From contig JBKOZJ010000193.1 of assembly GCA_046725875.1 (NCBI GenBank), positions 1 through 36,920 on the forward strand: a stretch of 36,920 nucleotides of DNA. The letters run 5' to 3'. A program made the position numbers and the translations under genes. Numbering within the stretch: position 1 is the stretch's first letter; every line of letters begins with the position of its first letter. Below are positions 1-36,920 of the stretch, in pieces. This DNA comes from Actinomycetota bacterium (GTDB taxonomy: Bacteria; Actinomycetota; Actinomycetes; JAKEEW01). The notes beneath the pieces were generated by a model. That model saw only the letters and a list, made by a program, of their open reading frames with translations. It was not told the origin of the DNA and searched no databases.

Positions 1-117
1 GTCTTCCTCGACCTAACCGGGCGCCCGCTAGGCAATCCGCCATGGGCGTCTGCTCCCGCGCGGGGCGACAACCTTCCTAGGTCTTCGCCCGATGAGCCGC
101 GTCGCCGGGCAGGTTAA
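1..117 (+). CDS. 3' end of ABC transporter ATP-binding protein (partial)
   Basis: Frame 1 reads VFLDLTGR...RRAG*, the typical (LED)VFLxLTG tail of DrrA-like ABC ATPases; directly upstream of an ABC-2 permease. Confidence 0.7.
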   Translation, partial: VFLDLTGRPLGNPPWASAPARGDNLPRSSPDEPRRRAG

Positions 118-120
118 GTC

Positions 121-876
121 ATGTACGAGCCAAGGCCAGGCGCGGCAGCGCCGCTCCGGATGGCATCCGGTCAGGCGCTCCTCGAGACCCGGCTGCTGCT
201 TCGTAACAGCGAGCAACTGCTGCTGACCGTCGTGATTCCGACGCTGCTGCTCGTCGTACTCACCAAGGTCCCTATTGTCGACGTCGGGACCGAGCGTCGG
301 GTCGATTTCCTCGCGCCTGGGATCCTCGCGCTCGCCGTGATGTCCACAGCGTTCACGGGGCAGGCGATCGCGACCGGTTATGAGCGGCGGTATGGCGCGC
401 TGAAGTGGCTGGGCACCACGCCACTGCCCCGCTGGGGGTTGCTCGCGGGCAAGACGCTCGCGGTGCTGGCCGTCGAGGCAATCCAGGTCGCCCTGCTGTG
501 CCTTGTCGCACTCGCCCTCGGCTGGGAGCCGCATGGCTCGCCAATCGGCGTGGTGGTCCTGCTCGTCGTCGGCACGGCCGCATTCAGTGCGCTCGGCCTG
601 CTCCTGGCCGGAATGCTGCCGGCCGAGGCCACGCTCGCTGCGGCGAACCTGGTCTGGGTGCTATTGCTGCTCGGCGGTGGGGTCATCGTGCCGCTTGACC
701 GCTTCCCCGACGCGGTCCGTCCGGTGCTCGAGGCGCTTCCGGTGACGGCGCTTTCGACCGGCCTGCGCGACATCCTGCAGGACGGGGCGGCAGTCCCGTG
801 GGCAGCGGTCGGCATCCTCCTCGCCTGGGCGGTCGCGACCGCGCTTGCCACTACGGCAACCTTCCGCTGGGAGTAG
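121..876 (+). CDS. ABC-2 type exporter permease
   Basis: 251 aa, about 6 TM segments, ERRYGALK..G.TPL motif, C-terminal FRWE; usual neighbour of actinobacterial ctaA. Confidence 0.9.
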   Translation: MYEPRPGAAAPLRMASGQALLETRLLLRNSEQLLLTVVIPTLLLVVLTKVPIVDVGTERRVDFLAPGILALAVMSTAFTGQAIATGYERRYGALKWLGTTPLPRWGLLAGKTLAVLAVEAIQVALLCLVALALGWEPHGSPIGVVVLLVVGTAAFSALGLLLAGMLPAEATLAAANLVWVLLLLGGGVIVPLDRFPDAVRPVLEALPVTALSTGLRDILQDGAAVPWAAVGILLAWAVATALATTATFRWE

Positions 877-908
877 CTGCAGGCGGCGGGCGGCGGGCAG
901 AAACAGCC

Positions 909-987
909 GAAACAGGAGTAGAAGTTGTTCAGGGAATTGCGCAACCTCCCTGAGAGTGGCCAAACGGATGGCTACTACTCCTGTTTC
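909..987. repeat. Nested inverted-repeat element in the permease-ctaA spacer
   Basis: GAAACAGGAGTAG (909-921) is the perfect reverse complement of CTACTCCTGTTTC (975-987); inner stem TCAGGGA (929-935)/TCCCTGA (947-953) encloses the palindrome TTGCGCAA. Confidence 0.7.
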
Positions 988-1097
988 TGTCGACCCTCCC
1001 GGCGGATGCCTGGCACCAGGCAACTCTCTACGCTTGGTTCGTGCCTTCCGTCCCGACCGAGCCGACCTCGGCCGCATCAGCTCTAGCTGCCGACGCC

Positions 1098-2072
1098 ATG
1101 GTGCGGAACGAGACAGTCGCCATCAGCCCAGCACCCGGCCGAGCGGCCGCTGCCACGGGCGCCGTCGCCCCGGCATCGGAAGTCCGCGCCGCGTCGGCCC
1201 GGACGCGACGGGTGTTCCTGGCCGGGATCATCGCCCAGATCGGGATCGTGATCACCGGGGGGCTGGTCCGGCTCACGGCGTCCGGGCTCGGCTGCCCCGA
1301 GTGGCCGCAGTGTTCCTCGGATTCGCTCGTGCCACGCGCGGAGACCGGCTATCACCAATACGTCGAGTTCGGCAATCGCATGCTCACCGGGGTCGTCGCC
1401 GTCGTGGCGCTCGCCTGCGTCGTCGCGGCCTGGCGGCACCGGCCGCGCCGCCGCTCATTGGTCGCTCTCGCGTCGGTGCTGCTCGGCGGTGTGGCGACGC
1501 AGGCCGTGCTCGGCGGAATTACGGTCCTGACGGAGCTGCATCCGGCGACCGTGGCGGCACACTTCCTGGTCTCGATGACGCTGGTCGCGTTCGCCGTCGC
1601 GTTGTACGAGCGTTCCGGAGAAGGTGACGCCGCACCGATCTCGCTGGTCCGTAATGAGGCAAAGATGCTCGGTTATGGCTTGCTGGCCACCGTTTCCACG
1701 GTGCTCGTACTCGGCACGGTGGTGACCGGAAGCGGCCCGCACTCGGGCGACGCGGAGGACACCGCTCGGTTCGGCTTCGATCCGCGCACCGTCGCGTGGC
1801 TACACGCCGACCTGGTGTGGCTGTTCATGGGCCTCGTCGTCGCGATGGTCGTGCTGCTACGCGCGACCGACGCTCCGCCCCTGGCGAGGCATCGAGCACT
1901 TGTCGTTCTGGCGATCGCACTTGCCCAAGGCGCAATCGGTTACTTCCAATATTGGACCGACCTGCCGGTCGCCGCCGTTGCCCTCCACATGCTCGGCGCT
2001 TCGCTCCTCATGGCCGCCGTCATCCGCCTGATCTACGCGCTGCGCACCCGGCCCTTGGCGGCGACCGGCTAG
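1098..2072 (+). CDS. ctaA: Heme A synthase (COX15/CtaA family)
   Basis: GGLVRLTASGLGCPEWPQC, EFGNR, AHF, GSGPHSGD, LH motifs, about 8 TM; start uncertain (1041 or 1098). Confidence 0.92.
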   Translation: MVRNETVAISPAPGRAAAATGAVAPASEVRAASARTRRVFLAGIIAQIGIVITGGLVRLTASGLGCPEWPQCSSDSLVPRAETGYHQYVEFGNRMLTGVVAVVALACVVAAWRHRPRRRSLVALASVLLGGVATQAVLGGITVLTELHPATVAAHFLVSMTLVAFAVALYERSGEGDAAPISLVRNEAKMLGYGLLATVSTVLVLGTVVTGSGPHSGDAEDTARFGFDPRTVAWLHADLVWLFMGLVVAMVVLLRATDAPPLARHRALVVLAIALAQGAIGYFQYWTDLPVAAVALHMLGASLLMAAVIRLIYALRTRPLAATG

Positions 2073-2602
2073 CCAGTCGCCGACGGCAGGGTGCCCGTGA
2101 TGTGGACCGGGTCGCCGGGCCGGACGCCGGCATCGGTGAAGGTGCCCCCCGGTGCCTCGACAGCGAGGTCGAACGGCTCGGGCGAGGGGTAGCGCCGGCA
2201 CTTCCATGGATCGACCGAGCCGCATGGTTCCATCTCGGCGACACCGACGACACCACCGTCGGCGGCCCAGACGATCGAGAGCGGTACCTTGGTCCGGTAC
2301 ATCCAGAAGGCGCCCTCCTCCGCCTTCGGGAACACGAAGATCATTCCGGTGCGGCTCGGCACCTCCTCCCGGTCCATCAAGCCGAGTTGACGTTCCTCTG
2401 CGGTGGCGGCGACCTCGACCTCCAGCGGGCCAGCCTTGCCAACGGTGACCGAGACGGTCGGGCGAGCACCGCCGCTGCCCGTGGGCGGGGCGGTCAATGG
2501 CGCGGCGCTCGGCCGGTCGCTGCCGCTCCCGCCGGAGACCCCGCACGCCGCAAGAGCAAGCAGCGCGACGGCCGTCGCTATGGCGGCCCGCAGGGTACGC
2601 AC
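2069..2602 (-). CDS. DUF192-family lipoprotein
   Basis: Lipobox LAAC; EVAAT..ER..GLM.R, GMIFVF, FWM..T..PL, AVE.PGG motifs. Confidence 0.85.
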   Translation of the reverse strand: MRTLRAAIATAVALLALAACGVSGGSGSDRPSAAPLTAPPTGSGGARPTVSVTVGKAGPLEVEVAATAEERQLGLMDREEVPSRTGMIFVFPKAEEGAFWMYRTKVPLSIVWAADGGVVGVAEMEPCGSVDPWKCRRYPSPEPFDLAVEAPGGTFTDAGVRPGDPVHITGTLPSATG

Positions 2603-2650
2603 TTTTGCATCATGGCCTATGTGGCCCGACCTTCCGCGGGGCTTCGGCGA

Positions 2651-2729
2651 ATGAAAGGCACTTTGCTGCGAATAGCCGGGAGATGAACGGCACCCTCACT
2701 CGAACCTATCGACCGAAGGTGCCGTTCAT
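2651..2729 (+). repeat. REP-like tripartite palindromic element, copy A
   Basis: Three GAA-N7-TTC-like units at 32 and 30 nt spacing; 47-bp hairpin 2683-2729 with 12-bp perfect arms; homologous to 19211-19289 and 20453-20531. Confidence 0.8.
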
Positions 2730-2745
2730 GCGAAACAGGGGGGCG

Positions 2746-3756
2746 TTAGCGGAGGACGGCGTCGATCGCGACGGTCACGAAGAGGAGGGCGAGGTAGCTG
2801 TTCGACCAGTGGAACAACCGCATCGGCCGGAGCGAAACACCTGCCGCCCCCGCCCGCGCCCGCCCGTACAGACGATGCGCCTCGACCAGGAAGACCGACC
2901 CGAGCGCCGACGCGACTACGACATAGACCGTGCCCGTCCCGGCAATCGGCCACAGCGCCAGGGAACAAGCGACCATCACCCAGCTGTAGAACACGATCTG
3001 CCGCGTGACTGAGCGCTCGGTCGCAACGACCGGCAGCATCGGCACCTTTGCCACCGCGTAGTCGTCCCGGTAGCGCAGCGCGAGCGCCCAGAAGTGCGGA
3101 GGCGTCCAGAAAAATACGACCAGGAAGAGCACCACCGGCGCCCACGCCAGCGACCCGGTGATCGCCGTCCAGCCGATAAGCGTCGGAAAGCACCCGGCGG
3201 CCCCGCCCCACACGATGTTCTGCGAGGTGCGCCGCTTCAGCACGATTGAGTAGCCGACCACATAGAAAACGTTCGCGGCGAGTGCGAGCCACGCGGACAA
3301 CCAGTTGACCGCGAAGCCGAGCCACACCGTCGCCGCGGCCCCGAGGCTGACGCCGAACACCAGCGCCGCACGCGGGCTGACCACGTGCGCTGGCAGCGGG
3401 CGGCGGCGGGTGCGGCGCATCGCCTCGTCGATATCCCGGTCGATCACGCAGTTGAGGGTGTTGGCGCTGCCGGCCGCCAGGGTTCCGCCGACTAGGGTCG
3501 CGAAGACCGGAGGCAGCGGCGGGACTCCCCCGGCCGCCAGGAACATCACCGGCACCGTCGTAACCAGCAGCAGCTCGATGATCCGTGGCTTGGTCAGCGC
3601 GACATAGGCCCGGACGAGCGAACCAAGGGTTCGACGGCTACTCGAGTCACCGGGGCCGGGCGGGCGGCGCGCCGCCGGCAGATCCATTTCCGCCGGCGCG
3701 CCATCCGGCCGCGCAACAACCGGTCGCGACCGACGCGAGGTCGACAGAACGGACAC
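2746..3756 (-). CDS. ctaB: Heme O synthase (protoheme IX farnesyltransferase)
   Basis: [43 protein letters not shown] motifs; divergent from tkt. Confidence 0.95.
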
Positions 3757-3882
3757 GCGGCCCCCGGGCGAACGGCAGATCGGACTTCGGCGGCACCACT
3801 GTAGTCCGCTGGCTATTCGCCCCAGCCGTTGGCCATCGGTGCCACCAGCTCAGACCAGAAAGCGCTCGGTAGGCTCGGCAAA

Positions 3883-5976
3883 GTGACTGCCGAGACAACC
3901 CTGAACTGGACAGACGTCGATCGGCGGGCCGTCGACACGGTCCGGACCCTCGCCATGGACGCGGTAGAGAAGGCCGGCTCGGGTCACCCCGGCACGGCGA
4001 TGAGCCTTGCTCCAGCGGCTTATCTGCTATTCCAGCGCCTCCTCCGGCATGACCCGACCGACGCCAGCTGGCTGGGGCGCGACCGGTTCGTCCTGTCCGC
4101 CGGGCATACGAGCCTGACGCTGTACATCCAGCTCTACTTCTCGGGCTACGGACTGCGGCTGGACGACCTGAAGGCGCTGCGGCAGTGGGGCAGCCTGACG
4201 CCCGGCCATCCGGAGTACGGGCACACGCTCGGCGTCGAGACCACGACCGGGCCGCTCGGGCAGGGTTTCGGCAACGCGGTCGGCATGGCGATGGCAGCCC
4301 GGCGCATACGCGGTCTGTTCGATCCGGATGCCGAGCCAGGGGCGAGCCCGTTCGACCACACCATCTGGACCTTTGCAAGCGACGGCGACATCGAGGAAGG
4401 CGTCAGCTCGGAGTCGGCCTCGCTCGCCGGCCACCAGCGGCTGTCCAACCTCGTCGTCCTCTATGACGACAACCACATCTCGATCGACGGCAATACGAAC
4501 GTCGCGCTGTCCGAAGACGTGCTCGCCCGGTTCGCCGGCTACGGCTGGCACACCCAGCGGGTCGATGACGCCGAGGACGTCCATGCCCTGTTCGACGCGT
4601 TCATCACGGCGCGCGATGTCACCGACCGACCGGCCATCATCGCGGTTCGGTCGGTCATTGCCTGGCCGGCGCCGCACGCGCAGAACACGGGCAAGGCGCA
4701 TGGTGCCGCTCTCGGCGCCGCGGAGGTCGCGGCGACCAAGCGGGTCCTGGGCCTTGACCCGGACACGACCTTCGCAGTGCCTGACGACGTGCTCGATCAC
4801 GTACGGAAGGTCGCGCAGCGCGGCCGGGCGCTCCACGCCGAGTGGGACAAGACGTATACCCGGTGGCGGGAGGCGAACCCAGAGCGCGCGGCGGATCTCG
4901 ACCGCATCCTCGCCCGCAAGGTGCCCGAAGGATGGGCCGCGAAGCTGCCGGAGTTCGAGGCCGGCACAGCGGTCGCCACCCGCAAAGCGTCCGGAAAGGT
5001 GCTGACCGCGATCGCCCCGGTGCTGCCCGAACTCTTCGGTGGATCCGCCGACCTGCACGAGTCGAACAACACATACATCGAGGGTGAGTCGTCCTTCCTC
5101 CGGTCGGAGGCCGGAGCGGACAACTCCAGCCCGTACGGAAGGAACATCCACTTCGGCGTCCGCGAGCATGCGATGGGCGCGACGATGAACGGGATGGCGC
5201 TCTACAAGCTGCGCCCCTACGGGGGCACCTTTCTGATCTTCAGCGACTACATGCGCCCGGCAGTGCGGCTCGCCGCGCTGATGAAGTTGCCGACCATCTA
5301 TGTCTGGACGCACGATTCGATCGGGCTCGGCGAAGACGGCCCGACCCATCAGCCGATCGAGCAGCTGTGGGCGCTGCGCGCGATCCCCGGGCTCGACGTG
5401 GTCCGGCCGGCCGACGCCAACGAGACGGCGGTCGCCTGGCGGACCGTCCTCGAGCACACCGACCGACCCGCCGGCATCTGCCTGACCAGGCAGAACCTGC
5501 CGACCTTCGACCGGTCGCCCGGGACTGGGTTCGCCTCCGCCGAATGCATGGCTCGCGGCGGATATGTACTGGTCGAGGCGAGCACGGGCCAGCCGTCGGC
5601 GATCCTCATCGCCACCGGGAGCGAGGTCTCGATCGCGGTCGAGGCGCGGGAAAGGCTGGAAGCCGAGGGGCTGCCGACCCGAGTGGTCTCGATGCCCTGC
5701 GTGGAGTGGTTCGAGGCCCAGGAGCATGCATACCGGCAGTCGGTGTTGCCACCCGATGTGCGGGTACGGGTCTCGGTCGAGGCGGGCGTCGCCCAGGGTT
5801 GGGCGAAGTACGTCGGCGACGCCGGCGAGAGCCTCAGCCTCGAGCACTACGGTGCGTCGGCACCCTACGCGGTGCTTTATGAGCAGTTCGGCCTGACGCC
5901 GGACCGGGTCGTCGCGGCGGTACGGTCCAGCCTCTCGAAGATCGGTGCGACGAAGGGGTCGACGACCGGGAACTGA
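3883..5976 (+). CDS. tkt: Transketolase
   Basis: [24 protein letters not shown] ThDP motif, [16 protein letters not shown]; start set at GTG 3883. Confidence 0.97.
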
Positions 5977-6058
5977 CCGGGACCGGCCGCGGTTTACGGA
6001 AGCGGACCGGCCGGACGCGCGGAACGTGGCCAGGGCCGGACTGCGGAAGGAGAGCGAC

Positions 6059-7171
6059 ATGAACGAGACGCTGAAGAAGCTGTCGGCCGAGGGTGTTGCG
6101 ATCTGGCTAGACGACTTGTCCCGGCACCGGCTGGCGTCGGGGAACCTCGCCGAGCTGATCCGCGACAACTTCGTCGTCGGGGTGACCACCAATCCGACGA
6201 TCTTCCAGAAGGCGGTCGCCGGGACGGACATATACGACGAACAGATTGCCGGGTTCGCCAAGCTTGGCATGTCCGTCGGCGAGGCGAGCCATCTGCTGAC
6301 GACGTACGACGTGCGGTGGGCGTGCGACGTCCTGCGGCCCGCCTACGACACGACCGATCGCCTGGACGGCCGGGTTTCGATCGAGGTCGACCCGGGCCTC
6401 GCTCACGAGACCGACAAGACCATCGCCGAGGCGCGGACCCTGTGGTGGCTGGTGGACCGGCCGAACCTCTTCGTCAAGATCCCGGCCACCCGGGCGGGCC
6501 TGGCTGCGATCAGTCAGTGTCTATCCGAAGGTATCTCCATCAACGTGACCTTGATCTTCTCGCTGCAGCGCTACGTGGAGGTAATGGACGCCTTCATGGA
6601 CGGGCTGGAGCGCGCCCAGGCAGCCGGCCGGGATCTGTCGTCGATCGCCTCGGTGGCGTCGTTCTTCGTGAGCCGGGTCGACACCGAGGTCGACAAGCGG
6701 CTGGACAAGCTTGGCACCGACGAGGCTCGGGCGTTGCGCGGGAAGGCCGCGATAGCGAACGCGCGGCTGGCCTTCCAGAAGTACGAGGAGGTCCTCGCGA
6801 GCGAGCGGTGGCGCCGGCTCGAGGCCGCCGGGGCGCGGCCGCAGCGGCCGCTTTGGGCCTCGACCGGGGTCAAGGACCCTGCCTACGACGACACCCGCTA
6901 CGTCGTCGAGCTCGTGACCCGGGGCGTGGTCAACACGATGCCCGAGGCAACGCTAAATGCCGTTGCCGACCACGCTGAGCTGCGCGGCGACACAGTGCGC
7001 GGCGACTACGCGGCGGCGCAGCAGACCATCGACGCGCTCGAGCGGCTCGGCATCTCCTACCCGGACGTTGTCCAGGCGCTGGAGGACGAGGGTGTCGAGA
7101 AGTTCGCGAACTCCTGGAGCGAGCTGCGCGCCTCGATCGAGTCGGAGCTGCAGCGCCTCGTGAAGACCTGA
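6059..7171 (+). CDS. tal: Transaldolase
   Basis: [40 protein letters not shown] before ATG 6059. Confidence 0.97.
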
Positions 7172-7216
7172 CTAGCAGCCCCTCTACCAAAGCCCGGAGG
7201 AAAGGGGTGGAGCCCC

Positions 7217-9034
7217 ATGGTGGATCGCAGTGGTGAACCGAGTCGCGGCAGCGGCAGCAGACCTGGCGGCCCCCCGGCAGGCGTTGCGCTGGAGGTCGGC
7301 GATGGTGAGCTGTCCGCGGCGGCGCTCCATACTCTGGCCGAGCTTACCGAAGCGGAGGTCGCCGAACTGCTGAGCGCGGCCGATCCCACCCTGTGGGGGT
7401 CGGACGCCGAGGCCGCGGCCAGCAGCCGGCTTGGCTGGCTGGCCTTGCCCGAGACCTCGCGTGCGCTCCTGCCCGACCTGGACCGAGCGCGGAACGCCGT
7501 GCGGGACGCCGGACTCGACCACGTCGTGCTCGCGGGTATGGGTGGCTCCTCGCTCGCGCCGGAGGTCATCACCAAGACGGCGGATGTCGACTTGACGGTG
7601 CTCGACACGACCGACCCCGGGCAGATCCGGAGGGCGCTGGCCGACCGGCTACGGCAGACCGTTGTCGTCGTCGCGAGCAAGAGCGGCTCCACGGTCGAAA
7701 CGGACAGCCACCGCCGGCTCTATGAGCGGGCCTTCCGCGACGCGGGAATCAGCCAGGACGAGTTGCCTCGGCACTTCGTCGTCGTCACCGACCCGGGGAC
7801 GACTCTCGAGGAGTACGCGAGAGAGGCGGGTTACACCGTCATCACGGCCGATCCAACTGTCGGCGGCCGCTACTCGGCCCTGTCCGCCTTCGGGCTAGTG
7901 CCAAGCACGCTCGCGGGCGCCGAGGTAGAGCCACTGCTCGACGCGGCCGGCGACTTGCGGCCCTTCCTCGCCAAGCCCGAGGACAACCCGGGACTCCTGC
8001 TCGGCGCCGTGCTCGGGGCCGCCGCCACGCAGCTGGAGAAGGACAAGGTGGTCATCGCCGACGGCGGCTCCGGACTCGTCGGATTCGGCGAGTGGGCCGA
8101 GCAGCTGCTCGCCGAGTCAACGGGTAAACAAGGCATGGGCTTGCTGCCCGTCGTGGTCGAGGCGCCTGGCGCACCGGGGTGGGCAGATGCCGGCGATGAC
8201 GCGCTGCGCGTGCTCCTCACCGGACCCGGCGACCAGCGCCGGCTTTCCTCCATCGCGGGCGCGGTTACCGAGGCTGGACCACCCGGCCTCGGCCCACCCG
8301 CGCCCGTCGTGGTCGGACCGCCGAGCGATCTAATGCCACCGCCGGGCCAGCATTACGAAGGCGCGGACGTGCGGGTGTACGGCTCGCTAGGAGCGCAGTT
8401 CCTCCTTTGGGAGTATGCAACCGCGGTAGCCGGTCGAGCGCTCGGCATCAACCCGTTCGACCAACCGAATGTCGCCGAGTCCAAGGAGAACACCCAAAGG
8501 CTGCTCGGCGAGTCCGGCGACGGTCCCCTGCCCGAGGGTGAGCCCGTCTTCCAGTCCGACACGGTCGCCGTCTACGCGCCCGGTGTCGGCGCGATCCCGC
8601 TCAGCCGCAGTCAGCATCTCTCCGACATCATCGACACGCTGATCGCCGAGCTACCGGACCGCGGCTACCTCGCAGTGATGGCCTACCTCGACCGGTCCGC
8701 GGACGCCGCTGCCGTGAAGCTGCGCGCCGCGGTCGCGGAGCGGACCGGCGGGCGGCAAGTCACCTTCGGCTGGGGACCGCGATTCCTGCACTCGACCGGG
8801 CAGTACCACAAGGGCGGGCCGCAGACCGGCGTCTTCCTCCAGATCACCGGCGCCATCCGGGAGGACGTGGACGTGCCCGGCGAACCGTACTCCTTTGGCC
8901 GGCTCCATCTCGCCCAAGCCCTCGGGGACTTGAATGCGCTCGCAGTTCGCGGCCGTCCCGTGGTGCGTGTACACCTGAAGGACCGGGAGGCCGGCCTGCG
9001 CGCCCTGCTCGATGCGGCCGGTAGCACAGAGTGA
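7217..9034 (+). CDS. pgi: Glucose-6-phosphate isomerase (SIS-fold, Tal-Pgi-associated type)
   Basis: GMGGSSL, SKSGST.ET, GGRYSALS, AESTGK, NPFDQPNV.ESK, GPRFLHSTGQYHKGG; start uncertain. Confidence 0.92.
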   Translation: MVDRSGEPSRGSGSRPGGPPAGVALEVGDGELSAAALHTLAELTEAEVAELLSAADPTLWGSDAEAAASSRLGWLALPETSRALLPDLDRARNAVRDAGLDHVVLAGMGGSSLAPEVITKTADVDLTVLDTTDPGQIRRALADRLRQTVVVVASKSGSTVETDSHRRLYERAFRDAGISQDELPRHFVVVTDPGTTLEEYAREAGYTVITADPTVGGRYSALSAFGLVPSTLAGAEVEPLLDAAGDLRPFLAKPEDNPGLLLGAVLGAAATQLEKDKVVIADGGSGLVGFGEWAEQLLAESTGKQGMGLLPVVVEAPGAPGWADAGDDALRVLLTGPGDQRRLSSIAGAVTEAGPPGLGPPAPVVVGPPSDLMPPPGQHYEGADVRVYGSLGAQFLLWEYATAVAGRALGINPFDQPNVAESKENTQRLLGESGDGPLPEGEPVFQSDTVAVYAPGVGAIPLSRSQHLSDIIDTLIAELPDRGYLAVMAYLDRSADAAAVKLRAAVAERTGGRQVTFGWGPRFLHSTGQYHKGGPQTGVFLQITGAIREDVDVPGEPYSFGRLHLAQALGDLNALAVRGRPVVRVHLKDREAGLRALLDAAGSTE

Positions 9035-9047
9035 CGGCGAGAGCGCG

Positions 9048-10631
9048 ATGACCGAACAGACAGTACCGGATGTAGGTGAGCAGCAGCCCAGCAACCCGCT
9101 GCGGGACATGCAGGACCGGCGGTTGCCGCGGATCGCCGGGCCGTGCGGTCTTGTCATCTTTGGGGTCACCGGCGACTTGGCCCGGAAGAAGCTGATGCCG
9201 GCGGTCTACGACCTCGCCAACCGCGGGCTGCTACCGCCCAGCTTCGGCCTGGTCGGCTTCGCCCGTCGGGACTGGGAAAACCAGGACTTCGCTCAGGTGG
9301 TCTATGAGGCGGTCAAGGAACACTCGCGGACGCCGTTCCGGGACGAGGTGTGGAAGCAGCTCGCCGAGGGCTTCCGCTTCGTGTCCGGTGACTTCAGCGA
9401 CGACGCCGCCTTCAAGACGCTCAGGGACACCGTTAGGGAACTCGACGAGGAGCGCGGAACCGGGGGGAACCACGCGTTCTACCTGTCGGTGCCGCCGAAG
9501 TTCTTCCCCGAGGTCGTTCGCCAGCTCAAGGAACACGGCCTGGCCGAGCCGGTCGACGCGCGCGCCGGTCACTCGGATGGTGCCCGCCCGTGGCGCCGGG
9601 TCGTCATCGAGAAACCGTTCGGGCGCGACCTCGCCAGCGCCCAGGAGCTGAATCGGATCGTCGGCGAGGTCTTCCCACCCGGCGCGGTGTTCCGGATCGA
9701 CCATTACCTGGGCAAGGAGACCGTCCAGAACATCCTTGCCCTGCGGTTCGCCAACGAGATGTTCGAGCCGATCTGGAACCGCGGCTTCGTCGACCACGTG
9801 CAGATCACGATGGCCGAGGACATCGGCATCGAAGGGCGCGCCGGCTACTACGACGGCATCGGCGCCGCCCGCGACGTGATCCAGAACCACCTCATCCAGC
9901 TGCTCGCGCTGACCGCGATGGAGGAGCCAGTCGCGTTCGAGGCCCGTGACCTGCGACTGGAGAAGATGAAGGTGCTCTCCGCAGTGCGGCTGCCCGAGGA
10001 CCTGGCGCTCGGTACCGCACGCGGTCAATACGCCGCCGGCTGGCAGGGCGGGGTCTATGTTCCGGGCTATCTCGCGGAGGACGGCATCCCACCGGGCTCG
10101 CGGACCGAGACCTACGCCGCGGTCAAGCTGGAGGTGGACACGCGGCGCTGGGCCGGTGTCCCGTTCTACCTCAGGACCGGCAAGCGGCTGGGCCGCAGGG
10201 TCACCGAGATCGCCATCGTCTTCCAGCGCGCGCCGCACCTGCCCTTCCTGGCTACCGCAACCGAGGAGCTCGGGCAGAACTCATTGGTCATCCGCATCCA
10301 GCCGGACGAGGGCGTGACGGTGCGTTTCGGATCGAAGGTACCCGGCTCCGCCATGGAGGTACGCGACGTCACCATGGACTTCGCCTATGGCAAGTCGTTC
10401 ACGGAGTCCTCGCCGGAGGCGTATGAGCGGCTGATCCTCGATGTTCTCCTGGGTGACCCGCCGCTGTTCCCGCGGCACGAGGAGGTCGAGCTGTCCTGGA
10501 TAATCCTCGACCCGATCGAGGACTTCTGGACCGCCGGCGGCGCGCCGGACGGCTACCCGGCGGGCACCTGGGGGCCCGCGTCGGCCGACGAGATGATGGC
10601 CCGAGACGGCCGGTCATGGAGGCGGCCGTGA
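9048..10631 (+). CDS. zwf: Glucose-6-phosphate 1-dehydrogenase
   Basis: FGVTGDLA, EKPFG, RIDHYLGKE, PFYLRTGK. Confidence 0.97.
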   Translation: MTEQTVPDVGEQQPSNPLRDMQDRRLPRIAGPCGLVIFGVTGDLARKKLMPAVYDLANRGLLPPSFGLVGFARRDWENQDFAQVVYEAVKEHSRTPFRDEVWKQLAEGFRFVSGDFSDDAAFKTLRDTVRELDEERGTGGNHAFYLSVPPKFFPEVVRQLKEHGLAEPVDARAGHSDGARPWRRVVIEKPFGRDLASAQELNRIVGEVFPPGAVFRIDHYLGKETVQNILALRFANEMFEPIWNRGFVDHVQITMAEDIGIEGRAGYYDGIGAARDVIQNHLIQLLALTAMEEPVAFEARDLRLEKMKVLSAVRLPEDLALGTARGQYAAGWQGGVYVPGYLAEDGIPPGSRTETYAAVKLEVDTRRWAGVPFYLRTGKRLGRRVTEIAIVFQRAPHLPFLATATEELGQNSLVIRIQPDEGVTVRFGSKVPGSAMEVRDVTMDFAYGKSFTESSPEAYERLILDVLLGDPPLFPRHEEVELSWIILDPIEDFWTAGGAPDGYPAGTWGPASADEMMARDGRSWRRP

Positions 10632-11587
10632 TAATCACGCTGACCGACACGACCGCGAGCAAGGTTCAGGCCGCACTGGTGGAGGAGCGCCGCCGGGCCG
10701 GCAGTCCCGCCATGGGGATGGTGCTGACCCTCGTCGTCGTGAGCGATGAAGATGGCTACGAGCCGGCGCTTGTCGCGGCGGGCGAGGCGGCTCGCGAGCA
10801 CCCGTCCCGGATTGTCATCCTCATCGCATCACCCAGCGGTCCGAGCGCCCGGCTCGACGCCGATGTCAGCCTCGGGGGTGACCAGGGACCGGCGGAGACC
10901 ATAGTGCTGCGGCTCACCGGACCGCTCGCCGCACATGCCGACTCGGTCGTGGTACCGCTGCTCGTGCCCGACGCGCCGGTCGTGGTCTGGTGGCCGGGCT
11001 GGGCACCGACCCAGCCGTACGCGGACCACCTCGGCGCGCTCGCCCAGCGCCGGATCACCGATGCGGCAGCGCAGGCGGTGGGGCCACAACCGAACCGTCC
11101 CCGGGCGGGCGACCCCGCCGAGCTCCTGGTGAGCCGGGCCGAGCACTACGCTCCCGGCGACACCGATCTCGCCTGGACCCGGCTCACCCCGTGGCGGAGC
11201 TTGCTCGCCGCGACGCTCGATGCCCCCTATGCATTGATCGACCACGCGTCCGTCGAGGCCGAGCCCGGCAATCCCTCGGCCGCCTTGCTCGCTGCGTGGC
11301 TCTCGAACCGGCTGCGCGTACCCGTACGCAACGGCGAGTCGCCCGGGCCCGGGATCACCGAGGCGAGCCTGCACAGCGCGGACGGCGATATCACCATCAG
11401 CAGGCCGGATGGCGTGCTCGCCAAGCTGTCCGTGCCGGGTCAGCCGGAGCGGTCGGTCGCGCTGAAGCGGCGCTCGCTCTCCGAGCTGCTCGCCGAGGAG
11501 CTGCGCCGGCTCGACCCTGACGAGATCTATGCAGCAACGTTGCGCGAGCTCGCCGAGCATCGCCTGCACGCCGTCGACACATTCTGA
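10628..11587 (+). CDS. opcA: G6PDH assembly protein OpcA
   Basis: EHPSR, LVPDAPVVVWW, RRITD, GDTDLAWTR, EELRRLDPD; GTGA overlap with zwf stop. Confidence 0.93.
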   Translation: MIITLTDTTASKVQAALVEERRRAGSPAMGMVLTLVVVSDEDGYEPALVAAGEAAREHPSRIVILIASPSGPSARLDADVSLGGDQGPAETIVLRLTGPLAAHADSVVVPLLVPDAPVVVWWPGWAPTQPYADHLGALAQRRITDAAAQAVGPQPNRPRAGDPAELLVSRAEHYAPGDTDLAWTRLTPWRSLLAATLDAPYALIDHASVEAEPGNPSAALLAAWLSNRLRVPVRNGESPGPGITEASLHSADGDITISRPDGVLAKLSVPGQPERSVALKRRSLSELLAEELRRLDPDEIYAATLRELAEHRLHAVDTF

Positions 11588-11630
11588 CCGGACAGGATCG
11601 ATGGTCCGCCAGTCATCGGGAGGTGGGTAC

Positions 11631-12416
11631 ATGAGCACCCCGACGGTGATCGTGCACCGGGACCCGACCTTGCTCGCACAGGCCGTCGCGGCGCGCCTGG
11701 TGACCCGGATCGTGGACGCGCAGGCCGCGCAGGACCGGGCGTCGGTCGGGTTGACCGGCGGAGGCATGGGATCGGCGTCGCTGGCCGCAATCGCGTCGTC
11801 GCCCGCGCGTGACGTGGTCGACTGGCGGCGCCTGTCCGTGTGGTGGGGCGACGAGCGGTTCCTCCCAACCGGGGACTCGGAGCGTAACGAGACGCAGGCG
11901 CGCGCCGCCCTGCTCGACCACGTCGACCTCGACCCCATAAACGTGCACCCGATGGGAGCCTCCGACGGCCCGGACGGCAACGACCCGGAGGCCGCGGCGG
12001 AGCGCTATGCCGAGGAGCTGCGCAAGGCGGTCGGTCCGGGCGACCACGGCGACGTGCCGGCGTTCGACGTGCTGTTGCTCGGCGTCGGCCCGGATGCGCA
12101 CATCGCGTCCTTGTTCCCCGAGATGCCCGCGTTGTACGAGGAGGAACGCACTGTGGTGGCCGTGCACGGCGCGCCGAAGCCGCCGCCGACCCGGCTGACC
12201 TTGACCTTCCCGGCGATCCACGCCGCCAAGGAGGTGTGGCTGGTCGCGGCGGGCACCGATAAGGCGCGCGCGGTCCGGCTGGCCCTCTCGTCCGACGCGG
12301 GACCGATCCAGGTGCCGGCCGCCGGAGCACGCGGCCAGCTGCGCACGCTGGCCTTGCTCGACCGCACGTCGGCGGCCGAGCTGCCTCCGTCGCTCAGCCG
12401 CCTCGCATCTCCCTAG
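11631..12416 (+). CDS. pgl: 6-phosphogluconolactonase
   Basis: LTGG, WWGDER, LLGVGPDAHIASLFP, PKPPP.R; GGAGG RBS. Confidence 0.95.
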   Translation: MSTPTVIVHRDPTLLAQAVAARLVTRIVDAQAAQDRASVGLTGGGMGSASLAAIASSPARDVVDWRRLSVWWGDERFLPTGDSERNETQARAALLDHVDLDPINVHPMGASDGPDGNDPEAAAERYAEELRKAVGPGDHGDVPAFDVLLLGVGPDAHIASLFPEMPALYEEERTVVAVHGAPKPPPTRLTLTFPAIHAAKEVWLVAAGTDKARAVRLALSSDAGPIQVPAAGARGQLRTLALLDRTSAAELPPSLSRLASP

Positions 12417-12556
12417 TTCTGGTCGAGTTCTGGTCGAGCCCATTTCCTTCATGACTGCCGAGGCCGCTTGGCGGGCGCCGGACACTCGGCCGGACCATTC
12501 ACCTCTTCTGGGAAGCCCCCAGACTGCGGCGCCTACCTGGCGCGGTTTTCACTCAC

Positions 12557-12584
12557 TGGAAGCGCTTACTAGCGCTTGCTAGCG
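12557..12584. promoter_or_regulatory. Putative LacI-family operator(s) upstream of the alpha-glucosidase
   Basis: TGGAAGCGCTTACT with the central AAGCGCTT palindrome typical of LacI/GalR sites; AGCG(CTT) repeats at 12561, 12571 and 12581. Confidence 0.55.
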
Positions 12585-12623
12585 TCGGTAGTTCGGCGGC
12601 GAAACCACGATCGAGGGAGCGTG

Positions 12624-14225
12624 ATGGGCGAGCGGCCGGGTGGCTGGTGGCGGCGTGCGGTGATCTACGAGGTCTATATCCGTAGCTTCGCCGACGGCGA
12701 CAGCGATGGTGTCGGGGATCTCCTCGGCGTTCGACGGCGGCTGCCCTACCTGCGGGAGCTCGGCATCGACGCGATCTGGCTGACTCCGTTCTACCGGTCG
12801 CCGATGGCCGACGGCGGCTACGACGTCGCGGACCACCGCGACGTCGATCCCCTCTTCGGCACAATGGAGGACTTCGACCTGCTCCTCGAAGCCGCGCATG
12901 ACCTCGGTCTGCGGCTGATCGTCGACATTGTGCCGAACCACACGTCGGCCGAGCACCCCTGGTTCGTCGAGGCGCTCGCCGCCGAGTCAGGCAGCAGACT
13001 GCGCGACCGGTACATCTTCCGTCCCGGCCTCGGAAAGGATGGCGCCGAGCCGCCGAACGACTGGGAGTCGGTCTTCGGCGGTCCAGCATGGACCCGGACA
13101 AAGGGCGCCGACGGGTCCCCTGGTGAGTGGTATCTGCACTTGTTCGCACCGGAGCAGCCCGACCTCAACTGGGCGAGCCCCCACGTCCGCGCCGAGTACG
13201 CCGCGATCCTACGGTTCTGGCTTGACCGTGGTGTCGACGGCATCCGAATCGACGTCGCGCACGGGCTGGTAAAGGATCCGACCTTCCGGAACGCCGGAGT
13301 GCGCCGCCGGCGGGAGCGTCCTGGCGCCGAGCCGGTACCGTACTTCGACCAGGATGGCGTCCACGAGATCTACCGGGAGTGGCGGAACATCCTGGAGAGC
13401 TACCCGGGCGAGCGAATGGCGGTCGCGGAGGCCTGGGTTAGCGGAGCCGACCGGATCGCCCGTTACGTGCGCCCGGACGAGCTGCACCAAGCTTTCAACT
13501 TCGACTTCCTCAAGGCGCCGTGGGACGCGGCGAGGCTGCGGGCCGTGATCGACGGCTCGTTGGCCAGCACGGCCGCCATCGGCACTCCCTCCACCTGGGT
13601 GCTGTCCAACCACGATGTCGCCCGCCATCCGACCCGCTACGGCGGCGGGGTACGGGGGTTCCGCCGAGCGCGTGCGGCGCTGCTGCTGATGCTTGCCCTG
13701 CCGGGCTCGGCCTATCTCTATCAAGGCGAGGAGCTCGGTCTACCCGAAGTCAACGACCTGCCCGAGGACGTACTCCAGGACCCGATCTGGCGGCGGTCCG
13801 GCCACGCCGACCGCGGCCGGGACGGGTCCCGGGTCCCGATGCCCTGGTCCGGCGACCGCCCGCAGCTTGGCTTTACCACGGCCGGTGTGCGGCCGTGGCT
13901 TCCCATTCCGGATTCCTGGCGGCGGCTTGCCGTCGACCGGCAGGAGGAGGACCCGAACTCCACCTTGCTGCTCTACCGGGCCGCGCTCCGACTTCGGCGG
14001 GAGCATCCCGCGCTCGGCGACGGCACCTTGATCTGGCTCGAATCACCGCGCCAAGTGTTGAGCTTCCAGCGCGATCCTGGCTTCGTCTGCGCGGTGAACC
14101 TGGGAGATGAGCCCGTCGCGGTTCCGGCCGCCGGCACACTGGTTTGCGCCAGCGGGCCGGTGGAGCAAATGGACCATGGCCGGCTGCTGCCTCCCGACAC
14201 AGCAATCTGGCTGAATACCCGCTGA
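12624..14225 (+). CDS. GH13 alpha-glucosidase / oligo-1,6-glucosidase
   Basis: YIRSFAD, DIVPNH, catalytic RIDVAHG, AEAW, SNHD, YQGEELGL, GRDGSRVP. Confidence 0.93.
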   Translation: MGERPGGWWRRAVIYEVYIRSFADGDSDGVGDLLGVRRRLPYLRELGIDAIWLTPFYRSPMADGGYDVADHRDVDPLFGTMEDFDLLLEAAHDLGLRLIVDIVPNHTSAEHPWFVEALAAESGSRLRDRYIFRPGLGKDGAEPPNDWESVFGGPAWTRTKGADGSPGEWYLHLFAPEQPDLNWASPHVRAEYAAILRFWLDRGVDGIRIDVAHGLVKDPTFRNAGVRRRRERPGAEPVPYFDQDGVHEIYREWRNILESYPGERMAVAEAWVSGADRIARYVRPDELHQAFNFDFLKAPWDAARLRAVIDGSLASTAAIGTPSTWVLSNHDVARHPTRYGGGVRGFRRARAALLLMLALPGSAYLYQGEELGLPEVNDLPEDVLQDPIWRRSGHADRGRDGSRVPMPWSGDRPQLGFTTAGVRPWLPIPDSWRRLAVDRQEEDPNSTLLLYRAALRLRREHPALGDGTLIWLESPRQVLSFQRDPGFVCAVNLGDEPVAVPAAGTLVCASGPVEQMDHGRLLPPDTAIWLNTR

Positions 14226-14256
14226 GGAGCCCGCGGACGAGGCCGGGCCCGCCCGA

Positions 14257-15294
14257 TCAGGTGGTAGCGGCGGCGGGTACCCGAGCCGGCGGCGCAGTCG
14301 ACCCGCGGACGATCAGCTCGGTGCGGAAGACGTACTCATCGGAGGGCGTGCCCTCGCCACGGATCAGGTCCACCAATGCGCGCACCGCCGCGACCGACAT
14401 CGACCGCACCGGCTGCTGGATCGTCGTCAGCGCCGGCTCGGTAAAGGCCAGGAGCGGCGAGTCGTCGTACCCCACAATCGACACCTCGCCCGGTACCGCA
14501 AGCCCCCGCTGGTGCGCCGCTCGAATTGCTCCCAGGGCCATCATGTCGGACCCGCAGACGATGCCCGTCGCGCCACGGTAAAGCAACCGGTCGGCGGCCG
14601 CCTGCCCACCCTCCACGCCGAAGAGGGACAGCGCGACCAGCTCGTCGAGCTCAGGTTGCGAGAGCCCGAGCAGCCGCTGCATGGCCGCGCTGTACCCCGC
14701 GATCTTTCGTTGTACAGGAAGGAAGCGGCGCGGTCCGCTGATCAGTCCGATTCGCCGGTGACCGAGGGACGCGAGGTGAGTCACGGCGGTTTCGCTGGCG
14801 GAGCGCTCGTCGCTGGACACGAACGGCGCCTCGATGCCCGGCATGTAGCCGTTGATCAGCACGATCGGCAGGTGCCGCTCGACCAGCCTCTGGTAGCGCT
14901 CCGGTCCGGTCGTGGTGTCTGCGTGGAGGCCGGACACGAAGATGATCCCCGAGACGCCGCGGTCTAGCAGCATCTCGACGTATTCGTCCTCGGTAACCCC
15001 CCCGGGCGTCTGCGGGCAGAGCACCGACATATAGCCGTGCTGGGCCAGCATCCTCCCGATGGCCTGCGCAAAAATCGAGAAGATCGAGTTCTCGAGCTCG
15101 GGCACGACCAGCCCGACCAGACCCGCGCTGCGGGCGCGCAGCCGCTCCGGGCGCTCGTATCCGAGGACGTCGAGCGCGGTGAGGACTGCCTGGCGCGCGT
15201 CGGCACTAACCCCCGGACGGCCGTTGAGTACCCGGGAGACCGTAGCCTCGCTCACTCCGGCCCGTCCGGCAACGTCAGCCAATCGCGCTCGCAT
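14257..15294 (-). CDS. LacI-family regulator (MalR-like)
   Basis: LADVA..AGVSEATVSRVLN HTH; periplasmic-binding-fold C-terminus (VGYDDS, LTTIQQP, ELIVRGST). Confidence 0.92.
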   Translation of the reverse strand: MRARLADVAGRAGVSEATVSRVLNGRPGVSADARQAVLTALDVLGYERPERLRARSAGLVGLVVPELENSIFSIFAQAIGRMLAQHGYMSVLCPQTPGGVTEDEYVEMLLDRGVSGIIFVSGLHADTTTGPERYQRLVERHLPIVLINGYMPGIEAPFVSSDERSASETAVTHLASLGHRRIGLISGPRRFLPVQRKIAGYSAAMQRLLGLSQPELDELVALSLFGVEGGQAAADRLLYRGATGIVCGSDMMALGAIRAAHQRGLAVPGEVSIVGYDDSPLLAFTEPALTTIQQPVRSMSVAAVRALVDLIRGEGTPSDEYVFRTELIVRGSTAPPARVPAAATT

Positions 15295-15340
15295 GCGGAA
15301 AGGTTACGCATAAATGACATATCGGCTGTAACGTTGCAGC
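15295..15340 (-). promoter_or_regulatory. Probable leaderless promoter and autoregulatory operator of the LacI gene
   Basis: TAACCT (-10, 15301-15306 on minus strand) lies 6 nt before the ATG; near-perfect palindrome GCTGTAACGTTGCAGC at 15325-15340. Confidence 0.55.
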
Positions 15341-15452
15341 ACAGTTTCACAAGATATTTCGTTACTTGGAAGAATCCGGCTAGATTCCGGGGCCTTTTAG
15401 TGAGGCAGAACTCGGCACCGCGACGGGCGCCGTATGACACAGTCCCGATGTG

Positions 15453-16007
15453 ATGAAGACGCAGTACTACACCGCGACGAGTATCGACGGATTCATCGCG
15501 GACGAGCACAACTCGCTTGATTGGCTCTTCGCCGTCGAGCGAGACACCGACGACTTTCCGGCGTTCTTTGCGAATGTAGGGGCGTTCGCGGCCGGTGCCA
15601 CCACCTATCGCTGGCTCCTGGAGCACGAGCGGCTGCTGGACGAGCCGGCCAACTGGCGCCGCTGGTACGGCCAGACGCCGGCCTGGGTGTTCACGCACCA
15701 CGACCTACCCGCCATACCCGGCGCGGTCCTGACCTTCGTGAGTGAAGACGTCCGGCCGGTTCACGCGGCCATGGTGGAGGCGGCACGTGGCAGGAATATT
15801 TGGCTCGTCGGTGGCGGTGAGCTGGTGGGGAGCTTCGCCGACCACGGGCTGCTCGACGAGGTCATCCTTGGCGTTGCGCCGGTCACCCTTGGGGCCGGGG
15901 CACCGGTGCTTCCCCGGAGGCTGGGGTCATCCCAGCTCAAGCTGCGGGACGTTCGCCGCAATGGGCAACTCGTACAGCTCACCTACGAGGTCCGGAACCC
16001 TTCGTAA
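15453..16007 (+). CDS. Dihydrofolate reductase / RibD C-terminal domain family protein
   Basis: ATSIDGFIAD, LDWL, GATTY.W, WLVGGGEL, GLLDE, APVTLGAG. Confidence 0.88.
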   Translation: MKTQYYTATSIDGFIADEHNSLDWLFAVERDTDDFPAFFANVGAFAAGATTYRWLLEHERLLDEPANWRRWYGQTPAWVFTHHDLPAIPGAVLTFVSEDVRPVHAAMVEAARGRNIWLVGGGELVGSFADHGLLDEVILGVAPVTLGAGAPVLPRRLGSSQLKLRDVRRNGQLVQLTYEVRNPS

Positions 16008-16173
16008 AGCCGAATCCCTTGGTTCGTGACGTGCCGCGCGTCCGGCGCAGCACGACCCGGCGGCCGCCACCGTCGCTGGTGCCCGATCGAGCGGCGGCCA
16101 CCGCGGGAGACGAACTCCGGCGGCCGCCGTTATCGGGGTTGGGCGGGGACGCCCCCTCAGTCGGACGCTGCCG

Positions 16174-16524
16174 TCACCACGGACGGCCCGTCGTCCGCAG
16201 CTTCTCCAAGGCTTCGGCGAGGATGGCCTCGCCGTCTGCCTCGCTGCGCCGCTCGCGCACATATGCCAGATGTGTCTTATACGGCTCGGTCCGCGGTGGC
16301 GCCGGCGGGCTCTCGTGGTCACGACCGGCTGGAAGGCCGCACCGCGGGCAGTCCCAGGTGTCGGGAATCTGCACGCTGCTGTCCTCGGCGAAGCTCGGCC
16401 GGGTCTCGTGCCCATTCGCGCACCAATAGGAGATCCGGAAGCGAGGAGCGGAATCGCCGCGCTCCGCCTCCCCCATCGGTCCGGCGCCAACCCGGCTGCC
16501 TCTGATGGCGTTACCACTTGCCAC
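16174..16524 (-). CDS. rbpA: RNA polymerase-binding protein RbpA
   Basis: AIRGSRVGAG, YWCANGH, WDCPRCG, KTHLAYV.ERR motifs. Confidence 0.95.
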   Translation of the reverse strand: MASGNAIRGSRVGAGPMGEAERGDSAPRFRISYWCANGHETRPSFAEDSSVQIPDTWDCPRCGLPAGRDHESPPAPPRTEPYKTHLAYVRERRSEADGEAILAEALEKLRTTGRPW

Positions 16525-16699
16525 TGACGTACTCCCTGCGAATGGTGACTACGGTTGGCACGGCCAAACCAGTGTAAGGACGAGTAGGTGCGAGAGTGGT
16601 GGCCTTCCTTGCATTGAGCTTGCACTTGCGACCCGGAAGCCGGTGCCAGCACAGCATTGGCGCGAGCAGCTGGTGACCCACGCCTCCGGTCGCGACCAC

Positions 16700-16933
16700 T
16701 CACGTGTTCTTCAATAGCAGACCAAGAGCGATGATCGAGGCGGCCCACACGACGCCGATGAAGTAGGTGATTCGATCGAGGTTGCGTTCGACGACAGACG
16801 AACCGCCCAGCGAAGCGGACATGCCACCCCCGAACAAGTCAGAGAGGCCACCGCCCTTGCCCTTGTGCAACAGGACGAGCAATACCAGCAGGCTGCTGGT
16901 CACGATCAGCACCAGCGAGAGCGCGATGACCAC
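16700..16933 (-). CDS. secG: Preprotein translocase subunit SecG
   Basis: LLHKGKGGGLSDLFGGG, ERNLDRIT; synteny with tpiA; start set at GTG 16933. Confidence 0.93.
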   Translation of the reverse strand: MVIALSLVLIVTSSLLVLLVLLHKGKGGGLSDLFGGGMSASLGGSSVVERNLDRITYFIGVVWAASIIALGLLLKNT

Positions 16934-17179
16934 GGTCGCTTCCAGATCTTCGTCGGGATCAATGGTCCAAGTTGCTGCCCGGCCGGCGTGAACCTCGGTC
17001 AAGACGGCTAGGCACGGCCAGCCTACGTCACCATGAGAGAGATTCAGCTCACCGCGGCCCGGCCACCTCCGACTTACTCGCCCGGCCGCGGGTCGTCCGA
17101 AGCCCGGCGGTGCTCGGGCTCGCCCAGCTTTGCGCCGCAACGAGGACTCGCTGCGGTTTCCCGCGCTCGTGAGCGGTGG

Positions 17180-17977
17180 CTAATCATCGCCTTCCAGATC
17201 CCGATAGCGGCAGATACGGACGAACTCCTCCGGATCGAGGCTCGCGCCGCCAACCAGCGCCCCGTCCACGTCGGGCGACGCCATGATCCCGGCGATGTTG
17301 TCCGCCTTGACCGACCCGCCGTACAAGATCCTCATATGATCGGCGAGGTCGCCCGAGTAGAGGTCGGCCACGCGCGATCGGATCGCGCTGCCGGTCTCCT
17401 GCGCGTCCTCAGGCGTGGCCACCTCGCCGGTCCCGATCGCCCAAACCGGTTCGTACGCGATCACCACCCGGCGGGCCTCAGGCGCGGTGATGCCGGCTAG
17501 GGCGCCCTCGAGCTGGCCGAGCGTGTGCGGGATATGCCGGCCTTCGCGGCGGACCTCCAGGCCCTCGCCGATGCAGATGATCGGTGCGATGTCGTGCCTT
17601 AGTGTGATCTTCACCTTGGCGTTGACGGTCGCGTCGTCCTCGCAGTGATACTGCCGCCGCTCGGAGTGGCCAACGACGACGTACTGGCAGCCGAGTTTGG
17701 CCAGCATGCCGGCGGAGACCTCGCCGGTATACGCGCCGTTCTCATGCGCCGACACGTCCTGGGCGCCGTACTGGATCAGTAGCCGGTCCCCCGCGATCAG
17801 CGTCTGAATCGAGCGAAGATCGGTGTAGGGCGGGAGAACTGCGACATCGACCGCCCCGAAGTCCTTTTCGGTGAGCGAGAATGCGAGCTTCTGGACATGG
17901 GCGATGGCCTCGAGGTGGTTCAGGTTCATCTTCCAGTTGCCGGCCATCAGCGCACGCCGCTGCCCTTCCCTGCTCAC
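17180..17977 (-). CDS. tpiA: Triosephosphate isomerase
   Basis: [37 protein letters not shown]. Confidence 0.98.
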
Positions 17978-19186
17978 TCAATCCTCCAGGGCGGCGAGGC
18001 CGGGCAGCCGCTTGCCCTCGAGGTACTCCAAGGAAGCGCCGCCGCCGGTGGAGATGTGGCCGAACGCGCCGTCCGGGAACCCAAGCTGCCGAACGGCCGC
18101 GGCCGAGTCGCCGCCACCCACGACCGTCAGGCCGTCGACCCTGGTTAGTGCCTCCGCGACCGCGCGGGTGCCGTATGTGTAAGGCTTCATCTCGAAGACA
18201 CCCATCGGCCCGTTCCAGAAGACGGTCCGTACATCCGCGAGCCGGGCCGCGAACAGCCGCGCCGAGCCGGGCCCGATGTCCACCCCGATGCGGTCGACTG
18301 GGATCGCGTCGACCGGATAGACGTCGTGCGGCGCGTTTGCGGCGAACTCGGTTGCGGCCACCACGTCGGTCGGGAGTACGAGCTCCACGCCGCGCTTGTC
18401 CGCCTCGGCGAAGTAGCCGCGCACCTCGTCGAGCTGGTCTTCCTCGAGCAGCGACTTCCCGACCTCGTATTCCTGGGCGGCGAGGAAGGTAAAGACCATG
18501 CCACCGCCGATCAGCAGCCGGTCCGCAATCTGCAGCAGGTTGGCGATCACACCCAGCTTGTCGGAGACCTTGGCGCCCCCCAGGATGACGGCATAAGGGC
18601 GCTGAGGGTTCTCGGTCAGCCGCCGGAGCACCTGCACTTCGGCGAGTACCAGCAGCCCCGCGGCGTGCGGCCGCAGCCGCGGTACCTCGTACACGGACGC
18701 GTGCTTGCGGTGAAGCGCGCCGAAGCCGTCGCCAACGTACACGTCAGCTAGCCCGGCGAGCCGATCCGCGAAGCCCGCCCGGGCCGCGTCGTCCTTGCTC
18801 TCCTCACCCGGCTCAAAGCGCAGGTTCTCGAGCATGGCCACCTCGGCGTCGGCCAGCGCACCAACCGTCTGCTGCGCCGACTCGCCGACCACGTCGGTCG
18901 CGAGCTGTACCTGAGCATTTAGCAGGTCGCCGAGCCGGCGAGCCACCGGAGCGAGTGAGAACTCGGGCTTGACCTGGCCCTTCGGCCGTCCGAGGTGGGC
19001 GCAGACGATCGTCCGCGCGCCCCGGCTACGGAGCTCATTGATCGTCGGCAGGCTCGCCCGGATCCGTCCGTCGTCGGTGATGACGGGTTCGGTTCGGTCG
19101 TCACCGCGGTCGAGCGGAACGTTCAGATCCGCCCGGACGAGCACCCGCCGCCCGCGCAAGTCGCCCAGGTCATCGATCGTCTTCAT
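17978..19186 (-). CDS. pgk: Phosphoglycerate kinase
   Basis: RADLNVP, HLGRP, LENLRF, GGAKVSDK, WNGPMGVFE, HISTGGGASL. Confidence 0.98.
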   Translation of the reverse strand: MKTIDDLGDLRGRRVLVRADLNVPLDRGDDRTEPVITDDGRIRASLPTINELRSRGARTIVCAHLGRPKGQVKPEFSLAPVARRLGDLLNAQVQLATDVVGESAQQTVGALADAEVAMLENLRFEPGEESKDDAARAGFADRLAGLADVYVGDGFGALHRKHASVYEVPRLRPHAAGLLVLAEVQVLRRLTENPQRPYAVILGGAKVSDKLGVIANLLQIADRLLIGGGMVFTFLAAQEYEVGKSLLEEDQLDEVRGYFAEADKRGVELVLPTDVVAATEFAANAPHDVYPVDAIPVDRIGVDIGPGSARLFAARLADVRTVFWNGPMGVFEMKPYTYGTRAVAEALTRVDGLTVVGGGDSAAAVRQLGFPDGAFGHISTGGGASLEYLEGKRLPGLAALED

Positions 19187-19210
19187 CGCTCCCCTTCCCC
19201 CGCCGTTCCG

Positions 19211-19289
19211 ATGAATGTGCCGTTCGCTCGATAGGTTCGAGTCAACGGCACATTCATCGGTAGGCGGATCGAGTGAACGGCCCGTTCGA
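19211..19289 (-). repeat. REP-like tripartite palindromic element, copy B (inverted)
   Basis: Hairpin 19208-19260 with 17-bp perfect arms; reverse complement of the 47-bp core matches copy C at 42/47. Confidence 0.85.
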
Positions 19290-19327
19290 TCGAATCGGCC
19301 GGACGGATGTGGCGCTACAGCAAGTTC

Positions 19328-20531
<1,204 letters not shown>

Positions 20532-20553
20532 TCCAGACAGAGTGCGGGCGGTG

Positions 20554-21534
20554 TCAGGTGGAGAGGAGCTCGGGCGACAGGCTGGACTCGGTGTCGGGGA
20601 TGCCGAGCTCGGTGGCCCGGCGGTCGGCCATTGCGAGCAGCCGCCGGATTCGGCCCGCGATCGCGTCCTTGGTCAGCGGTGGGTCGGCCAGCTGACCAAG
20701 CTCCTCCAGGCTGGCCTGCCGGTTGGCGATCCGGAGCTGCCCAGCGGACGCGAGGTGCGGCGGCACATCGTCGCCGAGGATCTCCAGCGCGCGCTCGACT
20801 CGCGCGCCGGAGGCCACCGCCGCACGCGCCGAGCGGCGCAGGTTGGCGTCGTCGAAGTTGGCGAGCCGGTTGGCGGTCGCGCGCACCTCCCGACGCATCC
20901 GCCGTTCCTCCCAGGCGAGCACGCTCTCGTGGGCGCCGATCCGAGTTAGGAGAGCACCGATCGCATCGCCGTCCCGTACCACCACGCGGTCCGCGCCACG
21001 TACCTCCCGCGCCTTGGCCGGTACCCCCAGCCGGCGGGCGGCCCCGACCAGCGCGAGCGCGGCCTCCGGACCCGGACATGTGATCTCGAGCGCAGAAGAC
21101 CGGCCCGGCTCGGTGAGCGAGCCGTGCGCGATGAACGCCCCGCGCCAGGCGGCGGCCGCGTCACAAACCGCGCCGGACACGACCGGCGGTGGCAGGCCAC
21201 GCACGGGCCGGCCCTGCCCGTCGACCAGCCCGGTCTGGCGGGCCAGCGCGTCGCCATCATGGGCGACCCTGATCAGCCAGCGGTTGTGCTTGCGCAGGCC
21301 CCCCGGTGCCATCACCGCGACCTCAGACGCATGCCCGAAGACCTCGGCGATGTCCTTACGCAGTCGTCGTGCGGCGGCGCCGGTGTCGAGCTCGGCCTCC
21401 ACCACGATGCGGCCCGTTACCACGTGCAAACCGCCAGCGAACCGCAGCAGCGAGGACACCTCCGCTTTGCGGCAGCACTGCTTGGTGACGAGGAGCCTGG
21501 CGAGCTCGTCCTTCACGGATGCGGTCATCGCCAT
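20554..21534 (-). CDS. whiA: DNA-binding protein WhiA
   Basis: [53 protein letters not shown]. Confidence 0.96.
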
Positions 21535-21538
21535 GGGC

Positions 21539-22540
21539 TCAGATTGTTCCAGACAGAACGGCCGCGTAAGCGCCAGCGAGTCGGATCGGGTCGTGCCGTG
21601 GCGTACCGTCGCCGAGCGCGACCGGGGCAAGCAGCACGCTGGCCCCAAGGCTGGCCGCGGCGCCTTCGAGCCCAGATATATCCGTAACCGCCGTCTCGTC
21701 CGCGACCACCGCGTCGACGCGTAGCTCCGGAGCATGCCGGCGCAGGACGTCGAGGTGCGCCGCGGGCGAGAACCCCGTCGTCTCGCCAGGCTGGGGGGCA
21801 AGATTGAGTACGACGCCACGCCGGGCGTCGGTCTCCACCAACGCCTTTCTGAGGTCCGGCACGAGCAGATGCGGCAGCACGCTGGTGAACCACGAGCCAG
21901 GACCGAGGAATACCCAGTCCGCGGCCGTGATCGCCTCTAGCGCCTCGGTGCATGCCGGCGGGTCCGCGGGGATGAGCCGGATCTCCTCGACTGGCCACGG
22001 TGAGGTGGCAACGGCCTCCTGACCGCGCACGACGGCCGCTCGCATCCGGCCGTCCAGCGTGGTGCCCCGATCGACCACGACACGGACGGTGGCCTCGATG
22101 TCGAGCGGCACCGCCGCCATGGGTAGCACCCGACCCCGCGCGCCAAGCAACCGCGCCACCCAGTCCAGCCCGCTGACTGGATCGCCGAGCCGCTCCCAAA
22201 GCGCGACGATGAGCAGGTTGCCGACTGCGTGGCCCTTCAACTCACCGTCGTGCGCGAACCGGTGCTGCAGCACCTCACTCCATGTGCGACCCCACTCGTC
22301 GTCGCCGCACAGCGCCGCCAGCGCCATGCGGAGATCTCCGGGCGGCAACACCCCGAGCTGCCGGCGGAGGCGACCACTCGACCCACCATCGTCGGCCACC
22401 GTCACGACGGCGGTCAGCCGATCGGTTACGTGGCGAAGCGCCGCGAGGGACGCCGCCAGCCCATGGCCGCCGCCAAGCGTGACCACGCTCGGCCGGGCCT
22501 TCGTGGGCTCGATGTCGCGAATGATGGGCGCACCGCTCAC
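21539..22540 (-). CDS. yvcK: YvcK/CuvA gluconeogenesis factor (UDP-GlcNAc-binding)
   Basis: [43 protein letters not shown]; start 22540 (GGAGG RBS) or 22582. Confidence 0.93.
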
Positions 22541-22655
22541 GATGTCGCCGTCCTCCAGCGACCCCCGGTCGCTACGCCCCATTGTGCGTGGAGCCGTAGC
22601 GAAGCCGACAGCGGGTTGCCGCCCGTGCCGCGCTGTTGTATTGCCGGCCGTCCGG

Positions 22656-23531
22656 TCATTCGCGGCCCATGTCCCTGTGTACGACCTGGGTTTCGACGCC
22701 GTCCTCGATGAGCCGCCGGGCTAGCTGCTCGGCAATCACGATGCTGCGGTGCTTCCCTCCGGTACATCCAACCGCGATCGTGACATAGCGCTTACCTTCC
22801 CGGCGGTAGCCCTCCGCGAGTATCTGGAGGACTTCGGCATACCGCTCGAGGAACTCTTTCGCACCGTGCTGCTCCAGCACATACTTCCGGACCGCTGGGT
22901 CGAGCCCGGTGCTCGGTCGCAGCTCCGGCACCCAATGCGGGTTCGGCAGAAACCGGCAGTCGACGACGAGATCGGCGTCGACCGGCAGCCCATACTTGTA
23001 GCCGAAGGACACCACCGTGGCCCGCAGTCCCCGCTCATCCTGCTGTCCAAAGGCTGCGTCGATCTTGCTGCGCAGTTCGTGGACGTTGAGCACGGACGTG
23101 TCGATCACCAGGTCGGCCTGGCCGCGCAGGTCGCGCAGGAGCTCGCGCTCGCGCGCGATACCGTCGATGATCCGGCCGTCGCCCTGCAGCGGGTGCGGTC
23201 GTCGGACATTCTCGAAACGCCGCACCAAGGCATCGTCGCTGGCCTCCAGGAAGACGATCCGCGCATCCACATCACGCTCGACCACCTGGGCGAGCGTGCT
23301 TTGGAGGGCGTCGAAGAACGACCGCGAGCGCACATCCACAACGACTGCCAGCCGGGGCACCGATCCCTGAGCTCTGGTCGCCAGCTCGACCATGGGCGGG
23401 ATCAGCGCGGCTGGAAGGTTGTCCACGACGAACCAGCTCTCGTCCTCCAGGGCGTTCGCCGCAGTCGTGCGACCGGCTCCCGACATGCCGGTGATGATCA
23501 CCAGCTCCGGTCGATCGCTGATCTCAGTCAT
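22656..23531 (-). CDS. rapZ: RNase adapter / P-loop protein RapZ (YvcJ)
   Basis: [39 protein letters not shown]. Confidence 0.96.
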
Positions 23532-25579
23532 CCGGTGTCCTGGTCAAGGACCTCGCCGGTCGCAGTGTTGATCGCCGGGCCGGTCGGCTCCGGCTCCGCG
23601 AGTGCGGCGGCGATCGCCTCCGCCGTACGCCGACCGATCCCCGGCACCTCCGCGATCTCCTCTACGGTTGCCGCGCGGAGGCGGCGCAGCGAGCCGAACC
23701 GGCGCAGCAGGGCTCTGCGCCGCGCCGCACCGAGGCCCGGTACGCCGTCCAGCGCGCTGGTCGTCATGCTCCGCGACCGGCGCTTACGGTGGTAAGCAAT
23801 CGCGAACCGATGCGCCTCGTCCCGTACCCGCTGCAGCAAGTAGAGGCCCTCGCTGGTCCGGGGCAGGATCACCGGATCGGGCTGCTCCGGCAACCACACC
23901 TCTTCGAGCCGTTTGGCCAGGCCGCAGAGCGAGACATCGTCGATGCCGAGCTCGGCGAGGGCTCTGGCGGCAGCCGCGACCTGAGGCGAGCCTCCGTCGA
24001 CCACGACCAGGTTCGGCGGATATGCAAACTTTCGCGACCGGCCGGTGTCCGGGTCGATGCCCGCCGGCACTCCACGAGGTCCGGCCGATTCACCGGTGGT
24101 GCCTTGCTCCGTCGGCTCATCAACCTCGTCAAGTCCCAGGTCGAGGGCGCCGGAGCGCTCCTGCTCCTCTAGATAACGGCGAAACCGGCGGCTGATCACT
24201 TCGTAGATCGCCGCCACGTCGTTCTGTCTCGGCTCACCGCCTTCGGCGGCGCGGAGACCCCGGATCGCGAACCGCCGATACTCCGACTTGCGGGCGAGCC
24301 CGTCCTCGAAGACGACCATCGCGGCCACCACGTCGCTGCCATGCAGGTTTGAAATGTCGAAGCACTCGATCCGAAGTGGGGCCTCCGGGAGCCCGAGCGC
24401 CTCCTGGATCTCGTGCAGCGCCCGGCTGCGGGTAGTGAGATCGCTTGCGCGCTTTGTCTTGTGTACGGCAAGCGACTCGGTCGCATTACGGGCAACGGTG
24501 TCGAGCAACGACTTCTTGTCGCCGCGGCGGGGGACCCGCAGGTCCACCCGAGCTCCACGCCGGCTGGTCAGCCACTCGTTCAGCGGCGCCCGGTCGGCCG
24601 GCAATTCAGGAACGAGCACCTCCTTCGGCACGGTGTCGCCGGACTCGCTGCCGTAGAACTGCTGCAGGAAGTCCTCGACGAGCTCGCCGCTGGTCACGTC
24701 CTCGACCTTGTCCACCACGAAGCCGCGCTGCCCGCGAACCCGGCCACCGCGCACATGGAAGACCTGGAAGGCAGCCTCCAGCTGGTCTTCGGCGAGGGCG
24801 ATCACATCGGCGTCGGTGCCGTCGCCGAGCACCACGGCATTCTTCTCCATGGCGCGCTCGAGCGCTTTGATGTCGTCGCGCAGCCGTGCCGCCTGCTCGT
24901 ACTCCAGATTCGCCGCGGCGACCTGCATCTGCTTCTCGAGCCGGCGCATGTAGGTCGCCGTCTGGCCGGCCATGAAGTCGCAGAACTCCTCGGCGATCTG
25001 CCGGTGCTCCTCGGCCGACACGCGCCCTACACACGGCGCCGAGCACTTGCCGATGTAGCCCAGCAGGCAGGGGCGGCCGACCTGATGCGCCCGCTTGAAC
25101 ACCCCGTTGGAGCACGTCCGGGCCGGGAACACCCGCAGCAGAAGGTCGAGCGTCTCCCGGATTGCCCACGCGTGCGCGTAGGGCCCGAAGTAGCGTACGC
25201 CCTTGCGCTTCAGACCGCGCATCACCTGCAGCCGCGGATACTCCTCATCGAGGGTGACCGCGAGAAACGGGTAGCTCTTGTCGTCCCGATAACGAACGTT
25301 GAACCGGGGGTCGAACTCCTTGATCCACGAATACTCGAGCTGCAGCGCCTCCACCTCGGTGCCGACGACCGTCCACTCGACCGATGCGGCGGCGAAGACC
25401 ATGGCCTGAGTACGGGGGTGCAGGCCCACGGGATCCTGGAAATAGGACGCCAGTCGCGACCGGAGGCTCTTCGCCTTGCCCACATAGATGACCCGGCCGC
25501 GCTCGTCCCGGAAGCGGTAGACGCCGGGCGAGTCCGGCACCGAACCTGGTGCCGGCCGGTAAGTCGCCGGGTCAGCCAC
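23528..25579 (-). CDS. uvrC: Excinuclease ABC subunit C
   Basis: GIY-YIG (PGVY..IYVGKAK), Cys cluster, [18 protein letters not shown], HhH domain. Confidence 0.97.
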
Positions 25580-25670
25580 GGTTGACCACCCTACGCCGCG
25601 GTGCCTAAACGACGGCCGATGAGGAACATCCGCGGGCGCGCGCTCGAGCTGCCCATCGGCGCATTCGCTG

Positions 25671-26201
25671 CTATGCGAGCAGGATCTCGCCGCGCGTCAC
25701 GGTGATCATCCTCTCGGGCAGCGGCGTTGGCGCAGGCCCGCCTTCCACGGAGCCGTCCGTGATGCTGTAACGGCTGCCGTGGCACGCGCAGCGGATGAGC
25801 CCTTCATCAACGCTCGAGACAAGACACGCCTGGTGAGTGCAGATCGCGCTGAAGCACTTGAAGTCACCCGTCCTGGGCTGGGTGACGACGACCTTCTCGG
25901 CATTGAAGATGCGGCCGCCCCCGACCGGGATGTCTGCCGCTTTAGCTAGGGGCTCACCACCGGTGGACGGTGAAGTCTCCGACGAAGATGGGGACGCCGG
26001 AGGTGTTGTCGCGTTCCGGGAGCCGTTCGTCGCCGCCGCGTGGCCGGCTGAGTCGTCACCACCGCATGCCGCGAGCACCCCGCCGCTTGCCACCACACCG
26101 GCGGCGGCGAGCCCCCGCAGTATCTGGCGCCGGGACGGCGGCGCTTCGTCTGTCCCCGTTGGGAGCCGTGAGCCGAGATGAGCCTTGATCGCTTCAGGCA
26201 T
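25671..26201 (-). CDS. Tat-exported Rieske [2Fe-2S] lipoprotein
   Basis: SRRQIL Tat motif, LAAC lipobox, CTHQAC and CACHGSRY Rieske boxes, GPA.PL. Confidence 0.9.
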
Positions 26202-26407
26202 TCACAGTCGCTTCCTATCACCAACTACGTGACCATCTCTGCCGAACAGCACGGAGCTTCTGCGGCCACCGTTCACCCGCCGGGCCAAGTCCGAGCTCAT
26301 TCACAGCCTCATGAGTCCGGGACTCCGCTAACGGAGTGCCCAAAGCTGACAGCGGCCACCAGGCATGACCTGGTTACGCCCATCGGACTTAGCGGGAAAA
26401 CGGCTGG

Positions 26408-27118
26408 TCAGTCGCGGCCTTCCGGGCCCTCCTGACGGGCTTCCGCGCGCGGTCGCTGGGTCTCGCCGGACCACGCCGGCCACAGGCGCCGGGCCACGCT
26501 GGCCTCGAGTCGACCGCCCAGATGCATCGACCGCCACACGCCGCGGTAACCGGGTAGAACGCCCGATGCCACCAGCATGTGGCCAAGGATGAGCCCGGTG
26601 ACCGGGTACGTCGTCCACTTGTGAACCCGGGCGAGCAAAACAAAGGTGGGGCCGCCGTGAACGAGGGCGAGCCCTGCTCCGGTTCCCAGGAGCAGGGCCA
26701 GACCAAAGATGACGGTGACGTTGAGTATGCGTTGGCCTGGGTCGAATCGACCCTGATGCCAGCCGAACCGGCCGGTAAAAACAGCGGCCGGCCAGCGGGT
26801 GAACCAACCAAGCTCCGATCGGCGCAAACGAAGTGATTCGGCGACGAACGACGGGATGGATCTAGCTGCGACCAGCACCCAGACAAATGCCAACCCGGTG
26901 ATGATCCAGCCAACCAGCTTGTGCAGGGAGATGTCCGACATCCCGGCGAGCCTGGCAATCGGGCTGGCATGGCCCTCCTGGCCAGCTAGCAGCCACCAGC
27001 CGGTGGCGAGCAGGATCAGGGCGCCGAGATAGGTCCCCGCGTGAAACCACCGCGCCGGGCGCCGATACCTCTCGACCACGCCTACGCCGGCCGTTCGCCG
27101 CCGGCGATCAGTAACCAT
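26408..27118 (-). CDS. Di-heme cytochrome b (FdnI/HyaC-like, 4 TM)
   Basis: Four TM His (RWFH, LHK, VHK, GHM), GRFDPGQR motif, C-terminal A...WP.W; ATG 27118 overlaps the upstream stop. Confidence 0.82.
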   Translation of the reverse strand: MVTDRRRRTAGVGVVERYRRPARWFHAGTYLGALILLATGWWLLAGQEGHASPIARLAGMSDISLHKLVGWIITGLAFVWVLVAARSIPSFVAESLRLRRSELGWFTRWPAAVFTGRFGWHQGRFDPGQRILNVTVIFGLALLLGTGAGLALVHGGPTFVLLARVHKWTTYPVTGLILGHMLVASGVLPGYRGVWRSMHLGGRLEASVARRLWPAWSGETQRPRAEARQEGPEGRD

Positions 27119-27557
27119 TCCCACTGTAGCCACCGGAGCTTGACTCGCTCGGCGTTCCGCCAGAGCCCCCGGTTACGGTTACGGTGATCTCGGCCTCGGC
27201 GCCCGCCGGCGAATGGTCCGCGTGCTGCAAGGTGACCCCGATCGTGTGCTTCCCCGGCGAGAGGTCCTTGACCTCGGTCTGAGTGGACGTCACCACCTCG
27301 TAGTTGTTGGTTTTGCCGTCTACGAAGAGGTGCACGTGGTCCTTTCCCGAGTCGGTCGGGCCGATCTGTTCGCTGGAGGTGAATGTCAGGGTGAACGGCA
27401 CCCTGACGGTGGCAGTGTCAGACGGCGCGGTGACTTGCAGCGTCGGCCCGCCGCCGCCGGAAGACGAGCCGGAGGAGTCGTCCGAGCCGCATGCCGTAGC
27501 AGCGAGGGCAAGCAGCGCGGCGACTCCGATCATGAATGCGAATGTGCGGGGTCGCAT
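27108..27557 (-). CDS. His-rich secreted lipoprotein with small beta-sandwich domain (DUF4399-like)
   Basis: Lipobox ATAC, Ser/Gly linker, HVHLFVDG and PGKHTI...QHADHS motifs; GAGGAG RBS. Confidence 0.65.
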   Translation of the reverse strand: MRPRTFAFMIGVAALLALAATACGSDDSSGSSSGGGGPTLQVTAPSDTATVRVPFTLTFTSSEQIGPTDSGKDHVHLFVDGKTNNYEVVTSTQTEVKDLSPGKHTIGVTLQHADHSPAGAEAEITVTVTGGSGGTPSESSSGGYSGNGY

Positions 27558-27657
27558 GGGTTGCTCCTCGAGGAAAGCTATGTCCTGTTGTTTTCCACGT
27601 CGACAGGGGTGGTGCCGTTCACCTTCAGCCGCATCGACCCCCTTCCGTGTGCCGTGA

Positions 27658-28245
27658 TCAACTGAACTGTGTGTCGCCCGCGCTCACGCCGATCCGGGAG
27701 AGCCCGTCCCTGAGGTGCTCGGCGGTCAACTCGCCGAACCAGCGGTCGACGATCCGTCCGGACGCGTCGACCACAAGCGTGTCCGGAATCCCCTGCAGCC
27801 CAATCCGGGACGCGAACGTCCCCGCCTCGTCGAATACCTGGGGATAGGTCACCTTCGAAGCGGCGAGAAAGCGAAGCGCGGCGCTGCGGCTGTCGCGCGA
27901 GTCGACTCCGAGGAAGAGGACGCGATCGCCAACCGCGCGGTTTGCCGCCTCGAGCAGCCGGGCCTCCCGACGGCATGGTGCACACCATGACGCCCAAAAG
28001 TTGATGACTTCGGGACGACCGTGCACCGCGGCCGCGGAGACCTCGTTCTGCGGGCTGGCCAGGCAGGGCAACATCGTCGTCTTGACTCCGATGATCGGCC
28101 TTCCCGCCCCGGTCGGGCAGGCACCAAGAACCGGGGCATTCCGGGTCGCGATGGACTGATCCGAGGAACCACCACACGCGGCCGCGACGAGAACCAGCAT
28201 GGCAGCTGCGCACCATCGTCGAGACCAAGGAGTGATCCGCGTCAT
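27658..28245 (-). CDS. TlpA/ResA-like thiol-disulfide oxidoreductase lipoprotein
   Basis: Lipobox AAAC, NFWASWCAPCRRE, FLGVD, YP..FD, GIP.T. Confidence 0.9.
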   Translation of the reverse strand: MTRITPWSRRWCAAAMLVLVAAACGGSSDQSIATRNAPVLGACPTGAGRPIIGVKTTMLPCLASPQNEVSAAAVHGRPEVINFWASWCAPCRREARLLEAANRAVGDRVLFLGVDSRDSRSAALRFLAASKVTYPQVFDEAGTFASRIGLQGIPDTLVVDASGRIVDRWFGELTAEHLRDGLSRIGVSAGDTQFS

Positions 28246-28300
28246 AGTTCACCTCGGTGCGGCAATGAACTAAAATTGCTGGTCAGGTCGGTTCCGGAGG

Positions 28301-28987
28301 TTGCACAAGAAGATTGCAGTGGCTGGTAACCGCGTTCTTGCCATCGACGACGAGCCGCGCGTGGTCGATTTCGTCTCGCGTGCTCTCCGCGGCGAGGGCA
28401 TCGACGTCGACACGGCCACGACCGGCGAGGACGGGTTTCGACTCGCGGTCTCGCGCTCCTACGACGTCATCGTTCTCGACCTGTTGATGCCGGGAACGGA
28501 CGGCGTCTCGGTCCTGCACCGCATCCTGCGTCGCAAGCCCGACCAGTCGGTCATCGTCCTCTCTTGCCTTACCGACACGACCTCCAAGGTCCGTTGCCTG
28601 GAGATAGGCGCCGACGACTACCTGGGCAAACCGTTCGCCCTGGACGAGCTCCTTGCCCGGGTGAAGGCGCGAATGCGGGACAAAGCGCCCGCCAACCCGC
28701 AGACCCTGGTGGCGCGCGGGCTGGTGCTGGACCCGGTGCGGCAGGAAGCAAACGGCGGATCCGGACCCATCCCGCTGACCAGGCGCGAATCGATGCTGTT
28801 GGCGGAGCTCATGCGTAACGCCGGCCAGGCGGTTTCCAAGGAGCGCCTGCTCTCGACCGTGTGGGGATACAGTTTCGGCCCAGGATCGAACGTCGTCGAT
28901 GTGTACGTGCGACGGCTGCGCGCGAAGCTCGGATTGGATGCCGTCGTGACCGTACGCGGCACGGGCTACGGGGTGGACATTGATTAG
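28301..28987 (+). CDS. OmpR/PhoB-family response regulator
   Basis: IDDE, VLDLLMP phospho-Asp, GADDYLGKPF, winged helix NVVDVYV.RLR.KL, TVRG.GY; start may be GTG 28319. Confidence 0.93.
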   Translation: MHKKIAVAGNRVLAIDDEPRVVDFVSRALRGEGIDVDTATTGEDGFRLAVSRSYDVIVLDLLMPGTDGVSVLHRILRRKPDQSVIVLSCLTDTTSKVRCLEIGADDYLGKPFALDELLARVKARMRDKAPANPQTLVARGLVLDPVRQEANGGSGPIPLTRRESMLLAELMRNAGQAVSKERLLSTVWGYSFGPGSNVVDVYVRRLRAKLGLDAVVTVRGTGYGVDID

Positions 28988-30062
28988 GCGGTGGCCTGCA
29001 CTCGCGCGGCGGTACTGGGTCGAGCTGGTCTGGTGTCTCTTCGTGCTGGCCAATACCGGCGCGATCCTGATCTTTCGCGACTGGGCCACGGTGCCGTTCC
29101 ACTTCATCTGGATCGGGCTGTCACTGCTCTACGGATGGCGCGTCTGGGGTCTGCGCGCCACCATCTGGGCGCTCGTCACGGTGATAGCGCTCACGGCAGC
29201 CGCGTTGACCATCGACGTGGCGGTGGACGACCAGGCGCCCGACGAGCTGACCGAGATCCCGCTGATGGCCACCGTGTTCGTGGTCATGGTTTGGTACGTC
29301 CGGCGCAACATCGCCGCCAAGGAGGAGATCCGCCGGGTCTCGGAGCACAACCTCGCGCTGCTGCAGCAGGAGCGCCACTTCATCGAAGACGCCTCGCACG
29401 TGCTGCGTACGCCGCTCACGGTCGCCCTGGGACATGCAGAGCTTATTTCGCGAACGACGGGCGACCCGATGACCGCCCATGACTCGAAGGTCATCGTCGA
29501 CGAGCTGAAGCGGCTGAAGAGCGTCTCCGACCGGCTTCTAGAGCTTGCCGCGACAGAGCAGCCGGACTTCGTGCACCCGGTCGAGACATCGATCCGCGAC
29601 CTGATCACGGACGCGCACTCGCGCTGGTCGGCAACCAACCCGGCAGTGGAGTTCGGCCGAGTCGTCAACGCGTCCCTGCCCCTCGACCCGGCCCGGATCC
29701 GGGACGCGCTGGACGAACTGATCGGCAACGCCGTCGGACATTCACCGCCGGGAACCCCGGTCAAGCTGTCGGCGCGGCGGCAGGACGGCACCGTGGTGGT
29801 GGCGGTGGCAGACCGCGGGCCGGGGATCACGCCGAGCGAGCAGGCTCGGATCTTCGACCGGTTCTCCCGCGTCGACGGGGCCGATCGACGCAACGGGTTC
29901 GGCCTCGGGCTGGCCATCGTGAAGGCCATCGCGGAGGCGCACGGTGGCTCCGTGGACGTGCGCAGCGAGCCGGGCCGCGGCACCACCTTCGAGCTGCGGC
30001 TGCCGATGGCCGGCCAGGAGCATGAGAGCCGGCAGCTCCAGCCGGCGCCGTCGCGCCGGTAG
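28980..30062 (+). CDS. Sensor histidine kinase with 4-TM intramembrane sensor
   Basis: Four short TM segments, H-box ASHVLRTPL, N-box LIGNAV, DRGPGI, GFGLGL, HGG. Confidence 0.92.
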   Translation: MIRRWPALARRYWVELVWCLFVLANTGAILIFRDWATVPFHFIWIGLSLLYGWRVWGLRATIWALVTVIALTAAALTIDVAVDDQAPDELTEIPLMATVFVVMVWYVRRNIAAKEEIRRVSEHNLALLQQERHFIEDASHVLRTPLTVALGHAELISRTTGDPMTAHDSKVIVDELKRLKSVSDRLLELAATEQPDFVHPVETSIRDLITDAHSRWSATNPAVEFGRVVNASLPLDPARIRDALDELIGNAVGHSPPGTPVKLSARRQDGTVVVAVADRGPGITPSEQARIFDRFSRVDGADRRNGFGLGLAIVKAIAEAHGGSVDVRSEPGRGTTFELRLPMAGQEHESRQLQPAPSRR

Positions 30063-30192
30063 GGTTCCTCCTGGCGCATTCGGGCAGACGACGGCCCGAT
30101 CAAGCGCAGCGGCGGCCGCGGCCGCACCGGCCTTCGGGCGCCGGCCGGGTCTCGGTTCGTCGTACAGGTCGACGACATCCCCCTGCTCCCGC

Positions 30193-32253
30193 TCACCCGT
30201 CGTCCGGATGAGGCATATCGACCGGTTGGTCGAAGGCGTGGTAGCGATCGTCCATGAAATGAGTGGGTGCCCACATCTGAGACCTCAGCACTCGGCCGGT
30301 GGCCCGATCGATCCACAACGTGAACCAGACGGTCTCCGGGTTGTCGCCATGCCCGCCGAAGAACGACACGCGGGTCACTGGGACACCGCCAAGCGACCGA
30401 TGCTCTACGACATGGGCATTGACGAACGGCTCGAACGGGGTCCACGCGAAATACGGCACTGGAACGAGCGCGCCCTCCGACCGTAGTTTCCACGGCGCCC
30501 CAGGACTACTGCGCACGTAGACCTTGGACCCGAGCCACAGTGTGTCCTGCGGACCGTCGCCGAACCACGTCCGCAGCCACATGGCGTGCGGCCGGGCGTA
30601 AACATAAGCACTTCTGATGCCGGAGAGCACCTCGTTCACGCGGTAGCTGTGCACGCGATCCATCTGAGCGGTCGCCCGTTCCAGGAGCGCCGTACCATCC
30701 GGGGCGGGCAGCCTCGGAAGGACAAACGCAGCCGTCCCGCCGCCGTCTCCCGCCACCGCCACCCCTACGCGCTCGCCGCCGCGCAGGTCGACAGGGACGG
30801 TCCAGCAGGACGGCCCGCATGCCACAAACGGATACGAGCGACCGCGGACCGACAGCCGGACATCCCCGAGGCCAGCCGGTGACGGGGCGATGTAGGCATA
30901 CACCTGGTTCGAACCTGGGCGACCAGGACGCACGGTGAGGCCCACCATCGTGTCGCCCGCCCGCCCGCCGATCGAGTAGTCCCCCGGCCGCGGGAACGGA
31001 GACATCTCGGCGGCTCCGGCCGTCGCCTCGCGGGACTCCTCGGCCTCACCGGCCTCCCTAGGCACCACCGGGAAGGCAGCGAGCGCCGCGGCCGCGGCCA
31101 CGACGACCAGCGCGACGACCGCCTCGCCTCGCACCATCACCCGCAGCCGCCGCCAGGCGAGAAAAGACAGCGGGATCATGGCGGCGACGGCGAGGCCTTT
31201 CGCGAGGAGGGTTAGGCCGTATGCAGTACTGAGCACCTCGCCGGGCCCGCCCAGCAGCTGGGCGGCCTGCACTACTCCCAGACCCACCGAGATCCCGAAC
31301 GCCCATGGCGCGACCGTCGAGAACCGGGGCAGCAACGCCCGGCCCACGGTCGGCCAGCCGCCGGTCACGCGCACGAACGCCAGGGCCATGATGCCGCCGG
31401 CCCATACTCCGGCGGCGGCGAGATGAGCGGCGTTGACGGCCATCCCGGCCCACGCCGGTTCGACGTTGGCGGCGTGGCCGGCCACGGCGACCGCGCCCAC
31501 AACACCGGTAAGGAGGACCGGTGACAGGCGCCCCCGCACAAGGGCAATGATCAGGATGCACAGTTCGAGTCCGATCCGAGCGACCCGGGCCCAGCCGGTG
31601 ACACCGATCGTCAGGTAGTCCCGTAGTCCAGACATGGACAAGCCGGACGTGGCCACCGCCGCCTCCGCGAGGACCACGGTCGTGCCGCCGATCAGAAGCG
31701 CGGTCGCGACGGGAACGGCGGGGGGACGCATCGGGATCTCGGGTCCGAGCCGGCGCAGTACCACGAGTCCGCAAGCCAGCAGCAGCACGGCGTACTCGAT
31801 CGCGCGGGCAGCTGCGGTAAGCCCGTCGCCACGCGAGGGTTGGGGTGAGCCGCCCGTGGCCGCAGCGCCGGCCGGCACCCCGACGCCGAACCGGAATGCG
31901 CCGGTGATCGTATGTCCGTCGACATGGCTCACCGTCGTCCACTCGACCCGATAGACGCCGGGCGCGTTGGTCGACAGCGGCACCCGGATCGTCGCGCCGG
32001 AGACCGAGTCCTGGAAGCGGCGACCGGTCGGGTCGACGACGGTGGCGTGCGAGAGCCGGGCCACAAGGGGCTCGTCGAAGGTCAAGACGACGACCCCGGG
32101 CGTCGCTCCCAGCGTCGCACCCGCGGCCGGGCTCGAGGAGACGAGGATCGCGTGCGCCTCGGCCGGGGTCGGGATGATCAGGAGCCACCCCACGCCGATA
32201 ATGCAGCACGCTAGACGCAGCGACCACCGTGTGCCGCGCCGAGCCGATCGCAT
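30193..32253 (-). CDS. CopC-CopD fusion copper uptake/resistance protein with extra C-terminal extracellular domains
   Basis: Signal peptide AEA|HA.LVSSSP, DGH CopC motif, CopD GHA and HL.AA.VW.GG, YG..L..K, then about 270 soluble residues. Confidence 0.88.
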   Translation of the reverse strand: MRSARRGTRWSLRLACCIIGVGWLLIIPTPAEAHAILVSSSPAAGATLGATPGVVVLTFDEPLVARLSHATVVDPTGRRFQDSVSGATIRVPLSTNAPGVYRVEWTTVSHVDGHTITGAFRFGVGVPAGAAATGGSPQPSRGDGLTAAARAIEYAVLLLACGLVVLRRLGPEIPMRPPAVPVATALLIGGTTVVLAEAAVATSGLSMSGLRDYLTIGVTGWARVARIGLELCILIIALVRGRLSPVLLTGVVGAVAVAGHAANVEPAWAGMAVNAAHLAAAGVWAGGIMALAFVRVTGGWPTVGRALLPRFSTVAPWAFGISVGLGVVQAAQLLGGPGEVLSTAYGLTLLAKGLAVAAMIPLSFLAWRRLRVMVRGEAVVALVVVAAAAALAAFPVVPREAGEAEESREATAGAAEMSPFPRPGDYSIGGRAGDTMVGLTVRPGRPGSNQVYAYIAPSPAGLGDVRLSVRGRSYPFVACGPSCWTVPVDLRGGERVGVAVAGDGGGTAAFVLPRLPAPDGTALLERATAQMDRVHSYRVNEVLSGIRSAYVYARPHAMWLRTWFGDGPQDTLWLGSKVYVRSSPGAPWKLRSEGALVPVPYFAWTPFEPFVNAHVVEHRSLGGVPVTRVSFFGGHGDNPETVWFTLWIDRATGRVLRSQMWAPTHFMDDRYHAFDQPVDMPHPDDG

Positions 32254-32254
32254 C

Positions 32255-32479
32255 TCAGCGCATCGCGATGGCCAGAATCGCCAGCCCGGCCAGGACCACC
32301 AGGACCGTGATGAACACGGTCGCGTGGTATTGCGTCCGGCTCGGCTCGGGCAATCCGGCGGGGTTGCAGTCTTTGCAGACCGACCGGCCCCATGCCGTCG
32401 GCTTGCCGCAACGGACGCACTGGTCGAATGAGCGCATCGTGACTGCCGCCCTTCCCGGGGCCGCCTGCCGTTCAGGCAT
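32255..32479 (-). CDS. Small membrane-anchored CxxC-x10-CxxC metal-binding protein (hypothetical)
   Basis: CVRC..CKDC followed by NP.GL..P..TQYH and a C-terminal TM helix; ATG 32479 overlaps the ctaF-like stop, own stop abuts copCD start; alternative start 32437. Confidence 0.7.
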   Translation of the reverse strand: MPERQAAPGRAAVTMRSFDQCVRCGKPTAWGRSVCKDCNPAGLPEPSRTQYHATVFITVLVVLAGLAILAIAMR

Positions 32480-32921
32480 GATGCGGTCCACCTGCGAGGT
32501 CCGGGCTCTCCTCATGCGGCTCGGCCTCATCATGATGCCGCCATTGCTGGCGGACGTCGAGGATCCAGCCGATGCCCGCGGCGATGAAGAGCGCACCGCC
32601 GCCGACGAGCGCCCAAAGCGGCCCAACGGCCCCGACGACCAGGCCGATCGTGGCGAGGGCGATCACCAGCGGCCAGATGGTCGGACCGACATGGGGTTCG
32701 GCGTCCGGGCCACCTAGTGGCACCGCGGCGGCCTCCGCGGCGAGGGCGACCCGGGCCCGATGCACGGCAGAGACCAGGTAGGCGCCGACGAGAAGCGCAC
32801 CCCCAGCCACGATGAGCATCAGCGTAGTGCCCTCCCACTCGTAGGTAACCGCGCCGTAGATCACGCCGGTGACGAGGAGGAATCCGCCGAAGCCGAAGAT
32901 GATCCTCGAGAACAAGTTCAT
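32472..32921 (-). CDS. ctaF: Cytochrome c oxidase subunit IV (actinobacterial CtaF-like)
   Basis: 4 TM, Y....EWEGT and P.IWP motifs; GGAGG RBS before ATG 32921; operon position. Confidence 0.75.
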   Translation of the reverse strand: MNLFSRIIFGFGGFLLVTGVIYGAVTYEWEGTTLMLIVAGGALLVGAYLVSAVHRARVALAAEAAAVPLGGPDAEPHVGPTIWPLVIALATIGLVVGAVGPLWALVGGGALFIAAGIGWILDVRQQWRHHDEAEPHEESPDLAGGPHHA

Positions 32922-32972
32922 GGGCAGCCACCTCCGCTCGGCCAATGCCGGGAGCGACCCAAGGCACCCATA

Positions 32973-33581
32973 TCAGCCGGCCGGCGCCAAGTAGAGGATC
33001 AGGTAGATCGCGACGCCGAGGGCGACGACGAAATACCAATAGATACCCGCGGCCTGCACCGGATCTCGTTGCAGCGCCAGCTCACCGGCCCAGGCGCGGA
33101 CGAGGACCAGGGACAGCAGCACTACTCCGCCCACCACATGGGCCAGCTCCAGTCCCGTGATCGTGTAGAACAGGGATTCGTAGATCCCCTCCCCCACGCC
33201 GAATCCCAGCCCCTGGTAGCCGGCCGCCAGGAGGGCAACAAAGGCCACCGCACAGGCCACCGTCACACCGAGCCAGGGCATCATCCCGCGCGGGTAGTCG
33301 GGTCGACGGATCTTGCGCAGCACCCGAGACATGGAGACACCGCTGAGGAGCAGCACGACGGCCGCGATTGTCGGCTGCGCGAGCGCAGGTCCGGTGGCGC
33401 CGGCCGGCGGCCAGACATCCGCCTCCGTGTACGCCGTCATGTAGATGCCGAAGAACGCCGCGAAGAACACCCCTTCGGAGGCCACGAAGATGGTCATTGC
33501 GGTTACCGGACTGCCCGCATTTCGTACGGCCCGCCGGTCCAGCAGCTCGGGCGATGGCGCGGCGCCAGACTGGGTGCTCAT
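32973..33581 (-). CDS. ctaE: Heme-copper oxidase subunit III (divergent)
   Basis: F.ASE..FF..FF, WPP, LL.S, FY..TGL..AHV..G, YW.FV; ATGA overlap with subunit I. Confidence 0.85.
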   Translation of the reverse strand: MSTQSGAAPSPELLDRRAVRNAGSPVTAMTIFVASEGVFFAAFFGIYMTAYTEADVWPPAGATGPALAQPTIAAVVLLLSGVSMSRVLRKIRRPDYPRGMMPWLGVTVACAVAFVALLAAGYQGLGFGVGEGIYESLFYTITGLELAHVVGGVVLLSLVLVRAWAGELALQRDPVQAAGIYWYFVVALGVAIYLILYLAPAG

Positions 33582-35212
33582 GCCGTCACCCCTGACTCGG
33601 CAGTGGTGCTCAGCCGCAGGTCACGGACCGGTCGTTCGGACCTGATCTCGGGGAGTCTTTCAAAGTTGTAGGGAGGCGGTGGCGAAGTCGTAGCCCACTC
33701 CAGCGTGTTGCCCTGCCATGGATCGGCCGGTGCGGTGCGCGGCCTTCGCAGGGTTATGACGAGATTGGCCAGCGCGACCAGCATCCCCAAAGCGATGATG
33801 AAGGCGCCGATGGTCGCAACCACGTTGAGTGTCGTCCATCCCGCATCGCTGGGATAGAACGCGACCCGGCGCGGCATGCCCTGCAGGCCCAGGTAGTGCA
33901 TTGGGAAGAACGTCAAGTTGAACCCGATGAACTGGAGCCAGAAGTGCGCGTAACCCAGCCGCCGGTCGAGGTAGCGGCCGGTTATCTTCGGGAACCAGTA
34001 GTACATCGCGGCCATGATCGCGAAGAGGCTGCCGCCGAACAGCACGTAGTGAATGTGCGCGACGACGAAATACGTGTCGTGGATCGCGTAGTCCATCGCC
34101 GGGGAAGCCATCCACACGCCGTCGATCCCGCCGATCAGGAAGAGCGCGACGAACCCGAGCGCGAAGAGCATCGGCGGCTCGAACCGGAGCTTCCCCCGCC
34201 ACATGGTGAACAGCCAGTTCAGGAACAGCACGCCGGTCGGCACGGAGATTACCTCCGTGGTCACGGAGAAGAACGAATCATCGACGAGGCCGGTGGTGTA
34301 CATGTGATGGCCCCACACGGTGAACGACAGGGCTACCACGAGCATCAGGGCGAGAATGACTCCGCGATAGCCGAACAGCGGCTTGCCGCTGAATACCGGG
34401 ATGATCTCGGAGACGATTCCCCAGGCGCCCATGATGAGCATGTAGACCTCGGGGTGCCCGAAGAACCAGAACGTGTTCAGGTAGTTGAACACGCTGCCGC
34501 CGTGGGCTGGATCGAGGAAGACGGTTCCGAGGTGGCGGTCGGCGAACAGGATTATGAGCACCGCCGTCAGGGCCGGGACCGCCAGCACCACCAGGATCGA
34601 GGTGCTTAGCGTCGCCCAGGTGAAGATTGGTACCCGCGTCATGCTCATTCCCGGCGCCCGCATCCGGAGCACCGTCACGATGAAGTTGATCGCGCCGAGC
34701 AGTGAGCTGGTTCCCACCACCAGCAGGCCCAGGATCCAAAGATCCTGCCCGGTTCCCTCCTGCAGCGCGAGCGGCACGTAATTCGTCCAGCCGGCCGCGG
34801 CCGGGCCGTCCTTGGTGAGATATCCGGCGAGGATCGTGAGTCCACCAACGGGCAGCAGCCAGAACGACAACGCGTTTATCCGGGGGAAGGCCATGTCGAG
34901 CGCGCCGATCTGCAGCGGCACGAAGTAGTTGCCGAAGCCGGACAGCAGCGGGAGTATCACGAGGAAGATCATGATCGTCCCGTGCATGGTGAAGGTCTCG
35001 TTGTACGCCTGCGGCGAGAGAACCGTGTTGTCCGGTTGCGCCAGCTGCGTCCGGATCACCATCGCCAGAGCGCCGGCGATGGCGAAGAACGCGAACGAAT
35101 TGAAGAGGTACAGTATTCCGATCTTCTTGTGATCGGTGGTCGTCAACCAGGCGAGTGCCCGCGCGGGGCGCGGCTGCGGTGCCCGTGCCGGCGCCCGAGC
35201 GATTACCGTCAT
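33578..35212 (-). CDS. ctaD: Heme-copper oxidase subunit I, A1-type but lacking the K-pathway lysine
   Basis: TTDHK.IG, H77, D106 (DMAFPRIN), FGHPEVY, WGHHM, HDTYFVVAHIHY, GMPRR; PTGVL in place of PTGVK. Confidence 0.93.
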   Translation of the reverse strand: MTVIARAPARAPQPRPARALAWLTTTDHKKIGILYLFNSFAFFAIAGALAMVIRTQLAQPDNTVLSPQAYNETFTMHGTIMIFLVILPLLSGFGNYFVPLQIGALDMAFPRINALSFWLLPVGGLTILAGYLTKDGPAAAGWTNYVPLALQEGTGQDLWILGLLVVGTSSLLGAINFIVTVLRMRAPGMSMTRVPIFTWATLSTSILVVLAVPALTAVLIILFADRHLGTVFLDPAHGGSVFNYLNTFWFFGHPEVYMLIMGAWGIVSEIIPVFSGKPLFGYRGVILALMLVVALSFTVWGHHMYTTGLVDDSFFSVTTEVISVPTGVLFLNWLFTMWRGKLRFEPPMLFALGFVALFLIGGIDGVWMASPAMDYAIHDTYFVVAHIHYVLFGGSLFAIMAAMYYWFPKITGRYLDRRLGYAHFWLQFIGFNLTFFPMHYLGLQGMPRRVAFYPSDAGWTTLNVVATIGAFIIALGMLVALANLVITLRRPRTAPADPWQGNTLEWATTSPPPPYNFERLPEIRSERPVRDLRLSTTAESGVTA

Positions 35213-35251
35213 TGTCGTACCACCCCTATCTCGAGTCCTCCACGCGCGCGG

Positions 35252-36349
35252 TTATTTCGCCGGCCCGATGATCAGGGTTCCGCTCATCGCCGGACCGTGG
35301 ATGTCGCATTGGAAGTAGTACCTTCCGGGCTTCAGCGCCGGGACGGTGAAGGTCTTGGTTACTGGTCCGGTGAAGTCCGGCGTGATGTAGAACTGGTGCT
35401 TGGTTTTCGGGCTGTCCCAGATCGCAAAGTTGTGGGCTATCTGGTTGTCCTCATTCTTGATCGTGATTTGGAACGGCTTTCCGGCCAGGACTGCGAGGCA
35501 GTTCTTGTCCCAAGTGATTTGGTGCGCGACCAGCTCTAGGGTCGACCCGGTCGGTTTGCACTCGCCCCCGTGGGCCGCTGCCTTCTTCTGCTGCTCGACC
35601 CAGGAAAGGAACTCCGCCTGGGGCACGACCTTGACTACGAAGGTCATCTGAGCGTGCCATAGCCCGCAGAACTGCGCACACTGGCCGCGATAGGTCCCGA
35701 GCTTTGACGGTGTGACCGTGAAGACGTTCGGGTGCCCTGGTACCGCGTTCTTCATATACAACAGGTCAGGCACGTAGAACTCGTGGATCACATCCGTGGA
35801 TCGAAGCTCGATCCGGGTCGGCGTGTCGACCGGCAACTCCATCATGAGTGGCTGCTTGAGGGTCTTCCCAGTGACCGTGAACTCCTCGTTGACGTAGTTC
35901 GCCGACCACTCCCATTGGAATGCGTTGATCACAAGCCGTTCACCAGGGTTCGGGTCGTTGCGATCGACCCGGGCTACTGCCACCTCCCCGACCGCAAGCA
36001 GCACGATGATGACCGCGAGCGGCCCGGCGAAGAATGCCGCCAGTGCAGTGTTGTTGCCGGCGTGCTGCACCGGCTCGGACTCGTCACCGCGCCGCCTGCG
36101 GAACCGGACCACTGAGATGAGCAGCATGCCCTCGACGAACAGAAACACCGGGAGCGCGAGCCAGAGGACGATGTAGAAGAGTCCGTGCACGGTCTCGGAC
36201 TTCGACGAGATCCCCGGCTTCACGCAGGCGGATGTCAACAGCAGCGACCCGAGGAGGCCTACCATCCGCAGCCGCCGGCTGAAGCCGGTGGCTGCGGAGG
36301 TCGTTGTCCGACGGGTCCGCTCGCGGTAACGCGCGGGCCAACGCATCAT
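35252..36349 (-). CDS. ctaC: Heme-copper oxidase subunit II (CuA) fused to a C-terminal type-1 blue copper domain
   Basis: Lipobox-like LTSAC, 2 TM, QWEW, DVIH, CAQFCGLWHAQM; then AHNF...YYFQCDIHGPAM.G cupredoxin. Confidence 0.9.
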   Translation of the reverse strand: MMRWPARYRERTRRTTTSAATGFSRRLRMVGLLGSLLLTSACVKPGISSKSETVHGLFYIVLWLALPVFLFVEGMLLISVVRFRRRRGDESEPVQHAGNNTALAAFFAGPLAVIIVLLAVGEVAVARVDRNDPNPGERLVINAFQWEWSANYVNEEFTVTGKTLKQPLMMELPVDTPTRIELRSTDVIHEFYVPDLLYMKNAVPGHPNVFTVTPSKLGTYRGQCAQFCGLWHAQMTFVVKVVPQAEFLSWVEQQKKAAAHGGECKPTGSTLELVAHQITWDKNCLAVLAGKPFQITIKNEDNQIAHNFAIWDSPKTKHQFYITPDFTGPVTKTFTVPALKPGRYYFQCDIHGPAMSGTLIIGPAK

Positions 36350-36350
36350 C

Positions 36351-36920
36351 TCAAGAGACCGTGAATCCCTTGACCATGCCGATGGAGGCGTGCACGGGGC
36401 CGGTGCCGCCGCCGGCCTTACCGTCCTCCCAGCAACTGATCACGTAATTGCCGGGCGGCAAGTTGAACGACCCTACGCTGGTTCCGCCGGTGTCGACGTC
36501 GGCGATCTCCCCGAACCCTAGGTAGTCCCCTTCGCCGTCGGGGCCTTTCGCCTTGGCGGAGGCCACCACGTCGTCCGCGGTCTTACCGGCGGGGACGCCG
36601 AGCAGGACCAGCTCGTGGGTGATGTCGAAGGTTTCCTTGTTGGAGAAAACGATGTTGAACGGCTGGTTCGCCGGCACCGTGTCCGGCATGCCCTGATAGG
36701 TGAAGTTGGCCACCGACACCTGGTAGGTCTTCGGGGCGGCAGCACCTTGCGCAGTGGCCGACGAGGATGCGGTGAACGCCTTGACCATGCCGATGGAGGC
36801 GTGCACGGGGCCGGTGCCGCCGCCGGCCTTGCCGTCCTCCCAGCAACTGATCACGTAATTGCCGGCCGGCAGGCTGAAGGTATGCACGCCGGTACCGCCG
36901 GTGTCGACGTCGGCGATCTC
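36351..36920 (-). CDS. Tandem-domain blue copper protein (azurin/auracyanin/sulfocyanin-like), 5' end outside window
   Basis: Frame is open to the window edge; HELV...L.PGNYVISC-x13-H-x4-M; the Cys/His/Met segment occurs twice. Confidence 0.85.
   Translation of the reverse strand, partial: EIADVDTGGTGVHTFSLPAGNYVISCWEDGKAGGGTGPVHASIGMVKAFTASSSATAQGAAAPKTYQVSVANFTYQGMPDTVPANQPFNIVFSNKETFDITHELVLLGVPAGKTADDVVASAKAKGPDGEGDYLGFGEIADVDTGGTSVGSFNLPPGNYVISCWEDGKAGGGTGPVHASIGMVKGFTVS
36368..36920. repeat. Intragenic direct repeat, 411-bp period
   Basis: 36368-36454 matches 36779-36865 with a single mismatch, and similarity continues to the window end. Confidence 0.92.

Follow-up and report, generated by a model that had tools for sequence, protein, structure and literature searches.

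Described relatives

By subunit I, the oxidase treated here is closest among solved enzymes to the aa3 oxidase of the actinobacterial bcc-aa3 supercomplex (CtaCDEF; M. smegmatis 6ADQ, C. glutamicum 7Q21). The two have in common the A1 motifs, a subunit III of five helices and the actinobacteria-specific subunit IV (PF12270). The present enzyme differs in that the K-pathway lysine and a subunit II glutamate are lost, subunit II carries a fused type-1 copper domain, a single operon holds all the genes and has no qcr genes in its surroundings, and the proteins score below the NCBI cut-offs for the actinobacterial models. A carrier domain at the C-terminus of subunit II is also found in caa3-type oxidases (T. 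thermophilus 2YEV; Bacillus), and Caa3_CtaG is a linked assembly factor common to both, but the fused carrier is here a type-1 copper cupredoxin instead of a c-type cytochrome and the K pathway is absent. Both copper modules find their best fold match in auracyanin (Chloroflexus/Roseiflexus, ACIII-auracyanin chain; 6kol, 1qhq, 2aan), which serves Chloroflexus respiration as a known blue-copper carrier tethered to the membrane (PMC3150298) and has the same His/Cys/His/Met ligand set; AuraB is membrane-tethered (PMC3150298), as is the lipoprotein of the locus. However, the modules share no more than 17-22% sequence identity with auracyanin, there are up to three domains in tandem in the lipoprotein, a copy forms part of subunit II, and ACIII genes are not near the operon in the 79 related loci that were compared.

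Many family-A oxidases lack the K-channel lysine and have COX2 Glu78 replaced, including the oxidase of the Acidithiobacillus rus operon (Degli Esposti et al., 2021, PMC8239418), whose partners are rusticyanin and AcoP, a cupredoxin bound to the oxidase (PMC4059628). Like the present enzyme, these clades have the HPEVY motif (PMC8239418, Fig. S7 table), the rus-operon cluster encodes cupredoxins (PMC4059628), and Caa3_CtaG is linked to the K-less clades as it is in relatives of our locus (PMC8239418). In contrast to our CtaD, which has none, they have one or two additional helices at the N-terminus, and they are listed mostly for acidophilic iron oxidisers (PMC8239418). Moreover, our clade branches apart from them in the tree, which indicates an independent K loss; fusion to a type-1 copper domain is not reported for rus-type subunit II, and cytochrome c4 belongs to the rus-type chain, unlike the copper-only entry proposed here. 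Other K-less A-family groups, one comprising Ectopseudomonas mendocina and relatives, whose I+III fusions have Gln at the lysine site, and one the Thermoplasmata 'Ca. Sysuiplasma', likewise have the lysine replaced in an otherwise intact family-A subunit I, but they form different clades with Gln, Ala or Val as replacement and another subunit architecture. To our knowledge, there is no study of K loss in these groups.

Layout of the locus

The window, by which we mean the whole stretch of 36,920 nucleotides analysed, has 32 called genes, among them the following (coordinates, strand, product):

36351..36920, minus: tandem cupredoxin lipoprotein, 3' part of the gene (5' end past the window edge)
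35252..36349, minus: subunit II (CoxB/CtaC; PF00116 55.6 bits, PF13473 61.8 bits)
33578..35212, minus: subunit I (CtaD), A1 type (PF00115 521 bits; TIGR02891 673.7, cut-off 670.75)
32973..33581, minus: subunit III (CtaE), five-helix actinobacterial form (PF00510 62.1 bits)
32472..32945, minus: subunit IV (CtaF), actinobacterial type (PF12270 32.5 bits, cut-off 26.9)
32255..32437, minus: CxxC...CxxC protein, 60 aa (tblastn in related loci)
30193..32253, minus: CopC-CopD fusion (PF04234 74.5 bits; PF05425 24.9, below cut-off)
28980..30062, plus: membrane-embedded histidine kinase (Pfam)
28301..28987, plus: OmpR-type response regulator (Pfam)
27658..28245, minus: TlpA/ResA-like thiol-disulfide oxidoreductase, lipoprotein-type N-terminus (Redoxin 61 bits)
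26408..27133: cytochrome b561
25671..26201: Rieske protein, Tat-signal
2746..3756, minus: ctaB, haem A synthesis (PF01040 226.6 bits)
1041..2072, plus: ctaA, haem A synthesis (PF02628 96 bits)

The operon runs on the minus strand from 36920 to 30193, tightly packed, from the blue-copper lipoprotein through subunits II, I, III and IV and the four-Cys protein to CopCD. All genes listed for it in the earlier note were found, CopCD lying outside the stretch that the note covered (32255..36920); the genes for the Rieske protein and cytochrome b561 had not been mentioned there. In agreement with the note, no CxxCH motif occurs in any of the 32 called genes and no qcr gene in the 36.9-kb window; in six frames, the sole CxxCH in a stop-free stretch of at least 60 aa is out of frame within whiA. 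ctaA and ctaB are part of a conserved chromosomal backbone outside the operon.

Haem-copper core and proton pathways

Subunit I, whose closest solved relative is M. smegmatis 6ADQ (E 1.6e-177), has H77, H253, H302, H303, H386, H388, the cross-link tyrosine Y257 and E255. These six histidines, Tyr257, E255, D106, N95, N113, N176, S170, R448 and R449 are each present in 117 of 117 aligned clade members, and the D pathway (D106, N95, N113, N176, S170, E255) is complete. Not so the K pathway: L329 aligns with the lysine of VPTGIKFFNW in M. smegmatis CtaD (6adq_F), and the aligned close homologues have Leu at this position in 116 of 117 cases and Met in one. Among the 79 related loci, 68 have Leu, two outliers (L076, L079) have Lys and nine do not cover the site, so that all 68 covered related loci are K-less once the outliers are excluded. 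In subunit II, alignments to 2yev_B and 1ar1_B reveal that the K-entrance glutamate at the cytoplasmic end of TM2 is gone; 59 of the 79 loci could be evaluated at this site, and in all 58 K-less ones among them it is Leu, Ile or another residue and lacks acidic neighbours, while the K-bearing L076 has kept its Glu. As judged from these alignments, the K loss is coupled between subunits I and II throughout the clade. Altogether, seven clade-specific differences distinguish subunit I from 36 K-bearing sequences (T216, M258, W264, S296, S323, L329, D364), and the 'KC-channel' residues of Degli Esposti et al. include the position of Ser296, which is invariant in the clade.

The assignment as a K-pathway-less A1 oxidase is thereby confirmed. 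The broader claim that proton-pathway residues had changed in subunits I, II and III holds for the K pathway in I and II, whereas the D pathway is intact; in subunit III the relaxed YWHFVD-type motif and the H145 and E176 changes are real when compared with seven K-bearing paralogues and PDB alignments, but the changed residues are not established proton-pathway residues.

Copper modules

Subunit II has an invariant Cys42 behind a signal-like N-terminus, two TM helices and a CuA domain (CAQFCGLWHAQM), and its best PDB match is subunit II of the Thermus caa3 oxidase (2YEV, 3.7e-29) rather than mycobacterial CtaC. The closest homologues are of another kind than ordinary cytochrome c-dependent enzymes. 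In canonical enzymes Mg is bound by the side chain of the glutamate in the CuA motif CxExC. In the window this residue is Gln, and the notion that all metal ligands are intact therefore applies to copper and haem but not strictly to Mg. Since this Gln is confined to the window's subclade (26 of 79 loci; Glu in the other 53), the changes were not all made together.

The C-terminal domain of subunit II has the type-1 copper ligands His306, Cys348, His351 and Met355, and the motif recurs in 77 of 79 loci. CuA and type-1 ligands are present in all 120 subunit II homologues and invariant in alignment A1 as well, and none of the 120 has a CxxCH. The AF2 model of the fused domain (pLDDT 94.6) matches auracyanins best, with rusticyanin ranking 41st in the fold search. 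The lipoprotein gene, which lies 5' of coxB in 70 of 79 loci, contains a direct DNA repeat (36361-36509 and 36772-36920, period 411 nt, 91% identity), and its part within the window encodes at least two auracyanin-like type-1 copper domains; full-length orthologues have a signal peptide and Cys followed by one to three domains, and all of 47 sequences have H48, C109, H123 and M128. In Pfam the window's fragment alone stays below the cut-off (20.4 versus 27); the modelled domain (pLDDT 95.3) has auracyanins 6kol and 1qhq as top Foldseek matches. Both copper modules are thus predicted to adopt auracyanin/azurin-type cupredoxin folds, in agreement with the all-copper electron input that had been proposed. 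The copper site of the lipoprotein may nevertheless not be a classical blue site, because its Cys-to-His loop is unusually long (13 residues) and an invariant Glu follows the first His ligand.

Smaller components and regulation

The subunit IV gene stands behind ctaE in 62 of 79 related loci. The 60-aa protein consists of CxxC-x11-CxxC, a conserved NPAGLPEPS stretch and a single C-terminal TM helix; it has no Pfam or NCBIfam match, yet tblastn finds it in 62 of 79 loci, 61 of these 62 matches with the four-Cys pattern, and in distant relatives its gene lies behind Caa3_CtaG on the opposite strand. It probably acts in assembly or is an additional subunit. The CopC-CopD fusion, which probably serves copper supply, ends in a domain of about 290 aa whose family is not recognised, scores below the cut-offs of the NCBIfam CopC and CopD models and retrieves only hypothetical actinobacterial proteins in an Atlas search. 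It occurs in 21 of 79 loci, holds an operon position in close relatives only and is the last operon gene in the window's subclade.

The response regulator and histidine kinase genes are convergent with the operon, and in 61-62 of 79 loci such a pair is found no more than 10 kb away, which makes it the probable regulator. The kinase has no extracellular domain and a conserved PFHF membrane motif; the best NCBIfam subfamily of the regulator is the heavy-metal type, below cut-off (174 versus 279). TlpA of Bradyrhizobium is a model for a role in Cu-site assembly. By analogy, the TlpA-like protein, which matches the DsbE subfamily model below cut-off and whose gene adjoins that of the response regulator in 18 of 79 loci, could possibly help to assemble CuA or another Cu site.

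Distribution and selection

In species-representative genomes 337 matching stretches were found, and the close relatives all stem from uncultured organisms. Clustering of 1209 ORFs from 79 loci recovered CoxB in 77 loci, CtaD in 68, cupredoxin in 59, CtaG in 53, the histidine kinase in 51, CtaF in 50, the response regulator in 48, CtaE in 46, the CxxC protein in 28, CtaB in 21 and CopCD in 17. No other gene cluster reached at least 10 of the 79 loci, and this conserved neighbourhood contains no gene for an electron donor to the cupredoxin. The operon is a conserved module of uncultured soil actinobacteria.

In the subunit I phylogeny all 22 K-less rows sampled group together as a clade (SH-aLRT 100), which is nested in a larger one of 27 rows (98); the remaining members of the latter have the lysine without exception and are actinobacterial CtaD. 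The tree suggests that the K pathway was lost once, at the base of the K-less clade. Over eight pairs each, dN/dS is 0.10-0.26 for CtaD and 0.18-0.51 for CoxB, values that speak for purifying selection instead of decay.

Function

How would electrons and protons reach the active site of such an enzyme? We consider it probable that the operon encodes a complete, functional accessory aa3-type O2 reductase of family A1 with copper-only electron entry in uncultured soil Actinomycetota. Electrons would pass from a donor to the membrane-tethered lipoprotein with its one to three type-1 copper domains, from there to the type-1 domain of subunit II, placed where caa3 oxidases have cytochrome c, and on through CuA and haem a to haem a3/CuB and O2. 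As the canonical K pathway is dismantled and the D pathway untouched, all substrate and pumped protons would move through the D pathway or a remodelled polar route, for which Ser296 is a candidate residue. The operon would be switched by the adjacent two-component system and be served by dedicated genes for assembly and copper supply, namely those for Caa3_CtaG and CtaB in relatives and those for the TlpA-like protein and CopCD in the window. An accessory enzyme, as the earlier note had assumed, and one that is separately regulated, is most likely since related genomes carry further oxidase operons within 10 kb, K-bearing ones in four relatives' MAG loci (L016, L017, L020, L024) and caa3-type ones in two (L055, L063); this is indirect evidence as regards the source genome, as is the nesting of the clade among K-bearing CtaD. 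The accessory reading leans further on backbone synteny with Mycobacterium.

Alternatively, the enzyme could be the terminal part of an extracytoplasmic chain that oxidises Fe(II), Cu(I) or Mn(II) in the manner of the rus operon, with the surface lipoprotein feeding the oxidase directly. The K-less family-A oxidases known from publications are concentrated in iron oxidisers (Acidithiobacillus, Acidiferrobacter, Acidimicrobium, Acidithrix, Sulfobacillus; PMC8239418), the full-length lipoprotein of relatives reaches 31.6-35 bits with Pfam SoxE/sulfocyanin over the whole protein, no single stretch passing, and matches NCBIfam EfeO weakly (30 bits, cut-off 270). CopCD lies within the operon, and a Gram-positive envelope would not need an outer-membrane cytochrome. 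Against these points, many relatives are soil or pasture metagenome bins with no acidophile named in the record titles, which mostly do not state the habitat; the clade groups with ordinary actinobacterial CtaD, apart from N-terminally extended I/V/L-site representatives; metal-oxidase or multihaem genes are not conserved nearby in the 79 loci; and the best folds are auracyanin and azurin, rusticyanin coming far behind for the fused domain. We therefore regard metal oxidation, which the earlier note had suggested for Cu(I) or Fe(II), as unsupported and unlikely.

It is similarly doubtful that the lineage relies mainly or solely on this haem-copper oxidase, with the copper route replacing that of the bcc-aa3 supercomplex. 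The presence of ctaA and ctaB in a window devoid of qcr and cytochrome c genes would agree with such a role, as would the further ctaB and Caa3_CtaG that immediately precede the operon in close relatives and the absence of a second oxidase within 10 kb in the closest ones (L001-L015). However, the six more distant relatives mentioned above do have one next door, and a dedicated two-component system is, we infer, typical of conditionally expressed systems. Furthermore, identity between the window's ctaB and its operon-linked counterpart in close relatives (L001-L023) amounts to only 49-63%, compared with 75-87% for CtaD (54% over a short fragment in L004), which fits two ctaB paralogues. Finally, the window's backbone resembles that of Actinomycetes, which generally carry qcrCAB-ctaCDEF.

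A cupredoxin-dependent peroxidase or NO reductase, for which O2 would no longer be the main substrate and the K pathway not be needed, is improbable. In R. sphaeroides, peroxidase activity persists in K-pathway mutants. Protons from the K channel are required solely for the reductive steps that precede O2 binding (PMC7196763), and weak NO reduction is possible in A-, B- and C-family oxidases (PMC11214002). On the other hand, O2 reduction needs the Tyr cofactor, and known NO reductases lack it and have changed active sites (PMC11214002), while the tyrosine cross-link motif, the three CuB histidines and the whole D pathway are invariant here, a full O2-reductase signature which argues against the earlier suggestion of H2O2 or NO as acceptor. 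Other K-less family-A enzymes such as that of the rus operon are described as O2 reductases (PMC4059628).

A decaying or non-functional duplicate, to which the loss of a residue considered essential and the relaxed subunit III motifs might point, is highly improbable and as far as sequence tells refuted, given the clade-wide K-less state, the monophyly of the clade, the low dN/dS of CtaD, ligands invariant in 117 sequences, the 337 matching stretches in species-representative genomes and the conserved operon order.

Implications

The accessory copper-wired O2 reductase favoured here is not a new kind of respiration, and the claim of a new respiratory system without a characterised example was overstated, as K-less family-A oxidases including the rus-operon enzyme are already listed (PMC8239418, PMC4059628). 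In model A-type enzymes the K channel supplies substrate protons for two reductive steps and its mutants are strongly inhibited (PMC7196763), and because of this a K-less enzyme of such architecture might, by analogy, turn over slowly or work in a different mode. What the locus adds to the family is a K loss that arose independently and comes without extra helices at the N-terminus, the fusion of a type-1 copper domain to subunit II and an auracyanin-like lipoprotein.

Genomic Context of the Operon

The window, with a GC content of about 0.68, comes from the core chromosome of an actinobacterium, and its gene order presumably corresponds to that of ctaB-tkt-tal-zwf-opcA-pgl and uvrC-rapZ-whiA-gap-pgk-tpi in Mycobacterium. 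The haem A synthesis genes ctaA and ctaB are present within this backbone, and the island containing the oxidase operon starts beside uvrC:

Backbone, first part: ABC-2 permease, ctaA, ctaB, tkt, tal, pgi-like gene, zwf, opcA, pgl
Backbone, second part: alpha-amylase family gene, LacI regulator, RibD_C protein
Backbone, third part: tpi, pgk, gap, whiA, CofD-family gene, rapZ, uvrC
25671-26201, minus strand: small Tat-signal Rieske lipoprotein
26408-27133, minus strand: cytochrome b561 (Ni_hydr_CYTB)
27108-27557, minus strand: DUF4399-like lipoprotein
27658-28245, minus strand: TlpA/ResA-like redoxin
28301-30062, plus strand: response regulator and histidine kinase
36920 down to 30193, minus strand: oxidase operon

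The operon genes (cupredoxin lipoprotein, subunits II, I, III and IV, a protein with four cysteines, and CopCD) abut or overlap, ctaD and ctaE by 4 nt and the others with gaps of 0-39 nt, suggesting a single transcription unit. A consensus scan for promoters and terminators between 25500 and 36920 gave counts no higher than in shuffled sequences. The sensor region of the histidine kinase has a conserved PFHF membrane motif and carries no assignable signal. The C-terminal ~290 residues of CopCD (30193-31050) have no match in Pfam, and their Atlas matches are stand-alone hypothetical Actinomycetota proteins of 324-339 aa (score 0.91). Two backbone reading frames stand out as called: the pgi-like frame (7217-9034, 605 aa) matches PGI weakly and over residues 100-305, and the gap frame (19328-20527) has an N-terminal extension of ~70 aa. 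Their start codons may be mis-set, or these may be unusual proteins.

Class of the Oxidase

Subunit I (CtaD, 544 aa) is a full-length family-A protein (PF00115, 521 bits) that scores barely above the cut-off of TIGR02891 (CtaD_CoxA; 673.7 versus 670.75 bits). Its closest solved structure is Mycobacterium smegmatis CtaD (6adq_F, E 1.6e-177), with which it agrees in the haem and CuB histidines, the GHPEVY motif, the arginines of GMPRR and the D-pathway Asp in ALDMAFPR. The 120 best homologues (69-100% identity) are metagenomic or MAG sequences without exception, and all 120 have GHPEVY, the helix VI hallmark of A1 enzymes with the cross-link Tyr and the D-pathway Glu. When the members of 500-600 aa among them were aligned (117 sequences), the two haem a, one haem a3 and three CuB ligands (H77, H253, H302, H303, H386, H388) were each found in 117/117, as were Tyr257, E255, D106, N95, N113, N176, S170, R448 and R449. 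The CuA ligands of subunit II (H189, C224, C228, H232, M235) are likewise invariant in the subunit II alignment, the motif being present in 120/120 homologues, and the protein scores below the cut-off of TIGR02866 (CoxB; 139.3 versus 147.7). Subunits III and IV are short actinobacterial forms, with subunit IV above the cut-off of the actinobacterial model PF12270 (32.5 versus 26.9 bits). The curated NCBIfam cut-offs for the actinobacterial supercomplex-type aa3 are missed by CtaC (NF050117, 151.2 versus 250), CtaD (NF050116, 672.9 versus 880) and CtaE (NF050119, 67.4 versus 190).

Which acceptor could such an enzyme reduce? NO reductases are described as missing the cross-link Tyr and having changed metal-B ligands (PMC11214002), traits that are absent here, Tyr257 and the three CuB histidines being invariant in the clade. 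O2 reduction needs the Tyr cofactor and the CuB site (PMC11214002), both invariant here, and O2 would therefore be the most likely acceptor.

Loss of the K Pathway

Both elements that define the A1 K pathway, the helix VIII Lys and the Glu at the cytoplasmic end of transmembrane helix 2 (TM2) of subunit II, are missing from the window enzyme. Leu329 (in VPTGVLFLNW) aligns with the Lys of VPTGIKFFNW in 6adq_F; at this position 116 of the 117 aligned homologues have Leu and one has Met. The TM2 position holds Leu or Ala in alignments with 2yev_B and Paracoccus 1ar1_B, which have Glu. Species-representative genomes were scanned with subunit II motifs, and the best 79 loci of 337 matching stretches were analyzed; by their records 78 are MAGs or uncultured, one is 'Actinobacteria bacterium isolate 23' and none names a cultured strain. 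The operon CtaD has Leu in 68 of these loci and Lys in two outliers, L076 and L079 (subunit II identity 35-38%), and is uncovered in nine. No acidic residue occupies the TM2 place in any of the 58 K-less loci that could be evaluated (Leu in 53; 20 loci not evaluable), and Glu is found there in the K-bearing L076. Set against 36 sequences that have the Lys (two locus paralogues and 34 library representatives 500-700 aa long), the clade is distinguished at seven positions only: T216, M258, W264, S296, S323, L329 and D364.

A quick LG+G4 tree search was run on 71 rows, namely the window, 21 of the 63 full-length locus CtaDs (every third), four locus sequences with Lys and 45 library representatives 500-900 aa long. 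All 22 K-less rows group in a single clade (SH-aLRT 100), itself nested in a 27-row clade (98), the other five members of which all have Lys, and for any root outside the 27-row clade the Lys was therefore lost once. Strain-specific decay of the substitutions, with a dN/dS near 1, had been raised as an alternative. On sequence grounds it is excluded by the clade-wide Leu329, the single clade, the catalytic residues and ligands invariant in 117 sequences, and low NG86 dN/dS values against eight relatives of 0.10-0.26 for CtaD (0.18-0.51 for CoxB), ratios that are rough because dS is near saturation (0.66-1.2).

The earlier note had further proposed that proton-pathway residues changed together in subunits I, II and III, which holds for the K-pathway Lys and the subunit II Glu and not for the remaining sites. 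The CuA motif of the window subunit II, CAQFCGLWHAQM, has Gln in place of the canonical Glu, the side chain of which binds Mg. This Gln is found in 120/120 of the closest subunit II homologues and in just 26 of the 79 loci (Glu in 53), so the change came after the K loss, and the idea that the two are coupled was dropped. Also dropped was D364 (Thr to Asp) as a substitute for the K pathway, since some members of the clade have Asn here and L079, which is K-bearing, has Asp; in the bovine structure this place presumably lies at the level of the haems and not in the K region. In subunit III conservation is gone at H145, E176 and the YWHFVD-type motif, all kept by 7/7 Lys-bearing paralogues, and these are not established proton-pathway residues.

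Probable Copper Input

The closest solved match of subunit II is the Thermus caa3 subunit II (2yev_B, 3.7e-29). What defines caa3 enzymes, a c-type cytochrome domain fused to subunit II, is absent, and the fused C-terminal domain of 104 residues is instead a cupredoxin (PF13473, 61.8 bits). CxxCH occurs in 0/120 subunit II homologues and in none of the 32 called genes of the window. The putative type-1 Cu ligands of the fused domain (H45, C87, H90, M94 in the numbering of the domain alignment) are invariant and classically spaced, and a conserved Cys pair is present besides. By sequence the domain has no significant match in the PDB (best E 0.031). Its AlphaFold model, built with 35 sequences (pLDDT 94.6), matches auracyanins best, with 6kol first (E 1.2e-8, TMq 0.75), then 2aan and 1qhq, and after these azurins.

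The cupredoxin gene upstream of subunit II is truncated by the end of the window, with at least two domains visible. Orthologues begin with a signal peptide with Cys, followed by auracyanin-like domains of ~137 aa each; counted by motif across the 79 loci, the lipoprotein has one domain in 51, two in three and three in nine, with none or no coverage in 16. A domain model built with 47 sequences (pLDDT 95.3) finds auracyanins first and 6kol with E 1.3e-8 (TMq 0.66). H48, C109, H123 and M128, the predicted ligands, are invariant, as is a Glu after the first His; Cys and His are 13 residues apart (a short loop would be x(2-4)), and the copper site may thus be non-classical. A complex prediction with the soluble part of subunit II (residues 126-365) and the lipoprotein domain returned 'no answer' (0.00 versus a mark of 0.32), which is evidence neither for nor against an interaction. 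The L001 lipoprotein (8503-9879) has three cupredoxin domains of ~137 aa that repeat one another nearly letter for letter, which suggests recent tandem duplication or gene conversion. In L052 and L057 (10001-11260) subunit II apparently carries two tandem C-terminal cupredoxin domains, and both loci lack the stand-alone cupredoxin gene upstream.

The earlier note was right in observing a K-less A1 oxidase operon with blue-copper proteins (Leu at position 329 in 116/117 sequences, CxxCH in 0/120). An accessory, copper-fed oxidase is the best supported reading.

The Conserved Module and Its Neighbours

Clustering of the 1209 open reading frames of the 79 loci recovered CoxB in 77 loci, CtaD in 68, cupredoxin in 59, Caa3_CtaG in 53, the kinase in 51, CtaF in 50, the regulator in 48, CtaE in 46, the 4-Cys protein in 28 (in 62/79 by tblastn), CtaB in 21 and CopCD in 17; every further family was found in fewer than 10. 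No conserved gene for complex III, alternative complex III (ACIII), cytochrome c or a dehydrogenase was found among these frames; the electron donor of the cupredoxin is therefore not encoded in the module. Close relatives have ctaG and a ctaB divergent, upstream of the cupredoxin gene, and distant relatives have ctaG and the 4-Cys gene convergent, downstream. The row of Rieske, b561, DUF4399 and redoxin genes (25671-28245) between the two-component system and uvrC could be a quinol-side partner; it is not conserved. By tblastn the window Rieske protein was found in 0/79 loci and the b561 and DUF4399 proteins each in 1/79 (L014). The DUF4399 and b561 pair of L014 (4836-6102) lies just 5' of ctaB-ctaG.

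Four loci (L016, L017, L020 and L024) have another oxidase operon at most 10 kb away, on the strand opposite to the K-less operon (699-3498 in L017). Its subunit II has a C-terminal type-1 Cu domain and keeps both the CuA Glu and the TM2 Glu, its CtaD has the K-pathway Lys (VPTGVKMFNW), and the best 120 homologues of its subunit II are all metagenomic. Fusion of a copper domain to subunit II therefore predates the K loss and is more widespread. In two further loci (L055, 64-5829; L063, 3-3913) a caa3-type operon, encoding subunit II with a cytochrome c domain, a K-bearing CtaD, CtaE, COX4_pro and CtaG, and followed by a two-domain cupredoxin (Copper-bind and Cupredoxin_1), lies directly upstream of the K-less operon. 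The K-less enzyme thus coexists with K-bearing ones. Between the two oxidase operons of L017 (5176-7116) lies a CtaA-CtaB fusion of 646 aa (COX15-CtaA and UbiA).

Comparison with Published Oxidases

Many family-A clades that lack the K-channel Lys and have another residue in place of COX2 Glu78 are catalogued in the supplement of Degli Esposti et al. (2021; PMC8239418; Table S1 and the Fig. S7 table). Among their entries are the rus-operon oxidases (Acidithiobacillus ferridurans, Ile and Val), Acidimicrobium ferrooxidans (Leu and Gln), Acidithrix, a Pseudonocardiales MAG (Leu and Thr), Ca. Dormibacter, Sulfobacillus and Alicyclobacillus, and K-less A1 types from Elusimicrobia, Methylacidiphilum and Bacteriovorax. 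The rus-operon oxidase works alongside rusticyanin and the oxidase-bound cupredoxin AcoP (PMC4059628), and blue-copper proteins adjoining coxAB are described in archaea (PMC9038741). The claim of a new respiratory system without a characterised counterpart was therefore too strong, since K-less family-A and cupredoxin-linked oxidases are already on record (PMC8239418; PMC4059628). A full-text literature search retrieved no description of a subunit II with a fused type-1 Cu domain, nor of the present actinobacterial clade.

Like the listed '2TM' clades (rus-operon type, Acidimicrobiia, Ca. Dormibacter), the window enzyme has K354 and COX2 E78 replaced and HPEVY kept, and Caa3_CtaG is linked in its relatives; in the column scheme of that study its residues read Y S L T N E G V A S (PMC8239418). 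In contrast to those clades, which have one or two extra N-terminal transmembrane helices in COX1 (two in the actinobacterial K-less entries), the window CtaD has none, its residue 18 aligning with residue 27 of 6adq_F. A separate clade in our tree holds the library representatives that are extended N-terminally by ~100 aa and have Ile, Val or Leu in place of the Lys, and the K loss described here is therefore independent within the present sampling. Another family-A group, represented by P0259, P0261, P0266 and relatives, consists of subunit I+III fusions of ~840 aa with Gln at the K-pathway Lys and includes the cultured Ectopseudomonas mendocina, E. toyotomiensis and Pseudomonas sediminis, which offer a tractable system for the function of A-type oxidases without the Lys.

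Proton Delivery and Biological Meaning

How might an A-type oxidase work without a K pathway? In model enzymes the K channel delivers the substrate protons of two reductive steps (PMC7196763), and protons would therefore have to arrive here via the intact D pathway or a remodelled region. Leads for such a route could be W264, near the former K entrance, and the clade-invariant S296, six residues before the CuB His pair and in the last 'KC-channel' column of the published scheme (PMC8239418). An elaborated version of the copper-fed reading would be a proton-pumping family-A O2 reductase using the D pathway only, with all-copper wiring made up of CuA, the type-1 Cu fused to subunit II and as many as three more type-1 Cu centres on the tethered lipoprotein. 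Widespread soil Actinomycetota would thereby possess a respiratory branch that does without cytochrome c and spares iron; a putative quinol:cupredoxin oxidoreductase would feed it, and the Rieske/cytochrome b561/DUF4399 gene set beside the operon is one candidate for this role. As a whole, we regard this combination as rather unlikely.

Judged by its sequences, the K-less clade is widespread and conserved. A-type oxidases are regarded as unable to complete the reductive half of their cycle without the K pathway, and a large, strongly conserved clade that lacks the Lys and the entrance Glu and keeps all other catalytic residues is a natural experiment on substrate-proton delivery. As a two-component system adjoins the operon in most related loci, the conditions under which the oxidase is used are testable in metatranscriptomes. 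Substitution of copper proteins for cytochrome c is known from Chloroflexi, archaea and acidophiles; the blue-copper fusion to subunit II together with the tethered multi-domain auracyanin-like protein extends it to Actinomycetota, with possible consequences for iron economy and the use of oxygen in soil.

Follow-up and report, generated by a model that had tools for sequence, protein, structure and literature searches.

An aa3-type oxidase clade of Actinomycetota that lacks the K-pathway lysine and carries a conserved glutamate in helix VIII

A-type haem-copper oxidases possess two proton pathways, and what the lysine of the K pathway contributes is an old question that has been studied mostly with crippled mutants. 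The K362M mutant of the R. sphaeroides enzyme is nearly inactive as an oxidase and fails in the reductive half-cycle despite an intact D pathway, and it retains peroxidase activity. Actinomycetota are usually described as feeding aa3 only through the bcc supercomplex. Natural family-A oxidases without the lysine are already in print, with K354 (P. denitrificans numbering) replaced by a hydrophobic residue, E78 of COX2 lost, the D channel kept and a cupredoxin gene before COX2 (10.1101/2020.03.01.968255; PMC8239418). Among those described are the rus-operon aa3 enzymes of the acidophilic iron oxidisers Acidithiobacillus, Acidiferrobacter and Acidihalobacter and their '2TM' relatives in Acidimicrobiia, Chloroflexi, Alicyclobacillus and Thioclava. 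The idea of a K-less, D-retaining family-A oxidase is therefore not new here. Fused K-less CoxI+III proteins are further found in archaea (Thermoplasmata, Marsarchaeota, the Desulfurococcales or Aeropyrum type, Nitrososphaerota and the haloarchaeal second oxidase), and three genome papers label archaeal enzymes, by classifier, as 'D- and K-channel possessing A1'.

The oxidase described here is encoded in an uncultured, mostly soil-derived lineage of Actinomycetota. The window, that is the whole stretch of DNA analysed, comprises 36,920 nucleotides (contig JBKOZJ010000193.1) and contains the following features of subunit I.

33578..35212, minus strand: CoxI (CtaD-like), haem-copper oxidase subunit I, an ORF of 544 aa (Pfam COX1, E 3e-156)
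34418..34456, minus strand: helix VI motif HPEVYMLIMGAWG, residues 253-265, with His253, Glu255 and Tyr257 kept
34358..34360, minus strand: Val285 of helix VII, which corresponds to R. sphaeroides M316, opposite K362 across the channel
34214..34261, minus strand: helix VIII motif TTEVISVPTGVLFLNW, residues 318-333, which includes Glu320, Ser323 and Thr326
34253-34255, minus strand: Glu320 codon, inside the helix VIII motif (TTEVIS)
34244-34246, minus strand: Ser323 codon, inside the helix VIII motif
34226..34228, minus strand: Leu329 codon CTG at the position of the K-pathway Lys, from translation and alignment

CoxI forms subunit I of an aa3-type haem-copper oxidase that has four subunits, and its gene is the sole long ORF with high third-position G+C in that region. 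The best solved relatives are the canonical CtaD proteins of the bcc-aa3 supercomplex (M. smegmatis 6adq, M. tuberculosis 8hcr and C. glutamicum 7q21; E 1e-177 to 1e-163, TM 0.94), with which the window enzyme shares the 12-helix core, CoxIII and the actinobacterial CoxIV, whereas the canonical proteins differ in their K340 (6adq numbering) and in the LPFFG of helix VI. The alignment with mycobacterial CtaD 6adq_F is gapless over this stretch (E 1.6e-177, phmmer against PDB chains) and places vptgvLflnw over vptgiKffnw and hpevymlimgawg over hpevyiialpffg. An AF2 model of CoxI has a pLDDT of 90.4, lower at residues 311-320 (78), and matches A-type oxidases in Foldseek (TM 0.94 to mycobacterial CtaD). 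The structural matches include the K362M oxidase (PDB 3om3), which likewise has a hydrophobic residue at the Lys position of an A1-type enzyme but is a laboratory mutant with no compensating changes. CoxI scores just above the cutoff of NCBIfam TIGR02891 (CtaD_CoxA; 673.7 vs 670.75) and below that of the actinobacterial aa3 subunit I model NF050116 (672.9 vs 880).

Measured against published definitions, CoxI is a homologue nested, in the trees, in family A that fails the K-channel part of the definition. The six His ligands and the helix VI Tyr-I of the Pereira/Sousa scheme are present (His at 77, 253, 302, 303, 386 and 388, ligands of haem a, haem a3 and CuB), as are the D-channel residues listed for family A in Table 2 of PMC3084760 (entry Asp/Asn and helix VI Glu, subtype A1), here N95, D106, N113 and E255 in GHPEVY. 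Retention of the D pathway, of Tyr257 and of all six His had been predicted and agrees with both the translation and the homologue alignment. From the K channel (Lys354, Thr351, Ser291 and Tyr280, P. denitrificans numbering), Tyr257, Ser268 and Thr326 are kept and the Lys is Leu329. In subunit II, where family A has CuA and the entry residue E78, the CuA motif is kept with Gln for Glu and the entry Glu is absent. Family B, which lacks the D channel and has a K-analogue in which K354, T351 and S291 correspond to Thr, Ser and Tyr, does not accommodate a protein with a D channel and Leu, Thr and Ser at these positions. Nor do the NOR families (cNOR, qNOR and newer ones), whose marks in PMC3084760 are a missing Tyr-I, a changed CuB/FeB site with Glu motifs, or both, given that Tyr257 and the three CuB His are kept. 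The features named by Degli Esposti et al. for a K-less 'modified K-channel', namely non-conservative replacement of K354, replacement of COX2 E78 and a retained D channel, are all found here. The subclades listed by these authors have extra N-terminal TM helices and a replaced S291; the window protein has S268 and no extra helix before TM I, its first long helix in the AF2 model being residues 28-57. Tables S1 and S3 of PMC8239418 contain no A1-type actinobacterial K-less subclade, and an A1-type without extra helices is what the window clade represents.

The conservation of these residues was tallied in the 120 homologues that scored best in the database (63-100% identity, counting the protein of the window itself) and in 18 genome loci, together 138 clade rows, which partly overlap through near-identical loci and database proteins and are related, and hence are not independent counts; the comparison set was 62 other genome loci, the next relatives of the clade. 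Where named, all clade sequences are from Actinomycetota. The original prediction that a Leu replaces the conserved K-pathway Lys was borne out, Leu329 lying over the Lys in the gapless 6adq_F alignment and being Leu in 119/120 of the best homologues (Met in one) and in 137/138 clade rows, compared with Lys in 60/62 of the other loci (Gln in one, a gap in one). This frequency is far beyond chance or error and confirms that a sequencing error, already considered improbable, is not the cause. The proposed remodelling of helix VI also held, with Gly262 in place of Pro and Trp264 (34421-34423) in place of Phe/Met: among the best 120 homologues position 262 is Gly in 84 and Ala in 36 and never Pro, and Trp264 is invariant (120/120), whereas Lys-bearing rows have Pro262 in 149/153 and Trp264 in 1/153. 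Position 285 is Val in 131/138 clade rows (the rest Phe or Met) and Phe in 55/62 or Met in 4/62 of the others. Its equivalence to M316 was set by an offset of 31 from the CuB His pair, and the M316-K362 distance is the measure of K-channel width used in PMC9687966. Residue 332, below the Lys site, is variable in the clade (Asn 75, Ile 29, Cys 17, Ala 8) and Asn in 59/62 of the others. The D-pathway residues are invariant in the best homologues (120/120), the His ligands and Tyr257 nearly or fully so (119-120/120), and E320, W264, Y257, E269 and S296 are each found in 138/138 clade rows.

Subunit II and the other genes of the operon are listed below together with the two segments of its second TM helix that distinguish the clade.

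36351..36920, minus strand: tandem-cupredoxin protein with a weak Cupredoxin_1 match, which ends at the window edge
35252..36349, minus strand: CoxII, 365 aa (Pfam COX2 6e-15, Cupredoxin_1 7e-17)
36041..36061, minus strand: start of CoxII TM2, residues 97-103, with the K-entry His and Glu missing (A97, L103), from subunit II alignments
35984..35986, minus strand: CoxII Glu122, an acid specific to the clade and close to the outer end of TM2, from the column tally
32973..33581, minus strand: CoxIII, 202 aa (Pfam COX3 1e-16)
32472..32945, minus strand: CoxIV, actinobacterial type, 157 aa (Pfam Cyt_c_ox_IV 1e-7)

CoxII consists of a lipobox, two TM helices, a CuA domain and, at the C-terminus (about 35255-35557), a type-1 cupredoxin domain. 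In alignments to the subunit II of Thermus caa3 and of Paracoccus, L103 or A104 takes the place of the K-entry Glu, with no acid in the segment. An acid at this entry is found in 0/18 clade rows vs 52/54 others, and the entry His in 2/18 vs 50/54. Because the entry Glu of subunit II is lost and the entry His mostly lost as well, the canonical K pathway is dismantled in both subunits (Leu329, V285, W264, no Pro262, a relaxed N332, and loss of the entry Glu and His). Each subunit also has a clade-specific acid. Glu122 of CoxII is Glu in 18/18 clade rows and 0/53 others, and position 320 of CoxI is Glu in 138/138 clade rows and Phe, Ala or Met in the other loci. Ser323 is found in 120/120 of the best homologues; in Lys-bearing rows (n=153) position 323 is Ala in 128, Gly in 21 and Ser in 4, and position 320 is never Glu. 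In helix VIII the lineage has fixed a Glu320-Ser323 pair, predicted to be buried, whose members precede the site of the lost Lys by nine and six residues. Only eight positions of CoxI are clade-specific, among which E320 is the sole ionisable one.

The copper motifs point to the electron input. The CuA motif of CoxII reads CAQFCGLWHAQM and the type-1 motif CDIHGPAM; type-1 Cu motifs are present in 19/19 clade CoxII sequences, and the Glu of the CuA motif is Gln in 9/19, the window included, a residue also reported lost in the proteobacterial rus forms. The gene upstream of CoxII contains a 149-nt direct repeat (91% identity, spacing 411), and its full-length relative in locus L005 encodes 464 aa with a lipobox and three repeats (Cupredoxin_1 5.7e-12; 27.3 bits to SoxE sulfocyanin, cutoff 21). 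It is present in 16/18 clade loci, and the operon order is cupredoxin gene, CoxII with cupredoxin, CoxI, CoxIII, CoxIV. We hypothesize that electrons enter via type-1 copper, that is through the upstream tandem-cupredoxin lipoprotein and the cupredoxin domain fused to subunit II, and would next pass CuA, then haem a, then haem a3-CuB. In this enzyme cupredoxin input may replace the cytochrome cc route of the bcc-aa3 supercomplex.

The rus-operon group resembles the window, as far as the published descriptions go, in the hydrophobic residue at the Lys position, the loss of E78, the retained D channel and HPEVY motif, the cupredoxin gene just before COX2 with the gene order 2-1-3-4, and TlpA-like and Caa3_CtaG assembly genes nearby. 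The rus and '2TM' subclades differ by one or two extra N-terminal TM helices and by the change of S291 to Leu, Met or Ala, whereas the window protein has no extra helix and keeps S268 and T326. The rus-type group is described as the deepest branch of family A, whereas the window clade is nested among Lys-bearing Terrabacteria in our trees. When the trait columns were left out, it fell among Chloroflexota and Actinomycetota sequences that bear the Lys (99-100% support), apart from the K-less clade of archaea and from another, small group. Its closest branch in both trees is a Lys-bearing sister group (chiefly MAGs of Chloroflexota such as Limnocylindria, with a few from Mycobacteriales) with 55-63% CoxI identity. 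The clade's background is still about 60% identical to these sisters. The sister CoxII also carries the C-terminal type-1 cupredoxin domain, but these proteins have the Lys, Pro262, F/M264, F/M285, no Glu320 and both entry residues of subunit II.

Glu320 and the Lys exclude each other in the 215 rows compared: none has both, 134 have Lys without Glu, 42 have Glu without Lys and 39 have neither. Glu320 recurs in separate K-less lineages. The archaeal CoxI+III proteins share with the window the missing Lys (never Lys at that position, n=120), E255 and Y257 (120/120), a Ser at the 323 position and a single helix-VIII acid, as well as copper partners, which are of sulfocyanin or halocyanin type with one representative fused to a SoxE domain. 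Exactly one such acid is present in 119/120, at the 320 position in 23, seven residues further on in 96 and never at both, and the T-E-x-x-S motif occurs in 23/120. They differ from the window enzyme in being 35-50% identical, fused to subunit III and a separate clade, in having lost the S268 and T326 equivalents, and in the later position of the acid in those 96. Forcing the window and archaeal clades together costs 36.6 lnL with a borderline p-AU of 0.045, for a grouping that was named after the tree had been seen. The correlation between Lys loss and Glu gain was not significant in an underpowered comparison of six independent pairs, with Glu changing the same way in 2-4, the opposite way in none, and p 0.125-0.5. 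Given that 39/81 K-less rows have no Glu320, among them Lys-to-Gln forms of Ectopseudomonas, Martelella and Gemmatimonadota, a helix-VIII acid is not a general requirement. Helical periodicity puts residue 320 some 180 degrees away from 329, and it therefore need not line the old channel. An equivalence of Ser323 with Ser309 of Thermus ba3 was considered and dropped because S309 corresponds to the Thr351 position, both in Table 2 of PMC3084760 and in Dataset S1 of PMC11214002.

We propose that the enzyme would be a functional O2 reductase with a 'modified K-channel', as in rus-operon oxidases and archaeal CoxI+III. The helix-VIII carboxylate could make the loss of Lys tolerable as an internal proton donor or by charge compensation when the binuclear centre is reduced, and it may be refilled from the D pathway or by some further route. 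For this whole explanation, a K-less cupredoxin-fed O2 reductase in which a helix-VIII carboxylate compensates for the Lys, we see an even chance of being right. Its extension, according to which a buried helix-VIII carboxylate lets a family-A pump drop the K-pathway Lys, the entry Glu and the entry His and arose repeatedly, in this clade and separately in archaea, is possible, and we would sooner bet against it.

The original prediction of a natural D-pathway-only enzyme stood in so far as the canonical Lys-based K pathway is gone; reliance on the D pathway alone would be a further step, and the clade-specific Glu320 had been overlooked. In its strict form, this reading has the K region filled hydrophobically, all protons passing via D106...E255, and Glu320 as a structural residue only. 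The lower K channel is indeed hydrophobic in both subunits, the D-pathway residues do not vary among the best homologues, nearly half of the K-less rows manage without Glu320, and the same reading has been published for related K-less oxidases (10.1101/2020.03.01.968255). It leaves unexplained, however, why the Glu-Ser pair is invariant in 138/138 rows, why it recurs solely in K-less lineages and why the archaeal acid sits at one of two alternative positions in 119/120. The failure of K362M in the reductive half-cycle, with its D pathway intact, also speaks against it. We consider a strict dependence on the D pathway rather unlikely, if the most serious of the competitors.

It is improbable that the enzyme is not mainly a proton-pumping O2 reductase, but a peroxidase-like or low-turnover O2 scavenger, or one that takes the protons of the reductive phase from the outer side via Glu122 of subunit II and Glu320. 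The peroxidase activity left in K362M and the uptake of protons from outside by cNOR offer precedents. Counted in residues, the two buried acids that are specific to the clade (E320 of subunit I and, in TM2 of subunit II, E122) lie at similar membrane depth. On the other hand, the enzyme retains the D pathway, Glu255 and the Tyr just as pumping oxidases do, and published tables and references name K-less relatives (Aeropyrum aa3 and rus-operon aa3) as terminal oxidases.

Slighter still is the prospect that a C-family-like 'KC' channel along helix VII substitutes for the K channel, as PMC8239418 proposes for several K-less family-A oxidases. Its scheme, with polar residues at four helix VI/VII positions (V. 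cholerae S240, S244, H247 and Y255), was taken from Table S3 of that paper, and the four columns were placed on the window by CuB-His spacing. S296 is present in 138/138 clade rows vs Ser in 18/62 others, and S288 and S281 occur in 41/138 and 19/138 clade members. The window itself has G281, V285, A288 and S296, only one polar residue in four, and the same table also shows Ser at the fourth of these sites in bo3-type rows that bear the Lys. Decay of a paralogue and an artefact of assembly or sequencing are refuted by the intact ORF with all ligands, by the spread of the 120 homologues (63-100% identity) over many contigs and sources, by synteny kept in 18 genome loci and by an AAG/AAA to CTG change common to the whole clade.

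The natural K-less enzymes of iron oxidisers and archaea are very divergent, whereas the window clade is close to its Lys-bearing sisters. The eight fixed positions in subunit I and the few in subunit II therefore make a compact list of changes to test. If the proposed compensation by a helix-VIII carboxylate is true, it would amount to a carboxylate-based substitute for the K pathway in oxidases fed by blue copper and provide a minimal natural set of changes for transplant into model oxidases. The clade also points to a blue-copper-fed respiratory branch in soil Actinomycetota, which is common in environmental data, judging from homologue clusters that in some cases hold 400-600 member sequences.

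Further genes of the window are listed below.

1041-2072, plus strand: ctaA, haem A synthesis (Pfam COX15-CtaA 2.8e-27)
2746-3756, minus strand: ctaB, haem A synthesis (Pfam UbiA 4e-67)
27658..28245, minus strand: TlpA/ResA-like thiol-disulfide oxidoreductase (Pfam Redoxin 1.5e-16)
28301-28987, plus strand: OmpR-type response regulator (Pfam), convergent with the cox operon
28980-30062, plus strand: histidine kinase (Pfam), convergent with the cox operon
30193..32253, minus strand: CopC-CopD fusion, 686 aa (Pfam CopC 1e-20, CopD 3e-5)
32255..32626, minus strand: small conserved protein bearing CxxC...CxxC and, at its C-terminus, a TM helix; an ORF

The NCBI actinobacterial models score the window's subunits II and III below their cutoffs (151 vs 250 and 67 vs 190), as do the NCBIfam DsbE/ResA/TlpA models the redoxin gene (27658..28245). 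A Rieske gene (25671-26201) was not counted in the system, nor were two unassigned ORFs that separate it from the redoxin gene, because nothing equivalent occurs in the clade loci. Two ORFs of the minus strand, 28283-29107 and 29129-30493, were rejected as conserved genes, since third-position G+C and Pfam mark them as shadows of the plus-strand regulator and kinase; the best NCBIfam match of this regulator pair (28301..30062) is a heavy-metal regulator subfamily, below cutoff. The C-terminal part of the CopC-CopD protein, about 285 aa, has no family match, and the fusion lies directly downstream of the cox genes in 5/18 clade loci. The small CxxC protein matches no family in Pfam or NCBIfam and probably has its true start downstream of the CoxIV stop; by tblastn it lies beside the cox genes in 17/18 clade loci.

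The window encodes CoxI, which Pfam assigns to the COX1 family (E 3e-156). Among solved structures, its nearest matches are CtaD of mycobacteria and corynebacteria (E 1e-177 to 1e-163).

33578..35212, minus strand: CoxI open reading frame, 544 aa, with a high G+C (0.86) at third codon positions in this frame
34226-34228, minus strand: CTG codon of Leu329 in the CoxI translation

In the translation, residues 318-333 of helix VIII read TTEVISVPTGVLFLNW and residues 253-265 of helix VI read HPEVYMLIMGAWG. Gapless alignments to solved CtaD place Leu329 opposite the lysine of vptgiKffnw and MGAWG opposite LPFFG, confirming the original prediction that leucine replaces the K-pathway lysine and that helix VI is remodelled. 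The residues predicted to be kept are likewise present, namely the D-pathway residues N95, D106, N113 and E255, the tyrosine Y257, and the six histidine ligands at positions 77, 253, 302, 303, 386 and 388. An AlphaFold2 model built from a 58-row alignment (pLDDT 90.4) showed unbroken helices across residues 241-275 and 313-337 and superposed on mycobacterial CtaD with a TM score of 0.94.

The Leu329 finding is real, and the pattern marks a conserved lineage rather than an accident. It recurred together with the MGAWG pattern in all of the best 120 database homologues (63-100% identity, the window's own protein among them): position 329 is Leu in 119 and Met in one, position 264 is invariably Trp, and position 262 is Gly in 84 and Ala in 36 and never Pro. 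The D-pathway residues, Glu255 and Tyr257 are retained in all 120, and each of the six His ligands in 119 or 120. A genome scan with one genome per species returned at least 80 loci, the best 80 of which were kept for counts. The combination of Leu, Trp and a TTE motif was found in 18 of these, each at least 68% identical and all labelled Actinomycetota. The remaining 62, each at most 63% identical, carry Lys (60), Gln (1) or a gap (1) and belong to Chloroflexota (49), Acidobacteriota (5), Actinomycetota (5), Pseudomonadota (2) and an unnamed phylum (1). When 138 rows of this clade, which are kin to one another and partly redundant, were compared with 59 others (the loci L026-L028 being too distant for inclusion), only eight positions of subunit I were clade-fixed and nearly absent outside: L182, M258, L259, W264, V285, E320, L329 and W367.

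Support for loss of the canonical K pathway is stronger than the original prediction had at its disposal, as both subunits are affected. In R. sphaeroides the channel comprises Y288, S299, T359, K362 and S365 of subunit I and H96 and E101 of subunit II, according to the accessible part of PMC9687966.

35252..36349, minus strand: CoxII, in which the position of the entry Glu was examined by alignment

Aligned with subunit II of Thermus caa3 and of Paracoccus, the window CoxII has Leu or Ala in place of the entry Glu. Columns of subunit II were drawn from 76 loci with a CuA-bearing ORF adjoining CoxI; the segment of the entry Glu holds an acid in 0/18 clade loci versus 52/54 others, and the entry His is present in 2/18 versus 50/54, the window CoxII having a His one residue away from that column. 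Position 285, equated by spacing with M316, which in the accessible text of PMC9687966 is paired with K362 for measuring channel width, is Val in 131 of the 138 clade rows and Phe or Met in 59 of the 62 other loci. N332, at the S365 position, is Asn in 59 of the 62 non-clade loci and has drifted in the clade (N 75, I 29, C 17, A 8 among 138 rows). The three ionisable K-pathway residues are gone and the surroundings of the Lys site are repacked, while the rest of the O2-reduction and D-pathway apparatus is retained.

The clade has also gained a buried Glu-Ser pair. Glu320 lies inside the motif quoted in the original prediction, where it was overlooked; it is present in 138/138 clade rows, is replaced by Phe, Ala or Met in relatives, and is the only ionisable residue among the clade-specific positions of subunit I. 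Ser323 accompanies it in all of the best 120 homologues, and 153 Lys-bearing rows have Ala (128), Gly (21) or Ser (4) at that position. Of 1.84 billion cluster representatives searched, 23,927 matched at E ≤0.001. Among the best 150 of these plus the window (151 rows), the Lys position is occupied by K (92), Q (19), L (13), I (9) or by other residues and gaps, and Glu occurs at 320 in 13 rows, all of which lack Lys. In a 215-row set, Glu320 was found in 0/134 rows with Lys versus 42/81 without. Within the clusters of the Glu-bearing representatives, all members that carry a name belong to Archaea (Thermoplasmata, Marsarchaeota, Hydrothermarchaeota, Nitrososphaerota and marine Euryarchaeota). 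A profile search seeded with twelve Glu-bearing representatives retrieved 120 archaeal CoxI+III proteins, cultured haloarchaea and Caldiarchaeum among their sources; such archaeal enzymes are termed 'D- and K-channel possessing A1' in genome papers. The Lys position of these proteins is M (58), I (46), A (7), L (6) or V (3) and never K, with Glu255 and Tyr257 invariably present. A single helix-VIII acid is found in 119 of the 120 and none in one; it lies at the 320 position in 23 and seven residues further on in 96, and no sequence has both. Among the K-less archaeal enzymes, the 1035-aa CoxI P0149 has a sulfocyanin domain (PF06525) fused to COX1. In a further type of fused CoxI+III (P0139, P0142, P0207 and relatives), Gln takes the place of the Lys, and the Asn residues of the D entry are altered; this type is annotated merely as cytochrome c oxidase subunit I, and its hosts include the cultured Ectopseudomonas mendocina group, Martelella, Hoeflea and Gemmatimonadota.

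Phylogenetic trees were computed without the helix VI columns 258-265 and the helix VIII columns 316-332, using FastTree on 215 rows and IQ-TREE (PMSF mixture, short search) on 67 hand-picked rows. In both, the window clade is monophyletic (99-100%) and nested within a Lys-bearing group of Chloroflexota and Actinomycetota (99-100%), separate from the K-less clade of archaea and from a third, small group with Glu. Gain of Glu with loss of Lys is likely to have recurred. We do not put this more strongly because the constraint uniting the window and archaeal clades, a group named post hoc, gave a borderline result (-36.6 log-likelihood units, p-AU 0.045), and because the independent-pairs test comprised just six pairs (Glu with Lys loss in 2-4, the reverse in 0, p 0.125-0.5). 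For the archaeal tree, seven independent losses are stated in the accessible part of PMC8239418.

The window enzyme is presumably active, since purifying selection is evident and K-less relatives such as the rus-operon aa3 and the Aeropyrum aa3 figure as terminal oxidases in the accessible literature. We regard the chances as evenly balanced that it is an active enzyme in which Glu320 stands in for the lysine, where it might serve as proton donor or compensate charge while the binuclear centre is reduced. However, residue 320 lies on the helical face opposite 329, model confidence is lower around it, and Glu320 is missing from half of all K-less rows. A pure D-pathway enzyme in which Glu320 has no part, in spite of its fixation in the clade, is possible though rather doubtful; the D-pathway-only inference of the original prediction was reasonable, if unproven, and is already in print for relatives. 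Smaller weight still falls on a helix-VII 'KC' route and on some other mode of proton supply or chemistry. The columns of the accessible PMC8239418 tables (window enzyme: Y S L T N E / G V A S, E78 absent) would class this sequence as 'modified' and not 'KC'.

The K-less oxidase kind is known but little studied, and the window enzyme is a further member. In the literature searched, the kind was described in two related works, a preprint and its published version. In the accessible text of preprint 10.1101/2020.03.01.968255, published as PMC8239418, acidophilic iron oxidisers and their relatives, Actinobacteria and Chloroflexi MAGs included, have hydrophobic residues for K354 of COX1, have lost E78 of COX2 and carry a cupredoxin gene ahead of COX2; by these features the window enzyme is of the same kind. 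As far as the published version is accessible, it distinguishes K, KC, hybrid and modified variants of the K channel for about twenty bacterial subclades and for the archaeal ones. In its tables, the actinobacterial K-less forms are without S291 and have additional helices at the N terminus, whereas the window enzyme shows neither trait, and no subclade in Tables S1 and S3 fits it. The Glu320 position is absent from the columns of these two tables, although the supplementary PDFs may hold it. Our analysis adds the two-subunit evidence for K-pathway loss, the helix-VIII carboxylate pattern and the small distance between the clade and its Lys-bearing sisters, a proximity that renders the K-pathway question testable.

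The minus-strand gene order is tandem-cupredoxin gene, CoxII, CoxI, CoxIII, actinobacterial CoxIV, small Cys-rich protein and CopC-CopD fusion, after which come a response regulator and a kinase, both encoded on the plus strand, and a TlpA/ResA-like redoxin.

36351-36920, minus strand: tandem-cupredoxin lipoprotein gene just upstream of CoxII, cut by the window end
35255-35557, minus strand: C-terminal type-1 cupredoxin domain of CoxII, His in IAHNF, then CDIHGPAM
32255-32626, minus strand: small Cys-rich membrane protein, CxxC...CxxC plus a TM helix at the C terminus, no family match
30193-31050, minus strand: C-terminal stretch of some 285 residues following the CopD domain in the CopC-CopD fusion, no Pfam match
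5384-6778 of the related genome locus L005: full-length tandem-cupredoxin protein with lipobox and three near-identical repeats

Blue-copper domains stand at the electron entry. The tandem-cupredoxin gene of the window contains a 149-nt repeat of 91% identity, its L005 counterpart matches the archaeal sulfocyanin (SoxE) family above cutoff, and CoxII ends in a type-1 cupredoxin instead of cytochrome c. Of the 68 CoxII tails that exceed 100 aa, 64 contain a type-1 Cu motif, and most of these 64 are from the Lys-bearing sisters. As the fusion is shared by most Lys-bearing sister sequences from Chloroflexota, blue-copper input came earlier and loss of Lys later within the group. By tblastn, CoxII and CoxIII are present in 18/18 clade loci, the small CxxC...CxxC protein beside the cox genes in 17/18, the cupredoxin gene in 16/18, CoxIV in 15/18 and the two-component pair, detected via its antisense shadow, in 14/18. 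Two long minus-strand ORFs (28283-30493) that appeared conserved by tblastn were rejected as antisense shadows of the histidine kinase and OmpR-type regulator encoded on the plus strand. For the regulator, the top NCBIfam match, below cutoff, is the heavy-metal (CopR/CusR-like) subfamily. The haem A genes ctaA and ctaB also lie in the window, within a typical actinobacterial core region. A gene for the Caa3_CtaG assembly factor was not found in the window; L005 has one (4153-5166), located upstream of the cupredoxin gene and encoded on the other strand from it. The Rieske protein encoded beside uvrC (25671-26201, 176 aa) is probably unrelated to the oxidase, since no counterpart was found in the clade loci.

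Two further features of CoxII were observed. Glu122 (35984-35986), membrane-embedded near the outer end of TM2 and, by residue count, at roughly the depth of Glu320 in subunit I, is present in 18/18 clade loci versus 0/53 elsewhere. In the CuA motif CAQFCGLWHAQM (within 35252-36349), Gln replaces the Glu of CxExCG, as in 9 of 19 clade rows, the window included, versus 2 of 58 others; according to the accessible text of 10.1101/2020.03.01.968255, proteobacterial iron oxidisers have lost this Glu from their COX2.

Follow-up and report, generated by a model that had tools for sequence, protein, structure and literature searches.

The window, a stretch of 36,920 nucleotides, probably encodes a working A1-type haem-copper oxygen reductase. 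On the stem of a soil Actinomycetota clade its K-channel entrance was replaced by hydrophobic residues in both subunits, and selection has maintained the replacement; substrate protons would most likely arrive by the D-channel, which is intact, or by a route involving Glu320, a residue newly fixed in TM8 of subunit I. In subunit II the motif HGN..E..WT has changed to x.G..[LIVY]..FF, and in subunit I Lys329 is replaced by Leu. As judged from these residues, the dismantled part is the lower channel only, which comprises HGN..E..WT of subunit II, Lys329 of subunit I and a relaxed Asn332. We infer the function of the clade's oxidase from conservation alone: O2 would still be reduced, electrons would enter through the cupredoxin domain and then CuA, and substrate protons would no longer be taken up by the Glu/Lys gate. 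A-type oxidases that have been studied well hardly turn over once the Lys is lost, so that an intact D-channel alone may not suffice. If the genomes also encode a canonical Lys-bearing oxidase, a specialised or low-rate role is possible. The features of the locus are listed in Table 1.

Table 1. Features of the oxidase locus in the window
Feature	Position	Strand	Remark
Response regulator and histidine kinase pair	28301..30062	+	beside the operon in most Lys-less loci
CopC-CopD fusion protein gene	30193..32253	-	downstream of the oxidase genes; conserved in nearer Lys-less loci
Subunit IV gene, actinobacterial type	32472..32945	-	
Subunit III gene	32973..33581	-	
Subunit I gene	33578..35212	-	544 aa, A1-type (GHPEVY), ~60% identical to M. 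smegmatis CtaD class
Subunit I Leu329	34226..34228	-	at the K-channel Lys position (alignments)
Subunit I Glu320	34253..34255	-	new clade-invariant Glu in TM8 (alignments)
Subunit II gene	35252..36349	-	365 aa; signal/lipobox helix, TM1, TM2, CuA domain, fused cupredoxin
C-terminal cupredoxin domain of subunit II	35267..35515	-	type-1 copper ligand pattern His306, Cys348, His351, Met355
CuA motif CAQFCGLWHAQM	35645..35680	-	Cys, Cys, His, Met intact; inter-Cys Glu is Gln226
Subunit II Glu122	35984..35986	-	clade-specific, periplasm-side part of TM2 (alignment, model)
End of TM1-TM2 cytoplasmic loop and first turns of TM2, subunit II	36015..36070	-	encodes VQHAGNNTALAAFFAGPL
Subunit II Phe106-Phe107	36029..36034	-	in place of Trp-Thr (E..WT motif); invariant in the Lys-less clade
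Subunit II Leu103 codon	36041..36043	-	K-channel entry Glu position of A-type subunit II (alignments)
Upstream gene, tandem cupredoxin-like repeat protein	36351..36920	-	5' end beyond the window

The K-channel entrance of subunit II

The segment at the start of TM2 is read in frame 1 of the minus strand and lies inside the subunit II ORF. A phmmer search against solved structures aligned HGNDRLEVVWTLIP of Thermus thermophilus caa3 subunit II (2yev_B) column for column with AGNNTALAAFFAGP, a pairing that sets Leu103 in place of the Glu and Phe106-Phe107 in place of the Trp-Thr. In the alignment with the Paracoccus subunit (1ar1_B), the entry Glu is shifted one residue onward and stands opposite Ala104. 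Whichever alignment is used, the sequence has no Asp or Glu between Pro93 and Gly121 of subunit II. The AlphaFold2 model (mean pLDDT 86.7) has helices at residues 49-82 and 100-129, the latter of which places Leu103 in the first turn of TM2. We take the entry Glu to be the residue numbered E62 in the bovine enzyme and E101 in R. sphaeroides; the title of PDB 6ci0, 'E101A (II) mutation', fits the R. sphaeroides naming.

The preliminary description had read TM2 as starting with neither the K-pathway Glu nor the WT, and alignment and sequence both bear this out, with Leu103 and Phe-Phe in their stead. The entry Glu is missing, and the Phe-Phe present, in 120/120 of the best subunit II homologues. 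Fixed in all of these aligned sequences and in 18/18 paired loci, the Glu loss exceeds chance. The Lys-less group is further marked by about 10 clade-specific positions in subunit II. One of them, Glu122, is found in 18/18 readable Lys-less loci, where the Lys-bearing relatives have Trp, Phe, Met or Thr.

Domains and copper sites of subunit II

Subunit II is of the CoxB/CtaC type, the CuA subunit, with a fused blue-copper domain. Pfam matches comprise the COX2 periplasmic domain (55.6 bits) and a C-terminal Cupredoxin_1 domain (PF13473, 61.8 bits), and COX2_TM is hit below threshold, with 16.5 bits where 22.8 is required. The ligands of the CuA centre, His189, Cys224, Cys228, His232 and Met235, are kept in 19/19 Lys-less loci, and in 9/19 of them, the window included, Gln takes the place of the CuA loop's Mg-site Glu. 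At the C-terminus, β-sandwich strands span residues 270-362 of the AlphaFold2 model, and the putative type-1 Cu ligands are likewise kept in 19/19 Lys-less loci. The domain thus has the sequence features of a type-1 (blue) copper cupredoxin and is predicted to bind copper. A C-terminal cupredoxin also occurs in 19/22 tested subunits II of the Lys-bearing sister clade; because these sisters share the fusion, it is not tied to the Lys and Glu losses, and we rejected it as the cause of the K-channel loss.

The recurrent gene order of the Lys-less loci is cupredoxin protein, subunits II, I, III and IV, and usually a small protein; a two-component pair lies close by, and the nearer loci also have CopC-CopD. 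In the window, Rieske and cytochrome b561-like genes at 25671-27133 are candidates for the partner that would reduce the cupredoxins.

Subunit I and its channels

Subunit I matches Pfam COX1 with 521 bits from residue 30 onward, and TIGR02891 with 673.7 against a cut-off of 670.75. The D-channel is defined by its entrance Asp/Asn residues together with the TM6 Glu, and the K-channel by Lys, Thr, Ser and Tyr of subunit I (PMC3084760). In 19/19 Lys-less rows, the six His ligands of haem a, haem a3 and CuB and the active-site Tyr257 of HPEVY are present, the D-channel residues Asp106, Asn95 and Asn113 and Glu255 are invariant, and the Mg-site His-Asp is kept. The upper K-channel is likewise retained in 19/19 rows, with Thr326, Ser/Thr268 (Ser268 in the window) and Tyr257. 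Judged by these conserved residues, the enzyme belongs to the A family (A1), to which the His ligands, the active-site Tyr, the D-channel and the CuA centre all assign it. By contrast, the canonical K-channel set of Lys, Thr, Ser and Tyr plus the subunit II Glu is incomplete at two places, where Leu329 replaces the Lys and Leu103 replaces the Glu.

Both subunit I changes are fixed. All 19 Lys-less rows carry Leu329 and Glu320; among the 120 best subunit I homologue clusters, position 329 is Leu in 119 and Met in one, and position 320 is Glu in 120/120, where the Lys-bearing relatives have Phe, Ala, Met or Gly. Asn332, which sits below the Lys position, is Asn in 57/59 Lys-bearing rows compared to 6/19 and 70/120 Lys-less rows, a variability that points to relaxed constraint on the lower channel. 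In total, about 12 positions of subunit I are specific to the Lys-less group.

Paired replacement in the two subunits

Loci were fetched with subunit I and both subunits were paired, covering the best 80 of 595 confirmed loci. Leu329 is found in 19 loci, the window included, of which 18 have a readable subunit II TM2. The Glu is present in 0/18 of these: the entry position is Leu in 13, Ile in two, Val in two and Tyr in one, followed by Phe-Phe in 18/18. Among the 52 Lys-bearing loci, 48 are readable, and 47/48 have both the Glu and the Trp-Thr, the one exception (L058) being a frameshifted ORF. This paired alignment, which the preliminary description had proposed as a check, shows that the Lys and Glu losses co-occur. 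The accompanying claim, that the K pathway had been retired rather than hit by a point lesion, is supported. A point lesion is excluded, since the Leu329 homologues lack the Glu throughout whereas 47/48 loci with Lys keep it; retirement is shown only for the lower, entrance half of the channel.

In the trees (FastTree, 214 rows; IQ-TREE quick, 44 rows), the Lys-less rows form a single clade with a support of 100, and all neighbouring branches carry the Lys. The nesting of this clade of Actinomycetota MAGs among Lys-bearing relatives indicates one derived event. As all Lys-less loci fall in one clade, the pairing counts one evolutionary event, not 18, and is by itself insufficient to show functional coupling of the Lys and Glu losses. 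Compared to five relatives, subunit II has a dN/dS of 0.28-0.50 and subunit I one of 0.14-0.21, values that are rough because synonymous sites are near saturation (pS 0.45-0.61). A replacement fixed across homologues, together with intact ligands, Tyr and D-channel and a dN/dS below 1, argues against a lesion.

Alternative explanations

The K-pathway may have been re-routed rather than retired, such that Glu320 of subunit I and Glu122 of subunit II, with Thr326, Ser/Thr268 and Tyr257, would form a new proton route replacing the Lys/Glu gate; we regard this as possible but doubtful. Glu320 occurs in 19/19 and 120/120 Lys-less rows and Glu122 in 18/18 readable loci, the upper channel residues are retained, and among 212 diverse subunit I rows, Glu stands at the 320 column in 30/72 Lys-less compared to 0/140 Lys-bearing rows. 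These Glu residues fall at six or more separate places of the tree, including Marsarchaeota, Thermoplasmata, Hydrothermarchaeota and Euryarchaeota MAGs. However, 42/72 Lys-less rows do without a Glu at this column, and the eight independent contrasts are too few, with Glu going in the same direction in two to five and in the opposite direction in none (sign test, median p 0.25). Moreover, Glu320 lies nine residues from position 329, and on a regular helix it would thus face roughly the opposite side. The more specific version, that the buried Glu320 (TM8) and Glu122 (TM2) compensate as a new proton route at the subunit I/II interface, with the TM8 Glu arisen several times in bacterial and archaeal Lys-less A-family enzymes, seems rather unlikely on these sequences; if true, A-type oxidases would have a third kind of substrate-proton channel, one not described to date.

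A change of chemistry or coupling, for example to an electron sink that pumps no protons and drains a high-potential donor in the periplasm via blue-copper proteins, or to a non-O2 reductase, would leave the K-channel unneeded, yet we consider it improbable. It would agree with the cupredoxin fused to subunit II, the multi-cupredoxin protein encoded upstream, the Gln at the Mg site in 9/19 Lys-less loci, and the Lys-less A-family enzymes in a published table that include rusticyanin (rus) operons of iron oxidisers (PMC8239418). But the active-site Tyr, the three His of CuB, the haem His ligands and the D-channel with Glu255 are all invariant and mark an A1 enzyme that reduces O2 and uses the D-channel, the nitric oxide reductase families lack the active-site Tyr (PMC11214002), and a fusion shared by 19/22 Lys-bearing sisters leaves the loss unexplained. 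It is still less probable that the entrance was merely displaced, with an acid of the loop motif GDESEP taking over. E. coli bo3 reportedly has a differently placed Glu in subunit II, which would be the analogy, and Asp89, 11 residues ahead of the TM2 start, is nearly invariant (17/18 readable Lys-less rows). However, Asp89 is equally conserved where the Glu is present (43/48 readable Lys-bearing rows), and being common to the Lys-bearing relatives it is no replacement acid; Glu90 and Glu92 vary within the Lys-less clade, and with Lys329 also gone an entrance acid would be partnerless. From the alignment, none of the three looks like a clade-specific substitute.

We give hardly any credence to a decaying or non-functional paralogue with the missing Lys and Glu as tolerated lesions. 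Both subunits do miss the NCBIfam cut-offs for actinobacterial aa3, subunit II scores 139.3 against the CoxB cut-off of 147.7, and the COX2_TM match is weak. Nevertheless, the same replacements and all metal ligands are fixed over 19 loci and 120 + 120 protein clusters, dN/dS stays below 1, and the conserved operon consists of intact ORFs. The replacing residues Phe-Phe, Leu329, Glu320 and Glu122 are themselves conserved, and this conservation contradicts decay.

Comparison with known oxidases

Compared to the canonical A1 aa3 oxidases of Paracoccus, R. sphaeroides and M. smegmatis/M. tuberculosis (CtaC-CtaD), the oxidase of the window shares all ligands, the D-channel and HPEVY, with subunit I scoring 594.8 bits against 6adq_F. 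The subunit II fold is also alike, with Foldseek TM-scores of 0.67-0.71 for the AlphaFold2 model when normalised by target length. The differences are Leu for Lys, Leu for Glu, the lost HGN and WT, the new Glu320 and Glu122, and the fused cupredoxin. The NCBIfam models of actinobacterial aa3 CtaC/CtaD/CtaE score below their cut-offs (NF050117, 151.2 against 250; NF050116, 672.9 against 880; NF050119, 67.4 against 190). Among solved structures, T. thermophilus caa3 subunit II (2yev_B, E 3.7e-29) is closest in sequence to subunit II of the window. Both have a fused C-terminal electron-carrier domain, which in caa3 is a cytochrome c and not a cupredoxin, and caa3 keeps HGN..LE..WT, unlike the window's subunit II.

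The Lys-bearing sister clade consists mostly of Chloroflexota MAGs with a few Actinomycetota, at a subunit I identity of 56-61%. Its gene order II-I-III with a TlpA-like gene nearby resembles the window's locus; Lys, Glu, HGN and WT are all present, whereas Glu320 and Glu122 are missing, and HPxVY carries Ala instead of Glu in 40/59. The B-family ba3 oxidases need no Lys, as their K-analogue channel relies on Thr, Ser and Tyr; they lack a D-channel and keep the Glu at the subunit II entrance, and the oxidase of the window is the reverse on both counts. The nitric oxide reductases cNOR and qNOR have the motifs H-x-Arom-x-E and HH-x-Arom-Arom-x17-E (PMC3084760). We rejected an assignment to this group, as the Tyr is present and Glu320 lies 17 residues past the second His, not 21.

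The closest match in print is a state of other A-family oxidases that has been catalogued before as 'modified K-channel'. Degli Esposti and co-workers distinguish 'modified', 'hybrid' or 'KC' K-channel classes (PMC8239418, Supplementary Fig. S7 table and Table S1), and the joint variation of the subunit I Lys and the subunit II Glu in the A family is already tabulated in their supplement; by our own count of its bacterial A-family rows, Glu is present in 44/45 with Lys compared to 4/36 without. Among the members of these classes are the aa3 enzymes encoded by rus operons in Acidithiobacillus, Acidiferrobacter and Acidihalobacter, in addition to those of Acidimicrobium, Acidithrix, Thermaerobacter and Halobacteriovorax. 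Like the window's oxidase, these have non-ionisable residues at the K354 and COX2 E78 positions (here Leu329 and Leu103), retain the Tyr and the Thr above the Lys, and have HPEVY in TM6; several also use blue-copper donors. The tabulated '2TM' groups of Actinobacteria, Chloroflexi, Firmicutes and acidophiles begin subunit I with one or two additional TM helices (PMC8239418, Table S1), whereas the window's subunit I has 544 residues and its alignment to the 12-helix M. smegmatis 6adq_F opens by pairing residue 18 with residue 27 of 6adq_F, which sets it outside the '2TM' type. None of the table's rows is given as an A1 enzyme with 12 helices from Actinomycetota, and the TM8 Glu, the second subunit II Glu and the domain architecture of subunit II are unlisted there. 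Counting back without gaps from the His-His pair, the four 'KC' columns would map to Gly281, Val285, Ala288 and Ser296. As the general phenomenon is already in print, the present finding refines the picture without overturning it. Our literature search turned up no paper on the clade itself, on a Lys-less subunit II with a fused cupredoxin, or on a Glu in TM8, and the earlier survey cited by PMC8239418 (Degli Esposti 2020, BBA) may cover more.

Within the clade, subunit I is ~60% identical to Lys-bearing enzymes of the same architecture, which offers a near-isogenic natural comparison with few clade-specific positions and two new buried Glu residues open to mutagenesis. Textbooks on A-type oxidases regard the K-channel Lys as essential, and natural enzymes without both this Lys and the subunit II entrance would have the protons of the reductive half-cycle supplied some other way. 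For annotation, some proteins of soil Actinomycetota that are called 'cytochrome c oxidase subunit II' belong to a type with a modified K-channel that is probably fed by cupredoxin. In a survey of the Lys column by a subunit I search against 50%-identity representatives, Lys stands at the 329 column in 93/150; at this level the window's clade is one fragment (P0129), too coarse for pairing, and the motifs of the representatives P0122 and P0143 resemble those of 6adq_F.

Loss of the K-channel entrance in both subunits

The start of TM2 in the CuA-type subunit II (window 36015-36070, minus strand) translates as VQHAGNNTALAAFFAGPL. Pfam returned only a sub-threshold match to COX2_TM in this ORF, in addition to the two domains listed in the table. 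The AlphaFold2 model of subunit II (input of 50 sequences, mean pLDDT 86.7) comprises a signal-like helix (residues 21-39), TM1 (49-82), a loop (83-99) and TM2 (100-129), followed by two β-sandwich domains. Foldseek matched this model to subunit II of Paracoccus, R. sphaeroides, Thermus caa3 and M. smegmatis, with E values of about 1e-16 to 1e-17. The alignment to Thermus caa3 subunit II (2yev_B, E 3.7e-29) places HGNDRLEVVWTLIP over AGNNTALAAFFAGP; therefore, the entry Glu corresponds to Leu103 and the Trp-Thr pair to Phe106-Phe107, which confirms the preliminary description that both the Glu and the WT are missing here. Reading of the sequence found no acidic residue from Pro93 to Gly121 of subunit II.

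The partner subunit I aligns with M. smegmatis CtaD (6adq_F, 594.8 bits), with VPTGIKFFNW over VPTGVLFLNW of the window, which turns the K-channel Lys into Leu329, and MTFLIA over TTEVIS, which brings a new Glu320 into TM8. Among the best 120 subunit I clusters, which include the window's own protein, residue 329 is Leu in 119 and Met in one; Glu320, Asp106, Glu255, Tyr257 and Thr326 are each found in 120/120, and Asn332 is Asn in 70/120.

Features of the oxidase locus and its surroundings (window coordinates, or subunit II residues where stated)
Feature	Position	Strand	Remarks
Subunit II ORF	35252..36349	-	365 aa
COX2 periplasmic domain	subunit II residues 169-242		Pfam
Cupredoxin_1, C-terminal	subunit II residues 279-361		Pfam
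Subunit II Glu122	35984-35986	-	clade-specific buried Glu, periplasm-side part of TM2
Subunit II Gln226	35672-35674	-	between CuA cysteines (CxExC); Glu in all 52 Lys-bearing loci
A-type subunit I gene	33578..35212	-	next after subunit II; Pfam COX1 521 bits
Subunit I Glu320	34253-34255	-	TM8, nine residues before Lys position
Upstream ORF	36351-36920	-	tandem cupredoxin-like repeats; runs off window
Small ORF	32255-32626	-	overlaps end of subunit IV ORF; conserved Cys-x2-Cys ... Cys-x2-Cys, C-terminal hydrophobic helix
CopC-CopD fusion	30193-32253	-	686 aa; conserved downstream of oxidase in loci L001, L002, L004-L006
Rieske, cytochrome b561-like and thioredoxin-like (TlpA/ResA-type) genes	25671-28245	-	just beyond two-component genes
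Haem A synthesis genes ctaA (+), ctaB (-)	1041-3756	+/-	~30 kb from oxidase operon

The lesion reading of the lost Glu was rejected, with the Glu absent from each of the top 120 subunit II homologue clusters (57-90% identity, all PF13473+PF00116) and Leu or Met at residue 329 in all 120 of subunit I. The entry-Glu column of these subunit II clusters holds Leu, Tyr, Ile, Met and similar residues, and Phe-Phe is present in nearly all of them; Phe106, Phe107 and Pro110 are invariant in the 50-sequence subunit II alignment. Against five relatives, with synonymous sites near saturation, subunit I has a dN/dS of 0.14-0.21 and subunit II one of 0.28-0.50, or 0.29-0.52 when only its residues 50-130 are taken.

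Coupled absence of Lys and Glu in paired loci

A scan of genome contigs with subunit I gave 595 confirmed loci, the best 80 of which were used; all ORFs were translated, and subunits I and II were located in each locus by phmmer and then aligned. Leu occupies the K-channel Lys position (residue 329) in 19 loci, counting the window, namely the window, L001-L007, L009, L012, L016-L023 and L025, hereafter Lys-less. TM2 of subunit II can be read in 18 of the 19, L003 ending at a contig edge, and all 18 carry Phe-Phe. Among the Lys-bearing loci of the best 80, 52 have an upstream subunit II, 48 of them readable at the entry-Glu position, with Trp-Thr in 47-48/48. The paired alignment, proposed in the preliminary description as a check for joint loss, separates the two groups: Glu is found in 0/18 readable Lys-less loci (Leu 13, Ile 2, Val 2, Tyr 1) versus 47/48 Lys-bearing loci. 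Outside the group counts are L028 (Gln at the Lys position; subunit II located elsewhere) and the distant L026 and L027 (39-42% identity), and six more loci have no usable upstream subunit II. The sole Glu-less Lys-bearing locus, L058, has a frameshifted ORF. In this Gaiellaceae MAG (L058:5047-5904), the subunit II frame shifts within the loop/TM2 region, the mark of either a pseudogene or an error of assembly.

The A-type K-channel consists of Lys, Thr, Ser and Tyr, as defined in the classifier paper PMC3084760. The table of PMC8239418 (Degli Esposti and co-workers, 2021) covers about 80 A-family enzymes from bacteria and 10 from archaea and gives their residues at the same positions, that of the subunit II Glu (E78 in Paracoccus) among them. 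By our own count of its bacterial A-family rows, Glu is present in 44/45 with Lys versus 4/36 without, and therefore the co-loss of Lys and Glu is already a known pattern. According to its main text, the K-channel was lost several times in family A; among its Lys-less entries are rus-operon oxidases from iron-oxidising acidophiles and enzymes of Acidimicrobiia, Oligoflexia, Elusimicrobia, acidophilic Firmicutes, some of the Chloroflexi and several groups of archaea. The window enzyme would fall into the 'modified' class of this scheme; however, it lacks the extra N-terminal helices that subunit I has in the actinobacterial Lys-less subclades described there. It also differs from the NO reductases, which are marked by Tyr loss (PMC11214002), in keeping the Tyr. 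No description of the clade, its subunit II or the TM8 Glu was found in the literature searched, a scope short of the 2020 survey cited in PMC8239418.

A single loss on the stem of an actinobacterial clade

In a FastTree phylogeny of 214 subunit I rows (loci and 50%-identity representatives, minimum length 500 aa), all 19 Lys-less rows group in a single clade with a support of 100. Its sister (support 98) is a 51-row Lys-bearing clade, mostly of Chloroflexota MAGs, and more Lys-bearing rows lie outside both. A quick IQ-TREE run on a selection of 44 rows, made up of 10 representatives, 19 Lys-bearing loci and 15 out of the 19 Lys-less rows, recovered the Lys-less clade with an SH-aLRT of 100, within a three-way split of unresolved order (support 97) among this clade, its sister and the Lys-bearing representatives P0122 and P0143. 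The Lys-less loci are labelled as Actinomycetota (Nocardioidaceae, Streptosporangiaceae, Jatrophihabitans and unclassified members). As they form one clade among Lys-bearing branches, the loss occurred once on the clade stem and was then maintained; the 18 paired loci are not 18 independent confirmations of the Lys/Glu coupling. The Lys-less, Glu-less state is evolved and selected. Of the K-pathway retirement put forward in the preliminary description, the evolved, clade-wide and lesion-free character is borne out by homologues and paired loci, with retirement shown only for the entrance half.

Residues lost, kept and gained

The Lys-less clade has lost Lys329 of subunit I and, in subunit II, the entry Glu, the Trp-Thr pair and both the His and the Asn of the HGN motif. 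Asn332, one turn below the Lys, is Asn in 57/59 Lys-bearing versus 6/19 Lys-less rows of the best 80 of 595. All 19 Lys-less rows of this set retain the His ligands of haem a and haem a3, the three CuB His, Tyr257, Thr326, Ser/Thr268, Glu269, the Mg-site His-Asp and the D-channel residues Asn95, Asp106, Asn113 and Glu255, as well as the five CuA and four fused-cupredoxin type-1 copper ligands of subunit II. From these residues, it appears to be a working enzyme in which the lower half of the canonical K-channel is filled in, with the upper half and the D-channel untouched.

Two buried glutamates are new, and they are the part of the finding that deserves more attention. Among the best 80 of 595 loci, Glu320 is fixed in 19/19 Lys-less rows, the Lys-bearing rows having Phe (33), Ala (19), Met (2) or Gly (2) in this column. 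In subunit II, Gly121-Glu122 is fixed, with Glu122 in 18/18 readable Lys-less loci of the same best 80; in Lys-bearing rows these two positions are Ser and then Trp, Phe, Met or Thr. In addition, the clade carries hydrophobic swaps in TM6/TM7 of subunit I (Met258, Leu259, Gly262, Trp264, Gly284 and Val285).

HPEVY is found in all Lys-less members among the best 80 of 595, and 40/59 Lys-bearing relatives (within L008-L080) have the A2-like HPAVY without the TM6 Glu; therefore, the clade without the K-channel gate is the one with the D-channel Glu. Another large Lys-less group has Gln in place of the Lys (motif G[VI]Q[VI]F), a state found in 19/150 subunit I representatives (e.g. P0130 and P0139) and in the Acidobacteriota MAG locus L028; most of these proteins have about 780-860 aa.

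Several features are not tied to the loss. The acids of GDESEP, the loop motif before TM2 (Asp89, Glu90 and Glu92), are no clade-specific substitute, because the Lys-bearing relatives conserve Asp89 to the same degree and residues 90 and 92 are variable. Pfam analysis of 39 of the 77 collected subunit II ORFs detected the cupredoxin fusion in 17/17 Lys-less and 19/22 Lys-bearing proteins, and owing to the latter the fusion is unlinked to K-channel loss. The CxExC Glu, whose side chain presumably ligates the Mg/Mn site, varies inside the Lys-less clade: among the best 80 of 595, it is Gln in the window and eight other Lys-less loci, Glu in the other 10 and Glu in all 52 Lys-bearing loci.

Possible proton supply

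Selection has kept the redox centres and the D-channel intact in an enzyme that has no Lys/Glu gate. Electrons would pass from the blue-copper domains via CuA and haem a to the haem a3-CuB site, where O2 would be reduced. A-type enzymes normally take some protons via the K-channel while the active site is reduced, and here these protons would need another source. They may come from the D-channel via Glu255, or possibly along a new path with Glu320, perhaps joined by Glu122 of subunit II. Such a path is consistent with the distribution of Glu at column 320, found in 30/72 Lys-less versus 0/140 Lys-bearing rows (212 subunit I rows with both columns) and at six or more separate places of the tree in archaeal and bacterial lineages; however, independent contrasts gave too few informative pairs (median p 0.25), and on a regular helix residue 320 would lie roughly opposite the face of residues 326/329. 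We weakly favour the D-channel via Glu255, or a mixture of both sources.

Gene neighbourhood

In the window, subunit I is followed by the genes of subunit III and of a subunit IV of the actinobacterial type. Comparison of 6-kb flanks revealed a gene set common to the Lys-less loci, with a multi-cupredoxin protein gene, those of subunits II, I, III and IV, and a response regulator-histidine kinase pair in divergent orientation. A small protein with Cys-x2-Cys ... Cys-x2-Cys and a hydrophobic C-terminal tail is usually encoded as well, and nearer relatives also share the CopC-CopD fusion and the thioredoxin-like (TlpA/ResA-type) gene. Homologues of the small ORF lie on the same strand after subunit IV in six Lys-less loci (L001, L004, L005, L007, L009 and L012); neither this ORF nor the long C-terminal extension of the CopC-CopD protein gave a family match. 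The upstream ORF has homologues in L001 and L004-L006 that span 471-595 aa from stop to stop; Pfam matches them weakly to Cupredoxin_1, and three of these four long homologues also show weak sulfocyanin (SoxE) matches. The upstream-ORF repeats have near-identical ends, with ...NYVISCWEDGKAGGGTGPVHASIGMVK.FT occurring twice.

By analogy with archaeal SoxM, the Rieske, b561-like and TlpA/ResA proteins may serve the cupredoxin-fed oxidase as partners in quinol oxidation and in maturation of the copper sites. The remaining window is ordinary actinobacterial chromosome, with ctaA, ctaB, pentose-phosphate and glycolysis genes, whiA and uvrC; ctaA and ctaB sit in a block of conserved central-metabolism genes.
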